Translations under genes and position numbers: made by a program
Shown: one piece after another, positions 1 to 64,000 of the stretch
How positions within the stretch are numbered: position 1 is the first letter of the stretch
How the letters are laid out: each line of letters starts with the position of its first letter
The notes under the pieces: model-generated
Database searches by the model: none
Told to the model about the DNA's origin: nothing
The model's input: only the letters and a program-made list of their open reading frames with translations
Source: Candidatus Thermofontivivens primus
GTDB lineage: Bacteria; Sysuimicrobiota; Sysuimicrobiia; Sysuimicrobiales; Thermofontiviventaceae
Reading direction: 5' to 3'
NCBI GenBank assembly: GCA_031458695.1
Contig: JAVKJW010000001.1
Coordinates: 64,001-128,000 of the forward strand
Length of the DNA: 64,000 nucleotides

Positions 1-36
1 CACGAGGATCCCCAAGACAAATCTCATCCAATCCAC
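1..36 (-). CDS. nuoL: NADH-quinone oxidoreductase subunit L, N-terminal fragment (runs off the window edge)
   Basis: GTG start just downstream of the nuoK stop, reading MDWMRFVLGILV (hydrophobic). Assigned from canonical nuo gene order only. Confidence 0.6.
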   Translation of the reverse strand, partial: MDWMRFVLGILV

Positions 37-37
37 C

Positions 38-337
38 CTACCCTTTCAGCAAGTTGATGTCGTCAATGTCGACCGTTGCCCTCGACCGAACAATCTCCAC
101 GATCATTGCAAGGCCCACCACAACCTCTGCGGCTGCCACAACGAACACGAAGAAGACGGCGATTTGCCCAGCAAGATCGTCCATGTGGCGGGACAGGGCA
201 ACGAAGCTCAGGTTCACTGCGTTCAGCATGAGCTCAATGGACATGAACAGGATGAGGGCGTTCCGCCGTACCAGGACACCAAAGAGCCCAAGGGTAAACA
301 ATGCTGCGCTGAGGAGGAGATACCAGGATGTGCTCAT
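38..337 (-). CDS. nuoK: NADH-quinone oxidoreductase subunit K
   Basis: 99 aa, 3 TM helices, [20 protein letters not shown] and [10 protein letters not shown] motifs. Confidence 0.97.
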
Positions 338-906
338 GCCTTCCCCTCCCGGGTACCCGCTGGGATGAGCGGCCGTTCTTCACGGGGAGGTCTTGGCAAC
401 GTCTCGGCTCCCCGGGGAACAGGCTTCCCAAGGACCACAGCGGCCACAATAGCGACAAGAAGGATGACCGATGCAAGCTCAAAGGGCAGCAAGTAGGTGG
501 TGAAGAGAGCCCGGCCCACCTCCTGGACCGTGCCGAAGTTCTCCCCAGGGCTAGCGCGAGGGGAGGTGAGGCCGTGGATACTTGCATAGCTCAGGAAGAG
601 CACGAGGAGAGCCGAGAGCACAACTGCGAGTGGCCGTTGCCAGACGAGCTTTTCCCCTGTGTGAGCGAGGGGGTGGCCGTGGACAAGCATGATCACGAAT
701 AAGAAGAGGACGAGAATGGCCCCTGCATACAGGAAGATCTGGAGCACCGCCACAAATGGAGCAAGGAGTAGGAAGTAGAGGACGGCAAGACTCCACAAGA
801 CAGCAAGGAGGGCGATGGCGCTGTGCACGGGATTCCTAGAGGCGATCACCCCCACCCCTCCTGCCAGCGCAGCCACACTCAAGATACCGAAGAGTACCGG
901 TTCCAT
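334..906 (-). CDS. nuoJ: NADH-quinone oxidoreductase subunit J
   Basis: Start re-called at [31 protein letters not shown] and [13 protein letters not shown] motifs. Confidence 0.95.
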
Positions 907-907
907 T

Positions 908-942
908 GGGTAATGGTTCCTCGTTCTTGGTCCTTGATTGTT
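908..942. repeat. Degenerate 7-bp tandem micro-repeat in the nuoI-nuoJ spacer
   Basis: GGGTAAT GGTTCCT CGTTCTT GGTCCTT GATTGTT. Confidence 0.4.
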
Positions 943-964
943 CCGAAGACCCGAGAATTGATCA

Positions 965-1438
965 CTAAATCTCCCGACGAGGATCTCGCCCCGAGGCACC
1001 GGGGTATGGTTCGGTCAACATCTCCTTGGTATAGATCAGGGAGTCCCGTGTATACCCCGCCAGCTCGTACTCGTGACCCAGCACAATGGCGCCTGTTGGG
1101 CAGGCTTCCTCACAGAATCCGCAGAAGATGCAACGGAGCTCGTTGATCTGGAAGATCTCCGCGTACCGTTCACCCTTAGAGACCTGGTGGTCGGGAGTGT
1201 TCTCCGCAGCCTTCACATAGATCGCCTGTGAGGGGCAGACGATGACACATAGCTCACACCCGACGCACCGCTCCATCCCGTCGGCGTAAAGGGTCAGCCA
1301 GTGCCTTCCCTTGTAGCGAGCTGCCACGCGTGGTTTCTCCTCAGGATAGGCCACGGTGACCGGGCGGCGGAACAAGTAGCGGAAGGTCACCGCAAGCCCT
1401 TTGACCATGGCCAGCGCCTGAGTTGCGTACCGCGTCAT
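965..1438 (-). CDS. nuoI: NADH-quinone oxidoreductase subunit I
   Basis: Two 4Fe-4S motifs, CVGCELCVIVCP and CIFCGFCEEACP; YPEEK. Confidence 0.97.
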   Translation of the reverse strand: MTRYATQALAMVKGLAVTFRYLFRRPVTVAYPEEKPRVAARYKGRHWLTLYADGMERCVGCELCVIVCPSQAIYVKAAENTPDHQVSKGERYAEIFQINELRCIFCGFCEEACPTGAIVLGHEYELAGYTRDSLIYTKEMLTEPYPGASGRDPRREI

Positions 1439-1457
1439 CGCTCTATCTCCTTTGCCA

Positions 1458-2447
1458 TTACATCCCCTTAGGGAGCACCATCACCACCGCAGTCGCCAGG
1501 ACGTTCGCTACTCCCAACGGAACCAAGACCTTCCACCCGAGGGCCATGAGCTGGTCGTAGCGCACCCTGGGGAGGGTTGCACGGATCCAGATGAACACCG
1601 AAACGAACCCGAAGACCTTGAGAAGGAACCACAAAGGTGCAGGAAGCCATGGCCCGTGCCATCCTCCCCAGAACAGCGTTACGGCGAGGGCGCTCATGGT
1701 GACCACGTTGATGTACTCAGCCACGTAGTACATGGCGAACTTAAAGCCTCCATACTCGATGTGGTAGCCTGCAATGAGTTCGTGTTCAGCCTCGGGAAGG
1801 TCAAAGGGGGAACGGTTTGTCTCAGCCACCCCGGCGATGAAGAAAAGGAGGAAGGCCACGGGCTGCGTAACCACAAACCAGACACGTTCCTGCGCCTTCA
1901 CGATCTCCACAAGGCTCAGCGATCCTGCCTGAAGCACCACGGAGATCACTGCAAGGCCCAGGGCCAGCTCGTAGCTGATCAGCTGAGCCGTGCTCCTGAG
2001 GCTCCCCAGGAGGGCATACTTGTTGTTCGCCGACCATCCCCCCAGGACAATCCCGTAGACCCCCAGGGAGGAGATCGCCAGGACCAGAAGGATCCCCACG
2101 TTCACATCGGCAAGGTAAAGAGGCACCTCTCTCCCAAAGATCCGAACCTCGGGGCCGAACGGGATCACCGCGTAAACGAGCAAGGCGGTGACCATGGAGA
2201 GGCCAGGTGCCAACCAGTACACCAGAAGATCCGCCCCCCTGGGGACGAAGTCTTCCTTCACCAAGAGCTTGATCCCGTCTGCAAGAGGCTGGAGGAGACC
2301 AAAGGGGCCGACACGATTTGGGCCGATACGAACCTGGAATCGCCCAAGCATCCTTCGCTCCAGGAGCGTCATGTAGGCACACGCCGTGAGGAGCAAGAAA
2401 ACAAGGAAAGCGCTCTTGAGAGCCATGATGCCAATCTCTCCAGGCAT
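1458..2447 (-). CDS. nuoH: NADH-quinone oxidoreductase subunit H
   Basis: QVRIGPNRVGPFGLLQPLADGIKL, ETNRSPFDLPEAE, PRVRYDQLM. Confidence 0.98.
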   Translation of the reverse strand: MPGEIGIMALKSAFLVFLLLTACAYMTLLERRMLGRFQVRIGPNRVGPFGLLQPLADGIKLLVKEDFVPRGADLLVYWLAPGLSMVTALLVYAVIPFGPEVRIFGREVPLYLADVNVGILLVLAISSLGVYGIVLGGWSANNKYALLGSLRSTAQLISYELALGLAVISVVLQAGSLSLVEIVKAQERVWFVVTQPVAFLLFFIAGVAETNRSPFDLPEAEHELIAGYHIEYGGFKFAMYYVAEYINVVTMSALAVTLFWGGWHGPWLPAPLWFLLKVFGFVSVFIWIRATLPRVRYDQLMALGWKVLVPLGVANVLATAVVMVLPKGM

Positions 2448-2453
2448 AGCGAT

Positions 2454-4997
2454 CTACACCCGCTCCAGGGCTGTTACCCGGACGGCCGTGTAGGGCCGGT
2501 CGGGCATGACCAGCAGATTCACAGGCGCCTCCCCGAATCCCAGGGGAAGGAAAGCATGTCCTGGGGGAACAACCCCGCTCACCCTGGCTACGGCGAGGAG
2601 CTCTCTGCCTTCCCCAGAAACAGCCACGAGGTCGCCGTCACCGATCCCAAGGCGACCGGCATCTATAGGGTTCAGGGAGAGAGTAGCGGTCCCCGCCAAG
2701 GTGGCGATCCCAGTACACCGCCTGGTGACGTCCGTGTGATCAAACAGCACATCCCCGGTCACGAGGAGGAGACGATCCCCTTCTACCCTTCCGATCTTTT
2801 CAACAATCGCAGGCGCTAGAGTCCCACTAACCTCAGGTTGATCCCCCTCTTCCTCGGTGGGAGCCGAGAGGTGGAGAGGCTGAGAAGAAACAGAGATCCG
2901 CGATCCGACAGAAAACCCGGGAATGAGCTCTTGCATCTCCGCACACACTTCCTTCCATGATCCATACTCAAGGACCTGACCGAGGCGCAAAGCCAATTCG
3001 ACGAGAATTTCCCCCTCGCTGCGCGCCGTACCGGGACCCCTGCGAGCGGGAGAGATGTGTTGCACCAGACCCTCCAGATTGACCACCGTCCCTTCTTTCT
3101 CGGCGAAGGAGAGAGCTGGGAGCACGACATCAGCCTGGCTTGCGGTCTCGGTGAGGAAAAGGGATGTCACGACCAGGAACTGTACCCCCGCACGTGCCTC
3201 CTCCCACATCCTCCGCGAGAATACCTCTGTTGCGGGATCGGCGCAAGCTACGTACAGCACCTCCACCTCTCCCCGGCGACACGCCTCCAGCATCTCAAGG
3301 GCGGTGTAGCCGCGACTGGGGGGGATCTTTCCTCCCCACAGGCGTTCCACAGTCTCCCGGGCTTCCCTTGCCTGCAAGGGAGAGGGCCCAGGGAGATGGT
3401 CGGGGAGGAGACCAGCAATAGCGGCACCCCTGGCGTTCCCCCTTCCCCTCAGAATGTTCAAGGGAACCTCTAGCGAGGAACGGAGCTGCTCCAGAGCGTG
3501 CATGGCAACGAGACCGCCTGGACCGTCCAGGGTCATCCTCCCAATGAACAGGAGGGGACGCTTCGCTCCAGAGAGGATGCGAGCCGCGGTTATGATGGCG
3601 TCTGGATCCACGCCACTCAAGCGGGCGACCTCCTCTATGGAAGTCGTCCTCTCCCCGGCCCCTGAAGAGCCCTGGTGCGCACGGCACAGGCCGACGATTG
3701 CTGTCAGAACCGAGCCCTCTTGTCCCATCCTCGTCAAAAGACGCACGTGCGCGAACCTGGCGACCTCAGGCTCCTTTGGGCCGAGGAGGATCAGGGAGGC
3801 CCCGCGATCCACAGCTTTCTTCATGCGCAGCCAGAGGATGGGGTACTCCTCGGTGATATCTGAGCCCACAAGGAGGATCGCATCTGCTTCCTCCACTTCG
3901 CGCACCGCAACCTCCATCCCCCAGGGGACCCGAAGGCTCGCCCCCCATGGCGTGGCGTCGAGGCGATAGTCAATGTTGTTGGTTCCAACCACCTTCCGGA
4001 AGAACTTTTGGAGGAGATACCCCTCCTCGCTGGTCAGCTGCGAGGAGCCAAGGACGCCGACCTTCCTTGGATCCCGCACCTCTCGGAGCCTTTCGGCAAT
4101 GAGGTCCAGGGCCTCCTCCCAGCTCGCCTCCACAAAGGTGCTGTCCTTCCGGATCAGAGGTGCGGTCAGGCGGTCGGGGTGGTTGACAAACTCGTAGCCG
4201 AACCAACCCAGGTCACACAGCCAGATGTCATTGAGATCAGGGTTTTCCCTTGGCCGCACGCGCACGACTTCGTTGCTGCGGACATCCAGTTCGATGCTGC
4301 ATCCCAGGCCGCAGTGCATGCAGACACTTGGGACAGTCCGGTTGTCCCACGGTCGGGCCCGGAAGCGATAAGTACGGCTGGTGAGCGCACCTACGGGACA
4401 GATCATAATGGTATTTCCGATGAACTTGCTCGTACGCACCTTCTCAGGGACAGACTGGATCTGGGAGAGGAAACCCCGGTCGAATCCTTCCAGTGCGTCG
4501 TCCCCGGAGATGATTTCGCAGAAGCGCACGCAGCGCCAACAGAGGATGCATCGCTCCCGGTCCAGCATGAGCACGGGACTGAGGGGAATCGGTTTAGGGA
4601 AATCCCGCTTCTGCTCAACAAAGCGACTCCTACCCGGCCCATATCGAAAGGTGAAATCTTGGAGAGGACACTCCCCACCTTTGTCGCAAATGGGACAGTC
4701 GAGGGGATGGTTGATGAGGAGGAACTCTAAGATCCCTTCCCTAGCCTGCCTGACCTCTGGAGTCTCCGTGTGGACGACCATCCCTTCCTGCGCTTCTAAG
4801 GTGCACGCCGTCTGGAGCCGGGGCATCTTCTCCACCTGGACAAGGCACATGCGACAAGCCCCAAGTGGTGGCATCCGGTCATGGTAACAGAAGATGGGAA
4901 TTTCGATCCCAGCCTTCCGCGCCGCCAGGTAGACCGTCGTCCCTTTTGGCACCGTCACGATCTTTCCATCGATGGTCAGGGTGACCTCGGTCACCAA
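2454..4997 (-). CDS. nuoG: NADH-quinone oxidoreductase subunit G (includes the N7 cluster motif)
   Basis: IPIFCYH..GACRMC, HPLDCPICDKGGECPLQD, RCILCWRCVRFC, CMHCGLGC..C, followed by a molybdopterin-enzyme-like C-terminal domain. Confidence 0.96.
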   Translation of the reverse strand: MVTEVTLTIDGKIVTVPKGTTVYLAARKAGIEIPIFCYHDRMPPLGACRMCLVQVEKMPRLQTACTLEAQEGMVVHTETPEVRQAREGILEFLLINHPLDCPICDKGGECPLQDFTFRYGPGRSRFVEQKRDFPKPIPLSPVLMLDRERCILCWRCVRFCEIISGDDALEGFDRGFLSQIQSVPEKVRTSKFIGNTIMICPVGALTSRTYRFRARPWDNRTVPSVCMHCGLGCSIELDVRSNEVVRVRPRENPDLNDIWLCDLGWFGYEFVNHPDRLTAPLIRKDSTFVEASWEEALDLIAERLREVRDPRKVGVLGSSQLTSEEGYLLQKFFRKVVGTNNIDYRLDATPWGASLRVPWGMEVAVREVEEADAILLVGSDITEEYPILWLRMKKAVDRGASLILLGPKEPEVARFAHVRLLTRMGQEGSVLTAIVGLCRAHQGSSGAGERTTSIEEVARLSGVDPDAIITAARILSGAKRPLLFIGRMTLDGPGGLVAMHALEQLRSSLEVPLNILRGRGNARGAAIAGLLPDHLPGPSPLQAREARETVERLWGGKIPPSRGYTALEMLEACRRGEVEVLYVACADPATEVFSRRMWEEARAGVQFLVVTSLFLTETASQADVVLPALSFAEKEGTVVNLEGLVQHISPARRGPGTARSEGEILVELALRLGQVLEYGSWKEVCAEMQELIPGFSVGSRISVSSQPLHLSAPTEEEGDQPEVSGTLAPAIVEKIGRVEGDRLLLVTGDVLFDHTDVTRRCTGIATLAGTATLSLNPIDAGRLGIGDGDLVAVSGEGRELLAVARVSGVVPPGHAFLPLGFGEAPVNLLVMPDRPYTAVRVTALERV

Positions 4998-5043
4998 CCT
5001 TCCTCCCCTTTCCTCTCTCGCGTTCTCACCTTGTCACGTCGCG

Positions 5044-6303
5044 CTAGACTGGTTGTAGCACGTTGCAACGGCCCGTCCGAATGTGTGCCTCATATTCGTC
5101 GTGGAAGTAGAGCAGGGATGCTCTCAGGCTCGGGGGAACGCTCTCGCCGAGAGGGCAGAAGCACGTCCCCGTCATGTTCCTGGCGATGCTCTCCAGCAGA
5201 TCAAGATCCTCCCTGCGCCCGCGACCCTGGAGGATCCGGTCGAAGATCTGGGAAAGCCACACCGTCCCCTCCCGACAAGGGGTGCACTTCCCACAGGACT
5301 CATCCCGGTAGAACTCCACAGCCCGCGCGATCACCTTCACCATACACGTCGTCTCATCCATCACGATCACAGCGCCCGATCCTAGCATGGAGCCAACCCT
5401 GGCTAGGGATTCGTAATCCATGGGCACGTCCAGATGCTCCTCCACGAGGAGCATGGAAGAGGAGCCTCCCGGGAAGCAGGCCTTGAACCTGCGTCCCCCG
5501 CGGATCCCCCCAGCGTGGGAGAAGATGAGCTCCCGTAGCGGGATGCCGAGAGGAAGCTCATAGAGGCCGGGGCGGGCAACATGGCCACTCACCGAGAACA
5601 GCACCGGTGGACCCTGCTCTTTGTACCACTCTGGCCCATGGCGGACGATCTGGGTCACGTGGCAGAGGGTTTCCACATTGTTCAGCGCAGTGGGTTGAGA
5701 GTACAACCCCATCACTGCAGGGAAATAAGGGGGCTTGAGACGGGGCATGGCCCTCTTTCCTTCCAGGGATTCCAGAAGCGCCGTCTCCTCTCCGGCGATG
5801 TAGGCACCTGCCCCTGTATGGAGGACGACGTCTAGGGAGAAGTCGCTCCCAAAGATGTTTCGCCCCAAAAACCCTCTCTCGGTAGCTTGTGCAATCGCCC
5901 TTTGGAGCTGGCGTCGGGCACCGTAGAACTCCCCCCGAAGGTAGATGAACGCCTTGTGGGCCCCGATGGCATAGGATGCCAAGATGATCCCCTCAAGAAG
6001 CTGGTGTGGATCACGCTCCATGAGCGTTCTGTCCTTGAAGGTCCCTGGTTCCCCCTCATCGGCATTGACTACCACATACTTCACAGGGGCATGTTTCGGC
6101 ACGAACCGCCACTTACGTCCTGTGGGAAACCCTGCCCCGCCTCGGCCCCGCAGCCCCGCCTGATCTACCATCTCGATGATCTGCTCAGGGGTAAGCTCCC
6201 GAAGCGCCCTCCGGGCGGCTTCGTATCCACCGCGGCGGATGTACGTCGTAATATCCGCCTGATCGGGCTCATGAATGTATCGCGTCAACAACTTCTCCGG
6301 CAT
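5044..6303 (-). CDS. nuoF: NADH-quinone oxidoreductase subunit F
   Basis: GLRGRGGAGFPTG, NADEGEPGTFKDR, GAGAYIAGEETAL, ESCGKCTPCREG. Confidence 0.98.
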   Translation of the reverse strand: MPEKLLTRYIHEPDQADITTYIRRGGYEAARRALRELTPEQIIEMVDQAGLRGRGGAGFPTGRKWRFVPKHAPVKYVVVNADEGEPGTFKDRTLMERDPHQLLEGIILASYAIGAHKAFIYLRGEFYGARRQLQRAIAQATERGFLGRNIFGSDFSLDVVLHTGAGAYIAGEETALLESLEGKRAMPRLKPPYFPAVMGLYSQPTALNNVETLCHVTQIVRHGPEWYKEQGPPVLFSVSGHVARPGLYELPLGIPLRELIFSHAGGIRGGRRFKACFPGGSSSMLLVEEHLDVPMDYESLARVGSMLGSGAVIVMDETTCMVKVIARAVEFYRDESCGKCTPCREGTVWLSQIFDRILQGRGRREDLDLLESIARNMTGTCFCPLGESVPPSLRASLLYFHDEYEAHIRTGRCNVLQPV

Positions 6304-6312
6304 CTTCGCCTC

Positions 6313-6386
6313 AGTTAAAAGTTACAGGTTATCAGGTTTGCAGGTTATTGGATTATAAGGTTGCAACCTGCCAACTTGCCAACTTC
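6313..6386. repeat. AT-rich ~8-bp tandem micro-repeat with inverted copies in the nuoE-nuoF spacer
   Basis: AGGTTATC AGGTTTGC AGGTTATT GGATTATA AGGTTGC followed by inverted AACCTGCC AACTTGCC AACTT. Confidence 0.7.
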
Positions 6387-6884
6387 TCACCCTGATCCTT
6401 CCTCTCGATACTTGCCAAGTATCTCATCCACCTTCTGCGGTGTGAGGTTCCCATAGACCTCCTCGTCTACAAGCATCATTGGGGCAATATCGCAGGCAGC
6501 CAGGCACTCCGCCTTTTTCACGGTAAACAAGCCATCCCTCGTCGTCTCCCCTGGCTGGATCCCCAGGCGCCTACACAAATGGGCGAGGATCTCCTCGGCA
6601 CCGTTGAGCATACACGAAAGGTTCGTGCAAAAATGGATCACGTGCCTTCCCACGGGCCTCCTGTGGAAAAGGGTATAGAACGATGCCACGGAGGCAACCT
6701 CGCTGAGGGGAAGATCGAAGAGTTCGGCCACCTCCTCCAGGGCCTCTTCGCTGAGATACCCTTCCTCTCCCTGAGCCACGAACAGGGCAGGAAGGAGCGC
6801 CGATCGCGCCTGAGGATACAGCCCTTGGAGGCGGCGGATCTCTTCTCTGGCCTTCTCAGATAGCCTCCTCTCCCTATCCATCAT
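6387..6884 (-). CDS. nuoE: NADH-quinone oxidoreductase subunit E
   Basis: 2Fe-2S ligands CTNLSC and CLAAC; VASFYTLF. Confidence 0.97.
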   Translation of the reverse strand: MMDRERRLSEKAREEIRRLQGLYPQARSALLPALFVAQGEEGYLSEEALEEVAELFDLPLSEVASVASFYTLFHRRPVGRHVIHFCTNLSCMLNGAEEILAHLCRRLGIQPGETTRDGLFTVKKAECLAACDIAPMMLVDEEVYGNLTPQKVDEILGKYREEGSG

Positions 6885-6924
6885 GCACCCACTGCCCTAC
6901 GCGCATTCCTCACATGTTGTTCCC

Positions 6925-8100
6925 CTACCGGTCCACATCTCCCAGGACGATGTCCAGGCTGGCGATGGCCACGATTACATCGCTCAGGAGGCTCCCAATC
7001 ACCATCCGCGGCAGGGCTTGCAGGTTATAGAATGACGGGGCCCGCACCCGCACTCGCACAGGGCGGTTGCTCCCATCGCTGACAATGTAGTACCCCTTCT
7101 CCCCCCTTGGTGACTCCACGGCGACGTAGACCTCCCCCTTCGGGGGATGGATCCCTTCGCTTACCAGCTTGAAGTGGTGGATCACCGCCTCCATGCTCCG
7201 GACTAGCTCATGGCGCGGGGGAAGAGCGACCTTCCGGTCGTTTGTGAGGACAGGGCCGTCGGGTAATCTGTCAAGGGCCTGGAGGACGATGCGCCGGCTC
7301 TCTTTCATCTCTGCCATGCGCACGAGGTAGCGGTCGTAGGCATCCCCGTTCTTACCCACGGGAACGTCAAAAGCGAAGTCCTCGTAACTACTGTAGGGGA
7401 AGGCCTTCCGCACGTCATAGGGGATCCCTGAACCCCGGAGTACAGGCCCCGTGCAGCCGTAGCTCAGCGCGTCCTCCTTGGGGAGCACGGCGACTCCCTC
7501 GTAGCGCTGGCGCCAGATGAGGTTATCGTTGAGGAGGGTCTCGTACTCCTCGATGCGTCGAGGGAAGTCGTCCAGGAAGGCCCGGGTCCGCTCGACGAAC
7601 CCATCAGGGAGGTCCCACTGGAGACCTCCAATCCGGAAGTACCCAGGCATCATGCGTTGCCCTGAGACCATTTCAAACAGGTCTAGGATCTCCTCGCGAT
7701 CACGGAAGCAGTACATATAGACGCTACTCACATTCAGTTCCAAGGCGCTCGTACCCAACCAAACCAGGTGGCTGGCGATACGGTTCAGCTCGCACAGGAT
7801 CACCCGGATATACTGGGCCCGCTTGGGGACGTCGATCCCCAAGAGCTTCTCCACCGCAAGCACGTAGGCGAGCTCCTCGTGGAAGGCGGCGAGGTACTCG
7901 ATGCGGTCCACGAGGTTGATGTTCTGGTGGTAGGTTCGGTACTCCATCTCCTTCTCGATCCCCGTGTGCAAGTACCCAATCACCGGCGTGCACCCCACCA
8001 CCGTCTCCCCGGCGACTTCGAGGATCACCCGCAGGACCCCGTGCGTGCTCGGATGCTGGGGCCCCATATTAAGGGTGAGCGTTTCCCTAGCGGCCTCCAT
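6925..8100 (-). CDS. nuoD: NADH-quinone oxidoreductase subunit D
   Basis: LNMGPQHPSTHGVLR, GYLHTGIEK, C-terminal DIVLGDVDR; TGATG overlap with nuoC. Confidence 0.98.
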   Translation of the reverse strand: MEAARETLTLNMGPQHPSTHGVLRVILEVAGETVVGCTPVIGYLHTGIEKEMEYRTYHQNINLVDRIEYLAAFHEELAYVLAVEKLLGIDVPKRAQYIRVILCELNRIASHLVWLGTSALELNVSSVYMYCFRDREEILDLFEMVSGQRMMPGYFRIGGLQWDLPDGFVERTRAFLDDFPRRIEEYETLLNDNLIWRQRYEGVAVLPKEDALSYGCTGPVLRGSGIPYDVRKAFPYSSYEDFAFDVPVGKNGDAYDRYLVRMAEMKESRRIVLQALDRLPDGPVLTNDRKVALPPRHELVRSMEAVIHHFKLVSEGIHPPKGEVYVAVESPRGEKGYYIVSDGSNRPVRVRVRAPSFYNLQALPRMVIGSLLSDVIVAIASLDIVLGDVDR

Positions 8101-8675
8101 CAACGAGCTCCCTCGTCTCTTCCATCAAAGCTCCCAAAGGGGTTTGCGGAGATGCCCTCTGCCTTTCCCTTCGGAACAATCTTCGCCGGGGGCTTGGGTT
8201 CGACCCCGCGAAATTCCACAGGCTCATCTGAGAGAGGGTAATCTTTGCGGAGAGGATGCCCCTCCCAGTCGTCAGGCAGGAGGATCCGGCGGAGGTCCGG
8301 GTGACCGGAGAACCGGATGCCATAGAGATCATAGACCTCCCTTTCCGCCCAGTTCGCAGAGGGCCAGATCACCGCTACTGAGGGAACCACAGGGTCTAAC
8401 CCGGGAACCTGGACCTTCAAGCGCAGGCGGTCTGGTGGGAAGAGGCAGGTAAGGTGGTACACCACCTCAAACCTGGGCTCGGCAGGGAACCTGTCCACCG
8501 CAGTGAGATCCGTGAGCATCCATGGCCCTCCGGCCTCCTTGGCGATGGACAGTGCCTCGAGAATCGCCTCCCGCGCAACGACGAGAGTCATCTCTCCACG
8601 GGAGGAGGACTCCTCCACAATCCCCCAAGGAAGGCGCTCTTGGATCATGCTGAGAAGGCTGTGAGACCGACCCAC
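8100..8675 (-). CDS. nuoC: NADH-quinone oxidoreductase subunit C
   Basis: ANWAEREVYDLYGIRFSGHPDLRRIL..GHPLRKDYP. Confidence 0.97.
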   Translation of the reverse strand: MGRSHSLLSMIQERLPWGIVEESSSRGEMTLVVAREAILEALSIAKEAGGPWMLTDLTAVDRFPAEPRFEVVYHLTCLFPPDRLRLKVQVPGLDPVVPSVAVIWPSANWAEREVYDLYGIRFSGHPDLRRILLPDDWEGHPLRKDYPLSDEPVEFRGVEPKPPAKIVPKGKAEGISANPFGSFDGRDEGAR

Positions 8676-8726
8676 GCGTTCTCCTCGCTTGCGTACCGAA
8701 AAACCTGTTTGACTCTTGCCTGGGAC

Positions 8727-9257
8727 CTACTTCCCTTCTCTCCCGTTGGTAGCCCGATCCCCACAGGAGCGACCGATCTTCTCCTGGAGCTTCATCAGCC
8801 CGTACAGCAAAGCCTCTGGCCGAGGTGGGCACCCGGCGACGTAGACGTCCACTGGGACGATGCGATCGACACCCTGCACCACGGCGTAGTTATTGTACAG
8901 CCCGCCACAGGAAGCGCAGTCCCCCATCGCAATGACCCACTTAGGTTCCAGCATCTGGTCATAGATATGCCGGAGGACAGGAGCCATCTTCTGGCTCACC
9001 CGGCCCGCGACGATCATCAGGTCGGACTGACGGGGCGAAGCACGCATGACCTCCATCCCAAACCTAGCCATGTCGAACCGTGAGGCCGCCGTGGCCATCA
9101 TCTCAATGGCACAACAGGCAAGCCCAAACTGGACTGGCCAGATGGAGCTACGTCGCGCCCACGCCAGCATGCGCTCCACGGTCGTAGTGAGGACGTTCCG
9201 CTCGAGGTCCTTGGAGAGCTCGTCAAGGTCCAAACCGTTACCGGTGCTCACTCCCAT
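8727..9257 (-). CDS. nuoB: NADH-quinone oxidoreductase subunit B
   Basis: Start re-called at [37 protein letters not shown]. Confidence 0.97.
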
Positions 9258-9610
9258 TCCAATGCCCTCCTCTGCCAGGCGTACCAGAACCCAATGAGGA
9301 GCACGCCGAGGAAGATCGCCATCTCCACAAGGCCCGGGATCCCCAGGACACGGTAGAGCACCGCCCAGGGGTAAAGGAAGACAATCTCCACATCGAATAG
9401 GAGAAAGAGCATGGCGATGACGTAATAGCGGACGGGAACCCGCTCCCGCGCAGTGCCAATGGGCCAGACCCCGCTCTCGTAAGGAAGGACCTTCTCGGGG
9501 TTCGGCCGCCGCCCGCCAACCAGGGCATGCAATGCGAGGAGAAGCCCTGTGAGGGCAACAACAAGCAGGAAGTGGATTCCAATGGGGAGATAGCCCTCCA
9601 AACCATTCAC
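9248..9610 (-). CDS. nuoA: NADH-quinone oxidoreductase subunit A
   Basis: GTG start. [32 protein letters not shown]. Confidence 0.96.
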
Positions 9611-9653
9611 CGGCCTTCCCGGTTCTTCCGATACCGTGCGTGCAATCAAAACT

Positions 9654-9682
9654 ATCTTGGCAGAGAGGATGGAGGATGTCAA
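9654..9682 (-). promoter_or_regulatory. Putative sigma70 promoter of the nuo operon
   Basis: TTGACA-17 bp-CAAGAT with TG extension, upstream of nuoA. Confidence 0.6.
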
Positions 9683-9725
9683 GGCAAGGCGCAGGCTCTG
9701 GCCGTTCTGGGGGGATCACAGGTGC

Positions 9726-10862
9726 TCAACGCACCCGGGCGAGCTCAAGGATCTCGGATAGCGCTTCCACCACGTAGTCGAGATCCTCTTCGGTTGTCGC
9801 CCTCCCCATAGAGAACCGGACGGTTCCCGCAGCGATCTCGGGGGGAAGCCCGATCGCCTCAAGGACGTGGGAGGGCTCCAAAGTCCCGGAGGTACAAGCT
9901 GAGCCGCTGCTTGCTGCCACCCCTCGTAGGTCGAGGGCAAGAAGGATGGACTCGCTGTCCATCCCCTTAAAGGAAACGTTCACATTGTTGGGGAGTCTGC
10001 AGGTGGGATGGCCGTTCAGGGTGACTTCCCCAAGAGAGAGGAGCGCTGTGATGAACCGGTCCCGGAGTCGGGTGAGAGTAGCCGCCTCCTCGGCCATCAC
10101 CTCTTGTGCAATCTCCATAGCCTTGCCAAAACCGACGATCGCAGGAACGTTCTCCGTCCCCGCCCTCCGGTTGCGCTCCTGGGATCCCCCGCGTAGGATC
10201 GGAGCGATGGGGGTCCCCTGACGGACGTACAAGGCTCCTACACCCTTGGGCCCATACCGCTTGTGCGCAGACATCGAGAGAAGGTCTACCTTCAGGGCAT
10301 CGACGTGCACAGGGAGAATTCCCACCGTCTGGGTGGCGTCGGTATGGAAGGGAATCCCGTGCTCCCGCGCGATCTCACCAATCTCTTCAATGGGCTCGAT
10401 GGTTCCGATCTCGTTGTTGGCATGCATCACGGAGATCAAGATGGTGTCCGGCCGAATCGCCCTGCGTACCTCGTCAGGATCAACAAGCCCGTACCGATCC
10501 ACTGGGAGGTAAGTCACCTCAAAACCTCTCGACTCCAGGAAACGGCAGGGCTCTAGGACCGCATGGTGCTCGATGCGCGTTGTGATGATATGACCCTTCC
10601 CTTCGCTCGCCAGGGCGGTTCCCAAGATGGCCAGGTTATCCGCCTCCGTGGCTCCGCTTGTGAACACGATCTCGGAAGGAGTTGCGCCAATGGTAGCCGC
10701 TACGATCTCCCGGGCGTGGTCAATAGCTCCCCTGGCTTCCTGCCCCCAGGCGTGGATGCTCCCAGCATTCCCAAAGCGCTCCCGGAAGTATGGGAGCATG
10801 GCCTCGAGGACTCGTGGATCCACAGGCGTTGTGGCGGCGTGATCCAAATAAACCCGGCGCAT
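9726..10862 (-). CDS. iscS: Cysteine desulfurase (IscS/NifS family)
   Basis: YLDHAATTP, FTSGATEADN, SMSAHK(PLP)RYGPKG, SSGSACTS. Confidence 0.95.
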   Translation of the reverse strand: MRRVYLDHAATTPVDPRVLEAMLPYFRERFGNAGSIHAWGQEARGAIDHAREIVAATIGATPSEIVFTSGATEADNLAILGTALASEGKGHIITTRIEHHAVLEPCRFLESRGFEVTYLPVDRYGLVDPDEVRRAIRPDTILISVMHANNEIGTIEPIEEIGEIAREHGIPFHTDATQTVGILPVHVDALKVDLLSMSAHKRYGPKGVGALYVRQGTPIAPILRGGSQERNRRAGTENVPAIVGFGKAMEIAQEVMAEEAATLTRLRDRFITALLSLGEVTLNGHPTCRLPNNVNVSFKGMDSESILLALDLRGVAASSGSACTSGTLEPSHVLEAIGLPPEIAAGTVRFSMGRATTEEDLDYVVEALSEILELARVR

Positions 10863-10948
10863 CGTGGACCCCTCCCTCCACGAACGGCTACAACACCGTG
10901 CAGAGACAGCCGGCGAAAACCTTCAGGACCCCGCACGATGGGAGATAC

Positions 10949-11290
10949 CTACGGCTCGAGATCTTTGACAACGACGGGGAGAGGAAGGGCAACTGCGATC
11001 CGGCGTGGTCTCCGGCGATCGATGATCCACCCCTTCCCCTCACGATGGGAGGTGGAAGCGCGGAGCTTGGCTTTTACTTCCCGCAGAGGGACCTTCCGCT
11101 TGGTGACAAGGTAGCGGATGAATTGTAACCGCTCGATATCCCGCCACGAGTAGAGCCGGAACCCAGTATGACGATCACGATAGGGGCTTACGAGGCCCTT
11201 CGCCTCCCAGGAGCGCAGGGTAGAAGGGGAACACCCAATCAAACCTGCCACCACACCAATGGGGAAAAGCGGTCGGCTTAGATCCCTCAT
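10949..11290 (-). CDS. Short MerR-family (HspR-like) HTH transcriptional regulator
   Basis: IGVVAGLIGCSPSTLRSWEAKGLVSPYR..GFRLYS; GAGGAGG RBS. Confidence 0.85.
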   Translation of the reverse strand: MRDLSRPLFPIGVVAGLIGCSPSTLRSWEAKGLVSPYRDRHTGFRLYSWRDIERLQFIRYLVTKRKVPLREVKAKLRASTSHREGKGWIIDRRRPRRIAVALPLPVVVKDLEP

Positions 11291-11347
11291 GCGTTTGCCT
11301 CCTCAGGATTGATTCCAACTCGAAGGCCCAGTTCTTCCAGAGGGGAA

Positions 11348-11377
11348 CTCTGGCAAAAGTTCAGACTTTTGCCAGAG
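11348..11377. repeat. Perfect 13-bp inverted repeat in the leader of the MerR-type gene
   Basis: CTCTGGCAAAAGT-TCAG-ACTTTTGCCAGAG. Confidence 0.85.
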
Positions 11378-11428
11378 GGATTTTACACAGGGATAGTATA
11401 CCACGGCAGGGATCTCCCTGCGCAGGAG

Positions 11429-11442
11429 CAAACATATGTTCG
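11429..11442. promoter_or_regulatory. Putative LexA (Cheo-type) SOS box
   Basis: CAAAC-ATAT-GTTCG, one mismatch to CGAAC-N4-GTTCG; lies upstream of a TG-n-TATACT -10 element (11395-11403, minus strand). Confidence 0.55.
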
Positions 11443-11452
11443 CTCGTAGGTG

Positions 11453-12277
11453 TTAAGGAAGTGGAAGAGGGGAACGGCTCCGCGCGGTGAAGGTCCAAAT
11501 CTGAGTATACCCGGCTTCCCTGATGAGAGCGAGGATTCTGTCGAAATCCCTCCCCACATGGTCGGGCTCGTGGGCGTCAGAGCTTGGCACCACGGGAACG
11601 CCGAGCCTGGCCAGGATCCTAAGAATCTGTGGGCCAGGATAGACCTCCCTAACAGGCTTGTACCACCCGGCCGAGCTCACCTCCACGCAAACCCCTGCCC
11701 GCCAGAGAACCCGGGCTACCTCCTCATACAGCGCGGTCATCTCCTCAGATGGACGGTACCCGAAGATCTTCACCACATCCACGTGGCCGATCACGTCGAA
11801 AAGTCCTGAAGCAGCGGCCGCCTCAATGTGACGGAAGTACTGGTGGTAGACCTGGGCGGGGTCTTGTCGGTCCCATTCCTCCCGTTCATTGGGGTCATCT
11901 ATGGCCCACCACCTTCTCTCATTGCGCAACCAGTGGACCGAGCCAATAGCATAGTCCCATGGATAGGCTTCAAGGATGCGAGCAACCTCCTCCTCATGGC
12001 CAGGGATGTAGTCCCACTCCATCCCCAGCTTCACAGGAAAACCCAGCTCCTTCGCCTGCTCTACCAGGCGCACATATTCCTCTAATCTCCGCGCCCACTG
12101 GGCATCTATCCAAGGGTTTTCGGTGGGATAGATCCCGCGGCACTCCCGGAAGTGATAGGGGTGTTCACTGAACCCAATCTCCCGGAGCCCGCGCCCTGTG
12201 GCAACGCGCACGAACTCCCTCAGGTAGTCCAGGGAGAAAGGCCCACGCTCTAAGTGGATGTGATAGTCAACAGGCAT
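11453..12277 (-). CDS. PHP-family histidinol-phosphatase (HisJ/HisK-like)
   Basis: Start MPVDYHIH. GFSEH, DYAIGSVH, GHVD and SSDAH motifs. Confidence 0.85.
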   Translation of the reverse strand: MPVDYHIHLERGPFSLDYLREFVRVATGRGLREIGFSEHPYHFRECRGIYPTENPWIDAQWARRLEEYVRLVEQAKELGFPVKLGMEWDYIPGHEEEVARILEAYPWDYAIGSVHWLRNERRWWAIDDPNEREEWDRQDPAQVYHQYFRHIEAAAASGLFDVIGHVDVVKIFGYRPSEEMTALYEEVARVLWRAGVCVEVSSAGWYKPVREVYPGPQILRILARLGVPVVPSSDAHEPDHVGRDFDRILALIREAGYTQIWTFTARSRSPLPLP

Positions 12278-12285
12278 GGCTATCC

Positions 12286-13038
12286 TCAGCGCATCACGAT
12301 CCCGCCGTCGATCACCAGGGTCTGCCCAGTGATATACTCTGCATCCTTCGACGCAAGGAACAGCACGCCTTCTGCAACTTCTTCCGGGAGACCCACACGC
12401 CGGAGGGGGATCGCTGCGGCAAACCTTTGGCGGATCTCCTCGGTCCACTCCTCCGGTTTGCTGTCGATGATCCCAGGGACAACGCAGTTGACGCGCACAG
12501 TAGGGGCTAGTTCGTAGCTCATCCGTTTGGTCAGCATGATCACACCGGCCTTGCTGGCTGCGTAGGGGACAGAGGTATCATAACCGGGGTAAGGGTGCAA
12601 ACCCCCGCCGGAGGCGATATTGATGATGACGCCGGAACCCTGGGCGAGCATCACCCTCGCTGCGGCCTGGGAGCAGAGGAAGGTTCCCTTGAGGTTCGTC
12701 CCTAGGACGAAGTCCCATAACTCCTCGCTCACCTCAAGCAAAGGCTTCGAGGTGAACACCGCGGCATTGTTCACGAGCACATCCAGTCGGCCAAACTTCC
12801 TGACGACCTCCTGGACCATTCCCTCGACATCTCGCCGGTTGCTGACGTCTGCGCGCACGGCGATCGCTTCCCCTCCCGCTTTCTGGATCTCCGCCACGGT
12901 TCGTATGGCGCCCACTTCGGACATACGATAGTTGACCACGACCTTCGCTCCTTCTTGTCCAAAAGCTATGGCGATGGCCCGCCCGATCCCGCGCCCCCCT
13001 CCTGTGACGAGCACGACCTGGTCTTTGAACCTTCCCAT
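12286..13038 (-). CDS. Short-chain dehydrogenase/reductase (FabG-like)
   Basis: TGGGRGIG, NNAA, YAASK, ITGQTLVIDGG. Confidence 0.92.
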   Translation of the reverse strand: MGRFKDQVVLVTGGGRGIGRAIAIAFGQEGAKVVVNYRMSEVGAIRTVAEIQKAGGEAIAVRADVSNRRDVEGMVQEVVRKFGRLDVLVNNAAVFTSKPLLEVSEELWDFVLGTNLKGTFLCSQAAARVMLAQGSGVIINIASGGGLHPYPGYDTSVPYAASKAGVIMLTKRMSYELAPTVRVNCVVPGIIDSKPEEWTEEIRQRFAAAIPLRRVGLPEEVAEGVLFLASKDAEYITGQTLVIDGGIVMR

Positions 13039-13093
13039 GGTCTCCTCCTCAGCGTTTCGGGAAAATTGGATTGTTGTGCATGTGGGGGTAGGG

Positions 13094-13807
13094 TTAAGGC
13101 TGGCCGTGGCGCACGCGCCGCACAAAGACCTCCTTGGCTGGGTGGTCTGAGGTCAGGATTGCCTGGGCGACCTGTTCCCGGTCATACTCGACCCGCCGCA
13201 GCTCCACCTCCCACCCATTCTGGGAATAGGTGAACACGCCATAGCTCGCCCGCGGGTCGCCGTCCAAGGGGAACCCCACACTCCCCACATTGACCAGGAG
13301 GCGATCCCCTACCACTCTCTGGTAGGCTCTGTGAATATGCCCGTAGACAAGCACCTTGCAGGATGCTGCATCCACGGCTCTCCTGGCCTCCTCCTCTGAA
13401 GCATCTGGAAGGAGCGAAGCCTCGATGTCCCATGGGGTGGCGTGGACGAGGACGAGGTCGTCCCCTGTAAGAGAGATCTTGTGGGAGAAAGGGAGCCCTT
13501 CCAGGTAGCGGATGTGTTCTTCCGAGAGATATTTCCTCGTCCACTGCACAAGGGGGGTGGCCATCTGCATCCGCGCCCATCCTTGCACGATCCACTCGTC
13601 GGTATTCCCCCGGATAACCCCGAAGTTCCCGCCCCGGATGCGGTTCACGCACTCCGCTGCGTGCGGGCCACCGAACGCAAGATCCCCGGCGATGAGAATG
13701 GTGTCCACATCTCCCAGTCTCTGGATGTCCTCAAGAACCGCCTCAAGCGCGGGAAGGTTTCCATGGACGTCGGAAAATATGGCAATGCGCATCCTCTCCC
13801 TCCTCAC
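13094..13807 (-). CDS. Calcineurin-like metallophosphoesterase (YfcE/MJ0936-like)
   Basis: SDVHGN, AGD, RGNTD, GHIH, NVGSVG. Confidence 0.9.
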   Translation of the reverse strand: MRRERMRIAIFSDVHGNLPALEAVLEDIQRLGDVDTILIAGDLAFGGPHAAECVNRIRGGNFGVIRGNTDEWIVQGWARMQMATPLVQWTRKYLSEEHIRYLEGLPFSHKISLTGDDLVLVHATPWDIEASLLPDASEEEARRAVDAASCKVLVYGHIHRAYQRVVGDRLLVNVGSVGFPLDGDPRASYGVFTYSQNGWEVELRRVEYDREQVAQAILTSDHPAKEVFVRRVRHGQP

Positions 13808-14427
13808 CCTGAGAACACGACCTCCACGAACCCTTTGATGATCCGGGCGGTCGCGCCCCAGATGACATGTGTTCCATAGTAGTAGAAGTAGAGGGGGACA
13901 GCCCTCCCCTCCACGTACCGGTACGCCGTGCGCAGGTTGTCTTCCTGAAGGAAGAAGCTGAGGGGGACGGTGAGGATCTCGCGGATCTCCCGTGTGTTGG
14001 GTTGGAAGGAGTAAGGATAGGGGATGCGACCGACAAAGGGGGTAATGATGAACCCAGAAACCACCGTCTCCACGTCATCAAGGGTGCCCAGGATGGTCAC
14101 GTCCTCTGGTCGGATCCCCACCTCCTCCTGGGTCTCCCGGAGCACTGTGGCCAGAAGGTCAGGGTCCCCAGCTTCTGCAGCACCTCCGGGGAAAGAGATC
14201 TGCCCCTTGTGGTGCTCAACAGCCTCGGTGCGTCTCGTCAGGAGGAGATACGTCTCATCCTCCTGATGGAAAAGCGGAATCAACACCGCCGCCCGGCGGT
14301 GGCCACGGGCGGTCAAAACCCTGCGCGTCCTCGCAGCCAGGCGTTGCCGAATATGCTCGTCCAGATCTAACCCCATCCCCTGCCAACGCCAGGGAGACCG
14401 ATGTTCCCTCTCCACCTCTTCCCTCAC
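13804..14427 (-). CDS. Nudix hydrolase, CoA pyrophosphatase family
   Basis: AAVLIPL, HKGQISFPGG, LRETQEEVG, IWGATA; GTGA overlaps with both neighbours. Confidence 0.92.
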   Translation of the reverse strand: MREEVEREHRSPWRWQGMGLDLDEHIRQRLAARTRRVLTARGHRRAAVLIPLFHQEDETYLLLTRRTEAVEHHKGQISFPGGAAEAGDPDLLATVLRETQEEVGIRPEDVTILGTLDDVETVVSGFIITPFVGRIPYPYSFQPNTREIREILTVPLSFFLQEDNLRTAYRYVEGRAVPLYFYYYGTHVIWGATARIIKGFVEVVFSG

Positions 14428-14612
14428 GTGCGCACCGCCTTGCGACCGCCCAGACGGTCAAGAAAGCGCAGGATCTTGCGGGAGATGTGGTTCTCCGGTT
14501 TCCCAATGGACCAGTCGCGCAGGAACGCAAGCCCAAGCGCCCCCCAAAGGGCGAGGACGAAGAACACGACGACGAGTTGCAAGAATCCGCTGACGAGCTG
14601 TCCGAGCGTCAC
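14424..14612 (-). CDS. Small hypothetical membrane protein
   Basis: GGAGGT RBS before GTG, one long hydrophobic segment, stop overlaps the Nudix start. Confidence 0.55.
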   Translation of the reverse strand: MTLGQLVSGFLQLVVVFFVLALWGALGLAFLRDWSIGKPENHISRKILRFLDRLGGRKAVRT

Positions 14613-14731
14613 CGGTCCGTTCACCTCCCGTCCTTGAACGTACCCCTCCTCAGATTCTATGCGCTTCCCCTCCCGAAACGCAACCACCTTTCAGTTGGGA
14701 AGGATATTCTCGAGCGAAGGAGAAAACCCTG

Positions 14732-16255
14732 GTGAGGATGGAGGACGGGTTCATCTGTCAGGTGGGGAGCGTGCCAGGAGGCAGCGCGGGGGGGAAGCGA
14801 GAGATCTACCTCCTTAAGGCGAAGGAGCTGCCTCCGGAAGTCATTGCTGTCACCTTTGCCAAGACAAGCCGCAGCCCTCAATCATTTCGAGAGATTGCCT
14901 CAGAGCTCACAAGTGAAAAATCGGCGGAGTTCCACGAGAAGTGGGTCTTAGGATACGGCCACGCCTCTGTGGCCGAACACGCTGTCCTGCACATCGCCCT
15001 GGAGAACGTCTCCCGGCTCGCCATCGAGGCCCTGGAGTCGACCCGCCTCGCCTCCTACACGGAGAAGTCCACGCGCTACCAGATCTTCAGCGCGTTCTAC
15101 CTCCCTCGGAGGATCGTCCAATCTCCCTTCGCCGACCTGTATGTGGAGACGTGCAACCACCTGTTTGCGACCTACCACAGCTTCCTTGACCCCCTCCGGC
15201 GCCTCATCCAAGAATGGTACCCAAGAAGGGAAGGGGAGTCGGACCGGGCGTATGCAAGTCGCATCCATTCTCGATACATTGATGTGTGCCGTTACCTCCT
15301 TCCCTGTGCTACCCTTGCCAACGTAGGTGTGACCATCAACGCCAGGAGCCTTGAGCACATGATCTCCAAGATGCTCTCCCACCCTCTCGAGGAGGTACGG
15401 GCGATTGGAGAGGAGCTCAAGACTACTGCAGCCCAGGAAACTCCGACTCTGGTCAAGTACGCCGCCCCGAATCCCTACCTCATAGAAACCCAAGCCGTCC
15501 TCAAGGACCTTGCCAGAGGGGCAGGGAGGCAAGGGAGCATGGGAGAAGAAGAGGAATCTGTGCGACTTGTGGATTATACCCCCGACGCGGAGATCAAACT
15601 TGCGGCCAGCTTGCTCTATCGGTACGGAGGCGGTTCCTATCCTCAGGCCTTGCACTATGCGAGGAGCCTCCCCCGCCACGCACTGGAGCGGATTCTCCAG
15701 GAAGCCCTCTGTCGCCTGGGGCGGTTCGATGTCCCACTACGCGAGTTCGAACACATCACCTACACTTTCGACATCCTCTGCGACCAGGGAGCCTACTTCG
15801 ATCTGAAACGCCATCGCATGGCTACACAGTCCCCCCAGAGCCCAACTGTGGAGAATGGATATGCGATCCCCAAAGCCATTGAAGAAGCCGGGCTGCGCCC
15901 TGCTTTTGAGCAGTCCATGGAGATGGCCACAGAGGCCTACCGGCGTATCTCCAAGACATTCCCAGAGGAGGCCGCCTACCTCGTCACGAACGCGCACAAC
16001 CGGCGGTTCCTCCTCACCTGCAACCTCCGCGAGCTCTACCACCTCGTCTCGCTTCGGAGCCGGAGCAACGGGCATTTCGCTTACCGACGGATCGCCCTGC
16101 GGATGTACGAGCTGGTCAGAGAGGTCCACCCGCTTCTTGTGCGCTACCTTCCCCTGGAGCAGCCCGTCCCAACGAGCGAGGAGCTCACGGCGCAGTTCTT
16201 TGCGACAACCTGCCACATCCCCAAGTCAACGGAGTACACCAGCTCCAGGTCGTGA
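14732..16255 (+). CDS. thyX: FAD-dependent thymidylate synthase with tandem ThyX domains
   Basis: GHASVAEHA, SYTEKSTRY and NARSLEH in the first half; PLREFEH, RHR and NLRELYH in the second half. Confidence 0.88.
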   Translation: MRMEDGFICQVGSVPGGSAGGKREIYLLKAKELPPEVIAVTFAKTSRSPQSFREIASELTSEKSAEFHEKWVLGYGHASVAEHAVLHIALENVSRLAIEALESTRLASYTEKSTRYQIFSAFYLPRRIVQSPFADLYVETCNHLFATYHSFLDPLRRLIQEWYPRREGESDRAYASRIHSRYIDVCRYLLPCATLANVGVTINARSLEHMISKMLSHPLEEVRAIGEELKTTAAQETPTLVKYAAPNPYLIETQAVLKDLARGAGRQGSMGEEEESVRLVDYTPDAEIKLAASLLYRYGGGSYPQALHYARSLPRHALERILQEALCRLGRFDVPLREFEHITYTFDILCDQGAYFDLKRHRMATQSPQSPTVENGYAIPKAIEEAGLRPAFEQSMEMATEAYRRISKTFPEEAAYLVTNAHNRRFLLTCNLRELYHLVSLRSRSNGHFAYRRIALRMYELVREVHPLLVRYLPLEQPVPTSEELTAQFFATTCHIPKSTEYTSSRS

Positions 16256-16317
16256 GGGAGAAAAGGGCAGCGCATAAGTCTCGGATCCAAGAGATGGGAG
16301 CAAGGGAAACCGTGGAA

Positions 16318-16410
16318 AATAAAAAAGCCAGCGGCTGCGCTTTACCAAGTTAGGCCGGGTTACTCCAGCGGAGCACCTCCTCCCATCTCGGTACCCGCTT
16401 GCCGCTGGCA
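16318..16410 (-). ncRNA. Candidate small RNA: rod-shaped hairpin ending in a U tract
   Basis: GCCAGCGGC/GCCGCTGGC closing stem, inner stems TACCGAG/CTTGGTA and GCTCC/GGAGT, then TTTTTTATTT. The 5' end coincides with the predicted +1 of a consensus promoter. Confidence 0.6.
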
Positions 16411-16416
16411 ATGTTC

Positions 16417-16445
16417 ACGTTACCACAAGATTCCCCTCCCGTCAA
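16417..16445 (-). promoter_or_regulatory. Sigma70-type promoter of the candidate sRNA
   Basis: TTGACG-17 bp-TAACGT with TG extension. Confidence 0.65.
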
Positions 16446-16448
16446 TCG

Positions 16449-16462
16449 TGAACGTATATTCG
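16449..16462. promoter_or_regulatory. Putative LexA (Cheo-type) SOS box
   Basis: TGAAC-GTAT-ATTCG, 3 bp upstream of the -35 element. Confidence 0.45.
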
Positions 16463-16495
16463 ATACTGTACTCTGCAATTGGAAGGATCAAGCCC

Positions 16496-17425
16496 CTACG
16501 AGGGCGGGGAACCTCCACCCCCGCTTCGTTTGGCATAATACCGGATGTAGCCCTGGACGTTCATCAAATAGCTGCTGGCGATGTCGTAGCGCTCGATAAG
16601 GTCTTCGCCACCAAAGGCCCTGAGCTCCTGGGCGGCGAGGGCTTTCACCTGTTCGGCAATCTCCTCCTCCCTTATCCCCTTCTCTAACCCCTCCTTCACG
16701 AGCCTCCCGGTGGTGTAAAGACGCTCCTCCAACTGATCTAGGAGATCCATGGCATCCCCCTTGGGCCCATAGTGCGTGAGGAGGAGCCTGCGGGGGCGCA
16801 ACAGGCGAAGGCGCTGGAGGGACTGTGACCAGGACTCCAGATCCAGGTCTGGAGGAGGTGTAGGTGGGCGCACGTAGTGAACTCCGGGAAGGCTCACACC
16901 GGCGATATCCCCCGTGAACACGTCCCCGCGCTCCTCGTCCCAGTACACCACATGGTGGGGAGCGTGTCCCGGTGTATCCACGGCCACGAGTGTGCGCCGG
17001 CCGAGGCGAATGCGCTCCCCGTCCTGCACAACGTGGATCGCCTCAGGGGGAACAGGCACAACCTCCCCCCACAGGCGATCAAGGTCGTCCCCGAAAATTT
17101 TCTGGGCGCTGCGGATCAGCCGAGAAGGATCCTGGAGGTGCGGCGCGCCCACCGCATGCACGTAAACCTTCAAGTGGGGGAACCGCCGAACGAGCTCCCC
17201 GCTGGCCCCCGCATGGTCGAGGTGAATGTGCGTCACGAGGAGGAGCTGCAAGTCCCGAGGGTCCATCCCAGCCTTCTCGATACCCCGGAGCAACCTCTCC
17301 ACCGTCCTCGTCGGGCCCACTTCCACGAGTGCCGGAACTTCGTCCCGCACAAGGTAGCTCGCGATGATCTCTGGCCTACCGAGGTGACAGTGGTCAATGA
17401 GGAAGATATCCTCGTCAATCCACAT
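16496..17425 (-). CDS. Metallo-beta-lactamase fold hydrolase
   Basis: THIHLDHAG, TPGHAPHH, FTGD, THYG. Confidence 0.92.
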   Translation of the reverse strand: MWIDEDIFLIDHCHLGRPEIIASYLVRDEVPALVEVGPTRTVERLLRGIEKAGMDPRDLQLLLVTHIHLDHAGASGELVRRFPHLKVYVHAVGAPHLQDPSRLIRSAQKIFGDDLDRLWGEVVPVPPEAIHVVQDGERIRLGRRTLVAVDTPGHAPHHVVYWDEERGDVFTGDIAGVSLPGVHYVRPPTPPPDLDLESWSQSLQRLRLLRPRRLLLTHYGPKGDAMDLLDQLEERLYTTGRLVKEGLEKGIREEEIAEQVKALAAQELRAFGGEDLIERYDIASSYLMNVQGYIRYYAKRSGGGGSPPS

Positions 17426-17452
17426 CCTCCGACTCCTTTCTCACACCGTGGT

Positions 17453-17926
17453 TCATCCTCGTTGATCCCTGGCATAGAACGGGGCGAGTTTCTCAGCGAC
17501 TTGCTCCAGGAACCTTATGTCCTCGTCACGAAAGGCATCGAGGATGTCGGCGTCGATGTCGATCTCCGCACGCACATGCCCTTCGGAAATGATCGGGACG
17601 ACAACCTCGGACCTTGTGTAGGGGAAGCAAGCAAGATACCTGGGATCTTTGCTCACATCGGGCACCACCTCTGTCCGTCCCGAGGCAGCTGCAGCGCCGC
17701 ACACCCCTTTCCCTATGGGAATACGCGTATGCTCCGTTGCTTCGGGCCCCCTCCAAGGCCCCAAGACGAGCTCTTCCCCTTCCACTCGGTAGATCCCCAC
17801 CCAGGTGAAGTGAGGGAACTTCCTGTGCAGGTACTCCACTACGGCCTCCTCTGCCTTTGCCCTCTCCCCTGCCTGGGCGATGATCTGTGCGATTTCCTCT
17901 AGCGCAACGACAGGATCGAAGTCCAT
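17453..17926 (-). CDS. GAF-domain protein, free methionine-R-sulfoxide reductase (MsrC/YebR)-like
   Basis: WVGIY, LVLGPWRG, GKGVCG, YLAC, SEVVVPI, IDID. Confidence 0.85.
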   Translation of the reverse strand: MDFDPVVALEEIAQIIAQAGERAKAEEAVVEYLHRKFPHFTWVGIYRVEGEELVLGPWRGPEATEHTRIPIGKGVCGAAAASGRTEVVPDVSKDPRYLACFPYTRSEVVVPIISEGHVRAEIDIDADILDAFRDEDIRFLEQVAEKLAPFYARDQRG

Positions 17927-17995
17927 AGGCACCTCCCTTAAATATACCACGCGTGGGAAACCACACGCGAGTTCTGTTCCGAGAGTATCTCAACT

Positions 17996-18048
17996 ATTAT
18001 ACCCAACTAGCATCCTAAGTTTACAATTCCGCCTAGTTCCCTTAAAAT
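17996..18048. promoter_or_regulatory. Overlapping divergent promoters between the GAF gene and the SufR-like gene
   Basis: Plus strand TTTACA-17 bp-TAAAAT (18020-18048); minus strand TATAAT at 17996-18001. Confidence 0.55.
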
Positions 18049-18083
18049 GGGAGAGTGAGCAACGTGTAGGGGGAGATGTGCCT

Positions 18084-18743
18084 ATGCCAACAGGAAGCGA
18101 AGCGATGCAATCGACGCGGCGGGAGATCCTCACCCTGCTGAAGACACGCGGGCCGATGACCGTCAAGGAACTGAGCAAATCCCTGGGCATCACAGCCATG
18201 GGGGTGCGCCAGCACCTCGCCACGTTGGAGCGTGACGGGTACGTCGCGCCAGGAGGGATTCGCCGGGGTCAGGGGCGTCCCAGTCGCATGTATACGATCA
18301 CCCCGCGTGGAGACGACCTCTTCCCACGTACCTACCAGCAGTTTGCCATCGCTCTCCTTGAGGACCTCCGAGCCCTCGAAGGGGAAGCGAAGGTGATGAA
18401 ACTCCTGGAGAAGCGCAAGGAGAGGCTCCTAGAGGAGTATCGGGAACGGCTAAAGGGAAAAGCTGGCGCGGAGATGGTCGCGGAGCTTGCCCGGATCCGC
18501 CACGAGGAAGGGTACCTCGCGGAGTGGAAGCAGGTGGACACCAACACCTACCTGCTCATTGAACACAACTGTCCCATCCGCCATATCGCCGATCACTTCC
18601 AACAAGCCTGCCACATGGAGCAGGCGCTGTTCGCCGAAGTGCTCGGTGCAGAGGTGAACCGCTCCCAACACATCCTCAAAGGAGAGCTCTCCTGCTCATA
18701 CACCATTAAGTTCCCCACAGCTCGGCCAAGGCGGCGAACCTGA
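18084..18743 (+). CDS. SufR-like winged-HTH transcriptional regulator (putative Fe-S binding)
   Basis: ITAMGVRQHLATLE, GRPSRMY, FPRTY, EHNCPI..C..E..C motif. Confidence 0.85.
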   Translation: MPTGSEAMQSTRREILTLLKTRGPMTVKELSKSLGITAMGVRQHLATLERDGYVAPGGIRRGQGRPSRMYTITPRGDDLFPRTYQQFAIALLEDLRALEGEAKVMKLLEKRKERLLEEYRERLKGKAGAEMVAELARIRHEEGYLAEWKQVDTNTYLLIEHNCPIRHIADHFQQACHMEQALFAEVLGAEVNRSQHILKGELSCSYTIKFPTARPRRRT

Positions 18744-18934
18744 GATCACGGGCAAAAGGCTTTTGACATTTGGCGGAAACCCCTGCGGGCTCCTCTCCGA
18801 AGAGGTCTTCCCCCTCTCCCCAGCGAATCTACCACCTGAGGGCAACACTAGCCTCTCGAATGAGGCCCCAGCGAAACCCTGTCAAAAAGAGTTCGCGGGG
18901 CCACTTCGCAAATCGAAAGGGGAGGTGAAGGATC

Positions 18935-19618
18935 ATGGTGCGGCTTGTGTGGTACGGGCACGCCTGCTGGTCCATTGAGGGAGACAAAGCCACGATCCTC
19001 ATCGATCCGTTCATCACAGGGAACCCCGAGGCTCCAACCACAGCAGACAAGGTGAAAGCGGACTACATCATCGTGACCCATGGGCATGGAGACCACATCG
19101 GCGACACTGTAGACATCGCCAAGCGCACAGGGGCCACGGTCATTAGCAACTACGAGATCACCAGCTACTGCCAGGCGAAGGGAGTCCAGAACGTTCATCC
19201 CCTGCATCTCGGCGGCGGTTTCAACTTCCCCTTCGGCCGGGTGAAGCTTACTATCGCCCACCACGGCTCCGGTCTCCCCGATGGCTCTTATGGGGGGAGC
19301 GCCGCGGGGGTGATCCTAGAACTTGGAGGGAAGCGCCTCTACCATGCCGGGGACACGGCCCTCTTCCTCGACATGCAGCTCATCGGGCGAGGCGGGCTGG
19401 ACGCAGCAATGATCCCCATCGGCGACAACTTCACCATGGGGCCTGACGATGCCCTGGAGGCAGTGAAGCTGCTCCAGCCCAAGATCGTCTTCCCCATGCA
19501 CTACGGGGCATTCGACGTGATCAAGCAGGACCCGCAGACGTGGAAGACACGCGTGGAAGCGGAGACACAGACAAAGGTGGTGATCTTGCGACCAGGTGAG
19601 GGATACGCGCTCGATTGA
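18935..19618 (+). CDS. UPF0173 metal-dependent hydrolase (MBL fold)
   Basis: WYGHA, IDPFITGNP, THGHGDHIGD, YHAGDT, PIGDNFTMGP, PMHY. Confidence 0.93.
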   Translation: MVRLVWYGHACWSIEGDKATILIDPFITGNPEAPTTADKVKADYIIVTHGHGDHIGDTVDIAKRTGATVISNYEITSYCQAKGVQNVHPLHLGGGFNFPFGRVKLTIAHHGSGLPDGSYGGSAAGVILELGGKRLYHAGDTALFLDMQLIGRGGLDAAMIPIGDNFTMGPDDALEAVKLLQPKIVFPMHYGAFDVIKQDPQTWKTRVEAETQTKVVILRPGEGYALD

Positions 19619-19643
19619 TCTCATCGAGTTTGTTGGCGAAGTT

Positions 19644-19675
19644 ACTCAGTCACTCCGTCACTGAGTCACTGGTCA
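19644..19675. repeat. 8-bp tandem micro-repeat upstream of the PlsY fusion
   Basis: ACTCAGTC ACTCCGTC ACTGAGTC ACTGGTCA. Confidence 0.55.
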
Positions 19676-21423
19676 TGGAGATGAGAAGTCTCCTTGTTGC
19701 ATTCTTCGTTGCATACCTGTGGGGCGCGCTACCTTTAGGCTTTTTGGCCGTCAAGTCCACGCGGAAGGTGGATATCCGGCGCCTGAGCCCTTACAACGTG
19801 GGATTCCGCCCACTCCTTGCCCTTGCTGGCCCCGCCGCCGTGGGGGCTTTCTTTCTGGACGTGGCCAAGGGAGCGCTCCCTCCCTTGCTCTCTTGGATGA
19901 TCCGCCCTGAGCCAGGATATGCCGTTGCAGCTGCCCTTGGCGTTCTCATCGGGCACCTCTACTCCCCCTATTTCCTCTTCACCGAGGGATCCTTCCCAAG
20001 GGCTAAAAGCGTAGGGACTGCAGCGGGCGCGGCAGGGGGGTTGTGGCTGGTGGGCTTCCTTCCTCTCCTCCCCTTGCTCTTTGCGCTGGGAGTCTGGATG
20101 GCCACCATTGCCCTGCCAAGGTTATGGGGAAGATGGGGGTACCCGTCCCTCGCCTCCGTCCTCGCTGCATTGACCCTGGCGATCGGCCTGGGGGTATCCC
20201 GAACTCCGCATGCTGGCATCTTTTTTGGCATCGCGCTCTGCGTGCTCGTGCTGTGGCGCCATAAGGAGAACCTGGGACGCATCGCCGATGGGCTCGAACC
20301 GAGGCTCGGCGAGTACCTCCCCGTCCCTGGCCTGGGGGAGGAGGTCGGGTGTGCCTTCTTGATCCACCCCATGAGCCCCCTCGACTGGTGGCAGTCCAAC
20401 CGTTTTCGCTGGCTCCGCCCCTTAGCCGACCGGGGGATCATTCCCTTCTCCCTCCTCCGCTGGCTGAGTCGGTATATCCGTCCCATGAAAGTGGACGAGA
20501 TCCGCTCCATCACGACCACCGAGGGGAAGCGGGCAAGGGTCTATCTCTTAGGGGTCCCCCTCCTTCCCGACCAGATCAAAGGCGAGCCAGCCCTGGCGCT
20601 TCGCCGCACGATCCAAGCAGCACGGCTCGCCAGGGACCTCGGAGCGGTGGTCATGGGCTTGGGCGCGTACTGGTCCGTGGTAGGCCAGAAGGGGATTGAA
20701 GTACAAGAGCAGAGCGAAATCGTCATTACCAATGGAGGGGCATTTACGGCAGGAACGGTCAGGGCGGCCGTCCCGCAGATCCTTGGGCGGCTCCAGGAGA
20801 AAGGGATCTCCCCCAGGCAGGCCACTGCGGCAGTAGTGGGCGCCAACGGTGTGGTTGGGTTCGGTATCTGCCGCATGATCGCCGGCGAGGTGGGACGTTT
20901 GATCATGGTAGGCACCGACCTCGGGCGCCTGGAGCGCTCGCGGCAGCGCCTCGCGAGCAGGTTCCCCAGGACAACCATCGAGATCACCACCGACCTTCGA
21001 CGCATCCGCGAGGCAGATGTGATCTTTACGGCCACCAACACCCCGGAGGCGGTGGTGTATCCGGAGCATGTGAGGGAAGGAGCGCTTATCTACGACCTGG
21101 GGAGACCTGCCGACGTCCACCCCTCTGTCGCCCAGGTCCCGAGGGTGGAAGTGATTCCCGGGGGGGTGGTCCGTCCTCCCGGGAACCCCACTGGCCGCAT
21201 CGATCTTGGGTACGGCCCCGGTCTCTTCCCCGCCTGTCTCGCAGAGACCGTGATCATCGCCTTAGACGGAGCTTACGAACGCCGTAGCCTTGGGGAGAGG
21301 ACGCGCACCGAAAATATCGAGTATTTCGTGCGAAGGGCCGAGGAGATGGGTTTCCGGGTGGTTACAGAGGCTCCAGACACGAGATCCCAGGTCTCCCTCG
21401 CCGCTTCTCCCACGCACTCCTGA
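19675..21423 (+). CDS. Fusion: PlsY-like membrane acyltransferase plus acyl-ACP/CoA reductase-like (AAR) NAD(P)-binding domain
   Basis: N-terminal YLWGALP, LDVAKG, IGHLYS, RHKENLGRIADGLE; C-terminal AFLIHP, GLGAYWSVV, TNGGAFT, VVGANGVVG, DLGRPADV, PACLAE. Confidence 0.8.
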   Translation: MEMRSLLVAFFVAYLWGALPLGFLAVKSTRKVDIRRLSPYNVGFRPLLALAGPAAVGAFFLDVAKGALPPLLSWMIRPEPGYAVAAALGVLIGHLYSPYFLFTEGSFPRAKSVGTAAGAAGGLWLVGFLPLLPLLFALGVWMATIALPRLWGRWGYPSLASVLAALTLAIGLGVSRTPHAGIFFGIALCVLVLWRHKENLGRIADGLEPRLGEYLPVPGLGEEVGCAFLIHPMSPLDWWQSNRFRWLRPLADRGIIPFSLLRWLSRYIRPMKVDEIRSITTTEGKRARVYLLGVPLLPDQIKGEPALALRRTIQAARLARDLGAVVMGLGAYWSVVGQKGIEVQEQSEIVITNGGAFTAGTVRAAVPQILGRLQEKGISPRQATAAVVGANGVVGFGICRMIAGEVGRLIMVGTDLGRLERSRQRLASRFPRTTIEITTDLRRIREADVIFTATNTPEAVVYPEHVREGALIYDLGRPADVHPSVAQVPRVEVIPGGVVRPPGNPTGRIDLGYGPGLFPACLAETVIIALDGAYERRSLGERTRTENIEYFVRRAEEMGFRVVTEAPDTRSQVSLAASPTHS

Positions 21424-21544
21424 ACCATCCCGGCAAGAGGCGACTTGACCCTCGCCGTGGCTCCCTCCGCACTATCCCGTGTTCCCAAGCGAAATCCTGG
21501 CAAAACGTTTCAGCAGAGCACCTGAAAAGGGACGTACCTGAGGA

Positions 21545-22003
21545 TCACCGCTCGAACCACAGGGTCTGAGGTCTCAAATGGTGGGAGATCCCAAGCTGGG
21601 AGGCCATCATCGTGCTCCAGGCCAGGAATCCCTCGATGATGGTCAGAGCCTCCTCCTCCACTTCCTCTGGGCTCAGGTTGGAGAACTGGAGCTTGGCGAG
21701 GTTCTCGCCAATTGCGTGGACGAAGGTGTCGATATCCTCGAGGAGGATGCGGCCAATCTTCATGCCCGAGGTGGTCACCATGGCCGGCCTCTGGGGGCTC
21801 CGGGGCGAAAGGCGGCGGCGTTGGGAGACCGCCCACTCCGCCAGCTCCAGAAGTGTATAGAACGCCTCCCCCACCCCGCGCTCCACAGCCAAGGAGACGA
21901 AGATCTGCGCATGCCGCCAGACCTGGTGAACGATGCTGGCGAGCATTCGCTTGTCATAAGCGTTCAGGCCTGCGTTTCCTCCCACACCTTTAGGGTTCGG
22001 CAC
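21545..22003 (-). CDS. Hypothetical alpha-helical protein
   Basis: 152-aa ORF with AAGGAGG RBS and protein-like composition; no recognised motif. Confidence 0.65.
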   Translation of the reverse strand: MPNPKGVGGNAGLNAYDKRMLASIVHQVWRHAQIFVSLAVERGVGEAFYTLLELAEWAVSQRRRLSPRSPQRPAMVTTSGMKIGRILLEDIDTFVHAIGENLAKLQFSNLSPEEVEEEALTIIEGFLAWSTMMASQLGISHHLRPQTLWFER

Positions 22004-22125
22004 AAATGGAGCGGCCTCCTTCTATTTCCTGATTCCTGACTTCCTTGTGGCATGCCAGGGTAACTCACCTCTGCAAGAGCCTTCTGTCCATCTACCCCGG
22101 ATCATGAAGGGGGTGCATGATCATC

Positions 22126-23091
22126 TCAGAGATTCCAGGACGCAACGACGGGGTTGCGCAGGACCCCGATCCCTTCGATCTCTGCTTCCACAATGTCGCC
22201 GGGCTGGAGGAACTGCGGGGGATTCATAGCAAACCCGCACCCAGCCCCCGTCCCAGTTGCGATAATGTCCCCTGGCTCAATTGTCATGCCCACGGAGAGG
22301 CTGCTCAGGATCGCAGGGATATCGAAGATCATCTGCCGCGTGTGGAACCGTTGTCGCTCCACCCCGTTCACCCGCAGGACCAGCGTGGCCTGCGGCGGCG
22401 CTCCCAAATCGTCGCGGAGGACTACCCAAGGTCCCATTGGGCAGAAGGTATCGCAACTCTTCCCCTTGAACCACTGGCCGTGTCTCTGCTGGAGATCCCG
22501 CGCGGTGATATCGTTGAGGATCGTATATCCAAACACGTAGTTGAACGCTTCCTCGGGAGGGATATCCTTTCCCTTGCGCCCAATGATCACGGCCAACTCA
22601 CACTCCCAATCCAAGCGTGTAGTGGCGCGCGGGCGCACGATAGGTGCATCCGGGCCGATGACCGCGGTGGGTGCCTTGGTGAAGAAAACAGGGACCGGCG
22701 GGAGCTCCACTGTCCAGCCCTTCCTGCCCTCCCCTCCCTCCTTTTCTGGACCCCACAAGACGTGCGCTCCTTCCTCAACGTGCTCGCGGTAGTTGCGGCC
22801 GACGCAGAAGATGTTCTTGGACGGCCTCGGGAACGGGGCAAGAAGGGTGACCTGGTTTAGGGGGGTTAGGGCCGTTCCCTCCTTTCCTCGCGCTTCCTCA
22901 ATCATACCCTTGGCCCACTCCTCTACCTCGCGGGCCATCCCAATGGCATCCTCACCTTGCTGGATGAACTCTATAAGGCTCGCCGGCCACCTCCCCTTCC
23001 AACGAGGTTCTACCTCGGGATCCACAAGCCACGTCTCCACCACGAGGCCCAGGCGATGGCCGCTTTGCGCTTGGAATGTAGCAAGTTTCAT
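22126..23091 (-). CDS. Fumarylacetoacetate hydrolase family protein
   Basis: CVGRNYREH, FFTKAP, LDWECEL, NDITARD, KSCDTFCPMGP, GDIIATGT. Confidence 0.93.
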   Translation of the reverse strand: MKLATFQAQSGHRLGLVVETWLVDPEVEPRWKGRWPASLIEFIQQGEDAIGMAREVEEWAKGMIEEARGKEGTALTPLNQVTLLAPFPRPSKNIFCVGRNYREHVEEGAHVLWGPEKEGGEGRKGWTVELPPVPVFFTKAPTAVIGPDAPIVRPRATTRLDWECELAVIIGRKGKDIPPEEAFNYVFGYTILNDITARDLQQRHGQWFKGKSCDTFCPMGPWVVLRDDLGAPPQATLVLRVNGVERQRFHTRQMIFDIPAILSSLSVGMTIEPGDIIATGTGAGCGFAMNPPQFLQPGDIVEAEIEGIGVLRNPVVASWNL

Positions 23092-23251
23092 CCCCTGCCC
23101 TCCTTACAACGATGGTGCTCTGGGGAGTTCATACACTCCATCTTTCAATGGACCCCGGCGAAAGCCAAGTAGCCCATTGTTGGAGTTCTTCAGCGCGGTT
23201 CGCCGAAAGAGACGAGAACTCCTGCTAGGGAAAATCGAGGGGCCAAGGAAC

Positions 23252-24088
23252 TTAGAAGTCTTGCTCCTGGAATGCCCGGGTGGCAAGCCACAGAGGGATC
23301 ATCACCCAGGCCACGAGCGAGACAGCGATGAGCGTCTTCCCGAGGACGGACCCGGCCAGTTCCCCAAGGATCGCTCCTCCCGGTCCCAGGGAGGTTTTCG
23401 CTCCCACAAGCATGAGAACCACCACCCGCACTGTGTCCATGGGGTTCGCCAGGACAGAGGAAAGGAGGATCGGCCTCAACCACTCCCCGCCAAAGAGGAT
23501 GGAGACGCCTAGGACCATCAGGTCATAGAGCACGCCAAGGAGGATCCAGAGTGCAAGCGCCCCGCCGAGAGCTTTCATCCTGTTCCTGGCAACAATGGAA
23601 ACCAACGCTCCAAGCCCGAGGAAGACCATGCACAGGAGTATGGAAAGAACCACCAGGACGGCGTATGCCACCAACTCAGAGAGTCCGGCCCTGAGGGCAA
23701 TGACTACCCCGGAGATCCCGAGGGCCCAGAGAAGGCCCGCACTCATGGCCCCGCAAGCCCCAAGGTATTTCCCCACGACCACCTCCCGCCGCGTGATGGG
23801 CTGGGCCAGGAGAACCTCCGTATCCCCTTGCTCTGGGGAAAAGGCCAGGACCCCGAGGGCTAGGGCATTCACAGGGATGAGGAAGGTGATGAGGTTGACT
23901 AAGCTTGTGGCGGTGCGGGCAAATCCCACAAACCGAGCGTATCCCCCGAGGCTCAGACCCAGGTATGAGACCCCTAGCGCCAGGATAGCGAGGAGGAGGG
24001 CGAAGGCCCAAGACCAGCGACTCCTCGCTGTGAGTTCGAATTCCCGGCTGGCAATTTTCCATATCGCTGTCACTACAGCTCCCCTCAC
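23252..24088 (-). CDS. nosY: ABC permease, N2O reductase maturation
   Basis: 6 TM helices, EVLLAQPITRREVVVGKYLG, NPMDTVR; located in the nos cluster. Confidence 0.88.
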   Translation of the reverse strand: MRGAVVTAIWKIASREFELTARSRWSWAFALLLAILALGVSYLGLSLGGYARFVGFARTATSLVNLITFLIPVNALALGVLAFSPEQGDTEVLLAQPITRREVVVGKYLGACGAMSAGLLWALGISGVVIALRAGLSELVAYAVLVVLSILLCMVFLGLGALVSIVARNRMKALGGALALWILLGVLYDLMVLGVSILFGGEWLRPILLSSVLANPMDTVRVVVLMLVGAKTSLGPGGAILGELAGSVLGKTLIAVSLVAWVMIPLWLATRAFQEQDF

Positions 24089-24564
24089 TCCGATCCCTCT
24101 CCTTGCCTACGGACGAACTCGAGGGCCTCATGGAAGGTCCAGATCTTCGCTCCCTCCCCCGCGAACCGCTCCGCCTCTTCCCTGCTGTGGAACGCAAACA
24201 GGCCATAGTACATGGGAGTGTACAAGGACGCGCGGACATAGAAGGCCCCTTCCGCACGGATCCACTGCTTCGTCGTCCAGTCGTGCACAAACATGGCCCG
24301 CACGCCCTCCCCCTGGGGATGGTGTTTCACACGGTAGAGAAGCATGCACCCGATATCACAGAACTTGGCGACGCCCTCCTCGGTCACGAGCTCCGCGGCG
24401 TGCGGTTCCTCCCTGATGACCATCCCGCACTCCGCACACGTCTCCACGCCGAGGAGGATCTGCTTTGGCTTCACCTCCCCTGACCTTTCTCGAAGGTAGG
24501 AGAAGGTGATCACCAATCCTATCGCCACAGCGAAAGCAAGGATCAAGGGATAGACCCGTCGCAT
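24085..24564 (-). CDS. nosL: NosL-family copper chaperone (copy 2)
   Basis: CAECGMVI, FCDIGC, TPMYYG; N-terminal TM anchor. Confidence 0.88.
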   Translation of the reverse strand: MRRVYPLILAFAVAIGLVITFSYLRERSGEVKPKQILLGVETCAECGMVIREEPHAAELVTEEGVAKFCDIGCMLLYRVKHHPQGEGVRAMFVHDWTTKQWIRAEGAFYVRASLYTPMYYGLFAFHSREEAERFAGEGAKIWTFHEALEFVRRQGEGSE

Positions 24565-24571
24565 CGTCCCT

Positions 24572-25063
24572 TCAATGCTGCATCCCTTTCATCATCTTCC
24601 GGCGCTCAACTGCGTACTTCATGGCCTCCTGGAAGGAGAGAACCTTCCCTCCATGTGCCTTGGCGAAAGCTCTGGCATCCTCGGCCTTGCGGAAGGCGAA
24701 CAGGCCATAGGTCATGGGCGTGCGCTGGGAGGTAGAGACGAAGAAGGCGGACCGTCCCTCGATCCATCCCTGCGTCCTCCAATCCCTCACAAGGACCGAG
24801 CGCACCTCCTTTTCAGCGAGGCCATGGGCATGGATGTAGTTAAAGAGGCAACCTAAGTCGTCAAAGCGGAATTGTCCTGCCGCGGTCACGACCACTGCTC
24901 CATGGCGTGCATCCCGGATGACCATGTTGCACAGGGCGCACCGGTCCACTCCCTCCTGGATGAGCGGGATCCTTTCGGGAGGCGCTACCTGCCCGAACAG
25001 AACCAGCGCACCCCCCAGAGTAAGAATCAGAACCACTCCGATTCCTATCGCGGCTCTTCTCAT
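24572..25063 (-). CDS. nosL: NosL-family copper chaperone (copy 1)
   Basis: CALCNMVI, FDDLGC, TPMTYG; N-terminal TM anchor. Confidence 0.88.
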   Translation of the reverse strand: MRRAAIGIGVVLILTLGGALVLFGQVAPPERIPLIQEGVDRCALCNMVIRDARHGAVVVTAAGQFRFDDLGCLFNYIHAHGLAEKEVRSVLVRDWRTQGWIEGRSAFFVSTSQRTPMTYGLFAFRKAEDARAFAKAHGGKVLSFQEAMKYAVERRKMMKGMQH

Positions 25064-25965
25064 TCCTTCTCACTCCCCTTCGATCCTTGAAGGATTTCGT
25101 TCACGACTTCCTCGATATCCGGCTCCTCGGTCGAAAACCCGAGCACACGAACCCCAGCCTCCTGGATCGCCTGCAGCACCCGGAGCCTCTCCCCAGGAGG
25201 ACAGGAAACAATAAGGTGGCCGTCCTCGAAGATTGCAGGATGGCTTGCCAAGCCTGGGATGCTGCAGATCGCTTCATCCGTTGGGACACGCACGCGCAGC
25301 CGCGGCCGGAACCGTTCCCTGAGTGCATCGATCCCATCCTTCACCACAAGCCTGCCCTCTTTCAAGATAGCCACAGAAGTCGCCATCTCCTCACTGTCTT
25401 GGATGACGTGCGAGGAGAAGATCACGATCTTCCCGTTCGCCCGCCACCTTTGGACAATTGTCCGGAGGGCCTGCCTTCCCTCGACGTCGAGGCTCAGGGT
25501 TGGCTCATCCAAAAGAAGAACTGTGGGATCGCCCAGGATAGCCACAGATAGCCCCAGCCGCTGTTTCATCCCCCCTGAATAGGTCCCCACAGGTCTCTGG
25601 AGAAAGTCCTCAAGGCACATGATCTCGACCACCTCCCTCACAGCACTGGGTGGAACGCCGCGGATACTGGCATAGAAGAACAGAATCTCTTCCCCAGCGA
25701 GGGAAGCGGGGAAGTCCACGCGCTGGGGGAGGTAGCCGATGCACCGTTTCGCTTCCTTAGGCTGGCGCCAGGGATCATATCCCTCCACAGAGACACGGCC
25801 GCAGGTGGGCCGCACGAGGCCGGCGAGGATCTTCAAAGTGGTGCTCTTCCCTGCTCCATTGGGACCAAGGAGCGCTAGGACCTCCCCAGGTTCGACGTGG
25901 AAGGAGAGCTCCTCTACGGCCGTGACCTCCCCATACCGCTTCGTCAGACCCTCGACCTGGACCAT
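25060..25965 (-). CDS. nosF: ABC ATP-binding protein, N2O reductase maturation
   Basis: GPNGAGKST, YSGGMKQRLGL, LLLDEP; lies between nosD and nosL/nosY. Confidence 0.9.
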   Translation of the reverse strand: MVQVEGLTKRYGEVTAVEELSFHVEPGEVLALLGPNGAGKSTTLKILAGLVRPTCGRVSVEGYDPWRQPKEAKRCIGYLPQRVDFPASLAGEEILFFYASIRGVPPSAVREVVEIMCLEDFLQRPVGTYSGGMKQRLGLSVAILGDPTVLLLDEPTLSLDVEGRQALRTIVQRWRANGKIVIFSSHVIQDSEEMATSVAILKEGRLVVKDGIDALRERFRPRLRVRVPTDEAICSIPGLASHPAIFEDGHLIVSCPPGERLRVLQAIQEAGVRVLGFSTEEPDIEEVVNEILQGSKGSEKE

Positions 25966-27416
25966 GCTCCAGACCTCCTGCGACCTGCCCTCCACAAAAC
26001 CATTGTGGTCCCAAAGACCAACAAGGCCGCGAAAACCCCACTAGCTTTACTGCCCGGCCGGATGGGCCCAGTTGGGAGGGCGAAGGGGATATCTTCCTGG
26101 CGCATCCGAGGGGAGCGATCCTCTTCCCGCGGGAGCTCCAGGACTGGGAGCGCCTCCTCGGCGAAGGCCAGCGCCCGGACGGCGGGGCTGTGAAATAGGA
26201 TCCGTACCTCTGGGTAGTTCTCGCTGAGGAAACCAAACAGCGAGCCAACTTTGTAAGGAATGTCCCCGGTCCCGTCTCCGTCGAGGTCGTAGCCGCGGTA
26301 ATCGCTCCAGTAGTTGCCTTCCCACCTGTTCAGGAGCCGCCCCCGGTTGAGGTGGACTTGGTCCCCGTTCTCCACGAAGGCATTCCCTGTGAAGAGGTTG
26401 TTGATCGAGCTAGAGAGAATCCTAGCGCCAATGGTGTTGGCCGCAATGAGATTACGGCGGATACGATTCTCCCTGCTGTTGTCCATAAAGATACCGACCT
26501 CGTTGTCCACGATGCTGTTTTCTTCAATGAGAGAATCCTCACAGTCCTTCAGGAAAAGGCCGTAGGCGCCATAGCCGCGACTGTGGGCAAACAGGTTCCT
26601 GCGCGCCACGATGCGCTTCGCGTACATGGGTGCGGCCGCCACGCCGTTGTACTGGAAGACATTTCCCTCGAAGGTATTGTCGTCGGAGTACATGTAGTGG
26701 AGGCCAATACGCCCATAGAGCACGTAGTTACCGCGGATGCGGTTCCCATTGGAGAACTCGAAGTACAGACCGTCGCGGGGGTACAAAATCATGTTTCCTT
26801 CGATGTGGTTCCTATGGGAGCCAAACAAGTGAATGGCATTCCCCCTGTCGTGTTCACCGACCCCAAGACCTTGGATCCGGTTCCCCACGATGGTGTTCCC
26901 ACTCGCCCCAAGCAGGAAGATGCCAAAGAGCGCATTCGTAATCTCGTTCCCGCGGATGGTGTTGTGATCGCCAAGGACCTTCACAGCTGCCTCGTTCCTC
27001 CACAGCCGCCGCCCGCTCCCCCGGATGATGAACCCTTGGACGGTGGCACCCCCTGCTTTGATGGTGAGGACGTCTCCCTGGCCGCCCCCGTCCACCACCG
27101 GCCTCCCCTCACCCACCAGCCGCACCGCCTTGGAAATCACCAACCGCTCACGATAGACTCCCGGCTGGACGAGGATGGTATCTCCCTCGTGCGCGCGGAC
27201 GAGAGCCTGGCCAATCGTTGCGAATCCCTCCCTTCCCACAATCCAGGTATGTCCCCGCCCTTCCTCCTGCAGAAACGCCTTCCCACCTTCCTCCCTTATG
27301 GGAGAGGATACACGGGAGAGAGGGGGTGTAGGTGCGCCCTGGATCGTAGCCCACGGACTCGCCGCGGCAGTCCAAGCAAGGAGGAGCGATGTTAGGAACG
27401 CGATCTTCCGCGCCAT
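25944..27416 (-). CDS. nosD: N2O reductase maturation protein NosD (beta-helix)
   Basis: Start MARKIAF with signal peptide. RGNAIHL, RDGLYFE, GLHYMYS, GNYWSDYRGYDLDGDGTGDIPY. Confidence 0.93.
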   Translation of the reverse strand: MARKIAFLTSLLLAWTAAASPWATIQGAPTPPLSRVSSPIREEGGKAFLQEEGRGHTWIVGREGFATIGQALVRAHEGDTILVQPGVYRERLVISKAVRLVGEGRPVVDGGGQGDVLTIKAGGATVQGFIIRGSGRRLWRNEAAVKVLGDHNTIRGNEITNALFGIFLLGASGNTIVGNRIQGLGVGEHDRGNAIHLFGSHRNHIEGNMILYPRDGLYFEFSNGNRIRGNYVLYGRIGLHYMYSDDNTFEGNVFQYNGVAAAPMYAKRIVARRNLFAHSRGYGAYGLFLKDCEDSLIEENSIVDNEVGIFMDNSRENRIRRNLIAANTIGARILSSSINNLFTGNAFVENGDQVHLNRGRLLNRWEGNYWSDYRGYDLDGDGTGDIPYKVGSLFGFLSENYPEVRILFHSPAVRALAFAEEALPVLELPREEDRSPRMRQEDIPFALPTGPIRPGSKASGVFAALLVFGTTMVLWRAGRRRSGAWSRSRV

Positions 27417-27985
27417 GGGCTTGACCTCCAGAAGGCCAGCACGACCAGGACGAAGGCGATCACGTGGAGCAACGTCCCCACATGGAATGTCGCGGAAGTG
27501 ATGAAGTTGGCCAAGCGCTGGCTCCCTAGGATCGGAGGTGTGAACGGAGGCACCCGGATGGGCGCGTCGGGATCGAGCGTGTGACCGTACAGGTATAAAC
27601 GGTACCACAGATCCAGGATCCCAAGAAGGGCTACGGGCGCGAGGACGATGAGGAGAAAGGGAATCCAGCGCCTGCCCGTCCACGCCGCCACTGTGGCAAG
27701 GAGGGCCACACCCAGGAAGGCTACTGGGATGAGTCGAAGCTCTGGGAAGTCCTCGGGCCGGATCTCCCGCATCCCCACGTAGTGGTTTAAGGTGTTAATA
27801 ATGTCCAGCTTCCCCCTCAGCCCCCAGGCATAGACGGCGAGGGTGAGTCCCTCTGGGTACTGAGGAGCGATGAGCCTCACCTGCCACAGGGGGAAGGCGA
27901 ACGAGAGAAGGACCAGAGCGGCGGAAAAGAGCAAGAGGCGGCGCTCCCACCTCCCGAGCTCTCCGCGCCCAATCCATCCCATCAT
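27392..27985 (-). CDS. nosB: Clade II nos membrane protein NosB
   Basis: PLW..L.APQYPEGL, INTLNHYVGM, YGHTLDPDAPI, PPILG; directly downstream of nosZ. Confidence 0.85.
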   Translation of the reverse strand: MMGWIGRGELGRWERRLLLFSAALVLLSFAFPLWQVRLIAPQYPEGLTLAVYAWGLRGKLDIINTLNHYVGMREIRPEDFPELRLIPVAFLGVALLATVAAWTGRRWIPFLLIVLAPVALLGILDLWYRLYLYGHTLDPDAPIRVPPFTPPILGSQRLANFITSATFHVGTLLHVIAFVLVVLAFWRSSPWRGRSRS

Positions 27986-28090
27986 CCTAGCTCCACCTCG
28001 CTTTTGGAGAGTGTGGTGTCGCGAACACAGGCAGAGGAGGGTGCCCCTTGGGCATCCCTCCCCCTGCCGCTTTGGCCTTTCGTTTTCGTG

Positions 28091-29929
28091 TTACTTCTTT
28101 GGTTTCACCAAAAGGTATCCCTGCATCTCCTGGTGCAGCGCGGAACAGAAGTTGGTGCAGTAGAACGGGTAGACACCTGGTTTTTCCGCTACAATGGAGA
28201 TTGTCTTTGTTTCCCCGGGCTGGATCTCCATGTTCACGTTGTACAGGGAGATCCCAAACCCATGGGTTAAGTCCTCATCCAGGTCGTTATTGGTGATGTG
28301 GAAGAAGACCCGGTCCCCCTGGTTCACTTCCACGTTGTCGGGAACGTAGCGGCTGCGGATGGCGTACATGTAAACGTGGACCTCGTTCCCCTTGCGCTCG
28401 ATGCGAGCATCCTTGGGGCTCCACACCGAATTGGGGCGCTTGGTTTCTTTGGGGTGGATCTCGATGGCCTTGATCTTATCCGCCTTGACGATCTGGGCAT
28501 AGTGGGGCTCGGGGTCGACAGGGGCATCGGCGATGACGCGCATCTTCCCACCAGCGATGTCGATGAGTTGCAGACTCTCAGGATGCGACGGTCCCACACT
28601 CAAGAACCGGTCCTTAGCCATCTTGTTGAGCGAGACCAGGTACTTGCCATCTGGAGAAGCGGAGTCTCCTTCCGCCGCGGCCAAGTGGCCAACGTTGTAG
28701 TTGATCTGCACCTTGTCCACGACCTTCCAGGTACCCAGCTGCCACTTAGCGATGGCGCTGTCCAAGAAGAGGCTCGTGTAGGCGAACCCTTTGTCGTCGA
28801 ACTGGGTGTGGAGTGGACCAAGGCCCACAGGCACCTCGGCCACGCGCACAGATTCGTAGTTGAGCACAGGAAGCCCGCGCACCGTGCCCGCGAAGTCTTT
28901 CTTCTGGATCGCCTCCTGGATCTTGGCGAATTCGTAGACGGTTACCGTGGGCTGGAGCTTGCCACTGGCCACAATGAACCGCCCATCAGGAGAGACGTCC
29001 ACACCGTGTGGGCTCTTCGCCACTGGGATCAGGTACACGAGCCCGGGGACCTTCGTGGGATCCACGACTTTCACTCCGGCGATGGCGGTAAACTTGCCCG
29101 CCTTGACGGCCTTCTCGACTTCTCTCCAGTTCAAGACAATGATGTAGTCGCGGTCGTTCTTGGAGGCGTTCTTCTCGAGCACTGTGGTGGCTTCCTCGGT
29201 GTTGTAGGTGGTGAGGAAAGCCCACCCCTCGCTCACCTTCTTCCCTGCGTCGGAGAGGTCATACTGCCATGGTGGGAGGAGGAGCTCCCACCCTACGCTC
29301 ATCTCCCCGGTCTTCGGATCCACAGCGATGGCTGCAAGCACGCCGAAATATTTCTTCCCGTACTCAGAGAGGGGGGCATAGGTTCCAGTAGGGATGGGGG
29401 CGGAAAAGCGGCTCGGCATCATAAAGTACTCTGTATTCGGGGTGACGAAGGCGGCGCAGTGGGGGCCCATGATGTTCGGCACAGGTCCGAGGATTTGACC
29501 TACGGTGAAGGTCTTCAGGTCAATGCGGGCAACACGGTTGTTGGCATTATCATTGACAAAAAGCCACCGCCCGTCATACTCACCCCTGGTCTCCGAGAGA
29601 GCAGGGTGGTGGACATCACCCCACGTGTACCCTCCAAGCATCCTCTTGGAGTGTTCGTCGTACCCCCACCCTGTGGCGGGATCGGGAGTAAAGACGGGGA
29701 TGGTGCGGATCCGTCGCATGGAGGGAATTCCAAAAACGTAGACCTGTCCGGAATGCCCTCCAGAGGCGAACATGTAATACTCATCGAGCTTACCTGGAGG
29801 GACAAACGCCTTTCCAGGTTCCTGGGCTCCACTCTCCCTCCCTCCCAGCTGAGGAAGGACAATGGCCAAGGCGATGACGACAAGCGTCACCGCTCCGAGG
29901 ATCCCGGCGGACTTCACCCTTCTCCTCAT
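28091..29929 (-). CDS. nosZ: Nitrous oxide reductase, clade II (Sec-type or membrane-anchored)
   Basis: SGGHSGQ; CuZ histidines in DVHHP, GPHC, KSPHG, GPLHT, VGHL and EPHY; CuA ligands THGF and CTNFCSALHQEM; no twin-arginine consensus. Confidence 0.97.
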   Translation of the reverse strand: MRRRVKSAGILGAVTLVVIALAIVLPQLGGRESGAQEPGKAFVPPGKLDEYYMFASGGHSGQVYVFGIPSMRRIRTIPVFTPDPATGWGYDEHSKRMLGGYTWGDVHHPALSETRGEYDGRWLFVNDNANNRVARIDLKTFTVGQILGPVPNIMGPHCAAFVTPNTEYFMMPSRFSAPIPTGTYAPLSEYGKKYFGVLAAIAVDPKTGEMSVGWELLLPPWQYDLSDAGKKVSEGWAFLTTYNTEEATTVLEKNASKNDRDYIIVLNWREVEKAVKAGKFTAIAGVKVVDPTKVPGLVYLIPVAKSPHGVDVSPDGRFIVASGKLQPTVTVYEFAKIQEAIQKKDFAGTVRGLPVLNYESVRVAEVPVGLGPLHTQFDDKGFAYTSLFLDSAIAKWQLGTWKVVDKVQINYNVGHLAAAEGDSASPDGKYLVSLNKMAKDRFLSVGPSHPESLQLIDIAGGKMRVIADAPVDPEPHYAQIVKADKIKAIEIHPKETKRPNSVWSPKDARIERKGNEVHVYMYAIRSRYVPDNVEVNQGDRVFFHITNNDLDEDLTHGFGISLYNVNMEIQPGETKTISIVAEKPGVYPFYCTNFCSALHQEMQGYLLVKPKK

Positions 29930-29978
29930 GGCACTGCCCCCTTTCTGTGCGGGCGGTTGATCCCACCCCATTTCGTTG

Positions 29979-30374
29979 TTATGGCTCGACAATGAGCTGG
30001 CCGACCATGTTCTGGTGGCTTGGACTGCACTTGATGTTGCACTGGAAGGGAAACGTTCCTTCTTCGCTTGCCACGAACTCCACGACCACGGGTTGCCCGG
30101 GGAAGATCAAATCGGTGTCGATGTCGTAATCCAGGAGTTGGAAACTGTGGGTCACGTCGTAGCTCATGAGCTTCAGACGCACCCTCTCCCCTTTGCGCAC
30201 CACGATCCTCGCTGGCTGGAAGCCGCCATGCTCAAAGGTATGGATGATGACGGTGATCTCCCGGACCCCTTCTGGGTGAGGCTTCTCCTTGAACTGGTAG
30301 GCGAAGATCCCCACAGGCAGGAGCACCACGATGGCGAAGACCACAATTGCCGCCACCACATCCGCTCTCCGCAT
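29979..30374 (-). CDS. Membrane-anchored CuA-type cupredoxin (CoxII-like domain)
   Basis: N-terminal TM helix; DVTHSF and CNIKCSPSHQNM (H..C-x3-C-x3-H-x2-M). Confidence 0.85.
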   Translation of the reverse strand: MRRADVVAAIVVFAIVVLLPVGIFAYQFKEKPHPEGVREITVIIHTFEHGGFQPARIVVRKGERVRLKLMSYDVTHSFQLLDYDIDTDLIFPGQPVVVEFVASEEGTFPFQCNIKCSPSHQNMVGQLIVEP

Positions 30375-30425
30375 CCCTTTTCCTCCTTAACCAACGACGA
30401 CAGGCGAGAAGGTGACTGGGTGATT

Positions 30426-31886
30426 CTACCCCAGGTACAGCGCCAGGAACACCAAGGTCCCTCCGATCAGATATGCTGTGAGAGGTACAGACGCTTTCCG
30501 CGCCTGCGCTTCCTCAAAGGTCTTGTGCAAAATCCCCGTACCGACAAAAACCGACCAGGCTAGCCCCACAAGCAACAAGGGGACCTGCAGGTAGGGGACG
30601 ATGCCAGGAGCATAAGGGGTCCAGGGATAGCTCTTCGTCCCGAAGAGGTCCCATCCCCAGCCAAAGGGATCTGACAGCACCGAGACGGCGTAGGAGATGT
30701 TGGGGAGGACGAACGCCAAGCTGAAGGCGATCCACCCGAACAGCCCCAGGGGGACGAGCGCATAACTCGTGTTCACGAAGACTTCAGAGAGGGGCACAGA
30801 GCGGGTTCCAGCAATTTTCCGCACCAGGGCGCTCATCCCCAGGTGAAGGCCTGGGGCAAGGACGAGGATGGAGCCAAGGAACATCCCGGCGTATCCAAGG
30901 AAGCCCCAACCTCCAAGGTTCGCCCAGCTCTTGAGAGTTCCCCACGGGCCGATCATGATGATGGAATACAGGATGGCGCTCCCCAGCATGATGAAGGCCT
31001 TGAACGCTTCGTCAAGTTTCCACCCCTTCTCCACCAGGAGATCCGTCCCGAATGGTCGCAGGTTGATGGTGATGTTCCCATAAGGGCAGGCCTTCACGCA
31101 CTCGGTGCAGAGGAGGCAGTAGGTGTTCCGTTCCATCCCCCCGCCCGGGAACTCGAAGTTGGGACAGCCATACCCGCCGATCCCTCCGACCTTGAGGCTC
31201 TCGGGGGTGCTGCCACGGTAACAGGATTTGAACCGGCACTGGCGGCAGACTTCTGCGTCGATCCGCCGGAGCTCTACGGGAGCAGCCATGGAGTAAAGCC
31301 CTAGGAACCCGCCCACGGGGCAAAGATAGCGGCAGAAGGCCCTGCGCTCGAACACCAGGTGCATGACCACCGCCACGGCCATGAGCCCTAGGAGAAGGAA
31401 CCCTGTCACCACGGGCCGCGTGGTCACAATCGGGCTGAACAGCGCGATGGTGAGGAAGCCGAAGTTGGCAAGCCACAGGTTCCTGAGCTGGCGGGGCCAT
31501 CTCTTGCCAAGGCCTAACCCTTGGCTGACGAAGCTCACGAAACTCTTGCGCTGTAGCCACTCCCCGAAGGCTGGGATGGGGCACATGGCGCACCATACCC
31601 TCGCCCCGAAGGGGACAAGAACGACGATCAAGAGGGCCCACCAGACGATCCAGACGAAGATGATGGAAAAGTTCTTGGCCCCCACGGGGATACCGAAGAT
31701 CCCAGAGAGGATGACGATGGTGAAGGCCAGGAGGTTGGGGACGATGAGGGTAAACTGGAACCACCTTTGGAAGACAAGCCAACGCAGGAAGGGTGCGAGC
31801 TGGAGGAGGTCCCTCTTCCAGCCTATCTTGACAGGCTTTGTTTCCGCGACCCGGGTAACCTTGGCCCCTACCGCCTCGTCGTCCAC
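30426..31886 (-). CDS. Polytopic membrane 4Fe-4S protein (NapH/NosH-like)
   Basis: WCAMCP and FCRYLCP (C-x3-C-P), CRQC..C..CP, CLLCTECVKACP; many TM helices. Confidence 0.85.
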   Translation of the reverse strand: MDDEAVGAKVTRVAETKPVKIGWKRDLLQLAPFLRWLVFQRWFQFTLIVPNLLAFTIVILSGIFGIPVGAKNFSIIFVWIVWWALLIVVLVPFGARVWCAMCPIPAFGEWLQRKSFVSFVSQGLGLGKRWPRQLRNLWLANFGFLTIALFSPIVTTRPVVTGFLLLGLMAVAVVMHLVFERRAFCRYLCPVGGFLGLYSMAAPVELRRIDAEVCRQCRFKSCYRGSTPESLKVGGIGGYGCPNFEFPGGGMERNTYCLLCTECVKACPYGNITINLRPFGTDLLVEKGWKLDEAFKAFIMLGSAILYSIIMIGPWGTLKSWANLGGWGFLGYAGMFLGSILVLAPGLHLGMSALVRKIAGTRSVPLSEVFVNTSYALVPLGLFGWIAFSLAFVLPNISYAVSVLSDPFGWGWDLFGTKSYPWTPYAPGIVPYLQVPLLLVGLAWSVFVGTGILHKTFEEAQARKASVPLTAYLIGGTLVFLALYLG

Positions 31887-31889
31887 GGT

Positions 31890-32345
31890 TTAGGCCTCCT
31901 TCCTCCACCAGGCATAGCCAAGAGCAACCACCCCCACCACCATGGCCAAAAACGCCGAACCCGCCAAGGGGATGTTCGGGCGGACGATGATCTCCCCCAC
32001 CATGAAGGGATGGAGGGGACCGCAGATAGCCGAGCAACGGTACCGGATCTTCCCAGGGCGATTGGCCACGAAGGTGATCTCCGCCTCCTCCTGTGGGGGG
32101 ACCTTTACGTCAATGCCGTAGCCATCGATGTAGACGCCGTGGGTGATATCTTCCGAGCGTACCCGCAGGATCGCAGTATCGCCCAGGTTCACTGTGATCC
32201 TCGGAGGGTCAAAGGCGAACTGCCGAGCAGTAATTTCAAACTCTCGCTCGGTGGGGGCAGGACGGTGCACCCAGGCGAATCCTGCCGCGGCAGCGCCCAA
32301 GACGATGATGGCAATTCCAATAAAGAAAAACCTGTTCCTCTGCAT
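31890..32345 (-). CDS. CuA-type cupredoxin with N- and C-terminal TM helices
   Basis: DITHGV and CSAICGPLHPFM; hydrophobic segments at both ends. Confidence 0.85.
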   Translation of the reverse strand: MQRNRFFFIGIAIIVLGAAAAGFAWVHRPAPTEREFEITARQFAFDPPRITVNLGDTAILRVRSEDITHGVYIDGYGIDVKVPPQEEAEITFVANRPGKIRYRCSAICGPLHPFMVGEIIVRPNIPLAGSAFLAMVVGVVALGYAWWRKEA

Positions 32346-32416
32346 CCTAGCGCCACTATAGATCCAAAAGACGAATTAAGTCTATCGGGGAATTGGAGGG
32401 TTTTTGCATGTGCTTT

Positions 32417-32433
32417 GTAGGGGGAAAGCCTAC
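32417..32433. promoter_or_regulatory. Putative NreC/NarL-type operator upstream of the nos operon
   Basis: Inverted repeat GTAGG-GGGAAAG-CCTAC upstream of a TAGACT -10 element (32379-32384, minus strand) that has no good -35. Confidence 0.45.
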
Positions 32434-32455
32434 TCCAGATCGCGCTCTGGAGGGG

Positions 32456-32475
32456 TGTTGCAACATTTTGTTGCA
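32456..32475. promoter_or_regulatory. Putative NtrC-type operator upstream of the nos operon
   Basis: TGTTGCAACATTTTGTTGCA, containing TGCAACA-N3-TGTTGCA. Confidence 0.6.
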
Positions 32476-32533
32476 GACGACAGCCCACCAAGGTTCTCCG
32501 CCCTTGGGAAAGGAGCATGGAACTCGCGGTCCC

Positions 32534-33871
32534 TTACGTGGGCTTTTGGATCCCCAGCTTTTTCATCTTCCGCCAGAGGGTTGTCCTGTTGACCCCGAGG
32601 AGCTTGGCACAGCGACCGATGCGCCAGTGGGTAGCTTCCAGCATCGCCAGGATGCGCTCCCGCTCGCTGGTAGGAGACCTCGGGTTAGGTTCTCCCTGGC
32701 GTTGCTGAGGACGGGCGTACATGTGGGGAGGAAGGTGGGTGGGGAGGATCTCCCCTCCCCTGCAGAGGGCGAAGGCATAGCTCAGGATACCTTCCAGCTC
32801 CCTTACGTTACCGGGAAAGTCGTAGCTCAAGAGGAGGGAGAGGGCGTCCTGGGAGATCCCCGTGACCGACGGGTTCACCTCTGCCCGCAGGCGGTTCATC
32901 AAGCGCTCCGCCAGGAGAGGGATGTCCTCTTTTCGCTCCCGCAAAGGGGGGACGGCCAAGGTGATCCGTAGGAGGCGATCGGCGAGAGTCCTGTCAAACC
33001 GCCCCTCCTGGGCCAGGGCAGCGAGGTCCCGGCTCGTGCCAGCGAGGAATCTCGCATCGGAGGTGAGGACCTCGCGGCCGCCCACCCTGCTGAATCCTCC
33101 CCCATCGAGGAAGATGCGCAGCCGCTCTTGGAGCTGCGGGGATGTCTCAGCCACGTCCTCCAGGAAGACGCTCCCTCCCCGGCACAGCTCCAGGGCCCCC
33201 GGCCGGCCTGATGTGGCCCCTGGAAAGGCACCCTCCACGAACCCGAATAGCTCCCGCTCAAGAATCACTTCGGAGATTCCAAGGGTTCGCAGAGAGATGA
33301 ACACTCCTCCTGCCTTCAAGCTCATCCGGTGGATCGTCTCGGCTACCCAAGCTTTCTCCGTTCCCGGCTCCCCCAGGATGAGCACGGGCTCCGTGCTGTC
33401 GCGGATGTTCTCGATGGCCTCGTACAATCGGATCATCCCCTCGCTCCGCCCGCACAAGAATCCGAACTCCTTGCGCGTGCCGGCCTCCCTCTCCAGCGCC
33501 CGAAGGGCGGTTACGTCGCGGAGGATGCGCACCGCCGCAACAATGCGTCCCTTCCGGTCTCGCACGGGGACGGTGTGCACGCGGACGATACGGATCCCTC
33601 CGTCCTTGCGGAAGAGGAAGGTCTCGAAGTCGTCGGGGGCCTTCCCCGTCTCGAACATCTCCTGCATGTCGCATGTCCTCTGACAGAACCGCCCCGCGCA
33701 TACCTCAAAGCACCGTCTCCCCAAAGCCTCGTCCTTGCGGTAACCCGTCAGCCGTTCGGCAGCGCGGTTGAACCCTACCACACACAGCTCCCCGTCCACG
33801 GTCATGACCCCGTCCTCCATGGCGTCGAGGACGGATTCATAGCTGACGGTCTCCCGGGCACGCCACAGCAT
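32534..33871 (-). CDS. PAS-AAA+-Fis HTH (NtrC-family) transcriptional regulator with degenerate sigma54/ATPase motifs
   Basis: PAS domain with CFEVCAGRFCQRTC; GEPGTEK, ELFG..GAFPGA, FLEDV, PPLRERKEDI, FPGNVREL; HTH LGVNRTTLWRKMK. Confidence 0.9.
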   Translation of the reverse strand: MLWRARETVSYESVLDAMEDGVMTVDGELCVVGFNRAAERLTGYRKDEALGRRCFEVCAGRFCQRTCDMQEMFETGKAPDDFETFLFRKDGGIRIVRVHTVPVRDRKGRIVAAVRILRDVTALRALEREAGTRKEFGFLCGRSEGMIRLYEAIENIRDSTEPVLILGEPGTEKAWVAETIHRMSLKAGGVFISLRTLGISEVILERELFGFVEGAFPGATSGRPGALELCRGGSVFLEDVAETSPQLQERLRIFLDGGGFSRVGGREVLTSDARFLAGTSRDLAALAQEGRFDRTLADRLLRITLAVPPLRERKEDIPLLAERLMNRLRAEVNPSVTGISQDALSLLLSYDFPGNVRELEGILSYAFALCRGGEILPTHLPPHMYARPQQRQGEPNPRSPTSERERILAMLEATHWRIGRCAKLLGVNRTTLWRKMKKLGIQKPT

Positions 33872-33875
33872 TCCC

Positions 33876-34517
33876 TCATCCCTCCAAGATGCCCTTCATC
33901 AGGGCATACCGGACGAGTTCTGCTCGGCTCTGTAACCCAAGCTTCTCCATGATCCTGGCCTTATAAGCCTCCACCGTCTTGACGCTCAGGTGGAGCTGGC
34001 TTGCGATCTCCTTGTTCCCATAGCCAAGAGCCACGAGGCGGAGCACCTCGCGCTCCCTGGTGCTCAGTTCCTCCCTGCTAGTCCCCCCGTTTCGGATGAA
34101 CGAGTGCACAAGGACATGCGCAAGGGAAGGATCCACATAGACGCCCCCGGCATAGACAGTGCGAATGGCGTGGCACAGCTCGCTGGCAGGGGACTGCTTC
34201 ACCAGGTACCCAGACGCCCCCGCCCTCAGGAGGTAGCGGAGGTAGAGCTCGTCGGCGTGGATCGTGAGGACGAGGACCTTCACCTGGGGAACTGCTTCCT
34301 TGATGCGCTCCGTGGCCTCGATCCCGTTCATCCCGGGCATGCTGATGTCCATGAGGACGACATCTGGCACCAGGGTTTTGCACTTTTCATAAGCTTCCCA
34401 ACCGTTTGAGGCCTCGCCCACCACCACCATGTCGGCCTGGGATTCCAGGAGTGCGCGAAATCCAGCGCGAACCACTGCATGATCTTCGGCAATGAGGATC
34501 CGGATCTTCTCCTCCAT
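33876..34517 (-). CDS. NarL/FixJ-family response regulator (NreC-like)
   Basis: AEDHAVVRAGF, VLMDISMP, GASGYLVK, LSTREREVL..GYGNKEIA..SVKTVE. Confidence 0.93.
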   Translation of the reverse strand: MEEKIRILIAEDHAVVRAGFRALLESQADMVVVGEASNGWEAYEKCKTLVPDVVLMDISMPGMNGIEATERIKEAVPQVKVLVLTIHADELYLRYLLRAGASGYLVKQSPASELCHAIRTVYAGGVYVDPSLAHVLVHSFIRNGGTSREELSTREREVLRLVALGYGNKEIASQLHLSVKTVEAYKARIMEKLGLQSRAELVRYALMKGILEG

Positions 34518-34546
34518 CCTCCCAATCGCCCCTTTCGGGAACACTC

Positions 34547-34563
34547 TGCAACATTCTGCAACA
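34547..34563. promoter_or_regulatory. Second copy of the TGTTGCA operator motif, upstream of the regulator genes
   Basis: TGCAACA-TTC-TGCAACA. Confidence 0.5.
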
Positions 34564-34678
34564 TGATCCTACCGTGGGGATGTGTGTGGGTAAATCCGGT
34601 CCCTGCTGTATTTTGCATCTTCTCTTCCGTACCCGCTGCTTGGGGTGGAAGATTCCTTTGGCTGGGAGGAGGTTCCAT

Positions 34679-34707
34679 TTGCCTCCTGCGATCCTGACTG
34701 CTATAAT
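34679..34707 (+). promoter_or_regulatory. Sigma70 promoter of the thi operon
   Basis: TTGCCT-17 bp-TATAAT with TG extension. Confidence 0.7.
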
Positions 34708-34717
34708 GGATGGCGCA

Positions 34718-34808
34718 AGACGCTGGGGGTGCCCAAAAGGCTGAGAAGGCGGCGTAGAGCCGCCTACCCCTTGAACCTGATCTGGGTAATGCCAGCGGAG
34801 GGAAGCGT
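34718..34808 (+). ncRNA. TPP riboswitch
   Basis: GGGGTGC..GCTGAGA..ACCC..GAACCTGATCTGGGTAATGCCAGCGGAGGGAA, upstream of thiE. Confidence 0.96.
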
Positions 34809-34829
34809 CGCTGTGCAGGAGATTAGACT

Positions 34830-34864
34830 GCCGCCGTCCCTCGGGCACGGCGGTGTTTTCTTTT
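34830..34864 (+). terminator. Intrinsic terminator (TPP riboswitch expression platform)
   Basis: GCCGCCGT/ACGGCGGT stem followed by GTTTTCTTTT. Confidence 0.8.
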
Positions 34865-34977
34865 CATGAGCCTGGCAAAATCGCTTGCGGAGACGTGGGC
34901 AGGGTACTCCCTTGGTTCGTGGGAGCACTTCCCAGTGGCAGGGACGAAAGGGAGTGCGCATAGGAAGCAAGCGCAGG

Positions 34978-35658
34978 GTGAGAGATCTCGTGAGCAACCG
35001 ATTCCATCTCCACCTCATCACAGACCGGAAGCGGGCGAGGGGCGACCTTATCGAATCGGTGCGGAAGGCGCTTGAAGGCGGCGTGGATTGGGTGCAGGTA
35101 CGTGAGAAAACCGCCCCAGCCGCGGAGCTCTATGAGCAGGCCCGGCAAATCCTGGAGATCGCCAAACCACTTGGCGTGGGCGTGCTCATCAACGACCGGG
35201 TTGACGTCGCCCTGGCCCTAGGTGCAAGCGGGGTCCACCTGGCGAAAAAGAGCCTCCCACCACAGGCTGTGCGCCCGCTCCTTCGCCCTGGCCAACTCCT
35301 TGGGAGGTCCGTCCACTCCCTGGAGGAAGCCCTCGCCTTTGCCCCTGTGGTGGATTACCTCACCTTCGGGAACGTCTTCCCCACCGAATCCCACCCGGGG
35401 ATCCCTCCCAAAGGGGTGGAGGAACTGGAAAGGGTGGTGAATGCGGTGGACATCCCGGTGTTGGCCATCGGAGGGATTACCCTGGAGAACCTCGACCTTG
35501 TACTGCAGACGGGGTGCTCGGGGATCGCCGTCATCGGGGCCATCCTCGCCGAAGCAGACCCGAGCGAGGCGGCGCGGCGTCTCCGGGAGGCCCTTGACAG
35601 GTCGGCGTTCCGCCCCCGTATTCCCTTTCTGAAGGCGGAAGAGGTGAAAGATTCGTAG
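34978..35658 (+). CDS. thiE: Thiamine-phosphate synthase
   Basis: LITDR, VQVREK, LINDRVDVA, GVHL, GRSVHS, FPTESH, AIGGI; start codon approximate. Confidence 0.92.
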   Translation: MRDLVSNRFHLHLITDRKRARGDLIESVRKALEGGVDWVQVREKTAPAAELYEQARQILEIAKPLGVGVLINDRVDVALALGASGVHLAKKSLPPQAVRPLLRPGQLLGRSVHSLEEALAFAPVVDYLTFGNVFPTESHPGIPPKGVEELERVVNAVDIPVLAIGGITLENLDLVLQTGCSGIAVIGAILAEADPSEAARRLREALDRSAFRPRIPFLKAEEVKDS

Positions 35659-35681
35659 GGACAGATCCCTGTGATTATCCC
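35655..35681 (+). repeat. Degenerate GTAG-type REP-like palindrome
   Basis: GTAG-GGACAGATC-CCT-GTGATTATCCC at the thiE stop. Confidence 0.35.
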
Positions 35682-35731
35682 ATGCAGGCCCGTGTTTCCT
35701 GCGGATGGAGGAGGTGAAAAGAGGACGAGCG

Positions 35732-36772
35732 ATGCGGCTTGTGGTCAACGGAAAGGAACAGCATTATGATGGGGAAGCCACCGTGCTGGCTTTCCTCCAG
35801 AGCTACCGCATCGAACCCAACACGGTGGCAGTTGCGGTGAATGGGGAGATCGTGCCCCGAGAGAGATGGGCGCAAACTCCGCTCAAGGAAGGAGATGAGG
35901 TCGAGGTGGTGCATGTGGTCGCTGGAGGAAGTGGTCCTTCGCTTGACCCAGGCCTTTGGCCCTTGGGAAAGCCGTACCGCCCGGAGGAGGACCCGCTCGT
36001 CATCGCCGGGAGGACCTTCACCTCCCGGCTCATCCTGGGGAGCAGCAAGTACCCCTCCCCGGAGGTGATGAAGGCTGCGTGGGAAGCCTCAGGAACCCAG
36101 ATGGTCACCGTGGCCATCCGCTACATGAACCTTGAGGAAGGGGGAGGGAGCGGGATCCTCTCTTACATCGATCGCTCGCGGATCCACCTCCTCCCGAACA
36201 CGGCGGGGGCCAAGACTGTCCAACAAGCAGTTCGTATGGCCCATCTCTGCCGCGAGGCCACGGGGACCAACTGGATCAAGCTCGAGGTCATCGGGGACGA
36301 CACCTACCTCTGGCCTGACGTAGCGGCGACCGTGGAAGCCACGAAAATCCTGGTGGAGGATGGCTTCGTTGTCCTTCCCTACACCAGCCATGACCTGGTG
36401 GCCGCCCTGCGCCTTGAGGAGGCAGGTGCGGCTACGGTGATGCCCCTCGCATCACCCATTGGCTCAGGGCAAGGGTTCATCGATTGGGTGAGCATCAAGC
36501 GCATCATTGACTCGGTGAGCGTCCCGGTGATCGTGGATGCGGGAATTGGAACGCCATCGGACGCGGCCATCGCCATGGAGCTAGGAGCCGCAGCAGTGCT
36601 GACCAATACTGCCGTGGCCAAGGCCAAGAACCCCGTGCTCATGGCGGAGGCAATGAAGTGGGCGGTGCTCAGCGGGCGGATGGGCTACTTGGCTGGGCGC
36701 ATCCCCAAGCGGGAAACGGCAGAACCATCGAGCCCACCTGAGGGGGTCATCGCTGCCCGCCCCTCACCCTAA
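35732..36772 (+). CDS. thiG: ThiS-ThiG fusion (sulfur carrier plus thiazole synthase)
   Basis: ThiS domain (VNG..VAVAVNGEIVPR..VVAGG) continues in frame into ThiG (SRLILG, LPNTAG, WIKLEV, VMPLASPIGSGQG, DAGIG). Confidence 0.93.
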   Translation: MRLVVNGKEQHYDGEATVLAFLQSYRIEPNTVAVAVNGEIVPRERWAQTPLKEGDEVEVVHVVAGGSGPSLDPGLWPLGKPYRPEEDPLVIAGRTFTSRLILGSSKYPSPEVMKAAWEASGTQMVTVAIRYMNLEEGGGSGILSYIDRSRIHLLPNTAGAKTVQQAVRMAHLCREATGTNWIKLEVIGDDTYLWPDVAATVEATKILVEDGFVVLPYTSHDLVAALRLEEAGAATVMPLASPIGSGQGFIDWVSIKRIIDSVSVPVIVDAGIGTPSDAAIAMELGAAAVLTNTAVAKAKNPVLMAEAMKWAVLSGRMGYLAGRIPKRETAEPSSPPEGVIAARPSP

Positions 36773-37537
36773 CTCCCTCTCCCTGATCGATCCAACCACA
36801 TGGCACGGAAGGGAGAGCGATGCGGAGAGAGGATCTACCGCATCCTCCGGGACGGTGACAAGCACACAGGTAGAGGGGCCTGCGGACTTCCCCAAGTCTA
36901 GGCTCGGCGAAGGGAGAGGAACGAATACCCCTCCGGCTCCGTGGGCAAGCTCTTCTGCCTCGTAGCGGATCCCCCGAGACCCAACAGGGAGGATCTCATG
37001 CACAGCGTCCAGAGCGAGGAGGCGCTGGATCGTAGTAGGGTTTGCTACGTCCGGATCGTCCAGATCCACATGGTCCATAGGAGCGGATTTTGGAACGCCC
37101 GCAACAAGGACCAAATCCCCCAACGCAGTCCTCCCCAGCCTCAACTCCTGCGGGGAAGCGAGTCCGAGCCCCGTGACGCCAAGAAACGTTTGCTTAGTCC
37201 ACACGTTTTCCTCGGTGCTCCCCGTGACCGCAACCTTCCCTCCGAGGCCGCAGCGTTCCAGCTCCTCGTGGATTCCCGCGAGGATCTCCCTCCCGTATGG
37301 CTCCATGGACACACCCAGGGTGTCCACAAGCACCACCGGAGTCCCTCCTGCGGCGAGGATCTCCATGAGCACCACCCGCGCACACGCACGGCCCACTACC
37401 TTTGCCGATGCGGGATAGACATCCTCCGGCTGAGGGCCGATCCCTCCCAGGGAGTCGCAAGCGATGATCCAGATCCTGAACGCATCCTCCTGAACCAAAA
37501 TGAGGTCCCTCCAACGGGAAACCCTGATTCCCTGCAT
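36764..37537 (-). CDS. cblS: Alpha-ribazole kinase (PurM/AIR-synthase-like)
   Basis: RWRDL, IACDSLGGIG, TGSTEEN, EILPVGSRGI, KSAGPST; TGATG-coupled to cblT. Confidence 0.8.
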   Translation of the reverse strand: MQGIRVSRWRDLILVQEDAFRIWIIACDSLGGIGPQPEDVYPASAKVVGRACARVVLMEILAAGGTPVVLVDTLGVSMEPYGREILAGIHEELERCGLGGKVAVTGSTEENVWTKQTFLGVTGLGLASPQELRLGRTALGDLVLVAGVPKSAPMDHVDLDDPDVANPTTIQRLLALDAVHEILPVGSRGIRYEAEELAHGAGGVFVPLPSPSLDLGKSAGPSTCVLVTVPEDAVDPLSASLSLPCHVVGSIRERELG

Positions 37538-38013
37538 CACGGCTTTCTCCGCCCCCGCCACCGCAGAGCGATCACAGCAGCCATGCCGACGTTGATGGCC
37601 GAACCCGGAAGCAGGGCCAGGACAAGCCCAGGAACAGCCGCCCAGCCAAGGAAGGGCGCGACGGACAGCGGTCCGGCGACCCCGTTGAGGAGGATGGCCG
37701 CAAGGACGGCAAGGGGCCGCGACGACCGGAAGAGGAAGCCGAAGACGGCCACGTATGCGGCCATCTCCAGCGCGATCCCCAGGTGCAACCCTCCCAGCGG
37801 AAACCCTACGCTCCATGCGCTGAACAGGTGGCCCGCCGCCCCCACGGTCATCCCTTCGGGAATCCCTAAGGCCGCGGCAGCGAAGTAGCCAGGAAGGCTG
37901 TCCAGGGCTACTGTCCCTGTCGGGCTCGGGATCTTGAGGTAAGCGCCCACCGCGCTGGTCGCAATGAGGAGGGCAACCTGGAGGAGGCGCACAGGCGGCC
38001 AAGTAAGTTTCAT
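37537..38013 (-). CDS. cblT: ECF S-component alpha-ribazole transporter
   Basis: KIPSPTGTVALDSLPGYFAA, GHLFSA..GFPLG..H; all-TM protein. Confidence 0.82.
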   Translation of the reverse strand: MKLTWPPVRLLQVALLIATSAVGAYLKIPSPTGTVALDSLPGYFAAAALGIPEGMTVGAAGHLFSAWSVGFPLGGLHLGIALEMAAYVAVFGFLFRSSRPLAVLAAILLNGVAGPLSVAPFLGWAAVPGLVLALLPGSAINVGMAAVIALRWRGRRKP

Positions 38014-38033
38014 GGTCGGATTACCTTTTACCT

Positions 38034-39119
38034 CTACGATCTCTGTGGCACACTCTCTTTTGCCATGGCAGCGAGCAGGGCAAGGTTCTCCTCCCGCTTC
38101 CGCACCGCCACCCGAATGTACCAGTCCCCGAGGCCAGGGATGGAAGCACAGTCTCGCACCAAAATCCCCCACCTTCCGAGCCGCTCCCAGAGTTCGCCGG
38201 AGCGGAGACCGGTCCCGCTGATGTCCACGAGAAGGAAGTTGGTCTGAGAAGGGAACGTGATATACCCTGCGAGGCTGGAAATCTGTGATGAAAGGAACGC
38301 GCGCTCCGCAGAGATCAGGCGAATGGTTTCTGCCACGTAGGCCCTATCGGATAAAGCGGCAATGAGAGCGTGCTGGGCGAGGATGTTGACGCTCCAGGGA
38401 GGTTGGAGCCCTCGGAGAGCCTCGATCGTCGAGGGAGATGCTACGGCATAGCCGAGGCGGAGCCCCGGGAATGCGAAGAGCTTAGTGAGGGAGCCGATCA
38501 CCACAACACCATCGGCCCGCGTTGCCTCCTGCACCAAGGAGTGCTCCCTGCCGGCGAAGTCCACGAAGGCCTCGTCCACGAGGACAGCGCATCGACCCTT
38601 TGCCTCCCTCACAATGCGCAAGACCTTCTCCCGGGACGCGAGGACTCCTGTGGGGTTATTCGGGTTACAGAGATACACCAGGTCGGCGTGCGAGAGACCT
38701 TTGAGGAGGGCACCGAGGGGGAGCTGGAAGCCCTCCCTGGGAGATGCCGTTACCTCCAAGACCTCTGCGCCCACGGCCCTTGCTCCTGCGATCCCCTCCA
38801 CGAAGGTTGGGACGGGGGAAAGAAGGCGACGGGGCTGGAACAGGAAGAGGGCCAGGTAGAGCGCCTCGACGCCTCCGTTGGTGAGGAGGACGCTTTCAAC
38901 GGGAACATCCAGCCACGCGGCCAAGTGCTCCCGCGCCTCCCGCGCCTCTGGATCCGGATAGAACGCCACGTCCTGGAGATGCTGCGCGAGCACTTCCTGG
39001 ACCGCCCTGGGCGGGCCCAGCGGATTCAGATTGCTGCTGAAGTCGAGAAACTCCTTGGGGCTGCGTCCGAATCGGCGGGACGCCTCCCACACGTTCCCCC
39101 CATGGATCGCTTTGGACAT
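38034..39119 (-). CDS. cobD: L-threonine-O-3-phosphate decarboxylase
   Basis: HGGN, DFSSNLNPLG, CNPNNPTG, DEAF, SLTK..PGLRLGY. Confidence 0.9.
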   Translation of the reverse strand: MSKAIHGGNVWEASRRFGRSPKEFLDFSSNLNPLGPPRAVQEVLAQHLQDVAFYPDPEAREAREHLAAWLDVPVESVLLTNGGVEALYLALFLFQPRRLLSPVPTFVEGIAGARAVGAEVLEVTASPREGFQLPLGALLKGLSHADLVYLCNPNNPTGVLASREKVLRIVREAKGRCAVLVDEAFVDFAGREHSLVQEATRADGVVVIGSLTKLFAFPGLRLGYAVASPSTIEALRGLQPPWSVNILAQHALIAALSDRAYVAETIRLISAERAFLSSQISSLAGYITFPSQTNFLLVDISGTGLRSGELWERLGRWGILVRDCASIPGLGDWYIRVAVRKREENLALLAAMAKESVPQRS

Positions 39120-39138
39120 GTGGAAGCCTCCCTTGGCT

Positions 39139-39912
39139 TCAATGCATGGCGGACGGCGCACGAACTCCCGCCAGGGCAAGGAGGACGACCACCTCCGTGA
39201 CCTCTACGAGGAACCCATAGGTGTCCCCGGTATGCCCTCCCAGCCACCGGGCGATAGCCAGCGCACCAAGAATCGCAGCACCCATCCCCACAGCCGATCC
39301 GAGGAGTCCCACAGATCCTGCAACGGTCCCCGATGCAAGGGCTACGACCCCCGTTGCCACGACGAGTTTGAACACCCCTATCCCTTCCCGCGTAACACTC
39401 CCAAGGCCCTCCCTCCGAGCGGAAGGGTATCGCCACGCTGCATACACGGGGGCCCAGCGCCCTGTGGCGCCGATGACAACAAGGGCAGGGCCGACGATCC
39501 GGGAGGGCAATGCCCAGAGCGCTGCAACTTTCACAACCAGAAGCAACACAACCCCTGCAACCCCCAGCGCGCCCACATGCGGATCACGCATGATTCGCAG
39601 GACCTCCTCCCTCGTCCCTCCCCCTCCCCATGCATCCACGGTGTCCGCGAACCCATCGAGGTGGAGCCCCCCGCTCAGGAGGTACCAAGCCACCAAGACG
39701 AGCGCGCGTGCTGGACCTTCCGGAAGGAACGTCCGGATCCCCGTGTAGACCGCCCAGGCCCCTAGACCGAACAAGATTCCCACGATGGGGAAGAATACGG
39801 CTATGCCCGCTGCCGGCGGGCCGGAACCCAGCCCGTACGGGAGAGGGATCCTACTCAGGAGGGTCCAGGCCCAGAAAAACCCTCTCAGGAACCGCTCCAT
39901 CTCCTTCCCCAC
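39139..39912 (-). CDS. cobS: Adenosylcobinamide-GDP ribazoletransferase (cobalamin synthase)
   Basis: GGLHLDGFADTVDA, IMRDPHVGA, GGHTGDTYG. Confidence 0.94.
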   Translation of the reverse strand: MGKEMERFLRGFFWAWTLLSRIPLPYGLGSGPPAAGIAVFFPIVGILFGLGAWAVYTGIRTFLPEGPARALVLVAWYLLSGGLHLDGFADTVDAWGGGGTREEVLRIMRDPHVGALGVAGVVLLLVVKVAALWALPSRIVGPALVVIGATGRWAPVYAAWRYPSARREGLGSVTREGIGVFKLVVATGVVALASGTVAGSVGLLGSAVGMGAAILGALAIARWLGGHTGDTYGFLVEVTEVVVLLALAGVRAPSAMH

Positions 39913-40904
39913 ACCATCGCAATCGCGTACCCAGTGGCAGAGATCAGAAAAGCGATCCAGGCTGCATATCGCGCCGCCTCGCGGATGCGGCGAGGGGCAA
40001 GAGGGCGGGTCATCTCCCCCAGGAAGGGCCTTTTCTCTACCCTTCCCTCGTAAACGTTGACCCCTCCGAGGCGGACACCCAGGGCTCCGGCCATCGCCGC
40101 TTCTGGAATCCCGGCGTTGGGGCTAGGGTGCTTTCTCCCATCGCGGCGGAGAGTAGCATAGCAACGCTTAGGATCGAGACCCGCAACCCATGCCGCCAGG
40201 GGAAAGAACGGGATAGACAGGCGGGCAGGAAGATAGTTCAAGGCGTCGTCGAGTTTCGCCGAGGCCCAACCAAAGTGCAGGTACCTCGGGTTTTTATGGC
40301 CCACCATCGCGTCCAAGGTGTTGGCAGCGCGGTATCCCATGGCCGCAGGGAGGCCGCCAAGGAGCGCGTAGAAGAGCGGGGCGGTGATGGAGTCTGTGAT
40401 GTTTTCCGCCACCGACTCCACCGTCGCGCGTACCACTTCTTCCTCCGACAGGTGAGAGGTCTTGCGGCCAACGATCTCTCCGGCCCTTCGCCTCGCAGTT
40501 TGAAGATCTCCGGATTCCAGGGCTTCCGCAACCCGATGTGCCGAGGCAAGGAGCTCCCGGATGGAAAAGGTGGTAGAGAGAATGGCCCCTTCGAACCCTA
40601 GGCGCAGCCAACGAGGCAGACGACGAAGCCCCTGCTCCAGCAAGGCGGTACCCCCCAGAGCAACCCCCACCACGATCGCGACAAAGAAGACCCCAGCGGC
40701 GCGCTGGTCTCCAGGCCTCTGGTGAGCAGAACGAAGCCTCCCCTCTAGCCATGCGGCAAGACGTCCCATGCCCACGACTGGATGGAGAGAACGTGGAGGC
40801 TCACCAAAGGCCAAGTCAAGAAGGAGAGCCAACGCCATCAGCAAAGACCGTTCTCCCACAGCCGCCTCTCCTTGTGCATCATCACGATGATCTTCGTGAG
40901 GCAT
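39885..40904 (-). CDS. cbiB: Adenosylcobinamide-phosphate synthase
   Basis: LDLAFGEP..HPVV, ESVAENITD, NTLDAMVG, HPSPNAG..EAAMAGALG. Confidence 0.94.
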   Translation of the reverse strand: MPHEDHRDDAQGEAAVGERSLLMALALLLDLAFGEPPRSLHPVVGMGRLAAWLEGRLRSAHQRPGDQRAAGVFFVAIVVGVALGGTALLEQGLRRLPRWLRLGFEGAILSTTFSIRELLASAHRVAEALESGDLQTARRRAGEIVGRKTSHLSEEEVVRATVESVAENITDSITAPLFYALLGGLPAAMGYRAANTLDAMVGHKNPRYLHFGWASAKLDDALNYLPARLSIPFFPLAAWVAGLDPKRCYATLRRDGRKHPSPNAGIPEAAMAGALGVRLGGVNVYEGRVEKRPFLGEMTRPLAPRRIREAARYAAWIAFLISATGYAIAMVWGRRWSGS

Positions 40905-40911
40905 CCTGCAT

Positions 40912-42288
40912 CTACCGCCACAACGCGAAGGCCTCGCAGGCGTCCACGAAGCGCTTGGCCGCGTGCGGCACAGCCGCCAAGTGGAGGTGGACATAGGAAG
41001 CTAGCACGTTGCCATAGACCAGGCCATCCCTATGCCCGTCCAGGCCGACCCCCTTCACCATGTGATAGGCGGTCTCCTGGATATCCCCTGAAAGGGAGGA
41101 CCAGTGGAATTCGTGGCCGCGCGCACGCTCTCCCCGTGTGAAGAGACAGGTCGGCCGCTGCGCCTCTACTTCGACATACCCGATAGCTCTGAGGTTCTGC
41201 TCCATGACAGCGGTATAAGGGAAGACCCCCGCCATCGCGTAGCGGGTTCCCTCAGCGACCCTGAGATGCTTGCAGAGGTACATCATACCCCCGCATTCGG
41301 CATATATGGGCATCCCTGCTTCCGCCGCCCTCCGGATCGCTTCGCGCATCGACCAGTTGGCCTCGAGTTCTGCCGCATGGACCTCAGGAAACCCTCCCCC
41401 CAGGTAAAGACCACAGACCCCTTCCGGGAGATCCCTGTCTTCTGTGGGGCTGAAGAAGATCAGCTCGGCGCCGTAAGCCCTGAGGACATCCAGCGCATCC
41501 TCGTAGTAGAAGTGAAACGCCCTGTCCCTGGCCACACCGATGCGCACGCGCGAAGGGTAGGATGGGGTCAGCCATCCCTGCGAAGAGGGAAGGGAGGGGG
41601 CATGTCGGGCAATAGCAAGGAGCCTCTCCAGATCTACATGTTCCCTGACCGCTGCACCCAAGCGCTCAAAGATCTCGCCGTACTCTGCCTCGGTCGCAGG
41701 CACAAGGCCAAGATGGCGCTCTGGGATGGATCCCCCTTCGATGCGCGGGAGTGCCCCAAGGAGTGGAATGTTCAATTCCTCTTCGATGGCTTGTCGCAGC
41801 CACTCCCTGTGCCTTGGCCCGCCACTGAGGTTACAGATCACGCCTGCAAGGTGAACCTCCCGGTCGAGCTCCCGGAACCCGAGGACCGTCGCTGCGATGC
41901 TCCGGACCGCGCTGGAAGCGTCCACGACGAGGATCACCGGCGCATCCAGGAGCTTGGCCACGTGCGCCGTGGAACCTGCCTCCCCCTTCCCGTTGGATCC
42001 ATCGTACAAACCCATCACACCTTCAATCACGGCGATCCCCGTGCCCACCGCTGCACGACTGAACAGAACCTTAAGCACCTCCTCTGGGAGGATCCAACTA
42101 TCGAGGTTCCGGGAGATCCTCCCAGTTGCGGCGGTGTGCAAGCTTGGATCGATATAGTCAGGCCCAACTTTGAAGGGCTGGACGCTTAGGCCGAGAGAGC
42201 GCAGGGCTGCCATGAGGCCCAGTGCAACTGTCGTCTTCCCGACCCCGCTATGGGTCCCAGCGATGACAACGCGCGGCACATGCACCAT
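40912..42288 (-). CDS. cbiA: Cobyrinate a,c-diamide synthase
   Basis: SGVGKT, FKVGPDYIDP, EGVMGLYDG, PERHLGL, GGGFPE, AECGG, GHEFH. Confidence 0.94.
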   Translation of the reverse strand: MVHVPRVVIAGTHSGVGKTTVALGLMAALRSLGLSVQPFKVGPDYIDPSLHTAATGRISRNLDSWILPEEVLKVLFSRAAVGTGIAVIEGVMGLYDGSNGKGEAGSTAHVAKLLDAPVILVVDASSAVRSIAATVLGFRELDREVHLAGVICNLSGGPRHREWLRQAIEEELNIPLLGALPRIEGGSIPERHLGLVPATEAEYGEIFERLGAAVREHVDLERLLAIARHAPSLPSSQGWLTPSYPSRVRIGVARDRAFHFYYEDALDVLRAYGAELIFFSPTEDRDLPEGVCGLYLGGGFPEVHAAELEANWSMREAIRRAAEAGMPIYAECGGMMYLCKHLRVAEGTRYAMAGVFPYTAVMEQNLRAIGYVEVEAQRPTCLFTRGERARGHEFHWSSLSGDIQETAYHMVKGVGLDGHRDGLVYGNVLASYVHLHLAAVPHAAKRFVDACEAFALWR

Positions 42289-42307
42289 CCCTACACCCCA
42301 AAACGCC

Positions 42308-43882
42308 TCAAGCACCCTTTCCTTCGTCTTTTTCCAATGACAGAGCCCCTTCAAAAATCCGCCGGGATGTTGGTGGGACGAGCCCTAAGACCCTGAACAA
42401 CCACACCACATCGAGGTGACGCCACACTGCCTCGGCAAGACGCTCGAAGGAGGTTTCCAACATGGCAGGTTCCCCTTCCCGCAGGAGATCGAGGCGGAGA
42501 CCCTTCCGGGAAGCCACCCAGGAGATGAGCGCCTGCCGCAGAGGAGGATTCTCAAACAACCCATGGAGGTAGGTCCCCCAGACGAGGCCGTCAGGAGAGA
42601 TCATTCCCTCCTCCCGCGCTCCTTCTTCACAGATGCGAAACACAGACTGGCCCTTTCCCCCAGACCGTCCCGTGTGGATCTCGTAACCGCGCACCCGCAT
42701 CCCGCGCAGGCCAGCAAACGGTCCAAGATCTGTGATCACTTCAGCCTCGACTTGCACCGTGACTTTCCCCCTTTGAAACACCGTCTCTAGCGGAAGGAGA
42801 CCGAGGCCTTCTGCCTGGGCGAGAGAACCTTCCACGCCATCCGGATCGTGTAAGGATCTCCCAAGCATCTGAAAGCCACCACAAATCCCCACAAGAGGAA
42901 TCCCCAACGTGCGCGCGGCGCAAATCTGGTCCACCATCCCTGTCGCGCGCAGAGCCTTGAGGTCGGCAATGGTGGTTTTCGTGCCAGGAAGCACAATGAG
43001 ATCAGTGGGGCCGATGCGCTCTTCCGGCCGGACGAAGCGGAGGCGCACCCCCGGCTCCGTAGCGAGGGCCAGGAAATCCGTGCTGTTCGCGAGATGCGGG
43101 AGGTCTACCACGACCACATCAACCTGCACCGTGCTCTCACGAGAAAAGTACAGTCTAGGTTGGGTCTGGCTGTCCTCCTCTCCAAGTGCAAGGCCAGGAA
43201 GGTAGGGGAGAACGCCGACGACAGGGACCCCGAGCGTCTCCTGGAGGAACGAGATGGCCGGGGTGAGGAGATCTGCATCCCCGCGGAACCGGTTGATGAC
43301 CACGCCCACCACGCGCCGCTTCTCCTCTGGAGGGAGAAGCTCCATCGTCCCCACCAGCGCGGCTAGGGCTCCGCCGCGGTCGATGTCTGCTACGAGAAGG
43401 ACAGGGGCATCTGCCATAGCTGCTACGGCCATGTTGGCCAGGTCGCGCTCTCTCAGGTTCACTTCGGCTGGGCTCCCCGCACCTTCGATCACGACGACAT
43501 CCGAAGTGGAGAGCAACCGCTTCAAGGAAGAGGAGATCGCCTCCTGGGCCATCTCCCGGATACACGCAGGATACTCCCGTGCGCTGAAACTGCCGACCAC
43601 ACGGCCATGCACAATCACCTGGCACCGACTGCCCGCTTCGGGTTTGAGAAGGATCGGGTTCATGTCCGCGGAGGGGACCGCCCTCGCGGCGAGGGCCTGG
43701 ATATACTGGGCCCAAGCGATTTCCCGCCCGTCCGGGGTGACAGTTGCGTTTAAGGACATGTTCTGCGCCTTGAAGGGGCTCACCCGGTATCCCTCTTGGG
43801 CAAATAGGCGGCAGAGGGCGGTCACCAGAATGCTCTTCCCAACCCCTGAGGCCGTCCCTTGGACCATGATCGCCCGTCCCAT
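42308..43882 (-). CDS. cobQ: Cobyric acid synthase
   Basis: QGTASGVGKS, PFKAQNMS, NPILLKP, EGAGSPAEVNL, GICGGFQMLG, GTYLHG. Confidence 0.95.
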   Translation of the reverse strand: MGRAIMVQGTASGVGKSILVTALCRLFAQEGYRVSPFKAQNMSLNATVTPDGREIAWAQYIQALAARAVPSADMNPILLKPEAGSRCQVIVHGRVVGSFSAREYPACIREMAQEAISSSLKRLLSTSDVVVIEGAGSPAEVNLRERDLANMAVAAMADAPVLLVADIDRGGALAALVGTMELLPPEEKRRVVGVVINRFRGDADLLTPAISFLQETLGVPVVGVLPYLPGLALGEEDSQTQPRLYFSRESTVQVDVVVVDLPHLANSTDFLALATEPGVRLRFVRPEERIGPTDLIVLPGTKTTIADLKALRATGMVDQICAARTLGIPLVGICGGFQMLGRSLHDPDGVEGSLAQAEGLGLLPLETVFQRGKVTVQVEAEVITDLGPFAGLRGMRVRGYEIHTGRSGGKGQSVFRICEEGAREEGMISPDGLVWGTYLHGLFENPPLRQALISWVASRKGLRLDLLREGEPAMLETSFERLAEAVWRHLDVVWLFRVLGLVPPTSRRIFEGALSLEKDEGKGA

Positions 43883-43904
43883 CTCTAGACACTTCTCCTT
43901 TCTA

Positions 43905-43929
43905 AGGCACGGCGTGGCCGTGCCCCTAC
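43905..43929 (-). repeat. GTAG-type REP palindrome
   Basis: Minus strand GTAG-GG-GCACGGC-CAC-GCCGTGC-CT in the cobU-cobQ spacer. Confidence 0.7.
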
Positions 43930-43954
43930 GAATTGCCCATCCGCTCCCTTGCCT

Positions 43955-44509
43955 CTACTTCACTCGCACTGGAACCCCCGCCACCATCCAGTAGACCTCC
44001 TCGGCCTGCTTAGCCACGAGTTGGTTCGCCTCTCCCAGGATGTCCCGGTAGGCACGCCCCAAAGGTGTGGACGGGACCACTCCCTGGCCCACCTCATTGG
44101 ACACCACGATCACCGTACCTTTCCACCTCCGCAACTCCCGGAGGACCGCCCGCACCTCTTTGAGGATCGCCCGCGCCGCTGCAGGATGGGTCGGGTTGTC
44201 GGAGAAGGGCTCAAGCAGGTTGGCCACGTACAGGGAGAGACAATCGATCACGAGGGTACGCGCGCGGCCTGCAATCCGGAGGACGCTCCCGGAAAGGCCC
44301 ACAGGCACTTCCACGGTCCTCCAGCTCTTCGGGCGCATCCGCCGGTGCCTGGCGATGCGCGTTCGCATCTCTTCATCCCCAGCGGTCGCTGTAGCTACGT
44401 AGACGACGGGCTCCTTGAGGGTGCTGGCGAGGCGCTGGGCAAAGGCGCTCTTCCCGCTGCGTGCCCCTCCCAGGACCAGAATCATATGGCCCATTCCCCT
44501 CTCCCCCAT
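43955..44509 (-). CDS. cobU: Adenosylcobinamide kinase / cobinamide-phosphate guanylyltransferase
   Basis: GGARSGKS, YVAT, DEEM..RI..H, DCL, SNEVG. Confidence 0.95.
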   Translation of the reverse strand: MGERGMGHMILVLGGARSGKSAFAQRLASTLKEPVVYVATATAGDEEMRTRIARHRRMRPKSWRTVEVPVGLSGSVLRIAGRARTLVIDCLSLYVANLLEPFSDNPTHPAAARAILKEVRAVLRELRRWKGTVIVVSNEVGQGVVPSTPLGRAYRDILGEANQLVAKQAEEVYWMVAGVPVRVK

Positions 44510-44515
44510 CCCCCT

Positions 44516-45430
44516 TCACCTGAACAGGTCCGGATGGAGCAATCGGGCAATCACCTCTAAACCGTCCACGAGCCGAGGGCCAGGCCGGTGCACAAGGTTT
44601 GGATCTACGAAGTACACCCTCCCAGAGCGCACGGCGCGCAGCCTCCTCCACCCAGGCTTCTCCGAGAGTTTCCCGATAGCGCCGTGCGCATCGGTTGTGG
44701 CGATGATCACTTCTGGATCGCGGGCGATCAGGTCCTCCATGCTGTAAAGAGGATACTCTCTTGGCCCTACCAGGTCCCCGGCGATGTTTCGCCCTCCCGC
44801 CATGGTAACGAGACTGTGGATGAATGTTCGCGGCCCCGCGGTCATGAGGGGCTCGGGCCAGACGATCCAGAAGACCGTGGGACGCTGGCTCAGAGGGATC
44901 TTCCCTGTCTTGAGGGTGATTGCTCGGATGCGCTTGCGCAGCGCACCAACAACCTCCCATCCTTTCCGGATAACGCCCCCTAGACGCGCGACGGTGAGGA
45001 TGGAGTCCAAGACCCCTTCCACAGTCTGGGGATGGAGGGCAAATACAGGGATCCCGAGTGATTCCAGCTTCTCCACAACAGCTCTCTGCACTCCCCCAGT
45101 GACCAGGACGAGATCCGGACGGAGGCTCAGGATCCGCTCGTAGTCGGGGTCGATCATCCCCCCAACCTTTGGTTTTTCGCGAACCTCCGGGGGATAGTCC
45201 GAAAATCTGTCGACACCAACGATCCTGTCGCCTAAACCAAGGGCGTACAGGATCTCTGTGTTCGAGGGAGCAAGGGAGAGAATGCGCTGCGGGGGCTGAC
45301 GCAGGGTGACGGATCGTCCCAGATCATCGCGAAGGGAAAGAGGAAATTGATCAGCGGGAGTTGCAAGGGAGGTCCCCACGAGGAGGAAGGAGAGGAAAAG
45401 AACAAGAGGGGAAAGCCAGTACCGGCGCAT
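44516..45430 (-). CDS. btuF: Cobalamin/corrinoid-binding substrate-binding protein (BtuF-like)
   Basis: RILSLAPSNTEILYALG, RPGPRL; signal peptide; first gene after the B12 riboswitch. Confidence 0.85.
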   Translation of the reverse strand: MRRYWLSPLVLFLSFLLVGTSLATPADQFPLSLRDDLGRSVTLRQPPQRILSLAPSNTEILYALGLGDRIVGVDRFSDYPPEVREKPKVGGMIDPDYERILSLRPDLVLVTGGVQRAVVEKLESLGIPVFALHPQTVEGVLDSILTVARLGGVIRKGWEVVGALRKRIRAITLKTGKIPLSQRPTVFWIVWPEPLMTAGPRTFIHSLVTMAGGRNIAGDLVGPREYPLYSMEDLIARDPEVIIATTDAHGAIGKLSEKPGWRRLRAVRSGRVYFVDPNLVHRPGPRLVDGLEVIARLLHPDLFR

Positions 45431-45465
45431 CTGCCTGCCTCCTTTCGACCGAAGGATCTCGGCTC

Positions 45466-45731
45466 CCCCCGGGCAGGTCTCCTGGCTTCCGGATCATCGC
45501 AAGAGCGTCGGCAAAACCCTGCATTTTGCCGCGCCCAAGCAAGAAGGAACTCGCGCCTTCCCAGGCCAGTCCTCGGCAAGGAAGAACCTTACCGCGGTAC
45601 CAAGCCCAGTGGCTTTCCCTCCCTCACACGGGAGGTGCGAGCCCGCTCCCCGGTCACAGTGGCGGGACCGCAGCGGACTTTCACCGCTTTCCCTTTTCAC
45701 CCGCTTGGTTCCAAACGGGCACCCGGAGGGT
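45466..45731 (-). ncRNA. Cobalamin (AdoCbl) riboswitch
   Basis: GGTGC..AAAAGGGAA.GCGGTGAAAGTCCG..CCCGCCACTGT..GCCACTG..TGGGAAGGC..AAGCCAGGAGACCTGCC (B12 box). Confidence 0.95.
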
Positions 45732-45921
45732 TCGTTGTACTCTCTTTTTCGCCCTCCTTCACAAGACTCCTCCCAAAGAGATTGAGATGGCGCTAAACCT
45801 TACCACAGAAGGCTTTGCGCTTTTTGTAGAGTCGTGATATACTCACCTTAGGTCATTCCTCGCAGGGACGTGAAGGACCTAAGCGAAACGCAACAAGGCC
45901 TTGGAGGGCAGGAGGAATTCC

Positions 45922-46833
45922 ATGGATTCTCCCATCGCCGATGCATCCGGTGCATTCTGGCTACGCATCCGCACAGCCCTTCTGGCGCTTGTCGCAGGAG
46001 TCCTCATCTTCCTCCTGAAGTTCGGGGCCTTCCTCCTCACGAACTCCGTAGCCTTGCTCTCCGACGCAGGAGAATCGGTGGTCAACGTCGCCTCAGGAGC
46101 CCTTGCCCTCCTCACCCTCTGGCTGGCCGGACAACCTCCCGATGAGAACCACCGCTACGGTCACGGAAAGATCGAGTACATCTCCAGCATCCTGGAGGGG
46201 GTGCTGATCCTCGCCGCAGGCGTTTCTGTGCTCATCCTCTCCATCCCTCGTCTTGTGAAACCTGCCCCCCTCGCGCGCCTGGGGTTGGGTCTGGCGATCT
46301 CCCTCGTCGCGAGCGGCATCAATCTCCTCGTGGCCCTCGTGATGCGTCGATCCGCAAAACAGACGGAGTCCATTGCCCTGGAGGCAGGCTCCGCTCACCT
46401 CCTCACAGACGTCTCTACCACAGGCGGGGTCGTAGGAGGGCTCATCCTCGTGCGTCTTACAGGATGGACAATCCTTGACCCGCTCCTGGCGATCCTCGTA
46501 GCCCTCCACATCCTGAGAACGGGAGCGTCCCTCACCAGACGCTCCCTGGGAGGGCTTTTGGACGAGCGTCTCAGCGAGCAAGAGGAGCGAACTCTCCGCA
46601 GGATCCTCGACCGTTTTGCCTCTGAAGGCGTCGCCTACCACGATATGCGAACCCGTAGGTCTGGGGCACAGCGTTTCGTCGATCTCCATATGGAGGTCCC
46701 CTCCCACCTGAGCGTCGAGGAAGCCCATGACCTCGCCGACCGTGTAGAGGCTGCCTTGCGCAAGGAATTTCCCTCCCTGGACGTCCTCATTCATCTGGAG
46801 CCTGAGACAGCACCTCGAGAGGGTATCAAGTAG
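45922..46833 (+). CDS. Cation diffusion facilitator (FieF-like)
   Basis: ALLSDAGES, PPDENHRYGHGKIE, HLLTD, AHD, IHLEP. Confidence 0.93.
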   Translation: MDSPIADASGAFWLRIRTALLALVAGVLIFLLKFGAFLLTNSVALLSDAGESVVNVASGALALLTLWLAGQPPDENHRYGHGKIEYISSILEGVLILAAGVSVLILSIPRLVKPAPLARLGLGLAISLVASGINLLVALVMRRSAKQTESIALEAGSAHLLTDVSTTGGVVGGLILVRLTGWTILDPLLAILVALHILRTGASLTRRSLGGLLDERLSEQEERTLRRILDRFASEGVAYHDMRTRRSGAQRFVDLHMEVPSHLSVEEAHDLADRVEAALRKEFPSLDVLIHLEPETAPREGIK

Positions 46834-47976
46834 ATGATCTGCTGGAAAGATCTTACGGAGGTGGCCCGCCTCTTCCTCAAACTCGGCACAGTTGCCTTCG
46901 GGGGGCCTGCTGCGCACATCGCCATGATGGAGGAGGAGGTGGTCAGGCGCAAGCGATGGCTAGACTACCAGCAGTTCCTGGATCTCCTCGGGGCCACCTA
47001 CCTCATCCCTGGGCCGAACTCCACGGAGATGGCCATCCACATCGGTTACACGCGCGCAGGGTGGCGGGGGTTGATTGCGGCGGGGGTCTGTTTCATCCTC
47101 CCTGCCACGGCCATCGTGATGGCTCTCGCATGGATGTACACGAGGTACGGAGCGCTCCCCGAAGTGGGAGGGATCCTCTACGGGGTCAAGCCTGTGATCA
47201 TCGCCATCATCCTGCACGCCTTGTGGGGATTGGGGAGAGCTGCAGTAAAGAGCCCATTCCTCGCAGGCCTGGGAGCAGCAGTCCTCACACTCTCCCTCGC
47301 AGGCGTAAACGAGGTATTCTTGCTGTTCTCCACCGCTTCCCTGGCCATGACTCTCAAAGGGGCAGGAGGGTGGGTGCGCGGGACGCCCGCACTTCTCCTC
47401 CTCCCTGTCACCGGGGGAAAACCTGTCCTCCTGAGCCTCGGCGCAGCCGTACCTTTCACCCTCTCCAAGCTCTTTTTGGTCTTCCTCAAGGTGGGTGCTA
47501 TCCTGTACGGCAGCGGATACGTCCTGTTGGCCTTTTTGCATGCAGATCTTGTGGCGCGACTGGGCTGGCTTACCGATCAACAACTCCTGGATGCCATTGC
47601 CGTGGGACAGATCACCCCAGGTCCCGTGTTCACCACGGCTACGTTCATTGGGTACCTCCTGGGGGACTGGTGGGGCGCCATTATCGCAACTGTGGGCATC
47701 TTCCTCCCCTCTTTTCTCTTCGTTGCCTTAAGCCACCCCTTCATCCCGAGGCTCCGAACCTCAGCCTGGGCCGCTGGTTTCCTGGATGGCGCAAATGTTG
47801 CCTCCCTGGGCCTGATGGCTGCGGTAACCTTGCAACTTGCGCGGGCGGCGCTGGTCGATGAAGTGACGATCCTCCTCGCGCTCGCAGCTGCAGTGCTCCT
47901 CTTCCGCACCAGGATCCATTCAGCATGGCTCGTCCTGGCCGGTGGCCTCTTCGGCCTCCTCTCCCACTGGATCTGA
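46834..47976 (+). CDS. chrA: Chromate efflux transporter, long-chain CHR
   Basis: FGGPAAHIAMM, PGPNSTE, YGSGYVL, GQITPGP. Confidence 0.92.
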   Translation: MICWKDLTEVARLFLKLGTVAFGGPAAHIAMMEEEVVRRKRWLDYQQFLDLLGATYLIPGPNSTEMAIHIGYTRAGWRGLIAAGVCFILPATAIVMALAWMYTRYGALPEVGGILYGVKPVIIAIILHALWGLGRAAVKSPFLAGLGAAVLTLSLAGVNEVFLLFSTASLAMTLKGAGGWVRGTPALLLLPVTGGKPVLLSLGAAVPFTLSKLFLVFLKVGAILYGSGYVLLAFLHADLVARLGWLTDQQLLDAIAVGQITPGPVFTTATFIGYLLGDWWGAIIATVGIFLPSFLFVALSHPFIPRLRTSAWAAGFLDGANVASLGLMAAVTLQLARAALVDEVTILLALAAAVLLFRTRIHSAWLVLAGGLFGLLSHWI

Positions 47977-48205
47977 GGCGAGCGGGATCGCTCACAATCC
48001 TTGCCAGAAGAGCGTATAGGGCAGGGAGGGTCCCCATTTCCTCGGGGAGAGAGCATCCTAGAAAGGAGCACGTACAGGGGGAGGCTGAGGGCTTCAGGAA
48101 GGAGCACTCCGCGTAGGAGAAGTTGGGGATCTCAAGGAGGGTCTCAGGAAGAGGGAGGGAACCATGCTCGAAGCCTATGTGGAGAGGCTCGACGCTGCAA
48201 TGCAG

Positions 48206-49417
48206 CTATCCACTTGCTTCTTCCCAATCCTCCCGTTGGGCTAGGCCGAGGAGAAGCCAGAAGGGCATGGCTACGTGGAATTTCAGAAAGTAGGTCTCAA
48301 AGAAGGCCATCAACAGGAATGCTGCGGCCGCGGAAACTGCGCCCCACCGGAGGAGGTTGTGATTGCGGGTCCATACCTGGTCCAGCTTCCAGAACAGCCA
48401 GCCAAAAAACACGATGGCGATCGGCACTCCCCATTCTGCAGTGAACCGGAGGTAGGCGTTATGGGGATCCTCAAAGTAGGCCCACTCTGGCACGGGAGGA
48501 AGTTGACGGTACCCTTCAGCGAACCGTCCCGGCCCGACGCCAAGCAAGGGATACCGCCGGGCGATGGTCAGGGCCGATTGCCAGAGGTATAAGCGGGACG
48601 CCTCGGTCTGCTGGATAGCGAGGAGGTTCTCAAAACGGCCAAGGAGGCCTGGTGAGATCGCCGTTGCCACGAGAAAAGCCAGCCCGGCGAGAAGAAGACC
48701 GCGAAGGCCCACGGCAAAGCTGAAAATGAAGGACCCTGCAGCCATTCCCAACACGGCAAGGCGGACCCCCATGAGGACCGTGGATCCAAGGCCCACAAGC
48801 GCGATGCCTGCTCCCTCAACACGGGTCCAAGGGGATCCCGGCCGGAATATCCGCACAAGGCCCAGGAGGAATGTCGCCATGAACAAGGGACCGAGGCTAT
48901 TTGCGGGAAGGCCCAAGAGGACAACACTCTTGGGATCCCCAGGAGCACGCTGGAAGAAGACGATCTCCTGGCCAAGGGCGGTGAACCTGAGGGAGACAGG
49001 AAGGAAGTACGCAAGGAGCCCCATGAGAGCGAAAACCCCCAAGGAGCGGGAGAGTATGCGGAAGAACACGGGAGGATTCTCCAGAATGTGCTCCCCAACA
49101 ATGTATAACCAGACTAGCGCGAGCACCCCGAGGAGATCCCCGAAGGTCTCCCGTCCAAACCGAAACCGTATCACCTCTACCACCCCGACGAGCACAACGG
49201 CACTGACAATGCCGAGGGTCAGGCGATCTTGCCTCAAGCCACCGAGGAGCCTATCCCTCCGGCGCATGGAGAGCCCCAGGAGGAGGAAAAGGGCTAGCGG
49301 GGGAGAGAAAGGCATCAGTGCCGCGACGAGGCCATCCATGGAAATAGACCTGACGACTGACAGCTTAGACTCTGGTTGCTTCAGGGCTTTTGTTCCTTCC
49401 GCCACACGATCTGACAT
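48206..49417 (-). CDS. O-antigen ligase / Wzy_C family membrane protein
   Basis: Multi-TM; SRLYLWQSAL..PLLGVGPG.F..PHNAYL..EWG. Confidence 0.82.
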   Translation of the reverse strand: MSDRVAEGTKALKQPESKLSVVRSISMDGLVAALMPFSPPLALFLLLGLSMRRRDRLLGGLRQDRLTLGIVSAVVLVGVVEVIRFRFGRETFGDLLGVLALVWLYIVGEHILENPPVFFRILSRSLGVFALMGLLAYFLPVSLRFTALGQEIVFFQRAPGDPKSVVLLGLPANSLGPLFMATFLLGLVRIFRPGSPWTRVEGAGIALVGLGSTVLMGVRLAVLGMAAGSFIFSFAVGLRGLLLAGLAFLVATAISPGLLGRFENLLAIQQTEASRLYLWQSALTIARRYPLLGVGPGRFAEGYRQLPPVPEWAYFEDPHNAYLRFTAEWGVPIAIVFFGWLFWKLDQVWTRNHNLLRWGAVSAAAAFLLMAFFETYFLKFHVAMPFWLLLGLAQREDWEEASG

Positions 49418-49464
49418 CTCGGATTCCGTTCAAGGCAGCCACCGTTGTCCCCTCCTCGCGATGC

Positions 49465-50511
49465 TTAGGGGCAAAGTCCTAGGGCCTTTCGGAAGTAAGG
49501 GACCGTCCGGTGGAGGCCTTCCTGCCTGGAGATGCGGGGCTCCCACCCCAGCAAAACCCTGGCCTTTGTGATGTCAGGCCTGCGCACCTTCGGATCGTCG
49601 GCAGGAAGCGGGAGGAAGACGATCCGGCTACGGCTCCCCGTTGCCTCGATGATCTCGTGAGCCAGCTGGAGGATAGAGACCTCGTCTGGATTCCCCAAGT
49701 TGAAGATAGGCGTTCGATCTCCCTCCCAAGACGCCAGGGAGACCGGATCCCAGCGGATGAGGCGGAGGAGGCCCTCCACGAGGTCTTCTACGTAACAGAA
49801 GGAGCGGGTCTGCGAGCCATCCCCATAGATCGTGAGAGGCTCGTTCCGCAATGCTTGGGTGACAAAGGTGGGAAGGGCCCGGCCGTCGTCCAGCCGCATC
49901 CTCGGACCGAATGTATTGAAGATCCTGGCGATGCGTACATCCAAGCCATGGACGTGATGGTAGGCCATGGTGATCGCCTCGGCAAAGCGCTTGGCCTCGT
50001 CGTAGACGCTCCTCGGACCCACAGGGTTGACGTTCCCCCAGTAGGACTCGGGTTGGGGGTTCACCTGTGGATCGCCGTACACCTCCGAAGAAGAGGCAAG
50101 CAGAAACGCCGCCCCCTGGGCCTTGGCCAACCCCAGGGCGTGGTAGGTCCCCAAGGCACCGACCTTGAGCGTGTGAATGGGGTGCCGTGCATAGTCCTTG
50201 GGGCTCGCCGGGCTAGCGAAATGGAGGACGTAGTCCACCTGTGGAGGCGAGGAACCAGGGTGCAAGCGAGAAGAGGGGACGAGCAGGGCATCAAGGTCAA
50301 TGGGATGGGTGACGTCGTGATGGAGAAAGGTAAAGCGCGGGTGCCCGAGGAGGTGGCGGATATTTTCCACGCTCCCAGTGAGGAGGTTGTCCAAGCACAT
50401 CACGTCAAACCCTTCTTGGACCAAACGGTCGCACAGGTGGGAGCCCAGGAAGCCGGCTCCGCCGGTGATCAGGACCTTGAAGGGCCGATGCAAACCTTCC
50501 TTGGCGGTCAT
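49465..50511 (-). CDS. UDP-glucuronate decarboxylase-family epimerase/dehydratase
   Basis: [45 protein letters not shown]. Confidence 0.92.
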
Positions 50512-50622
50512 CGCTCGAGAAGCGTTTCTTTCCGCGTCCTAGCGGACATCAAAGTGGACCGGGCCTTCGTGTACATCTGCGTGGTCCCCGCTTCCACCAA
50601 AGGGCAGAAAGGAGTCCATCAC

Positions 50623-51723
50623 CTATCGCCAGCCCTTCTCGTAGACGCGCGCATAATACTCCCGGTACTCGCTTGTGAGGATACGGCGGACCCAGTCCTG
50701 GTGGTCCAAGTACCACTCCACGGTCTTGTTCAGGCCGGCTTCCAAAGATGTCGAGGGAACCCATCCCAGTTCTCGCTGGATCTTTGTAGAATCTAGGCTG
50801 TAGCGGAAGTCGTGGCCTGGGCGGTCCTGGACGAATTGGATCTCGGGCTTGAGGCGACGGGTCCGGGGATGGCTGCGCAGGATCTCACAGAGAAGCTGGA
50901 CGACCTCGATGTTGCGCCTCTCGCAGCTTCCCCCGATGTTATAGATCTCCCCGGCCCTTCCCTTCTCAATAACCATGAGGAGGGCACGGCAGTTGTCCTC
51001 CACATAGAGCCAGTCCCGCACGTTCTCCCCTTTCCCGTACACGGGCAGGGGCTTCCCCTCCAACGCGTTTTGGATCATCAACGGGATGAGTTTCTCGGGA
51101 AACTGATAGGGGCCGTAATTGTTCGAGCTCCGGGTGATGATCACCGGAAGCCCGTAGGTCCTGTGGTAAGCGCGGCAGAGGAGATCGGCACTTGCTTTGC
51201 TCGCCGCGTAAGGGCTGTTGGGGTGTAAGGGGGATTCCTCCGTGAAGCTCCCTACCTCGATGGAGCCGTAGACCTCGTCGGTGGAGATCTGGACAAACAG
51301 CGTTGGCTTGGGGTCCGCTGTTCTGACACCGAGCCAGAGCGTGCGGGCTGCCTCCAAGAGCACCTGAGTCCCCAGGACGTTCGTCTCAACAAATGGAGAT
51401 GCGTCCAGAATGCTACGATCCACGTGCGATTCGGCGGCGAAGTTGACGATGATGTTGGGCCGGAGGGGCTTTGTCTGAGGATGCTCGCCAGCGAGAAGGG
51501 CGTGGACCAAGGCCCGATCGCAGATGTCTCCCCTCACAAAGCGATAGCGCGTGTGGCCTTCCACGTCCTGGAGGTTCTCTACATTTCCTGCGTAGGTGAG
51601 CTTGTCCAGGTTGATGACATGCCAATCAGGCCGCTCGCGCAGGATGTAGCGGATAAAGTTGCTGCCGATGAAACCGGCGCCGCCTGTAACAAGGAGGATG
51701 TTGTCGCGTTGTCGCGTCATCAC
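50623..51723 (-). CDS. rfbB: dTDP-glucose 4,6-dehydratase
   Basis: LDKLTYAGN, FAAESHVDRSI, STDEVYG, PYAASKA, DRPGHD. Confidence 0.96.
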   Translation of the reverse strand: MMTRQRDNILLVTGGAGFIGSNFIRYILRERPDWHVINLDKLTYAGNVENLQDVEGHTRYRFVRGDICDRALVHALLAGEHPQTKPLRPNIIVNFAAESHVDRSILDASPFVETNVLGTQVLLEAARTLWLGVRTADPKPTLFVQISTDEVYGSIEVGSFTEESPLHPNSPYAASKASADLLCRAYHRTYGLPVIITRSSNNYGPYQFPEKLIPLMIQNALEGKPLPVYGKGENVRDWLYVEDNCRALLMVIEKGRAGEIYNIGGSCERRNIEVVQLLCEILRSHPRTRRLKPEIQFVQDRPGHDFRYSLDSTKIQRELGWVPSTSLEAGLNKTVEWYLDHQDWVRRILTSEYREYYARVYEKGWR

Positions 51724-52292
51724 GTCCCCCGCGTCGTGTCATAGAAGAAATCATGGTCTGCGTCTTTCAAGAAAGGAAGGGTGAGATCCTTGGGAGAGAG
51801 GATAGGATCAGAGATGGGCCAGCGGATGCCGATGTCTGGATCATCCCAGCGGATCCCCCGCTCGAGCTCTGGCACGTACTCTGCCGTAACCTTGTACAGG
51901 ACATCGGCCACCTCGCTTAACACACAGAAGCCGTGGGCGAATCCCACGGGGATGTACAGCATCCGTCCATCCTCTCCTGAAAGGACCGTGCCCACCCAGC
52001 GCCCATAGGTTGGGGAACCGCGTCGGATGTCCACAGCCACGTCGAAGATCTTCCCGGAGAGGACGGTCACCAGTTTCGCCTGGGCAGCAGGAGCCTTCTG
52101 GTAGTGCAGCCCGCGGAGGACTCCCCGGAATGAGCGGGAACGGTTGTCCTGGACGAACGGCCCCCGGATGCCGTGGGCTTCGAACTCGGACTGGCGGTAG
52201 ATCTCCGCGAAGAAACCGCGGCGGTCAGGGTGGGGGACGAGCTGGATTTCGATGACATCTGGGATCTCGAGCCGCGTGAACCGGAACGGCAT
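51720..52292 (-). CDS. rfbC: dTDP-4-dehydrorhamnose 3,5-epimerase
   Basis: D.RGFF, FVQDN.S.S..GVLRGLHYQ, GFAHGF. Confidence 0.96.
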   Translation of the reverse strand: MPFRFTRLEIPDVIEIQLVPHPDRRGFFAEIYRQSEFEAHGIRGPFVQDNRSRSFRGVLRGLHYQKAPAAQAKLVTVLSGKIFDVAVDIRRGSPTYGRWVGTVLSGEDGRMLYIPVGFAHGFCVLSEVADVLYKVTAEYVPELERGIRWDDPDIGIRWPISDPILSPKDLTLPFLKDADHDFFYDTTRGT

Positions 52293-53356
52293 CAGAGCAA
52301 TGCCTCCGCGTCATCGCCAATCATCAGGCGGAACGCCCCGTGGTTGGTGACCTGCTTGCGCACCACGGCGTTCCGGCCGATGACGCTATCCTCGAGACGG
52401 GAGACGCCGATCACCTTGGCCCCGTCCAGGATCACGGTGTGCTCGATGACAGCGTCTGTAATCTCGCAGCCCCTGCCGATGCTGGTGAAGGGGCCGATGA
52501 AGGAACCCTTGACGCGCGTCCCCTCCCCGATGATCGCGGGGCCGCGGATGGTGCTCCCCTCCACCCGGGCTCCCGGGGAGACCTCCACGCGCCCGTAGAT
52601 CTTGCTTTCCTCATCCACCTCCCCGAGGATCTCCCGGGTGATCCACTCGTCGAGGACGACCCGGTTGGCTTCCAGGAGGTCGTCTTTCTTGCCGCAGTCG
52701 AGCCACCAGCTTTGGAGGAGGAAGCTTTGGACGGGCCTTCCCTGCTCCAGGAGCTTCTGGATGGCATCGGTAATCTCCAGCTCCCCCCGCCAGGAGGGCT
52801 CAATCTGATCGATCGCCTGGTGGATAGCCGGGGAGAAGATGTACACCCCGACAAGGGCCAGGTTGCTAGGAGGGTCCTGGGGTTTCTCCACCAGCTGGAT
52901 GACCCGACCCGAGCCGTTGAGCTGGGCGACACCGAACATGCGTGGATCCGCCACCTCCTTGAGGAGGATAGCCGCATCCGCCCCGGACTCCCTGAACGCC
53001 CGGACGAACTCTCCGATGCCTTGCCCGATCAGGTTATCCCCAAGGTACATGACGAAAGGGTCCTCCTCGAGGAAGTCCCGGGCGACCTTCACGGCATGCG
53101 CCAAGCCCGCGGGGCGATCCTGGACGATGAAGGTGAAGGTAAAACCCCAGGGGTTCGGCGCAAGGGACTCCCGAACCTGGTCCCCCGTCTCTGGGGAGAT
53201 GATCACACCCACATCCCGAAGGCCCGCCTCGGCGATGTGGTGCATGACGTAATGGACGACGGGTTTGTTGGCCACAGGGACGAGCTGTTTGGCCATGGTA
53301 TAGGTCAGAGGGCGCAGGCGAGTTCCCTTTCCGCCAGCTAGGACAAGGGCTTTCAT
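52292..53356 (-). CDS. rfbA: Glucose-1-phosphate thymidylyltransferase, long form
   Basis: LAGGKGTRLRPLT..AKQLVPVANKP, GLAHA, YLGDN, RGELEITDA; C-terminal LbH repeats. Confidence 0.94.
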   Translation of the reverse strand: MKALVLAGGKGTRLRPLTYTMAKQLVPVANKPVVHYVMHHIAEAGLRDVGVIISPETGDQVRESLAPNPWGFTFTFIVQDRPAGLAHAVKVARDFLEEDPFVMYLGDNLIGQGIGEFVRAFRESGADAAILLKEVADPRMFGVAQLNGSGRVIQLVEKPQDPPSNLALVGVYIFSPAIHQAIDQIEPSWRGELEITDAIQKLLEQGRPVQSFLLQSWWLDCGKKDDLLEANRVVLDEWITREILGEVDEESKIYGRVEVSPGARVEGSTIRGPAIIGEGTRVKGSFIGPFTSIGRGCEITDAVIEHTVILDGAKVIGVSRLEDSVIGRNAVVRKQVTNHGAFRLMIGDDAEALL

Positions 53357-53558
53357 GGCGCACCACTCCACGAAGATCTTTTACCCCGTATTTCCCGCTC
53401 GAGCAAGTTCGAGGCCAAATACAACAGTCCTTCCCTTCGCCGCATAAGCCTGCGGCAAGCTTGCGCGCAGGTTAAGGACAGAACGACAAGCTTCTCAGAG
53501 CTGACCACCCTTCGCTTATCCCCCGAGGGGAGAGAAGTTCAGCAGAGGGGGAAGTTTG

Positions 53559-54425
53559 CTAGGAGTGGGGGTCGCCGGGAAGCCGGGAAGGGACGGGAGC
53601 ATGTCCTGCCCCACCGGCTGGCGTCGAAACGGCCTCTGGTCTAGGAGCAGCGAGAAACTCCTGGAAGAAGGCCAGCATGACGCCTGCCATCAGCCCCAGG
53701 ACCGCTGCGAGGGCAATGTTCAGGGTCTTGCGGGGGGCGACCAATTGTACCGCCCCCTGCGCCCCTAGGACTTGCACAGGCTGAAGATCGGTCATCTGGA
53801 GGTTCAGGTTCACTTGGGCCAAAAGCAGGGCGTTGTAAAATGCATCGGTATTCCCCAGGACGTCTACGACGTAGCTTTTCGTAATGACGCCTTCCACTGT
53901 TGGACGAGCCTGTCGTAGCAGAGGCTCCACGATCCTTCTCAGGTCAGCCCTCGTCCTTGCACTGGTCTGTAACAGTTGGGAGAGCTCTCCCAACTGCCTT
54001 CGAAGAACCTGCCTCTTCTTCTCAATGGAGGGACGGCTCTCCTTTCCAGCAAGGTTTGCCAAGGCCTCGACAGCGCGCCTTGCCTGATGCGGGTCTTTTG
54101 CACGCACGCTCAGGCGGACGAGTTGCGTGTTCCGTACCACGCTTGCCTTCACGGTGAGGATCTGTGGGTTGAGTCCCAGGCCCGACACCGCCCGGCTGGT
54201 GAACCCCTCGCTCTCGAGGACCGCGGTCAACCCATTGGGATCGGCGTAGACGTCCCCGCTCCCCTTCGCGGGCTGGAGGAGCAGGGAAGCCTCGTAGATC
54301 GGAGGGAGGACGAAAAAGCTCAATACAGCAGCAGCGAGGACGGCAACAAGGAATACGGCAATGATCGTCCACTTGCGGCGGCCAAGGACAGCGAAGTATT
54401 CTCGGAGATCAATCTCGTCTTCCAT
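53559..54425 (-). CDS. Wzz/polysaccharide co-polymerase (chain-length determinant)
   Basis: MEDEIDLREYF, TM1 then PPIYEAS, coiled coil, P..PRK.LNIALAAVLGLMAG TM2. Confidence 0.85.
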   Translation of the reverse strand: MEDEIDLREYFAVLGRRKWTIIAVFLVAVLAAAVLSFFVLPPIYEASLLLQPAKGSGDVYADPNGLTAVLESEGFTSRAVSGLGLNPQILTVKASVVRNTQLVRLSVRAKDPHQARRAVEALANLAGKESRPSIEKKRQVLRRQLGELSQLLQTSARTRADLRRIVEPLLRQARPTVEGVITKSYVVDVLGNTDAFYNALLLAQVNLNLQMTDLQPVQVLGAQGAVQLVAPRKTLNIALAAVLGLMAGVMLAFFQEFLAAPRPEAVSTPAGGAGHAPVPSRLPGDPHS

Positions 54426-54442
54426 AGCACCACCTCCGCAGC

Positions 54443-54510
54443 TCCAGCAAAATCTCTTGTCGGGATTTTGCTGGGGACCCCGGCGAAAGCCAAAAAAGAT
54501 TTGCCGGGGT
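54443..54510. repeat. Two adjacent related hairpins in the rfbD-wzz spacer
   Basis: TCCAGCAAAATCTC/GGGATTTTGCTGGG and ACCCCGGCGAA/TTTGCCGGGGT. Confidence 0.7.
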
Positions 54511-54512
54511 AC

Positions 54513-55436
54513 TTAGTTCTTCTCCTCGAGCGGAAGATACCCTTTTTCAGAGAGGTAGGCCTCGAGGGCCTCGTACCAAGGACGCAAGGACATTAGCCCG
54601 AGTTTCTCCAGCCTCGTCGACCTCAGCACGGAATAGGCCGGGCGCTGGGCCCTTGTCCCGTAGACCCTGGAGGTCACCGGGTTGAGATCTGCCTGAATGC
54701 CCATGAGTTCGAAGATCCTCCGCGCGAACTCGTACCAGGAGCACTGACCACTGCTCGCCAGGTGGATCACTCCGGAGACCTGTCCCTGGAGAAGCTCCTT
54801 GATCTTTTCTGCGAGGTCCTTCGTGTAGGTGGGGGCGAGGACCTGGTCATCCACGACCCGAATAGGTTTCCCCTCCCTTGCCATATGGATCATCGTCTCG
54901 ACAAAGTTCCCTCCCTTGCCTCTGGATCCTGCCACGCCGTAGAGCCCTGAGGTGCGCACAATGAGGTGCCTTGGACAAGAAGCGCGCACAAAGTACTCAC
55001 CGCAGAGCTTGGAGATGCCGTACACGTTGAGGGGACGCGGGGGATCCTCCTCGGTGTAAGGCTCGGTTTTCCCCCCATCGAAGACATAATCTGTGCTGAT
55101 GAACACACAGAGGGCGTCAACCTCAGCGCAGGCACGCGCGACGTGAAGGGCACCCAGAGCGTTGACTCGGAGGGCCTCCTCCGGATGATCCTCGCACTCA
55201 TCGACGCGGACAAAAGCGGCACAGTTAATGATGATCTCTGGGCGAATGGCCATCAGCACTGTGTGAACAGAACCGGGATCCGTAATCTCGATGTCACGGT
55301 GGGAGAGAGGAATGGCCTCGAATCCGGCAGGTTCACCCTTTCGGGTGGGGGAAAGAGGTAAAGAAGGCTCACGAAGGACACGGACTAGGTCAAAGCCGAG
55401 CTGGCCTGTGCTTCCAATCACCGCAACGCGTGGCAT
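54513..55436 (-). CDS. rfbD: dTDP-4-dehydrorhamnose reductase
   Basis: GSTGQLG, NCAA, ISTDYVFDG, YGISK..GE, DQ..PT, RPAYSVL. Confidence 0.95.
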   Translation of the reverse strand: MPRVAVIGSTGQLGFDLVRVLREPSLPLSPTRKGEPAGFEAIPLSHRDIEITDPGSVHTVLMAIRPEIIINCAAFVRVDECEDHPEEALRVNALGALHVARACAEVDALCVFISTDYVFDGGKTEPYTEEDPPRPLNVYGISKLCGEYFVRASCPRHLIVRTSGLYGVAGSRGKGGNFVETMIHMAREGKPIRVVDDQVLAPTYTKDLAEKIKELLQGQVSGVIHLASSGQCSWYEFARRIFELMGIQADLNPVTSRVYGTRAQRPAYSVLRSTRLEKLGLMSLRPWYEALEAYLSEKGYLPLEEKN

Positions 55437-55663
55437 GAGGGGATACTCCAGCACACGTCAAGGAACTCTTGCAGGGGCTAGTTCGTTGACGGTAGGGCTC
55501 ACCATGCACGAATCTTCCGGGAAGACACAGCTCCGCCCTTTGGGATTTCGGGTGGACCTGCGAAATCCCACACCACGGGCATCCCCGCTTCTCCCATCTC
55601 TGCTCAAAACATAGTACGCCGCCTGAGCTCCCGCAGCCCCCGGGCAGACCTTCTGAAAGGAGG

Positions 55664-56632
55664 CTAGGGCTTCAGGAGGATCTTGCCAGCGCTCTGGCGG
55701 CTCTCTAGCCTCCGGTGAGCCTCCGCGGCCTCTCCGAGCGGAAAAGTACTATCGATGCGCACCTTGAGCTTCCCAGAAGCCACCCAGCCAAGCACATCCC
55801 CGGCGCGTTGGAGCAACTCCTCCCTCGTTGCCACGTAGTGCTGAAGGGTAGGCCGGGTCAGGAAAAGGGACCCTTTCTGGTTGAGGATCTGGGGATCGAA
55901 AGGCGGCACGGGCCCGCTGGACTGCCCGAACAAGACGAGGTAGCCCCTGGGCAAAAGACAATTCAGGCTCTTCTCGAAGGTATCCTTGCCCACGGACTCG
56001 TAGACCACGTGCACCCCTCTGCCATCGGTCAGTCGCTTGACTTCGGCTTCAAAGTCCTGTTTCGTGTACAGGATGACCTCATCCGCTCCAGCTTCCTTCG
56101 CCAGGGCTGCCTTCTCTTCCGTGGAGACGGTCCCGATAACCCGGGCTCCCCGCATCTTGGCAACTTGGACGAGGAGGAGACCCACACCGCCTGCGGCGGC
56201 ATGGACGAGTGCTGTATCCCCTGGCTTGAGGGGGTAGGTGCTGTGGGTCAGGTAGTGGGCGGTCATCCCCTGGAGCAGGACAGCGGCTGCGGTAGAGAAA
56301 TCGATGCCCTCCGGAAGCTTCACCAGCCGGGATGCCGGGACCACAGCATATTCGGCGTATGCCCCCAGCGGCCCCGTATAGGCCACACGATCCCCCACCT
56401 GGACCTCGGAGACCTCGGGACCGACGTCCTCCACGACCCCAGCAGCCTCTACTCCCGGAGTGAACGGCAATGGAACCTGGTAGAGCCCTCTGCGGTGGTA
56501 GGTATCGATGTAGTTGACCCCCGCGGCCAAGATCCGCACCAGGGCCTCTCCTTTCCCGGGAGCAGGCTGCGGGATTTCCTCGTATCGCAGGACCTCGGGG
56601 CCTCCATGGGAGTGCACGCGAATCGCCTTCAT
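55664..56632 (-). CDS. qor: NADPH:quinone oxidoreductase (zeta-crystallin/Qor)
   Basis: [33 protein letters not shown]. Confidence 0.92.
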
Positions 56633-56644
56633 CGGCCAACCCTC

Positions 56645-57619
56645 CTATCCAAAGATTTCCCGCGCGCGGGCCGCCGCCTGCACCATGACCTCGAGCTTCC
56701 TCTTGGCGACCCTGCGGGGGAGGAACTCCAGCCCGCAACTCGGGTTGAGATAAATCCGCTCAAGCGGGACCACTTGGGTGATTCGGCGAAGATCCTCAAT
56801 GAGCTGGTCGACGGTTTCCATCTTGGTGTTCCGCCCATCTAGGATCCCAAACCCAAGTTCCTTGGTGAAGGGCTTAGTAAAGACAACCTCCCAGTTCCTG
56901 TACCCTGCGACGAAATCCAGGCCGAGGATCTCGAAGGGAAGGTCCAGGATCGCAGGGTAAATCCCGCCCACGTCCCCGAAGTAGGTGTAAAGGGCTTTCT
57001 TTGCCCTCACCCCTTCGGTGAGGACCCCCATTGCCTCCGCGAACACGGGGAAGTCTTCCTTGTGCTTGAGGATCGCCGGCTCGTCCACCTGGATGATCTC
57101 AGCGCCGGCCGCCTCTAATGCGCGCATTTCCTGATTCAGCGCCCTGGCCAGGGCAAGGACAAATTCGCGGAGGGAGGGATAGTACTTGTTCTGGCTCAGA
57201 CGGGCGATGGTGTAGGGACCTGTAATCACAGGTTTGACAGGCTTTCTGCTGTTGGCCCTGGCGAATTCGAAGTCCCGCACTGTAATGGGCGCCACCCAAC
57301 GGACCTCCCCCTCCGCCACAGGTTCCCGGTAGTACACGTTGGTGTCGAAGTACCGCTGGAGGCCGTTGATGGAAAAACCGGTGAGGCGCCGGGCAAAGTA
57401 GGTCTGGCCATCTTCCCAGCGGATCTGGCCATCGGTTACGAGGTCCACACCAGCCTCCGCCTGCTCCGCCAGGACCTCCACCGTTACCTCATCCTCCACG
57501 CGCCGAAGTTCTTCTTCTGAGATCTCCCCGCGCTGGAACTTTTCTACAGCAGTACGCCACCTCCCCGGCGCGGGAAGGTCAGGAATCTTGGGGTAGCTAC
57601 CCACGACGGTGGTGATCAT
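56645..57619 (-). CDS. Single-barrel MetE-like protein, resembling the N-terminal (folate-binding) half of a split cobalamin-independent methionine synthase
   Basis: VGSYP, TDGQIRW, RYFDTNVYYREP, QVDEP, YTYFGD where catalytic halves have H-x-C, NPSCGL. Confidence 0.75.
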   Translation of the reverse strand: MITTVVGSYPKIPDLPAPGRWRTAVEKFQRGEISEEELRRVEDEVTVEVLAEQAEAGVDLVTDGQIRWEDGQTYFARRLTGFSINGLQRYFDTNVYYREPVAEGEVRWVAPITVRDFEFARANSRKPVKPVITGPYTIARLSQNKYYPSLREFVLALARALNQEMRALEAAGAEIIQVDEPAILKHKEDFPVFAEAMGVLTEGVRAKKALYTYFGDVGGIYPAILDLPFEILGLDFVAGYRNWEVVFTKPFTKELGFGILDGRNTKMETVDQLIEDLRRITQVVPLERIYLNPSCGLEFLPRRVAKRKLEVMVQAAARAREIFG

Positions 57620-57652
57620 CTCTCGCCTCCCTCAACTTTTGCTCCTTCCTTG

Positions 57653-58795
57653 TTACATCTTCAACAGGGATTTCGCAATGATCATTCGCTGGATCTCCGA
57701 AGTCCCCTCCCCGATCTCGGTGAGTTTCACATCCCGGTAGAAGCGCTCCACAGGATAGTCCTTGATGAGGCCGTACCCACCGTGGATCTGCACGGCTTTG
57801 GTCGTTGCCCGCGCCGCCGCCTCGGAGGCGAAGAGTTTGGCCATGGAGGCATGGGTCCGGAACGGCAGCCCCTGGTCGGCCAACCATGCAGCTTCCAGGA
57901 CAAGCAGCCAGGCGGCATCCAGCTCTGTGGCCATGTCCGCGATCATGTGCTGGATCGCCTGGTGCTCAGCGAGGGTCCTCCCGAACGCCCGCCGCTCTCG
58001 TGCATAGGCCACGCTCGCCTCAAGGGCCGCCCTGCCGATCCCCACGGCAAGGGCACCGATCCCTATCCGGCCACCTTCCAGGATCCGCATCGCCTGGGCG
58101 TACCCCTCTCCCTCAGCGCCCAGGATATTCCCTTCCGGAACGAAGCACTCCTCTAGGATGATCATGGCCGTGTCGCTACTCCGGACTCCCAGCTTGTCCT
58201 CCTTCCGCGCGATGATGAGGCCGGGAGTCCCCCGCTCCACCACGAAGGCGCTGATCCCCTCCCGTCCTCGCTCAGGAGCCGTCTTGGCCATGATGACGTA
58301 GATCCCGCCGAGGGAGCCATTGGTACAGAATGCCTTGGTACCGTTGAGGATCCAGCCATCCCCCACTCGCACTGCCCGCGATTGAATCGCCGCCGCATCG
58401 CTCCCCGCCCCGGGCTCAGTGAGACACCACACGCCCATAGCCTCACCTGATGCCAACCGGGGGAGATACCGACGCTTCTGTTCTTCTGTTCCGAAAAGGG
58501 CGATGTGCTTTGCGCACAAGGAGTTGTGGGCAGCAACAGAGAGGGCCACCCCGGCGTCTCCCCAGGCGAGGGCTTCAATGGCCAGGGCGATGGCCACCAT
58601 GGACATCCCGCTTCCCCCGTATTCTGGCTCGATGGTCATCCCAAGGAGCCCCAGCTCAGCGAGGCGATGGAGGAGTCCGCTGGGAAACTCTCCGGCCCTG
58701 TCCCATTCGGCGGCGTGGGGGCGGATCTCGCGTTCCGCGAACTCCCGGACGGTCTGGTAGATAAGCTGCTGCTCCTCGGAGAGGTCGAAGTCCAT
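57653..58795 (-). CDS. Acyl-CoA dehydrogenase
   Basis: [46 protein letters not shown]. Confidence 0.95.
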
Positions 58796-58807
58796 GAGAG
58801 GTTGTCC

Positions 58808-60268
58808 TTACCCTTTCACGACCCCAATGGGCCGGGTCCTGGCGACGCGCTTCGAGAGGTTCGCCTTGTGACACACCTCCACTACATCGGCGACATCCTT
58901 GTAGGCGATAGAGGCCTCCTCTGCTAGGAGGTGGGGATCCTGGGCCATAACGAGGATGCCATGCTTGCGAAGTTCGGCGGCCACATCCACGCCCTTGAGC
59001 GTCCTCTTGGCTGCCTGCCGACCCATCATCCTGCCGGCTCCGTGGCAGGTGGAGCCGAAGGAGATCTCCATGGCATCGTGCGTCCCCACGGCCACATAGG
59101 AGTATCGCCCCATGTCCCCAGGGATCAGCACCGGCTGCCCGACCTCCCGGTACTTCGCGGGAACTTCGGGGTGACCAGGGGGGAAGGCCCGGGTCGCGCC
59201 TTTGCGATGCACGCACACCTGGATCCGCTTCCCCTCTACCTCATACTCCTCGATCTTGGCGATGTTGTGGGCAACATCATAGACGAGATGCATCCCTAGC
59301 TCCTGCGGGCTCCGCCCGAATACCCTGGCGAAGGATTCCCGCACCCAGTGGGTGATCATCTGGCGGTTGGCCCAGGCAAAGTTCGCCGCCGCGCACATGG
59401 CGGCGAAGTAATCACCCCCCTCAGGGGATTGGATGGGAACGCAGGCGAGCTGCCGATCGGGGAGTTTGATTCCGTACTTTGCCAGAGCCCGCTCAGAGAC
59501 CCGGAGGTAATCTGTGCACACCTGATGCCCCAGGCCGCGGGAGCCGCAGTGCACGAACACGACGATCTGCCCTGGTCCATGAAGGCCTAGGGCCCGTGCT
59601 GCCTCCCAGTCGTAGATCTGGTCCACCACCTGGACCTCAAGGAAATGGTTCCCGGAACCGAGGGTACCGATTTGGGCCTTTCCCCGCTGCTTCGCCTGGT
59701 CGCTCACCTTATCGGGATCCGCCTGGGGAAGAGCGCCGTTGGCCTCGATGACTTCTAGATCTTCTGGCCAGCCATAGCCCTTCTCCACGGCCCACTTTGC
59801 CCCTTTGACGAGCACGGTGTTGATCTCGTGCATGTCCACCCGGACCTTTCCCTCAGAACCAACCCCGGAGGGGACGTTCTTGAACAGCTCTCGGACGAGC
59901 TCCTCGAGCCGTGGTTGAACATCCTCCTCGTGCAGGTCCGTGCGGATGAGCCGGACGCCGCAGTTGATATCGTACCCTACACCTCCAGGGGAGATCACCC
60001 CGTCTTCCAAGCGCATGGCAGCGACGCCTCCCACAGGGAAGCCGTACCCCCAGTGGATATCCGGCATACCCATGGAATACCGTACAATCCCCGGCAAGGT
60101 AGCCACGTTGGCAACCTGCTCGAGGACCTGTTCCTCGGTGATGTGCTGGAGCATGCGCTCATCGGCGAAGACGAGGCCGGGCACCCGCATCCCCGGTTTG
60201 TAATCCTGGGGGATCTCCCACTGGTAGTCGCTGATCTTGCGGAGGATCTGTGTCCAGGGCTTGGCCAT
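58808..60268 (-). CDS. rtcB: RNA 3'-phosphate/5'-OH ligase RtcB (archaeal/eukaryote-like type)
   Basis: MPDIHWGYGFP, GYDINCG, GTLGSGNHF, HCGSRG, HNIAK, HRKGAT, HGAGR. Confidence 0.96.
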   Translation of the reverse strand: MAKPWTQILRKISDYQWEIPQDYKPGMRVPGLVFADERMLQHITEEQVLEQVANVATLPGIVRYSMGMPDIHWGYGFPVGGVAAMRLEDGVISPGGVGYDINCGVRLIRTDLHEEDVQPRLEELVRELFKNVPSGVGSEGKVRVDMHEINTVLVKGAKWAVEKGYGWPEDLEVIEANGALPQADPDKVSDQAKQRGKAQIGTLGSGNHFLEVQVVDQIYDWEAARALGLHGPGQIVVFVHCGSRGLGHQVCTDYLRVSERALAKYGIKLPDRQLACVPIQSPEGGDYFAAMCAAANFAWANRQMITHWVRESFARVFGRSPQELGMHLVYDVAHNIAKIEEYEVEGKRIQVCVHRKGATRAFPPGHPEVPAKYREVGQPVLIPGDMGRYSYVAVGTHDAMEISFGSTCHGAGRMMGRQAAKRTLKGVDVAAELRKHGILVMAQDPHLLAEEASIAYKDVADVVEVCHKANLSKRVARTRPIGVVKG

Positions 60269-60368
60269 GATCCTTCCCTCCCATTGGAACAAGCCTCCCC
60301 TCGATTCCGGGAGTCGCGCGCGGTCCATTAACAGTGTACCCGAAGCGAGAAGAGAGGGGAAGGCGTCC

Positions 60369-60397
60369 TTTACAACCCTAGATCCCTATGGTACAAT
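60369..60397 (+). promoter_or_regulatory. Sigma70 promoter upstream of yjbQ (long leader)
   Basis: TTTACA-17 bp-TACAAT with TG extension. Confidence 0.65.
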
Positions 60398-60546
60398 CGC
60401 GCCGTGAACCTGTCCGGGCGTTTCCCGAAGACAAGAAAGCTTCGCCAGAGAGGGTGGATCCTAGAGAAGCGACCCCGCAACTCCAAAAGGGGTCCCTGCC
60501 TCATTTCAACTGTTACCAAAGTACTTAGGGGAAGGGAGGGCGAGGT

Positions 60547-61008
60547 GTGAGTTCCGTCGTCGATGCCTTCTCGCAGGGGCTTAAGGTCTTCTCAAAAACC
60601 TTGCGGATCATCACCCAGGAACGATTTGAGGTCCACAACATCACGGAACTCGTCAAGGGCTTGCCCAGGCTCGCAGGCATCACCCACGGGATCGTCACCA
60701 TCCACGCTCTCCACACCACCACGGCCATCTTCCTCAACGAATACCAACAAGCCCTCCTGGATGACATCAAGGAGACCCTGCGCTCCCTTATCACAGACAA
60801 TGGGACGTATCGGCATAACAACCCGGACTACTCCGACTGCACCAGGCAGAACGCTACCTCTCACCTGCGAGCCATGCTCCTCGGCCACAATGTCTCCATC
60901 CCCGTGGAGGACGGGAAGCTCGTCCTCGGCCGTTGGCAGAGTATCCTCTTCGCCGAGCTAGATGGGCCGCAGGAAAGGCAGATCCATGCCCAGGTGATTG
61001 GGGTGTAG
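60547..61008 (+). CDS. yjbQ: YjbQ/UPF0047 family protein (secondary thiamine-phosphate synthase)
   Basis: HTTTAI.LNE, YRHN, NATSHL, LGRWQSILFAELDGP. Confidence 0.9.
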   Translation: MSSVVDAFSQGLKVFSKTLRIITQERFEVHNITELVKGLPRLAGITHGIVTIHALHTTTAIFLNEYQQALLDDIKETLRSLITDNGTYRHNNPDYSDCTRQNATSHLRAMLLGHNVSIPVEDGKLVLGRWQSILFAELDGPQERQIHAQVIGV

Positions 61009-61023
61009 CAGGGGTCAGGGTTC

Positions 61024-62202
61024 CTACTGGCTCCCGAACTCCACGGGAAGTCGCTGGTTCATCCAGGCGATGATCCCACCTGCGAGGTTAAAGACCTTCT
61101 CGTATCCGCGCTGCCGGAGGAGCTGAGTAACCTCGGCACTGCGCTGCCCTGACGCGCACTGGACGATGATCGTCCGGGACGGATCGAGCTCGTGGAGCCT
61201 GCGGAGGACTTCCCCCTTGGGGATGAGCCTTGCGCCGGGAATGCGCAGCTGCGTCCACTCCCACATCTCCCGCACATCGACGAGCTGGGCCTCCCCGCGC
61301 TGGAGGAGTTCCCAGGCCTCCTCCGCGTTTACCTCGGGGACAGTCGGGGTCTCAACCTCTGCAGCAACAGCATGACGGCCTGGAAGACCGCAGAACTCCT
61401 CGTAGTCAATGAGCTCCCGAATCGTGGGGTGATCGCCACACACCGGGCATGCAGGGTTCCTCTGCCAGCGGACGATCCGCATGTCCATCTCCAGGGCATC
61501 AAAGATGAACAAGCGGTTTGCCAAGGTCTCCCCCCTGCCCAGGAGGATCTTAATCGCCTCAATCGCCTGCAAAGTCCCCATGAACCCAGCCAGCGCCCCT
61601 ATGATCCCTCCCTCCGCGCAACTTGGCACTGTCCCAGGAGGAGGGGGGGAGGGGAACAGGCAACGATAACACCCCCGCCCCGGAAGGAAAACCGTGGCCT
61701 GACCCTCCCAACGGAGGATGCTCGCATCCACGAGGGGTTTCCCGAGCAGGACGCAGGCGTCGTTGACCAGGTAGCGCGTGGGGAAGTTGTCGCTCCCATT
61801 GACGACGACGTCGTAGTCCTTAAGGATGTCCAAAGCGTTCTCGCTGGTCAGGGTGGTCTGGTAGGGGATCACCTTGACGTCTGGGTTGATGTCCTCCAGG
61901 TGACGGCGAGCCGACTGGGTCTTGGGCCGCCCAATGTCATGCGTGAAATGCAGGATCTGTCGATGGAGGTTGGTGAGATCCACCCGGTCGCCGTCCACAA
62001 TCCCGATGGTGCCTACACCCGCAGCGGCGAGGTAGATGGAGGCCGGCGATCCGAGGCCGCCCGCGCCAACCACTAAGACCTTAGAATCGAGGAGCCGGCG
62101 CTGGCCTAGGACCCCTACCTCCTGGAGGATGATTTGGCGGGAATAGCGCTCCAGCTGCTCGTTCGTGAGAAGCGGTGGACCCTGCATCAATGACCTGGCC
62201 AT
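61024..62202 (-). CDS. moeB: MoeB/ThiF adenylyltransferase fused to rhodanese (MoeZ-like)
   Basis: RYSRQI, GAGGLGSP, NLHRQ, CYRC, SCAEGG, CPVC; C-terminal DVRE..CASGQRS..GGI. Confidence 0.92.
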   Translation of the reverse strand: MARSLMQGPPLLTNEQLERYSRQIILQEVGVLGQRRLLDSKVLVVGAGGLGSPASIYLAAAGVGTIGIVDGDRVDLTNLHRQILHFTHDIGRPKTQSARRHLEDINPDVKVIPYQTTLTSENALDILKDYDVVVNGSDNFPTRYLVNDACVLLGKPLVDASILRWEGQATVFLPGRGCYRCLFPSPPPPGTVPSCAEGGIIGALAGFMGTLQAIEAIKILLGRGETLANRLFIFDALEMDMRIVRWQRNPACPVCGDHPTIRELIDYEEFCGLPGRHAVAAEVETPTVPEVNAEEAWELLQRGEAQLVDVREMWEWTQLRIPGARLIPKGEVLRRLHELDPSRTIIVQCASGQRSAEVTQLLRQRGYEKVFNLAGGIIAWMNQRLPVEFGSQ

Positions 62203-62255
62203 GTCGATAACCCCTTCTCTAAGATTCTTGACTAAAAGCCTCCACTTTCATTCCT

Positions 62256-62284
62256 AACATAAGCGGTTGGGTTAGGCCTGTCAA
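62256..62284 (-). promoter_or_regulatory. Sigma70 promoter of moeB
   Basis: TTGACA-17 bp-TATGTT. Confidence 0.6.
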
Positions 62285-62434
62285 GGGAGGAACTGGAGAC
62301 AGAGGGAAGGTCGGGCCTCAGCTGTGGACAAGGACGAATGTCGGTGAACGAAGGTCTCAGGGCGACTCGCAGTGGACGGATCTTTCAGGGGAATGGTATA
62401 ATTACCCCCGTACGCTTGTGAAATGGGGGGTTCT

Positions 62435-63460
62435 ATGAACGAGATCTATGATATCACCATCATCGGCGCCGGTCCCACTGGGCTCTTTGCCGGCTACTAC
62501 GCGGGGTTCCGCGGCCTCAAGACCAAGCTCATCGACAGCCAGCCTGACCTAGGGGGACAGATCACCGCGTTGTACCCAGATAAGTACATCTACGACGTCG
62601 CAGGGTTCCCCAAGATCCTGGGCCGTGAGCTCGTGCGAAACCTTGTGGAGCAATGCATGCAGTATAACCCTACCGTTGTGCTGGGAGAGCAGGTCCAGCG
62701 CCTGGAGAAAGTGGAAGAGAGGCTCTTCCGATTGACCACAGACCGCACTACCCACCTCTCCCGCGCAGTGCTCATCACCGCGGGAATCGGGGCGTTCACC
62801 CCCAAGACCTTCAAGAGGCCGGAGATCGACCAATATCAAGGACGGGGCCTTTTCTTCGCCGTCCATAACCGGGAGGAGTTCAAGGGGAAGCGACTGCTCA
62901 TCATCGGCGGGGGAGACTCCGCTCTCGATTGGGCCCTCAACCTCGTAGAGGTCGCCAGGGAGATCACCTTGATCCACAGGCGAGACGGATTCCGCGCCCA
63001 CGAGGACAGTGTGCGAAGGCTTTTTAGCTCCCCCATCACCGTCAAGCTCTTCTACGAGCTGAAAGCCATTCGGGGGGAGGACCGGGCGGAGGAAGCGGTG
63101 ATCTTCCACAACAAAACCGGCCAGGAGGAAGTCCTCCAGGTGGACGCGATCCTGGCGTTCTTGGGTCTCCAGAGCAATCTCGGTCCTATCAAGGAATGGG
63201 GGCTCCACCTCGAAGAGGAGAGCATCCTCGTGAACACCAAGATGGAGACCAATATCCCCGGGGTCTATGCTGCCGGAGACATCGTCACCTATCCAGGAAA
63301 AGTGAAGCTCATTGTCACCGGGTTTGGAGAGGCGGCGACTGCAGTGAACAACCTGACCAGGTATCTCAACCCTGAAGCCAGCGTCTTCCCCGGCCACAGC
63401 AGCTCCATTGTAGAAAAGCAACACAAAGAGAGCCAGCCGGCCAGAGCGGACGGGTCGTAA
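62435..63460 (+). CDS. Ferredoxin-NADP+ reductase, TrxR-like (YumC type)
   Basis: GAGPTG, GGQITALYPDKYIYDVAGFP, GGGDSALDW, HRR..FRAH, PGHSS; no CxxC. Confidence 0.9.
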   Translation: MNEIYDITIIGAGPTGLFAGYYAGFRGLKTKLIDSQPDLGGQITALYPDKYIYDVAGFPKILGRELVRNLVEQCMQYNPTVVLGEQVQRLEKVEERLFRLTTDRTTHLSRAVLITAGIGAFTPKTFKRPEIDQYQGRGLFFAVHNREEFKGKRLLIIGGGDSALDWALNLVEVAREITLIHRRDGFRAHEDSVRRLFSSPITVKLFYELKAIRGEDRAEEAVIFHNKTGQEEVLQVDAILAFLGLQSNLGPIKEWGLHLEEESILVNTKMETNIPGVYAAGDIVTYPGKVKLIVTGFGEAATAVNNLTRYLNPEASVFPGHSSSIVEKQHKESQPARADGS

Positions 63461-63505
63461 AATCGCCTGGGAAGATTCCTCGTAGACCTTGGCGCGCTCC
63501 TCCCC

Positions 63506-64000
63506 TTAGGAATCCGCAGAGTTTCCTAGAGAGCGATCGAGCAAGCGGGCATGGTCGTCCGCGTGATAAGAGGACCTCACCAGCGGCCCAGCCTCCACAT
63601 GACGGAACCCCATACGGAGCCCGATGATCTTGAGTGCGGCAAACTCCTCAGGTGTATAGAACCGGGAAACGGGCACATAGTCCTTCCCAGGCTGGAGGTA
63701 TTGGCCAATGGTAAGGATGTCGCAATCCACAGCCCGGAGGTCTCTCATCGTCTCGAGGATCTCCTCCCACTCCTCTCCAAGCCCCACCATGATCCCGCTC
63801 TTGGTCAAACATGGGTACCCCCACGCTTTGACACGTTGGAGAAGCTCTAGCGAGCGCTCGTAGTTTCCTCCGTGCCGGACTTGTTTGAACACCCGCCGCA
63901 CGGTCTCGATGTTATGGTTAAGGATCTCCGGTCTAGCCTCGAGGACGATGCGCAGGGCCTCGGGGTCCCCTTTGAAGTCAGGGATGAGAACTTCCACGGT
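63506..64000 (-). CDS. lipA: Lipoyl synthase, C-terminal part (truncated by the window edge)
   Basis: [42 protein letters not shown]. Confidence 0.95.

Follow-up and report, generated by a model that had tools for sequence, protein, structure and literature searches.

The open reading frame (ORF) at positions 19,675–21,423 on the forward strand of the window (the whole stretch of 64,000 nucleotides analysed here) encodes a real, widely conserved two-domain membrane protein, in which a PlsY-type membrane domain is fused to a reductase domain of the acyl-ACP reductase (AAR) type. The architecture, fold, conserved residues and distribution of this protein are direct results of our analysis. As the best explanation of these features, we tentatively propose that the fusion makes fatty aldehyde at the membrane, from which the alkylamine of N-glyceroyl-alkylamine phosphoglycolipids may be derived.

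Domain organization and predicted structure

The ORF encodes 582 amino acids followed by a stop codon. An alternative TTG start at 19,615 would yield a product of 602 amino acids; we adopted the 582-aa form because the N-termini of homologues begin to align at approximately ATG 19,675. Inspection of the DNA 5′ of the start revealed no clear Shine–Dalgarno sequence. The original prediction that one ORF joins a multi-transmembrane PlsY fold to a Rossmann-type reductase is borne out by Pfam and NCBIfam profiles and by structure matches: the HMM domain search that it called for placed PF02660 in the N-terminal part and a PigE/AAR-type reductase in the C-terminal part. All of the features described below lie on the forward strand.

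The PlsY-fold membrane domain, defined by PF02660 and the PlsY structures, comprises residues 5–205 (19,687–20,289). Pfam PF02660 (PlsY family) matches residues 12–203 (E = 3.2e-23; 83 bits, cut-off 24.1), and the curated PlsY equivalog model TIGR00023 was not passed (72.4 bits, below the cut-off of 137.2). The sequence of PlsY 5XJ5 matched the fusion with an E value of 7.8e-14, and with 1.1e-31 when the family profile was used. A linker that is conserved across family members (residues 206–231; 20,290–20,367) leads to a cytoplasmic reductase domain of the AAR/PigE-N/TamH-TR type (residues 232–565; 20,368–21,369), which was delimited by profiles and structure matches. The NCBIfam model for the PigE N-terminal region matches residues 273–562 (E = 1.5e-29), and the AAR model TIGR04058 matches residues 270–554 (E = 6.8e-13). 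Neither equivalog cut-off was passed (PigE NF053554, 102.9 bits against 850; TIGR04058, 48.6 bits against 449.7). Sequence comparisons of the reductase half with known structures gave E values of 2.9e-16 for PigE (4PPM) and 2.9e-11 for AAR (6JZQ). No class III aminotransferase domain (PF00202) was detected in the protein by the Pfam search. The name given to the protein in public records is just ‘glycerol-3-phosphate acyltransferase’ or else ‘amino acid dehydrogenase’.

The AlphaFold model of the fusion has a pLDDT of 94 and a pTM of 0.92, and the latter value points to two domains that would be held in a fixed arrangement, rigidly joined by the linker. Foldseek detected the PlsY membrane fold in the N-terminal half, with target-normalised TM-scores of 0.80–0.82 and 29–30% identity to 5XJ5–5XJ8. 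The reductase half matched AAR (6JZU/6JZZ) with an E value of 4e-19 and target-normalised TM-scores of 0.77–0.80; the match to the carmabin TAD (9E4S/9E56) had TM-scores of 0.60–0.66 (0.66 for 9E56) and 16–18% identity.

Comparison with these known enzymes revealed both common and distinct features. PlsY of Aquifex aeolicus (5XJ5–5XJ9) has the same multi-helix membrane fold, PF02660 match and, as far as the window protein is concerned, motif 3 (HxxN…E), but motif 1 is GSGN in PlsY and SPYN here, and motif 2 is GGKG in PlsY and RAKS here. Furthermore, canonical PlsY is a standalone protein of ∼200 aa, whereas the window protein carries a reductase of ∼360 aa fused to it. AAR of Synechococcus elongatus (6JZQ/6JZU) resembles the reductase half in its fold, the aligned catalytic Cys (C294/C521) and GxxGxxG, but the identity is only 21–23%, and the window protein is membrane-anchored by the fusion and has no ADO detected in its genome. 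The best sequence matches are PigE (4PPM) and the thioester-reductase domain of TamH, with which the fusion has a ‘C(M/L)AET’ Cys motif in common. In contrast to the fusion, which has neither a fused nor an adjacent transaminase, the reductases of PigE and TamH are each joined to a class III transaminase within one protein and act in pigment pathways. Such relatives of the reductase domain have been shown to produce aldehydes and, in combination with a transaminase, fatty amines: PigE reduces a thioester (PMC8341465), and the AAR-like TR domain and transaminase of TamH convert C12 acyl-ACP to a C12 amine in vitro (PMC9594044). The carmabin TAD, which is a weaker match and is located at the ends of NRPS modules, has an AAR-like fold and an invariant Cys adjoining bound NAD.

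Distribution and related domain fusions

The homologue search identified at least 120 full-length fusions, all with E ≤ 1e-162, and the library search yielded 4,346 representatives at E ≤ 1e-3 and 140 at E ≤ 1e-30. The same architecture is found in hundreds of proteins, and the fused frame is also present in the genomes of cultured Thermus, Meiothermus and Deinococcus. Because the full-length fusion is conserved in many genomes, an assembly artefact, which had been named as a possible source of error when the gene was first noticed, and a chance ORF are both ruled out.

The C-terminal domain was found in 292 of the 301 sampled Deinococcota genomes (E ≤ 1e-20; the count includes the unpublished genome G254). 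The E values were mostly between 1e-95 and 1e-125, and the frames almost always had a length of ∼560–600 aa. This distribution supports the earlier suggestion that linked the protein to the unusual lipids of Deinococcota. Of the 26 genomes from the order of the window's organism (apparently Armatimonadota), a set that includes the unpublished genome G317, six also contain the fusion. In the sister clades, the PlsY motifs are near-canonical (the ‘GSHN’ clade of Armatimonadota) or fully canonical (a clade of Patescibacteria).

Relatives of the reductase domain occur in other pairings as well, such as with class III aminotransferases (P0194, P0202 and P0265), a PlsC-type acyltransferase (P0216; PF01553) and lipid-binding SRPBCC domains. 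The last two pairings show that the reductase has been combined recurrently with glycerolipid enzymes, and they favour the explanation originally proposed, in which the fusion is an ether-, diol- or wax-type lipid synthase, whose altered PlsY-like domain would join an aldehyde or alcohol to a glycerol-phosphate-like backbone. A comparable protein is ElbD of Myxococcus ether-lipid synthesis, which contains a fatty-acyl reductase and a glycerolipid acyltransferase in one protein, although its reductase belongs to another family and its acyltransferase is of the PlsC type, not the PlsY type. The presence of long-chain 1,2-diol glycolipids in some Thermus and Meiothermus strains also counts in favour of this explanation. 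However, the reaction of PlsY is the transfer of an acyl group from acyl-phosphate, and we know of no protein with this fold that forms ethers. In addition, the fusion gene is nearly universal in Deinococcota, whereas diols are found in only some Thermaceae. The original prediction had also drawn a link to the diols of Thermomicrobia, for which we found no support, because this group is absent among the matches listed (80 of 267 loci). A search for the wax-ester synthase WS/DGAT (PF03007), the control for which was silent, gave no match in the window's genome. We regard a synthase of this type as distinctly unlikely.

Conserved residues in the two domains

Residue conservation was counted over 81 members of the fusion family. 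The motifs originally quoted (SPYNVG, RAKS, RHKEN and PACLAE) are all present in the DNA, and the alignment confirmed for the window protein that PlsY motifs 1 and 2 are altered and motif 3 is kept. In the motif 1 remnant (19,786–19,803), SPYNVG stands for GSGNxG: the fusion has SPYNVGFRPLLA where the motif is GSGNxGATNxxR, and the canonical PlsYs that were aligned with it, from four genomes, show GSGNxGA/TxN. Across the 81 members, position 39 is occupied by P, S or A, whereas N41 is present in 77 and G43 in all of them. The Ser and Arg of motif 1 are essential in PlsY. Motif 2 of PlsY, the GGKG loop, binds glycerol-3-phosphate; its remnant in the fusion (19,999–20,010, from DNA and alignment) is RAKS, and the family consensus is R-x-K/R-G/A/S, with R109 in 80 of the 81 members and K, R or M at position 111 (59, 20 and 2 members, respectively). 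Because motifs 1 and 2 are gone, the PlsY-like domain of this clade is most probably no longer a standard acyl-phosphate:glycerol-3-phosphate acyltransferase. Motif 3 (HxxNxxRLxxGxE) is kept in the window protein as RHKENLGRIADGLEPR (20,257–20,304; RHKEN at 20,257–20,271), together with the DxxKG and GH elements of PlsY. Its His, H196, is present in 61 of the 81 members and is replaced by Y, F or Q in members from Deinococcota and in those labelled Bacillota. Other residues of the motif 3 region are K197 (80/81), E198 (78/81), R202 (80/81) and E208 (81/81).

In the reductase half, the AAR fold is combined with the catalytic Cys and the GxxGxxG nucleotide motif. The dinucleotide-binding motif GANGVVG (20,839–20,859) aligns with GATGDIG of AAR; G389 and G392 are present in all 81 members, and position 395 is occupied by G (67 members) or A (14 members). 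The claim of a catalytic-Cys motif also held: Cys521 (codon at 21,235–21,237, within PACLAE at 21,229–21,246), the predicted acyl-accepting nucleophile, is invariant in the 81 members and aligns with C294 in ‘FACFAE’ of AAR in a profile alignment to 6JZQ, as well as with the Cys of ‘GCMAET’ in PigE.

These data bear on the possibility that the fusion is simply a membrane-tethered aldehyde-forming reductase, in which the PlsY half is a mere anchor and the aldehyde is converted to a fatty alcohol, a hydrocarbon or a signal. The degeneration of motifs 1 and 2, the loss of the motif 3 His in Deinococcota members and the faster evolution of the PlsY half (mean pairwise identity of 40%, compared with 57% for the reductase half) are in line with such an arrangement. 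However, a charged pocket is kept in the PlsY half (D62, K65, H94, R109, K/R111, K197, E198, R202 and E208), in which D62, K65, H94 and E208 are invariant in the 81 members and R109, K197 and R202 almost invariant, and the most conserved part of the protein is the linker (64% over residues 205–231). Since these charged residues lie within the membrane domain and the model is confident for the protein as one rigid body, the PlsY half appears to be under selection and more than an anchor. Moreover, a search for the ADO partner (PF11266) of the cyanobacterial alkane pathway, the control for which matched in Synechococcus, gave no match in the window's genome, which is 96% complete; this pathway was therefore rejected. 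We consider a purely anchoring role of the PlsY half quite improbable.

PlsY, PlsX and FakA genes in genomes carrying the fusion

The main rival explanation is that the fusion is a self-sufficient starter of phospholipid synthesis, in which an acyl group would pass from acyl-ACP to Cys521 and then to glycerol-3-phosphate in the PlsY-like domain, replacing PlsX or FakA plus PlsY. The hand-over could be direct or could take place as acyl-phosphate, by a phosphorolysis of the thioester like that of GAPDH-type enzymes. A non-reductive acyl transfer from Cys has indeed been proposed for the homologous domain of carmabin, the TAD (bioRxiv 10.1101/2024.10.28.620694), although only as a proposal.

Several aspects of gene content are consistent with this rival. 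The search for PlsX gave no match in the window's genome (96% complete), and among the 26 genomes of the order the gene went undetected in three of the six carriers of the fusion (G000, G309 and G321) compared with only 2 of the 20 non-carriers; these genomes are, however, related and thus non-independent samples, and the completeness of G309 is only 72%. G321, which is 96% complete, yielded the fusion as its sole match to PF02660 and no match to PlsX or FakA (PF02734). The fusions of the Patescibacteria and ‘GSHN’ clades have canonical or near-canonical motifs, and the fusion is the only PlsY match in G005, which ties the ancestral fusion, as judged from these sequences, to ordinary glycerol-3-phosphate acylation. 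This tie and the gene content of G321 count against the alkylamine function that we propose.

Other observations argue against a role as a phospholipid starter in the clade of the window protein. The glycerol-3-phosphate loop and the Ser of motif 1 are gone, and the conservation of the dinucleotide motif points to redox chemistry. The question raised at the outset, whether a canonical plsY exists elsewhere in the genome, has a divided answer: a second PlsY-family gene does exist, but it encodes a 194-aa paralogue without motif 3. It lies between degV and a fakA-like gene, and the genome thus has its own degV-plsY′-fakA cluster, in addition to one PlsC. G321 also contains a second PF01553 acyltransferase (518-aa frame), which could be its glycerol-3-phosphate acyltransferase. 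Furthermore, Deinococcota keep the fusion in 292 of 301 genomes although they have PlsX and a canonical PlsY: three genomes of this phylum and one of Thermaerobacter each contain, besides the fusion, PlsX and a canonical PlsY (170–182 bits). Therefore, the fusion is not simply the housekeeping PlsY of Deinococcota and has a role of its own there. Overall, we consider the phospholipid-starter explanation unlikely.

Proposed role in the synthesis of alkylamine lipids

The explanation that we favour, the formation of fatty aldehyde for alkylamine lipids, accommodates both the redox motif and the distribution of the gene. The substrate, the aldehyde product, the link to alkylamines and any catalysis by the PlsY half are what we infer from the results above. 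A long-chain acyl group would be transferred from an activated donor to Cys521 as a thioester. The donor would be acyl-ACP, which to our knowledge is the donor for all characterised relatives of the reductase; another possible donor is acyl-phosphate bound in the PlsY-like domain. Because the Cys and the nucleotide motif are conserved, the thioester is predicted to be reduced in an NAD(P)H-dependent manner, which would release fatty aldehyde at the membrane surface, and the PlsY-like domain would probably serve to bind the lipid substrate or product or to hand it over. A long-chain alkylamine would then be formed from the aldehyde, probably by a separate transaminase, and would be incorporated into the N-glyceroyl-alkylamine phosphoglycolipids that are a hallmark of Deinococcota, in which orthologues of the fusion are almost universal. 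Such a sequence of steps, in which an acyl thioester is reduced to an aldehyde and then aminated, has a precedent in TamH, and the fusions of the domain's relatives to class III aminotransferases also speak for it.

These phosphoglycolipids were already known from Deinococcus and Thermus in the 1980s, and Bale et al. are reported to have found in 2025 that N-glyceroyl-alkylamine lipids are dominant in several Bacillota. Such lipids are also reported from Meiothermus and Oceanithermus and from Bacillota such as Moorella thermoacetica. However, no such Bacillota producers, including M. thermoacetica, were among the matches listed (80 of 267 and 120 of 545), which counts against the alkylamine function.

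The gene neighbourhood, for which crude ORF calls in 80 related loci were clustered and 15 representatives searched against Pfam (spurious opposite-strand frames included), also counts against it. The neighbours vary by lineage, and no arrangement is common across lineages: the fusion is accompanied by a small-multidrug-export-like protein and a PNP_UDP_1 protein in Thermus, by an esterase, TerC and a methyltransferase in Meiothermus, by a deaminase and a DEAD helicase in Armatimonadota, and by a PLD-like gene (five loci) or GDPD (three loci) in Deinococcus. The PLD-like gene was rejected as a common pathway gene because it had no tblastn match in the window's genome. Around the fusion in the window (8.7–37.9 kb), the Pfam search of 27 of the 66 called ORFs detected no lipid genes, and no PF00202 transaminase was found among the neighbours in this region, which contains a nos cluster, thyX, MBL hydrolases and an ArsR regulator. 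The window's genome encodes eight class III aminotransferases. The one nearest to TamH/PigE among these eight has orthologues with 57–63% identity in 24 of the 25 other genomes of the order; because it is present with or without the fusion, its co-occurrence is uninformative, and it was rejected as a co-occurring partner. The search for a partner transaminase by co-occurrence, which covered this one of the eight, thus found none, and this result also counts against the alkylamine function.

In a more far-reaching form of this proposal, which we regard as very doubtful, both halves would be catalytic and the fusion would be the third-chain enzyme of Deinococcota-type phosphoglycolipids. The reductase would supply the aldehyde for conversion to the amine by a separate transaminase, and the rebuilt PlsY-like pocket would use an acyl-phosphate, for example 1,3-bisphosphoglycerate, as the donor of a glyceroyl group for the amine. 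PlsY chemistry would then run in reverse polarity with the amine membrane-bound, and the product, N-(3-phosphoglyceroyl)alkylamine, would be a close shape-mimic of lysophosphatidate.

Implications

We found no description of a PlsY-reductase fusion in the full-text literature, a body of work that mostly excludes subscription journals, and no genes are named in the accessible parts of the literature on N-glyceroyl alkylamines. N-glyceroyl alkylamine lipids are also reported for T. thermophilus, and the enzymes forming their third hydrophobic chain were stated in 2022 to ‘have not been identified’ (PMC9636437). If the fusion were a phospholipid starter, it would represent a third bacterial way into phospholipid synthesis, one that needs neither PlsX nor fatty-acid kinase. 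If both of its halves were catalytic in alkylamine lipid synthesis, the organism of the window and the other carriers outside Deinococcota would make N-glyceroyl-alkylamine lipids. The fusion is nearly universal in Deinococcota, a phylum that includes genetically tractable model organisms, and provides a concrete candidate for the enzyme of the alkylamine chain of N-glyceroyl-alkylamine phosphoglycolipids.

Domain architecture and predicted structure

The ORF of the fusion lies on the forward strand and ends at 21423, with a start at either 19615 (TTG) or 19675 (ATG). We adopted the 582-aa form (P0001), because the starts of its homologues fall at about the ATG. Residues 12–203 of P0001 match the PlsY family in Pfam (PF02660, E = 3.2e-23), and a Rossmann domain was detected at residues 381–494. 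In NCBIfam, residues 273–562 match the PigE N-terminal region (E = 1.5e-29) and residues 270–554 match cyanobacterial acyl-ACP reductase (AAR; E = 6.8e-13), but the curated cut-offs of the PigE, AAR and PlsY models are all far above the scores of P0001 (for the PlsY equivalog TIGR00023, 72.4 bits versus 137.2 required). P0001 belongs both to the broad PlsY family of Pfam and to the AAR-like superfamily; because it fails all three curated models and lacks PlsY motifs 1 and 2, we do not class it as PlsY, AAR or PigE. The original prediction that a PlsY-like domain is joined to a reductase in one ORF was confirmed by these domain models and by conserved full-length homologues, and the motifs that it named (SPYNVG, RAKS, RHKEN and PACLAE) are all present.

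An AlphaFold2 model based on an 81-sequence alignment (mean pLDDT 94, pTM 0.92) indicates that the fusion is predicted to form a single rigid two-domain body. In Foldseek searches, the best match of the C-domain (the reductase half) was AAR (6JZU/6JZZ; E = 4e-19, TM-score 0.77–0.80 normalised to the target), followed by the carmabin 'TAD' domain (TM-score 0.60–0.66), and the N-domain matched Aquifex PlsY (5XJ5–5XJ8; TM-score 0.80–0.82, normalised to the target).

The linker is the best-conserved segment among the 81 family members, with a mean pairwise identity of 64%, against 57% for the reductase half and 40% for the PlsY half. Residues C521, E524, G389, G392, D474, G476, P478 and D480 of the reductase half are invariant; in the alignment, C521 corresponds to C294 of AAR and GANGVVG to GATGDIG. 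In the PlsY half, G43, D62, K65, H94 and E208 are invariant, and R109, W194, K197, E198 and R202 are conserved in 78–80 of the 81 members. This conservation shows selection on the membrane half beyond anchoring; it is quite unlikely that the PlsY half serves as an anchor only.

Distribution of the fusion

A word-indexed search yielded 120 full-length fusions among the matches listed, every one with E ≤ 1e-162. With HMMER, exhaustive searching across 1.84 billion representatives detected 4346 proteins at E ≤ 1e-3, 140 of them at E ≤ 1e-30. Scanning species-representative genomes identified 267 relatives, the best 80 of which belong to Armatimonadota MAGs (including 'Candidatus Fervidifonticultor' and 'Ca. 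Nitrosymbiomonas'), Thermus, Meiothermus, Calidithermus, Oceanithermus, Deinococcus, Thermaerobacter and a small number of MAGs with a Bacillota or Actinomycetota label. The fusion records listed carry only the names 'glycerol-3-phosphate acyltransferase' or 'predicted amino acid dehydrogenase', and we found no published description of the architecture in a literature search limited mostly to non-subscription journals. The reductase C-domain was found in 292 of the 301 sampled genomes of Deinococcota, the phylum of Thermus scotoductus (a count that includes the unpublished genome G254); the other nine may be incomplete assemblies. Within the order of the window's genome (G000), 6 of 26 genomes carry the fusion (G000, G308, G309, G313, G321 and G325), a sample that includes the unpublished genome G317.

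The AAR-like domain also occurs in other combinations, being fused to a PlsC-type acyltransferase in one library protein (P0216), to SRPBCC/START-like lipid-binding domains in P0153 and P0155, and to PilZ and SRPBCC in P0197. Class III aminotransferases are also fused to library relatives of the reductase domain.

PlsY motifs and phylogeny

When the fusions were aligned with canonical PlsYs of four further genomes, the PlsY motifs formed a clade-by-clade gradient from canonical to degenerate. All three are canonical in a distant clade labelled, where named, Patescibacteria or Berkelbacteria, and near-canonical in the Armatimonadota 'GSHN' clade (GSHNIGATN, FxRGKxVAT and HKEN). In the window's clade the three motifs read SPYN, RAKS and RHKEN; in the Deinococcota fusions the first two are SAYN and RGRG, and the His of motif 3 is missing as well (R[YF]KEN). 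Fusions of the distant clade (P0132, P0133, P0145, P0190 and 24 more) are 29–36% identical to the window protein. Patescibacteria and Berkelbacteria are generally considered to lack fatty-acid synthesis.

A quick tree of 53 rows (33 of the 70 library proteins in the family alignment A2, 11 loci, 5 relatives and 4 Patescibacteria) set the Patescibacteria clade apart with a support of 100. The other three groups, namely the 'GSHN' clade, the Deinococcota plus Thermaerobacter clade and the window's clade, have no settled order in it. The fusion of the order-level relative G325 (locus L101) falls inside Thermaceae, a placement that points to either a lateral transfer or a wrongly binned contig; its motifs are of the Deinococcota type (SAYNLGLES and RYKENLGR).

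Phospholipid-starting genes in the carriers

PlsX was found in 21 of the 26 order-level genomes (G317 included) and not in G000 (96% complete), G309 (72% complete), G312, G316 and G321. G000 encodes one PlsC. As to whether plsY exists elsewhere in this genome, a second PlsY-family gene (194 aa) is present but is not canonical: it retains motif 2 (GGKGVAT) and lacks motif 3, the His and Asn of which are gone. This paralogue lies between degV and a fakA-like (Dak2) gene on contig 53 (~62386–64555, reverse strand; locus L001). Several relatives have similar short PlsY matches covering only the first ~150–156 of 164 model positions.

In G321 (96% complete), which carries a fusion with degenerate-type motifs (locus L098, ~1384–3240), we detected no PlsX, no FakA (PF02734) and no other PlsY-family match. 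It has two PF01553 acyltransferases, of which the one encoded in a frame of 518 aa is a candidate for starting phospholipid synthesis. G005, another Armatimonadota genome, has PlsX, and its sole PlsY match is a near-canonical fusion. Together with the motifs of the Patescibacteria and 'GSHN' clades, these two genomes suggest that glycerol-3-phosphate acylation of the ordinary kind was the role of the ancestral fusion. They also leave room for an alternative in which the PlsY half would receive its acyl groups from the C-domain, either directly or as acyl-phosphate, so that PlsX or FakA is replaced; non-reductive acyl transfer is so far a proposal for the homologous TAD domain. However, the nucleotide motif is invariant, and Deinococcota keep the fusion despite having PlsX and PlsY, and we consider this alternative unlikely. 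T. scotoductus, M. hypogaeus, D. radiomollis and one Thermaerobacter genome each encode, besides the fusion, PlsX, a canonical PlsY (~210 aa, 170–182 bits) and extra PlsY paralogues; therefore, the fusion represents an added, retained function in these genomes.

Genomic context

An MBL-fold hydrolase gene (18935–19618) lies upstream of the fusion. Among the 27 of 66 called window ORFs run through Pfam, there were no lipid genes around the fusion, and the wider neighbourhood consists of a nos cluster, thyX and regulators. The nitrous-oxide reductase cluster, just downstream on the reverse strand (23252–31883), comprises, by Pfam, genes for an ABC-2 permease (23252–24085), two NosL proteins (24085–25060), an ABC ATPase (25060–25992), NosD (25944–27680), a NosZ-like protein (28091–29989), a 4Fe-4S membrane protein (30426–31883) and cupredoxins, and beside it are a sigma-54 activator and a response regulator (32534–34541). 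A 507-aa ORF (14732–16252, forward strand) with two PF02511 (ThyX) stretches looks like a tandem-duplicated ThyX.

In five Deinococcus loci (L064, L066, L067, L075 and L080), a PLD-like gene (~517 aa, PF13091) directly follows the fusion in the same orientation, adjoined in three of them by a glycerophosphodiester phosphodiesterase gene. This lipid-related setting is limited to Deinococcus.

Possible function

The characterised C-domain relatives, AAR, PigE (PMC8341465) and TamH (PMC9594044), all load their conserved Cys with the acyl group of a phosphopantetheine thioester and reduce it to an aldehyde; TamH, with its fused transaminase, continues to a C12 fatty amine (PMC9594044). The original interpretation is supported in part; the ether, diol or wax products that it envisaged are rather improbable. 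Aldehyde formation by the reductase is the firmer part of our own reading.

No partner transaminase emerged from co-occurrence in the order-level genomes, where the analysis covered one of the eight class III aminotransferases of G000, that most like the TamH/PigE transaminase, and no gene neighbourhood is common to the lineages among 80 related loci; both results count against a role in alkylamine synthesis, as do the signs that the ancestral fusion acylated glycerol-3-phosphate. We draw the link to that pathway from a single line of evidence, the near-universal distribution in Deinococcota. N-glyceroyl alkylamine phosphoglycolipids mark this phylum, as stated in genome papers for Meiothermus and Oceanithermus and in PMC9636437 for T. 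thermophilus; according to PMC9636437, no enzymes that form this third hydrophobic chain had yet been identified. Our preferred, still tentative, reading is that the fusion is a membrane-bound reductase that would form a fatty aldehyde from an acyl thioester, and that this aldehyde may be the first step toward the alkylamine of these phosphoglycolipids.

Follow-up and report, generated by a model that had tools for sequence, protein, structure and literature searches.

An iron-sulfur membrane protein and two CuA-type cupredoxins encoded with a clade II nosZ, a probable electron feed to N2O reductase

The type-1 cupredoxins pseudoazurin and azurin are donors of N2O reductase (NosZ). PmoD, a cupredoxin of methane and ammonia oxidisers, shows that CuA sites are not confined to oxidases and NosZ; its site is built across a homodimer. 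In caa3 oxidases, subunit II carries a fused cytochrome c, and the domain order is transmembrane (TM) segment, CuA, cytochrome c. NosR, a proposed donor to NosZ, combines TM helices with an FMN domain in the periplasm and two 4Fe-4S clusters on the cytoplasmic side (PMC7660919). NosR is reportedly needed for whole-cell activity and the CuZ state, not for copper insertion (PMC7660919, PMC13685413). In clade II nos clusters a membrane Fe-S protein is thought to feed NosZ (PMC13685413, PMC3475470), and nosC directly upstream of nosZ is described in Bacillota (PMC3475470, PMC11388526).

The nos operon analysed here lies in a window of 64 kb, which is the whole stretch of DNA under study. Where relatives have a small cytochrome, it encodes a membrane module of one iron-sulfur protein and two proteins with predicted two-copper centres. 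The three proteins belong to a widespread family. The original prediction had regarded their pathway as uncharacterised. No study of the module was found in the literature, and the CuA trio is apparently unpublished; donation of electrons to N2O reductase by copper proteins, however, is already known from pseudoazurin.

The trio and its nos operon

The predicted gene order was a CuA cupredoxin with two TM segments (Cup1), a Fe-S protein, a CuA cupredoxin with one TM segment (Cup2) and nosZ-B-D-F-L-L-Y. This order was confirmed by profile matches, motifs and hydropathy. All of these genes are on the minus strand, and the intergenic gaps are -14 to 105 nt. The host of the operon is a hot-spring bacterium.

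33876..34544, minus strand: NarL/LuxR-type response regulator, candidate link to the operon (Response_reg and GerE domains)
32534..33871, minus strand: PAS / sigma-54-type AAA+ / Fis-HTH transcriptional activator (Pfam domains), directly upstream of Cup1
31890..32345, minus strand: Cup1, membrane-anchored CuA-type cupredoxin (COX2, Cupredoxin_1; CuA motif)
30426..31886, minus strand: polytopic Fe-S protein (Fer4_5; CxxCP and CxxxCP; hydropathy)
29979..30374, minus strand: Cup2, CuA-type cupredoxin lacking a haem domain, with a single anchor at the N-terminus (COX2; CuA motif)
28091..29992, minus strand: nosZ, Sec-type, clade II (TIGR04246, 914.7 bits, cut-off 625; nos_propeller; C-terminal CuA domain)
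27392..27985, minus strand: NosB-like 4-TM membrane protein (four hydrophobic segments)
25944..27683, minus strand: nosD (TIGR04247, 398 bits, cut-off 300; Pfam NosD)
25060..25995, minus strand: nosF, ABC ATPase (ABC_tran, 103.8 bits; position in cluster)
24572..25063, minus strand: nosL copy 1 (Pfam NosL, 57.5 bits)
24085..24564, minus strand: nosL copy 2 (Pfam NosL, 52.1 bits)
23252..24088, minus strand: nosY, ABC-2 permease (ABC2_membrane_2, 92.9 bits)

The likely start of nosZ is the ATG at 29929, after a purine-rich stretch and 49 nt downstream of Cup2. Similarly, nosD likely starts at M90 (27416), as read from the translation. The NosB-like frame had no match in the family profile searches. 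Its homologues (35-51% identity) directly follow nosZ in the related loci L001 and L074 and in 9/12 same-phylum loci, and a homologue is in the same place at 8/9 metagenome loci with the nosZ 3' end present; the copy in locus L121 is 87% identical. The two nosL copies share 39% identity. The gene order of the window is kept in L121 (NosZ 95% identical) and L001 (NosZ 79%), where the PAS/sigma-54-type activator likewise precedes Cup1 (88% and 45% identity, respectively).

Cup1 (151 aa) matches Pfam Cupredoxin_1 with 37 bits and COX2 with 29 bits (cut-off 22). It has a hydrophobic segment at each end (2 TM), and the copper domain between them is predicted to be outside the membrane. The ligand set is H69 plus C104-SAI-C108-GPL-H112-PF-M115, and H69, C104, C108, H112 and M115 are invariant in 35/35 aligned homologues. 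Similarly, Cup2 (131 aa, COX2 27.7 bits, a single N-terminal hydrophobic segment) has H76 plus C112-NIK-C116-SPS-H120-QN-M123, with H76, C112, C116, H120 and M123 invariant in all 30 of 30 homologues. These ligands suggest that both proteins bind copper. The best solved match of Cup2 is the CuA domain of the Thermus ba3 oxidase (2cua, E 7e-10), and Cup2 agrees in fold and ligand for ligand with this domain of a haem-copper oxidase subunit II. The partner of Cup2, however, is a Fe-S membrane protein and not oxidase subunit I; a subunit I gene adjoins the trio in 0/13 annotated loci, and this family is not prominent among the recurrent neighbours of the module. Like the type-1 donors, Cup1 and Cup2 are small copper proteins, but their sites are of the binuclear CuA type rather than mononuclear, and, anchored in the membrane, they are predicted to be held in place within a complex. 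PmoD also differs, since Cup1 and Cup2 each hold a complete single-chain ligand set.

In the slot directly upstream of nosZ, the nearest relatives by NosZ have a one-haem ORF instead of Cup2. An ORF with one CxxCH was found there in 7/8 metagenome loci (NosZ 54-69% identical, sequence upstream of nosZ present), and five of these seven ORFs are weak cytochrome c matches. Cup2 resembles NosC in position and as a small membrane-tethered carrier (PMC3475470, PMC11388526). NosC is a monohaem cytochrome c, whereas Cup2 adopts the cupredoxin fold with a predicted binuclear copper centre in place of haem, and it is accompanied by two further genes. Of 12 other nos loci examined in the phylum, five carry a plastocyanin/azurin-type gene upstream of nosZ.

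The Fe-S protein has 486 aa and a Fer4_5 match of 39 bits. It appears distantly NapH/NosR-like. The NapH/NosH likeness that had been proposed stands for the Fer4_5 match and for the core at residues 88-271, which matches the NapH/MauN family at E 8e-11, but it is distant: the protein scores 42 bits against the NapH family (cut-off 213) and 15 bits against the NosR model (cut-off 1000), and it has about 9 predicted TM segments versus 4 in NapH. One CxxCP and one CxxxCP motif are present, and the predicted cytoplasmic domain contains two 4Fe-4S-type cysteine motifs. The family alignment of 36 sequences keeps 11 cysteines and the loop S405-L414 (SDPFGWGWDL) throughout, but not a single histidine is invariant, and therefore no haem b is expected. 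The expected lack of haem b counts against transmembrane electron transfer through this base, for which no route is evident. The AF2 model has a pLDDT of 89.2 and a pTM of 0.88, and structure searches found no related solved structure. In the genome (96% complete), Fer4_5 matched only this protein and one paralogue, and FMN_bind had no match. Thus, these are the only NosR/NapH-type proteins available to NosZ.

Predicted complex and proposed electron path

Like NosR, the base with its copper protein is polytopic, has CxxxCP-type motifs and an outer redox domain, and is encoded next to nosZ (PMC7660919). The head-plus-base layout of NosR is mirrored by Cup1::Fe-S protein fusions, which occur in 11/80 related loci. 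In contrast to NosR, the head is a CuA cupredoxin instead of an FMN domain, the base has five extra C-terminal TM segments and the invariant outer loop, and there is a further CuA protein besides Cup1. NosGH with NosC1/C2 (Wolinella-type clade II) and NapGH share the NapH/MauN match of the Fe-S core and, as in the trio, a membrane Fe-S protein thought to feed NosZ (PMC13685413, PMC3475470). They differ in that the present Fe-S protein falls far below the family cut-off, that the trio cluster has neither a NosG/NapG-type periplasmic ferredoxin nor a cytochrome, and that the carriers are two CuA proteins.

Complex modelling, which had been suggested together with the original prediction, puts the CuA loops in contact. 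Cup2 scored 0.74 in the three-chain model (runs 0.73, 0.74 and 0.76) versus 0.01 for the highest-scoring of 3 controls. At least 94% of contacts recur between runs, with a partner pLDDT of at least 81. The score mark was reached by 116/157 solved complexes and 2/215 mismatched pairs, rates that are only rough here because own alignments and three chains were used. In the model, contacts between the cupredoxins join residues 72-75 and 114-117 of Cup2 to residues 66-68 and 106-109 of Cup1, the stretches in which the His ligand and the second Cys ligand are located. The helix of Cup2 lies against TM1 of the base and against residues 408-411 of the invariant loop. By this model, the CuA loops of Cup1 and Cup2 would face each other in a ternary complex.

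The module probably feeds electrons to NosZ. With a probability of about 0.55, the trio is one membrane complex that passes electrons across the membrane to N2O reductase, a NosR-like transmembrane conduit with CuA heads that was recruited to nosZ. This reading is favoured because the CuA ligands are invariant, the trio is conserved and partly fused, Cup2 replaces the one-haem ORF in position, the complex is predicted, module parts are linked to nos genes elsewhere, NosR has a matching layout, fusions in the wider family look modular, and the genome offers NosZ no NosR/NapH-type protein outside this family; it is weakened because the module is mostly apart from nosZ and other electron routes are encoded in the genome. 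The base would be a 9-TM protein of the NapH/NosR superfamily with its two 4Fe-4S-type motifs toward the cytoplasm. Cup1, with two TM helices, would lie on the outer face where NosR bears the FMN domain, and Cup2 would be anchored beside it via one helix with the two CuA centres opposed. A cytoplasmic reductant or menaquinol would reduce the Fe-S base, and electrons would then move to the CuA of Cup1 and the CuA of Cup2. Cup2 would dock to NosZ and reduce its CuA and, through it, CuZ. In the present lineage, the module would stand in for a NosC-type cytochrome and for NosR or NosGH.

Other electron routes and spread of the module

The cluster had been predicted to be free of cytochromes, and this holds at the level of the operon. 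A six-frame translation of the 64 kb window contains only two CxxCH strings, neither of them in an ORF of at least 50 aa. Among the cluster ORFs scanned with Pfam there was no match to cytochrome, Rieske, FMN_bind or ApbE families. The genome, however, encodes multihaem ORFs (2 to 12 haem c motifs each), at least one membrane-anchored ORF with a single haem c motif, and three cytochrome b matches, two of which adjoin Rieske matches; one such pair adjoins 9- and 5-haem ORFs on contig C4. Therefore, "cytochrome-free" is true of the cluster only.

These proteins bear on the alternative in which the trio serves periplasmic electron transfer in general and its place beside nosZ means little, with bulk electrons coming from a Rieske/cytochrome b complex via cytochromes c or other cupredoxins encoded elsewhere. 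N2O respiration in Wolinella is said, in the title of a 2017 study by Hein and colleagues, to require the Rieske/cytochrome bc complex. A paralogous module copy in the same genome has no nosZ beside it, and many genomes with the module have no nosZ. Against this, the trio is tightly packed with nosZ in one apparent operon, L121 and L001 share this gene order, Cup2 is exactly in the slot of the one-haem ORF, and the 64 kb window has no cytochrome gene. This alternative is considered unlikely.

In species genomes, 428 relatives of the module were found, and they span many phyla. Synteny was counted in 80 related loci. A CuA cupredoxin is upstream of the Fe-S gene in 63 of them, fused in 11, and 6 are at a contig end; downstream, a CuA cupredoxin was found in 66/77 assessable loci. 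Synteny of the trio is thus conserved across phyla, but nosZ adjoins it in only 2/80 loci (L001 and L074). The same phylum has 7 genomes with a Fe-S protein 48-50% identical, and none of the seven has a NosZ match. Among other NosZ genomes of the phylum, 25/27 are without the Fe-S family, and G003 and G008 have 33-38% identical relatives on contigs other than that of nosZ. From other phyla, 7/10 carrier genomes are without a NosZ match. Cup2 is fused to cytochrome c in 63/77 assessable loci, and in these fusions the TM segment comes first, then CuA and then cytochrome c, an arrangement shared with caa3 subunit II. As a whole, the module is not restricted to nos clusters, nor is it free of haem in general. 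The proposed all-copper chain would accordingly apply to this cluster and not to most of the family, and the relay from the first to the second CuA gains from the conserved trio, the intact ligands and the loops predicted in contact, but is not particular to nos.

The preferred conduit would be general-purpose in many phyla, usually with cytochrome c on Cup2, and its recruitment into nos clusters would have happened on few occasions. Three loci provide independent links of module parts to nos genes. L050 has nosF-Y-L, cytochrome c, SCO1 and PCuAC, followed by the trio; in L074, from an archaeal MAG, nosZ is divergent from Cup1; and in L109, whose genome lacks the Fe-S protein, 3 nt separate a Cup2-like CuA gene and nosZ.

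A maintenance role as proposed for NosR, in which a trickle of electrons keeps or re-activates NosZ (CuZ state) and the main donor is another, would fit the NosR-like layout and the other candidate bulk donors in the genome. Many genomes have the module but no NosZ, and therefore it is no NosZ-specific activator in general. Three serial redox domains, with a fused cytochrome c in most members, also resemble a throughput chain. This role is thought quite unlikely.

Some neighbours suggest that the module handles copper, as a cupric reductase or in copper delivery for cuproenzymes, and is not an electron wire. A PCYCGC-motif protein is upstream of Cup1 in 39/80 loci, SCO1/SenC, PCuAC and thioredoxin-like genes neighbour the module in some loci, P0020 and P0021 contain fused AhpC/TSA domains, and CcoG is a cupric reductase of the Fer4_5 type. 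No CcoG/FixG family was among the matches at E <= 0.01, and SCO1 and PCuAC can be explained since they are assembly factors for CuA sites. The invariant binuclear ligand sets, the cytochrome c fusions of Cup2, the two CuA loops brought together in the model, and the heads and inserts of the wider family also speak against copper handling, which is regarded as very unlikely.

Among the best 150 representatives of this wider family, 26 have a CuA head; the head is cytochrome c in P0042 and c554-type in P0092 and P0118. These fusions suggest a modular conduit. A NAD(P)H-oxidoreductase module (Fer4_20 and Pyr_redox_2) was found in 6/17 long members scanned; in P0004, the only one aligned, it is inserted within the cytoplasmic Fe-S domain. 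Quinol as the predicted electron source is unsupported, and such inserts, themselves cytochrome-free, suggest that in some members the source may instead be cytoplasmic. P0004 and P0021 carry both the NAD(P)H-oxidoreductase module and the CuA motif.

Composition of the nos gene row

A single tightly packed gene row was found at 23252-32345 on the minus strand. The genes run in the order Cup1, Fe-S protein, Cup2, nosZ, a NosB-like gene, nosD, nosF, two nosL genes and nosY. The first three (Cup1, Fe-S protein and Cup2) are referred to as the trio. The features used in this analysis are as follows.

33876-34544, upstream of the row: NarL-type response regulator
32534-33871, upstream of the row: PAS/sigma-54-type activator
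31890-32345, minus strand: Cup1, a CuA-type cupredoxin
30426-31886, minus strand: Fe-S membrane protein, 486 aa
29979-30374, minus strand: Cup2, a CuA-type cupredoxin
28091-29992 (likely start 29929), minus strand: nosZ
27392-27985, minus strand: NosB-like ORF with four hydrophobic segments (4-TM)
24085-25063, within the row: tandem nosL pair, 39% identical to each other

The gene content named in the original prediction, two CuA cupredoxins and an Fe-S membrane protein ahead of nosZ-B-D-F-L-L-Y, was confirmed. NosZ scored 914.7 bits against the Sec-type (clade II) model TIGR04246, reaching the curated cut-off of 625, and 507.5 bits against the TAT-type model, below its cut-off of 625. The nosB-type gene lies directly 3' of nosZ, and its homologues occupy the same place in related loci. 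The remaining genes of the window are housekeeping genes (complex I, cobalamin, thiamine and rhamnose). Two nosL genes are likewise present in L121, a metagenome locus with a 95% identical NosZ.

A consensus scan for a sigma-54 promoter upstream of Cup1 gave 21 matches versus 23.5 expected by chance, and the 188-nt gap itself had no match. A perfect inverted repeat at 32459-32475, TGCAAC-AAAAT-GTTGCA, may be a regulator site; it lies between Cup1 and the activator gene, some 113 nt ahead of the Cup1 start. No RNA datasets containing this stretch were listed; the runs that contain it are hot-spring metagenome DNA of six studies, some of them possibly the source.

Two CuA-type cupredoxins and their predicted iron-sulfur base

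Cup1 and Cup2 matched Pfam COX2 with 29 and 27.7 bits, both above the gathering cut-off of 22, and each carries the ligand set H ... C-x3-C-x3-H-x2-M. Every homologue aligned keeps all five side-chain ligands of CuA, 35 of 35 for the Cup1 type and 30 of 30 for the Cup2 type. Cup2 further matched the solved CuA domain of the Thermus ba3 oxidase (2cua) at E 7e-10 with all ligands aligned. By score and ligands, both proteins are members of the COX2-type CuA domain family, and both are predicted to hold binuclear mixed-valence copper centres. Hydropathy and charge place the cupredoxin domains outside, with predicted anchors consisting of a helix at each end in Cup1 and a single N-terminal helix in Cup2.

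The Fe-S protein is predicted to have about nine TM segments with the N-terminus inside. A CxxCP motif (C99-x2-C102-P) and a CxxxCP motif (C185-x3-C189-P) lie near the inner face. A 116-residue cytoplasmic loop, placed inside by hydropathy and charge, carries two 4Fe-4S-type motifs (C214/C222/C241 and C257-x2-C260-x2-C263-x3-C267-P). Eleven cysteines and the outer loop SDPFGWGWDL are invariant in this base protein, and no histidine is invariant. The protein was called NapH/NosH-like in the original prediction. The resemblance is distant, with 42 bits against TIGR02163 (cut-off 213) and 30.3 bits against NF007013 (cut-off 234), and no NapG/NosG-type ferredoxin partner is present in the cluster, where all ORFs are otherwise assigned. 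CcoG/FixG was absent among the NCBIfam/Pfam matches at E <= 0.01, in a library that may lack a CcoG model.

The base protein folded alone with a pLDDT of 89.2 and a pTM of 0.88. Its search for solved relatives gave ferredoxin-motif matches only by sequence (E about 0.5), no Foldseek match at E <= 0.001, and generic helical-bundle matches to the C-terminal helices in a wide structural search (best Z 10.2 over 117 residues). The nearest Protein Atlas clusters are labelled "hypothetical protein" with Fer4_5.

The three proteins were folded together with custom alignments, and Cup2 was scored. The original prediction had pointed to multimer modelling, and the modelled trio brought the two CuA loops into contact. 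The Cup2 score was 0.74 (runs of 0.73, 0.74 and 0.76) versus 0.01 for the best of three controls, with a contact agreement between runs of at least 94% and a partner pLDDT of at least 81. Of 157 solved complexes, 116 reach this mark, as do 2 of 215 mismatched pairs; these counts apply only roughly to a three-chain job with custom alignments. In the model, the Cup2 helix packs against TM1 of the base and the invariant loop (408-411), and Cup2 residues 72-75 and 114-117 meet Cup1 residues 66-68 and 106-109. These stretches hold the His and the second Cys ligands of each CuA. The model supports, without proving, a fixed complex in which the two copper centres would stand face to face.

Distribution and variants of the module

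The Fe-S protein was scanned against one genome per species, and the best 80 of 428 relatives were used for locus counts. All 80 loci come from MAGs of uncultured organisms, labelled Chloroflexota, Rokubacteria/Methylomirabilota, Acidobacteriota, Planctomycetota, Gemmatimonadota, Bacillota, FCPU426 and two archaeal groups. A CuA cupredoxin precedes the Fe-S gene as a separate gene in 63 loci and as a fusion in 11; the remaining six are cut by the contig end. Downstream, 63 loci encode a CuA cupredoxin whose motif is followed by one for cytochrome c, eight a cupredoxin-like ORF lacking the strict motif, and three nothing, while three are cut. The CuA plus cytochrome c architecture was confirmed by Pfam in all six downstream proteins tested. 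A haem-free Cup2 is a rare form, found in 3 of the 77 assessable loci (L001, L050 and L069, labelled Clostridia, Bacillota and Nitrososphaerales).

The trio is a conserved module that occurs mostly away from nosZ. Among these 80 loci, a true nosZ adjoins it in L001 and L074 only, and in L050 nosF, nosY and nosL lie beside it at a contig end. Within the 94 species genomes of the window's own phylum (one order), the Fe-S family occurs in 14 and NosZ in 28, and the present genome is the only one with both. None of seven same-phylum genomes with a 48-50% identical Fe-S protein gave a NosZ match. Ten carrier genomes of other phyla comprised two with NosZ above the cut-off, one with a split match below it and seven with none. 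No oxidase subunit I gene stands beside the trio in any of 13 annotated loci.

The commonest additional neighbour in the best 80 loci encodes a PCYCGC-motif protein (39 loci), and SCO1, PCuAC and rubrerythrin-like genes and two-component systems were also seen. In L053 (3536-7259), from a Planctomycetota-labelled MAG, an arsenite-oxidase-like molybdoenzyme (Rieske_3 and Molybdopterin) precedes the module, and the upstream cupredoxin begins with a cytochrome c domain. The arrangement hints at service to periplasmic substrate oxidases as well. In six Rokubacteria/Methylomirabilota-labelled loci (L003:974-3737, L013:6608-9365, L007, L014, L023 and L048), a YVTN beta-propeller of 313-315 aa precedes a Cup1::Fe-S fusion, and the strict CuA motif is missing from the cupredoxin encoded downstream. 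A reading of the propeller as a split lactonase-type NosZ was rejected; it is a generic YVTN propeller with a weak match to the L-NosZ model (103-115 bits, cut-off 700).

A second copy of the trio was found in the same genome (L083, G000 contig C54, 70000-89000; 4997-14365, minus strand), with a 68% identical Fe-S protein and no nosZ beside it. Next come a plastocyanin-type gene and two pairs of histidine kinase and NarL regulator. Two additional cupredoxins flank an unassigned ORF, and the row also encodes a 4Fe-4S dicluster protein together with an NrfD-type membrane protein. Taken as a whole, it resembles a second quinol module based on copper.

Searched exhaustively, a set of 1.84 billion cluster representatives gave 1877 relatives of the base protein at E <= 0.001 and 299 at E <= 1e-30, the latter defining a large family. 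Within the best 150, a strict CuA motif lies in the same chain in 26 and CxxCH in five. Among 17 long members scanned, P0042 starts with a cytochrome c, a c554-type domain is present in P0092 and P0118, and an AhpC/TSA domain in P0020 and P0021. Six of the 17 (P0004, P0014, P0021, P0024, P0032 and P0143) contain Fer4_20 and Pyr_redox_2, a type of module known from NAD(P)H-linked Fe-S flavoproteins. Of these six, P0004 alone was aligned. There the module separates the two aligned halves, at query residues 239 and 234, which places the insert within the cytoplasmic Fe-S domain. A CuA motif is also present near the N-terminus of P0004, as a cupredoxin in the same chain, and of P0021. Judged by their domains, these two are single chains predicted to span from a cytoplasmic flavoprotein to an outer CuA.

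These variants indicate a family made of a base with interchangeable outer redox heads, some members having a built-in cytoplasmic NAD(P)H entry, as expected of a transmembrane electron conduit. NosR shares this overall layout. The quinol step of the original prediction is weakened by the members with a cytoplasmic NAD(P)H-oxidoreductase module, and the electron source may be a cytoplasmic reductant. The Fe-S protein of the window has no such insert. The swappable heads (CuA, cytochrome c and c554-type) and the optional NAD(P)H module suggest a general haem-b-free electron export across the membrane. We tentatively propose, at somewhat less than even odds, that the trio belongs to a class of respiratory complex that is widespread and has gone unrecognised. 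Such a complex would export electrons across the membrane without haem b, with a NapH/NosR-type base and two CuA in series on the outer face, and would give periplasmic terminal reductases such as NosZ another source of electrons. Its CuA carriers would be the first natural ones that are free-standing, its CuA-to-CuA transfer would be the first between proteins, and in some members a single polypeptide would couple the oxidation of cytoplasmic NAD(P)H to a periplasmic CuA. If general haem-b-free export is confirmed, it would also help to explain NosR and NapH, as well as RdhC proteins in organohalide respiration.

Electron supply to NosZ

N2O reductase is, to our knowledge, the only biological sink for the greenhouse gas N2O. 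The electron route to this enzyme is still unsettled, including for NosR and NosGH. The locus would work most like NosR or like NosGH with NosC, and it falls outside all three. According to PMC7660919, NosR has an outer FMN domain, a membrane core and inner 4Fe-4S clusters. The Fe-S protein resembles NosR in its membrane core with CxxCP and CxxxCP motifs and in its two cytoplasmic 4Fe-4S motifs. Unlike NosR, it lacks the N-terminal periplasmic FMN-binding domain, and it scored 15 bits against the NosR model (cut-off 1000). Unlike NosGH, the cluster has no NosG/NapG-type ferredoxin gene; unlike NosC, Cup2 has copper in place of haem. In the accessible portion of a 2026 N2O reductase review, the clade II donors named are cytochromes and NosHG only (PMC13685413). 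A search of largely open-access literature found no published description of the module, in agreement with the original prediction, which did not recognise the pathway as characterised.

A metagenome scan with NosZ gave 11 loci. L121 keeps the entire order from the activator through nosY. In seven loci with 54-69% identical NosZ, an ORF with one CxxCH lies immediately 5' of nosZ, five of the seven ORFs having weak cytochrome c matches; of the remaining loci, one has no such ORF and two are cut. In Bacillota this slot directly upstream of nosZ holds nosC, a monohaem cytochrome c gene (PMC3475470 and PMC11388526). The one-haem ORF or nosC found in this slot elsewhere suggests that in the window, in L121 and in L001 the cytochrome was replaced in place by Cup2 and its two partners. 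In L109 (7971-12385; G081 contig C9), from another family of the phylum, a 49% identical Cup2-like CuA gene lies 3 nt from nosZ, and its genome gave no match to the Fe-S protein. This ties the Cup2 type, not the whole trio, to NosZ.

The NosZ donor may instead be encoded elsewhere in the genome. The original prediction called the relay cytochrome-free. This stands for the window, where no ORF of the 64 kb contains CxxCH, but not for the genome, which has ORFs with 12, 9, 8, 8, 7 and 5 haem c motifs, one membrane-anchored monohaem ORF and three cytochrome b matches, two adjoining Rieske matches. Such genes could supply another donor. Four haem-copper oxidase-family genes are also present. Fer4_5 is limited to two paralogues and FMN_bind has no match in the genome (96% complete), so no other NosR/NapH-type protein is on hand. 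Weighing these data, we favour the reading that the trio feeds NosZ in this genome, with a probability of roughly 55%. Each step at the locus would be a spectroscopically distinct centre (Fe-S, CuA, CuA, CuA and CuZ), and the predicted fixed complex makes the electron path testable.

Copper donors to NosZ are not new in kind. Pseudoazurin is a known donor, and of the 12 other nos loci examined in the phylum, 5 have a plastocyanin/azurin-type gene upstream of nosZ. In five of the 12 (L110, L112, L113, L115 and L117), no cytochrome c gene was seen beside nosZ, and an Rrf2-family regulator lies just upstream of it, often with a plastocyanin/azurin-type cupredoxin. In L109, the genes directly upstream of nosZ further include a cupredoxin-like ORF and one for a multicopper protein of 326 aa with two domains (Cu-oxidase_3 and Cu-oxidase_2), which has the size of a copper nitrite reductase.
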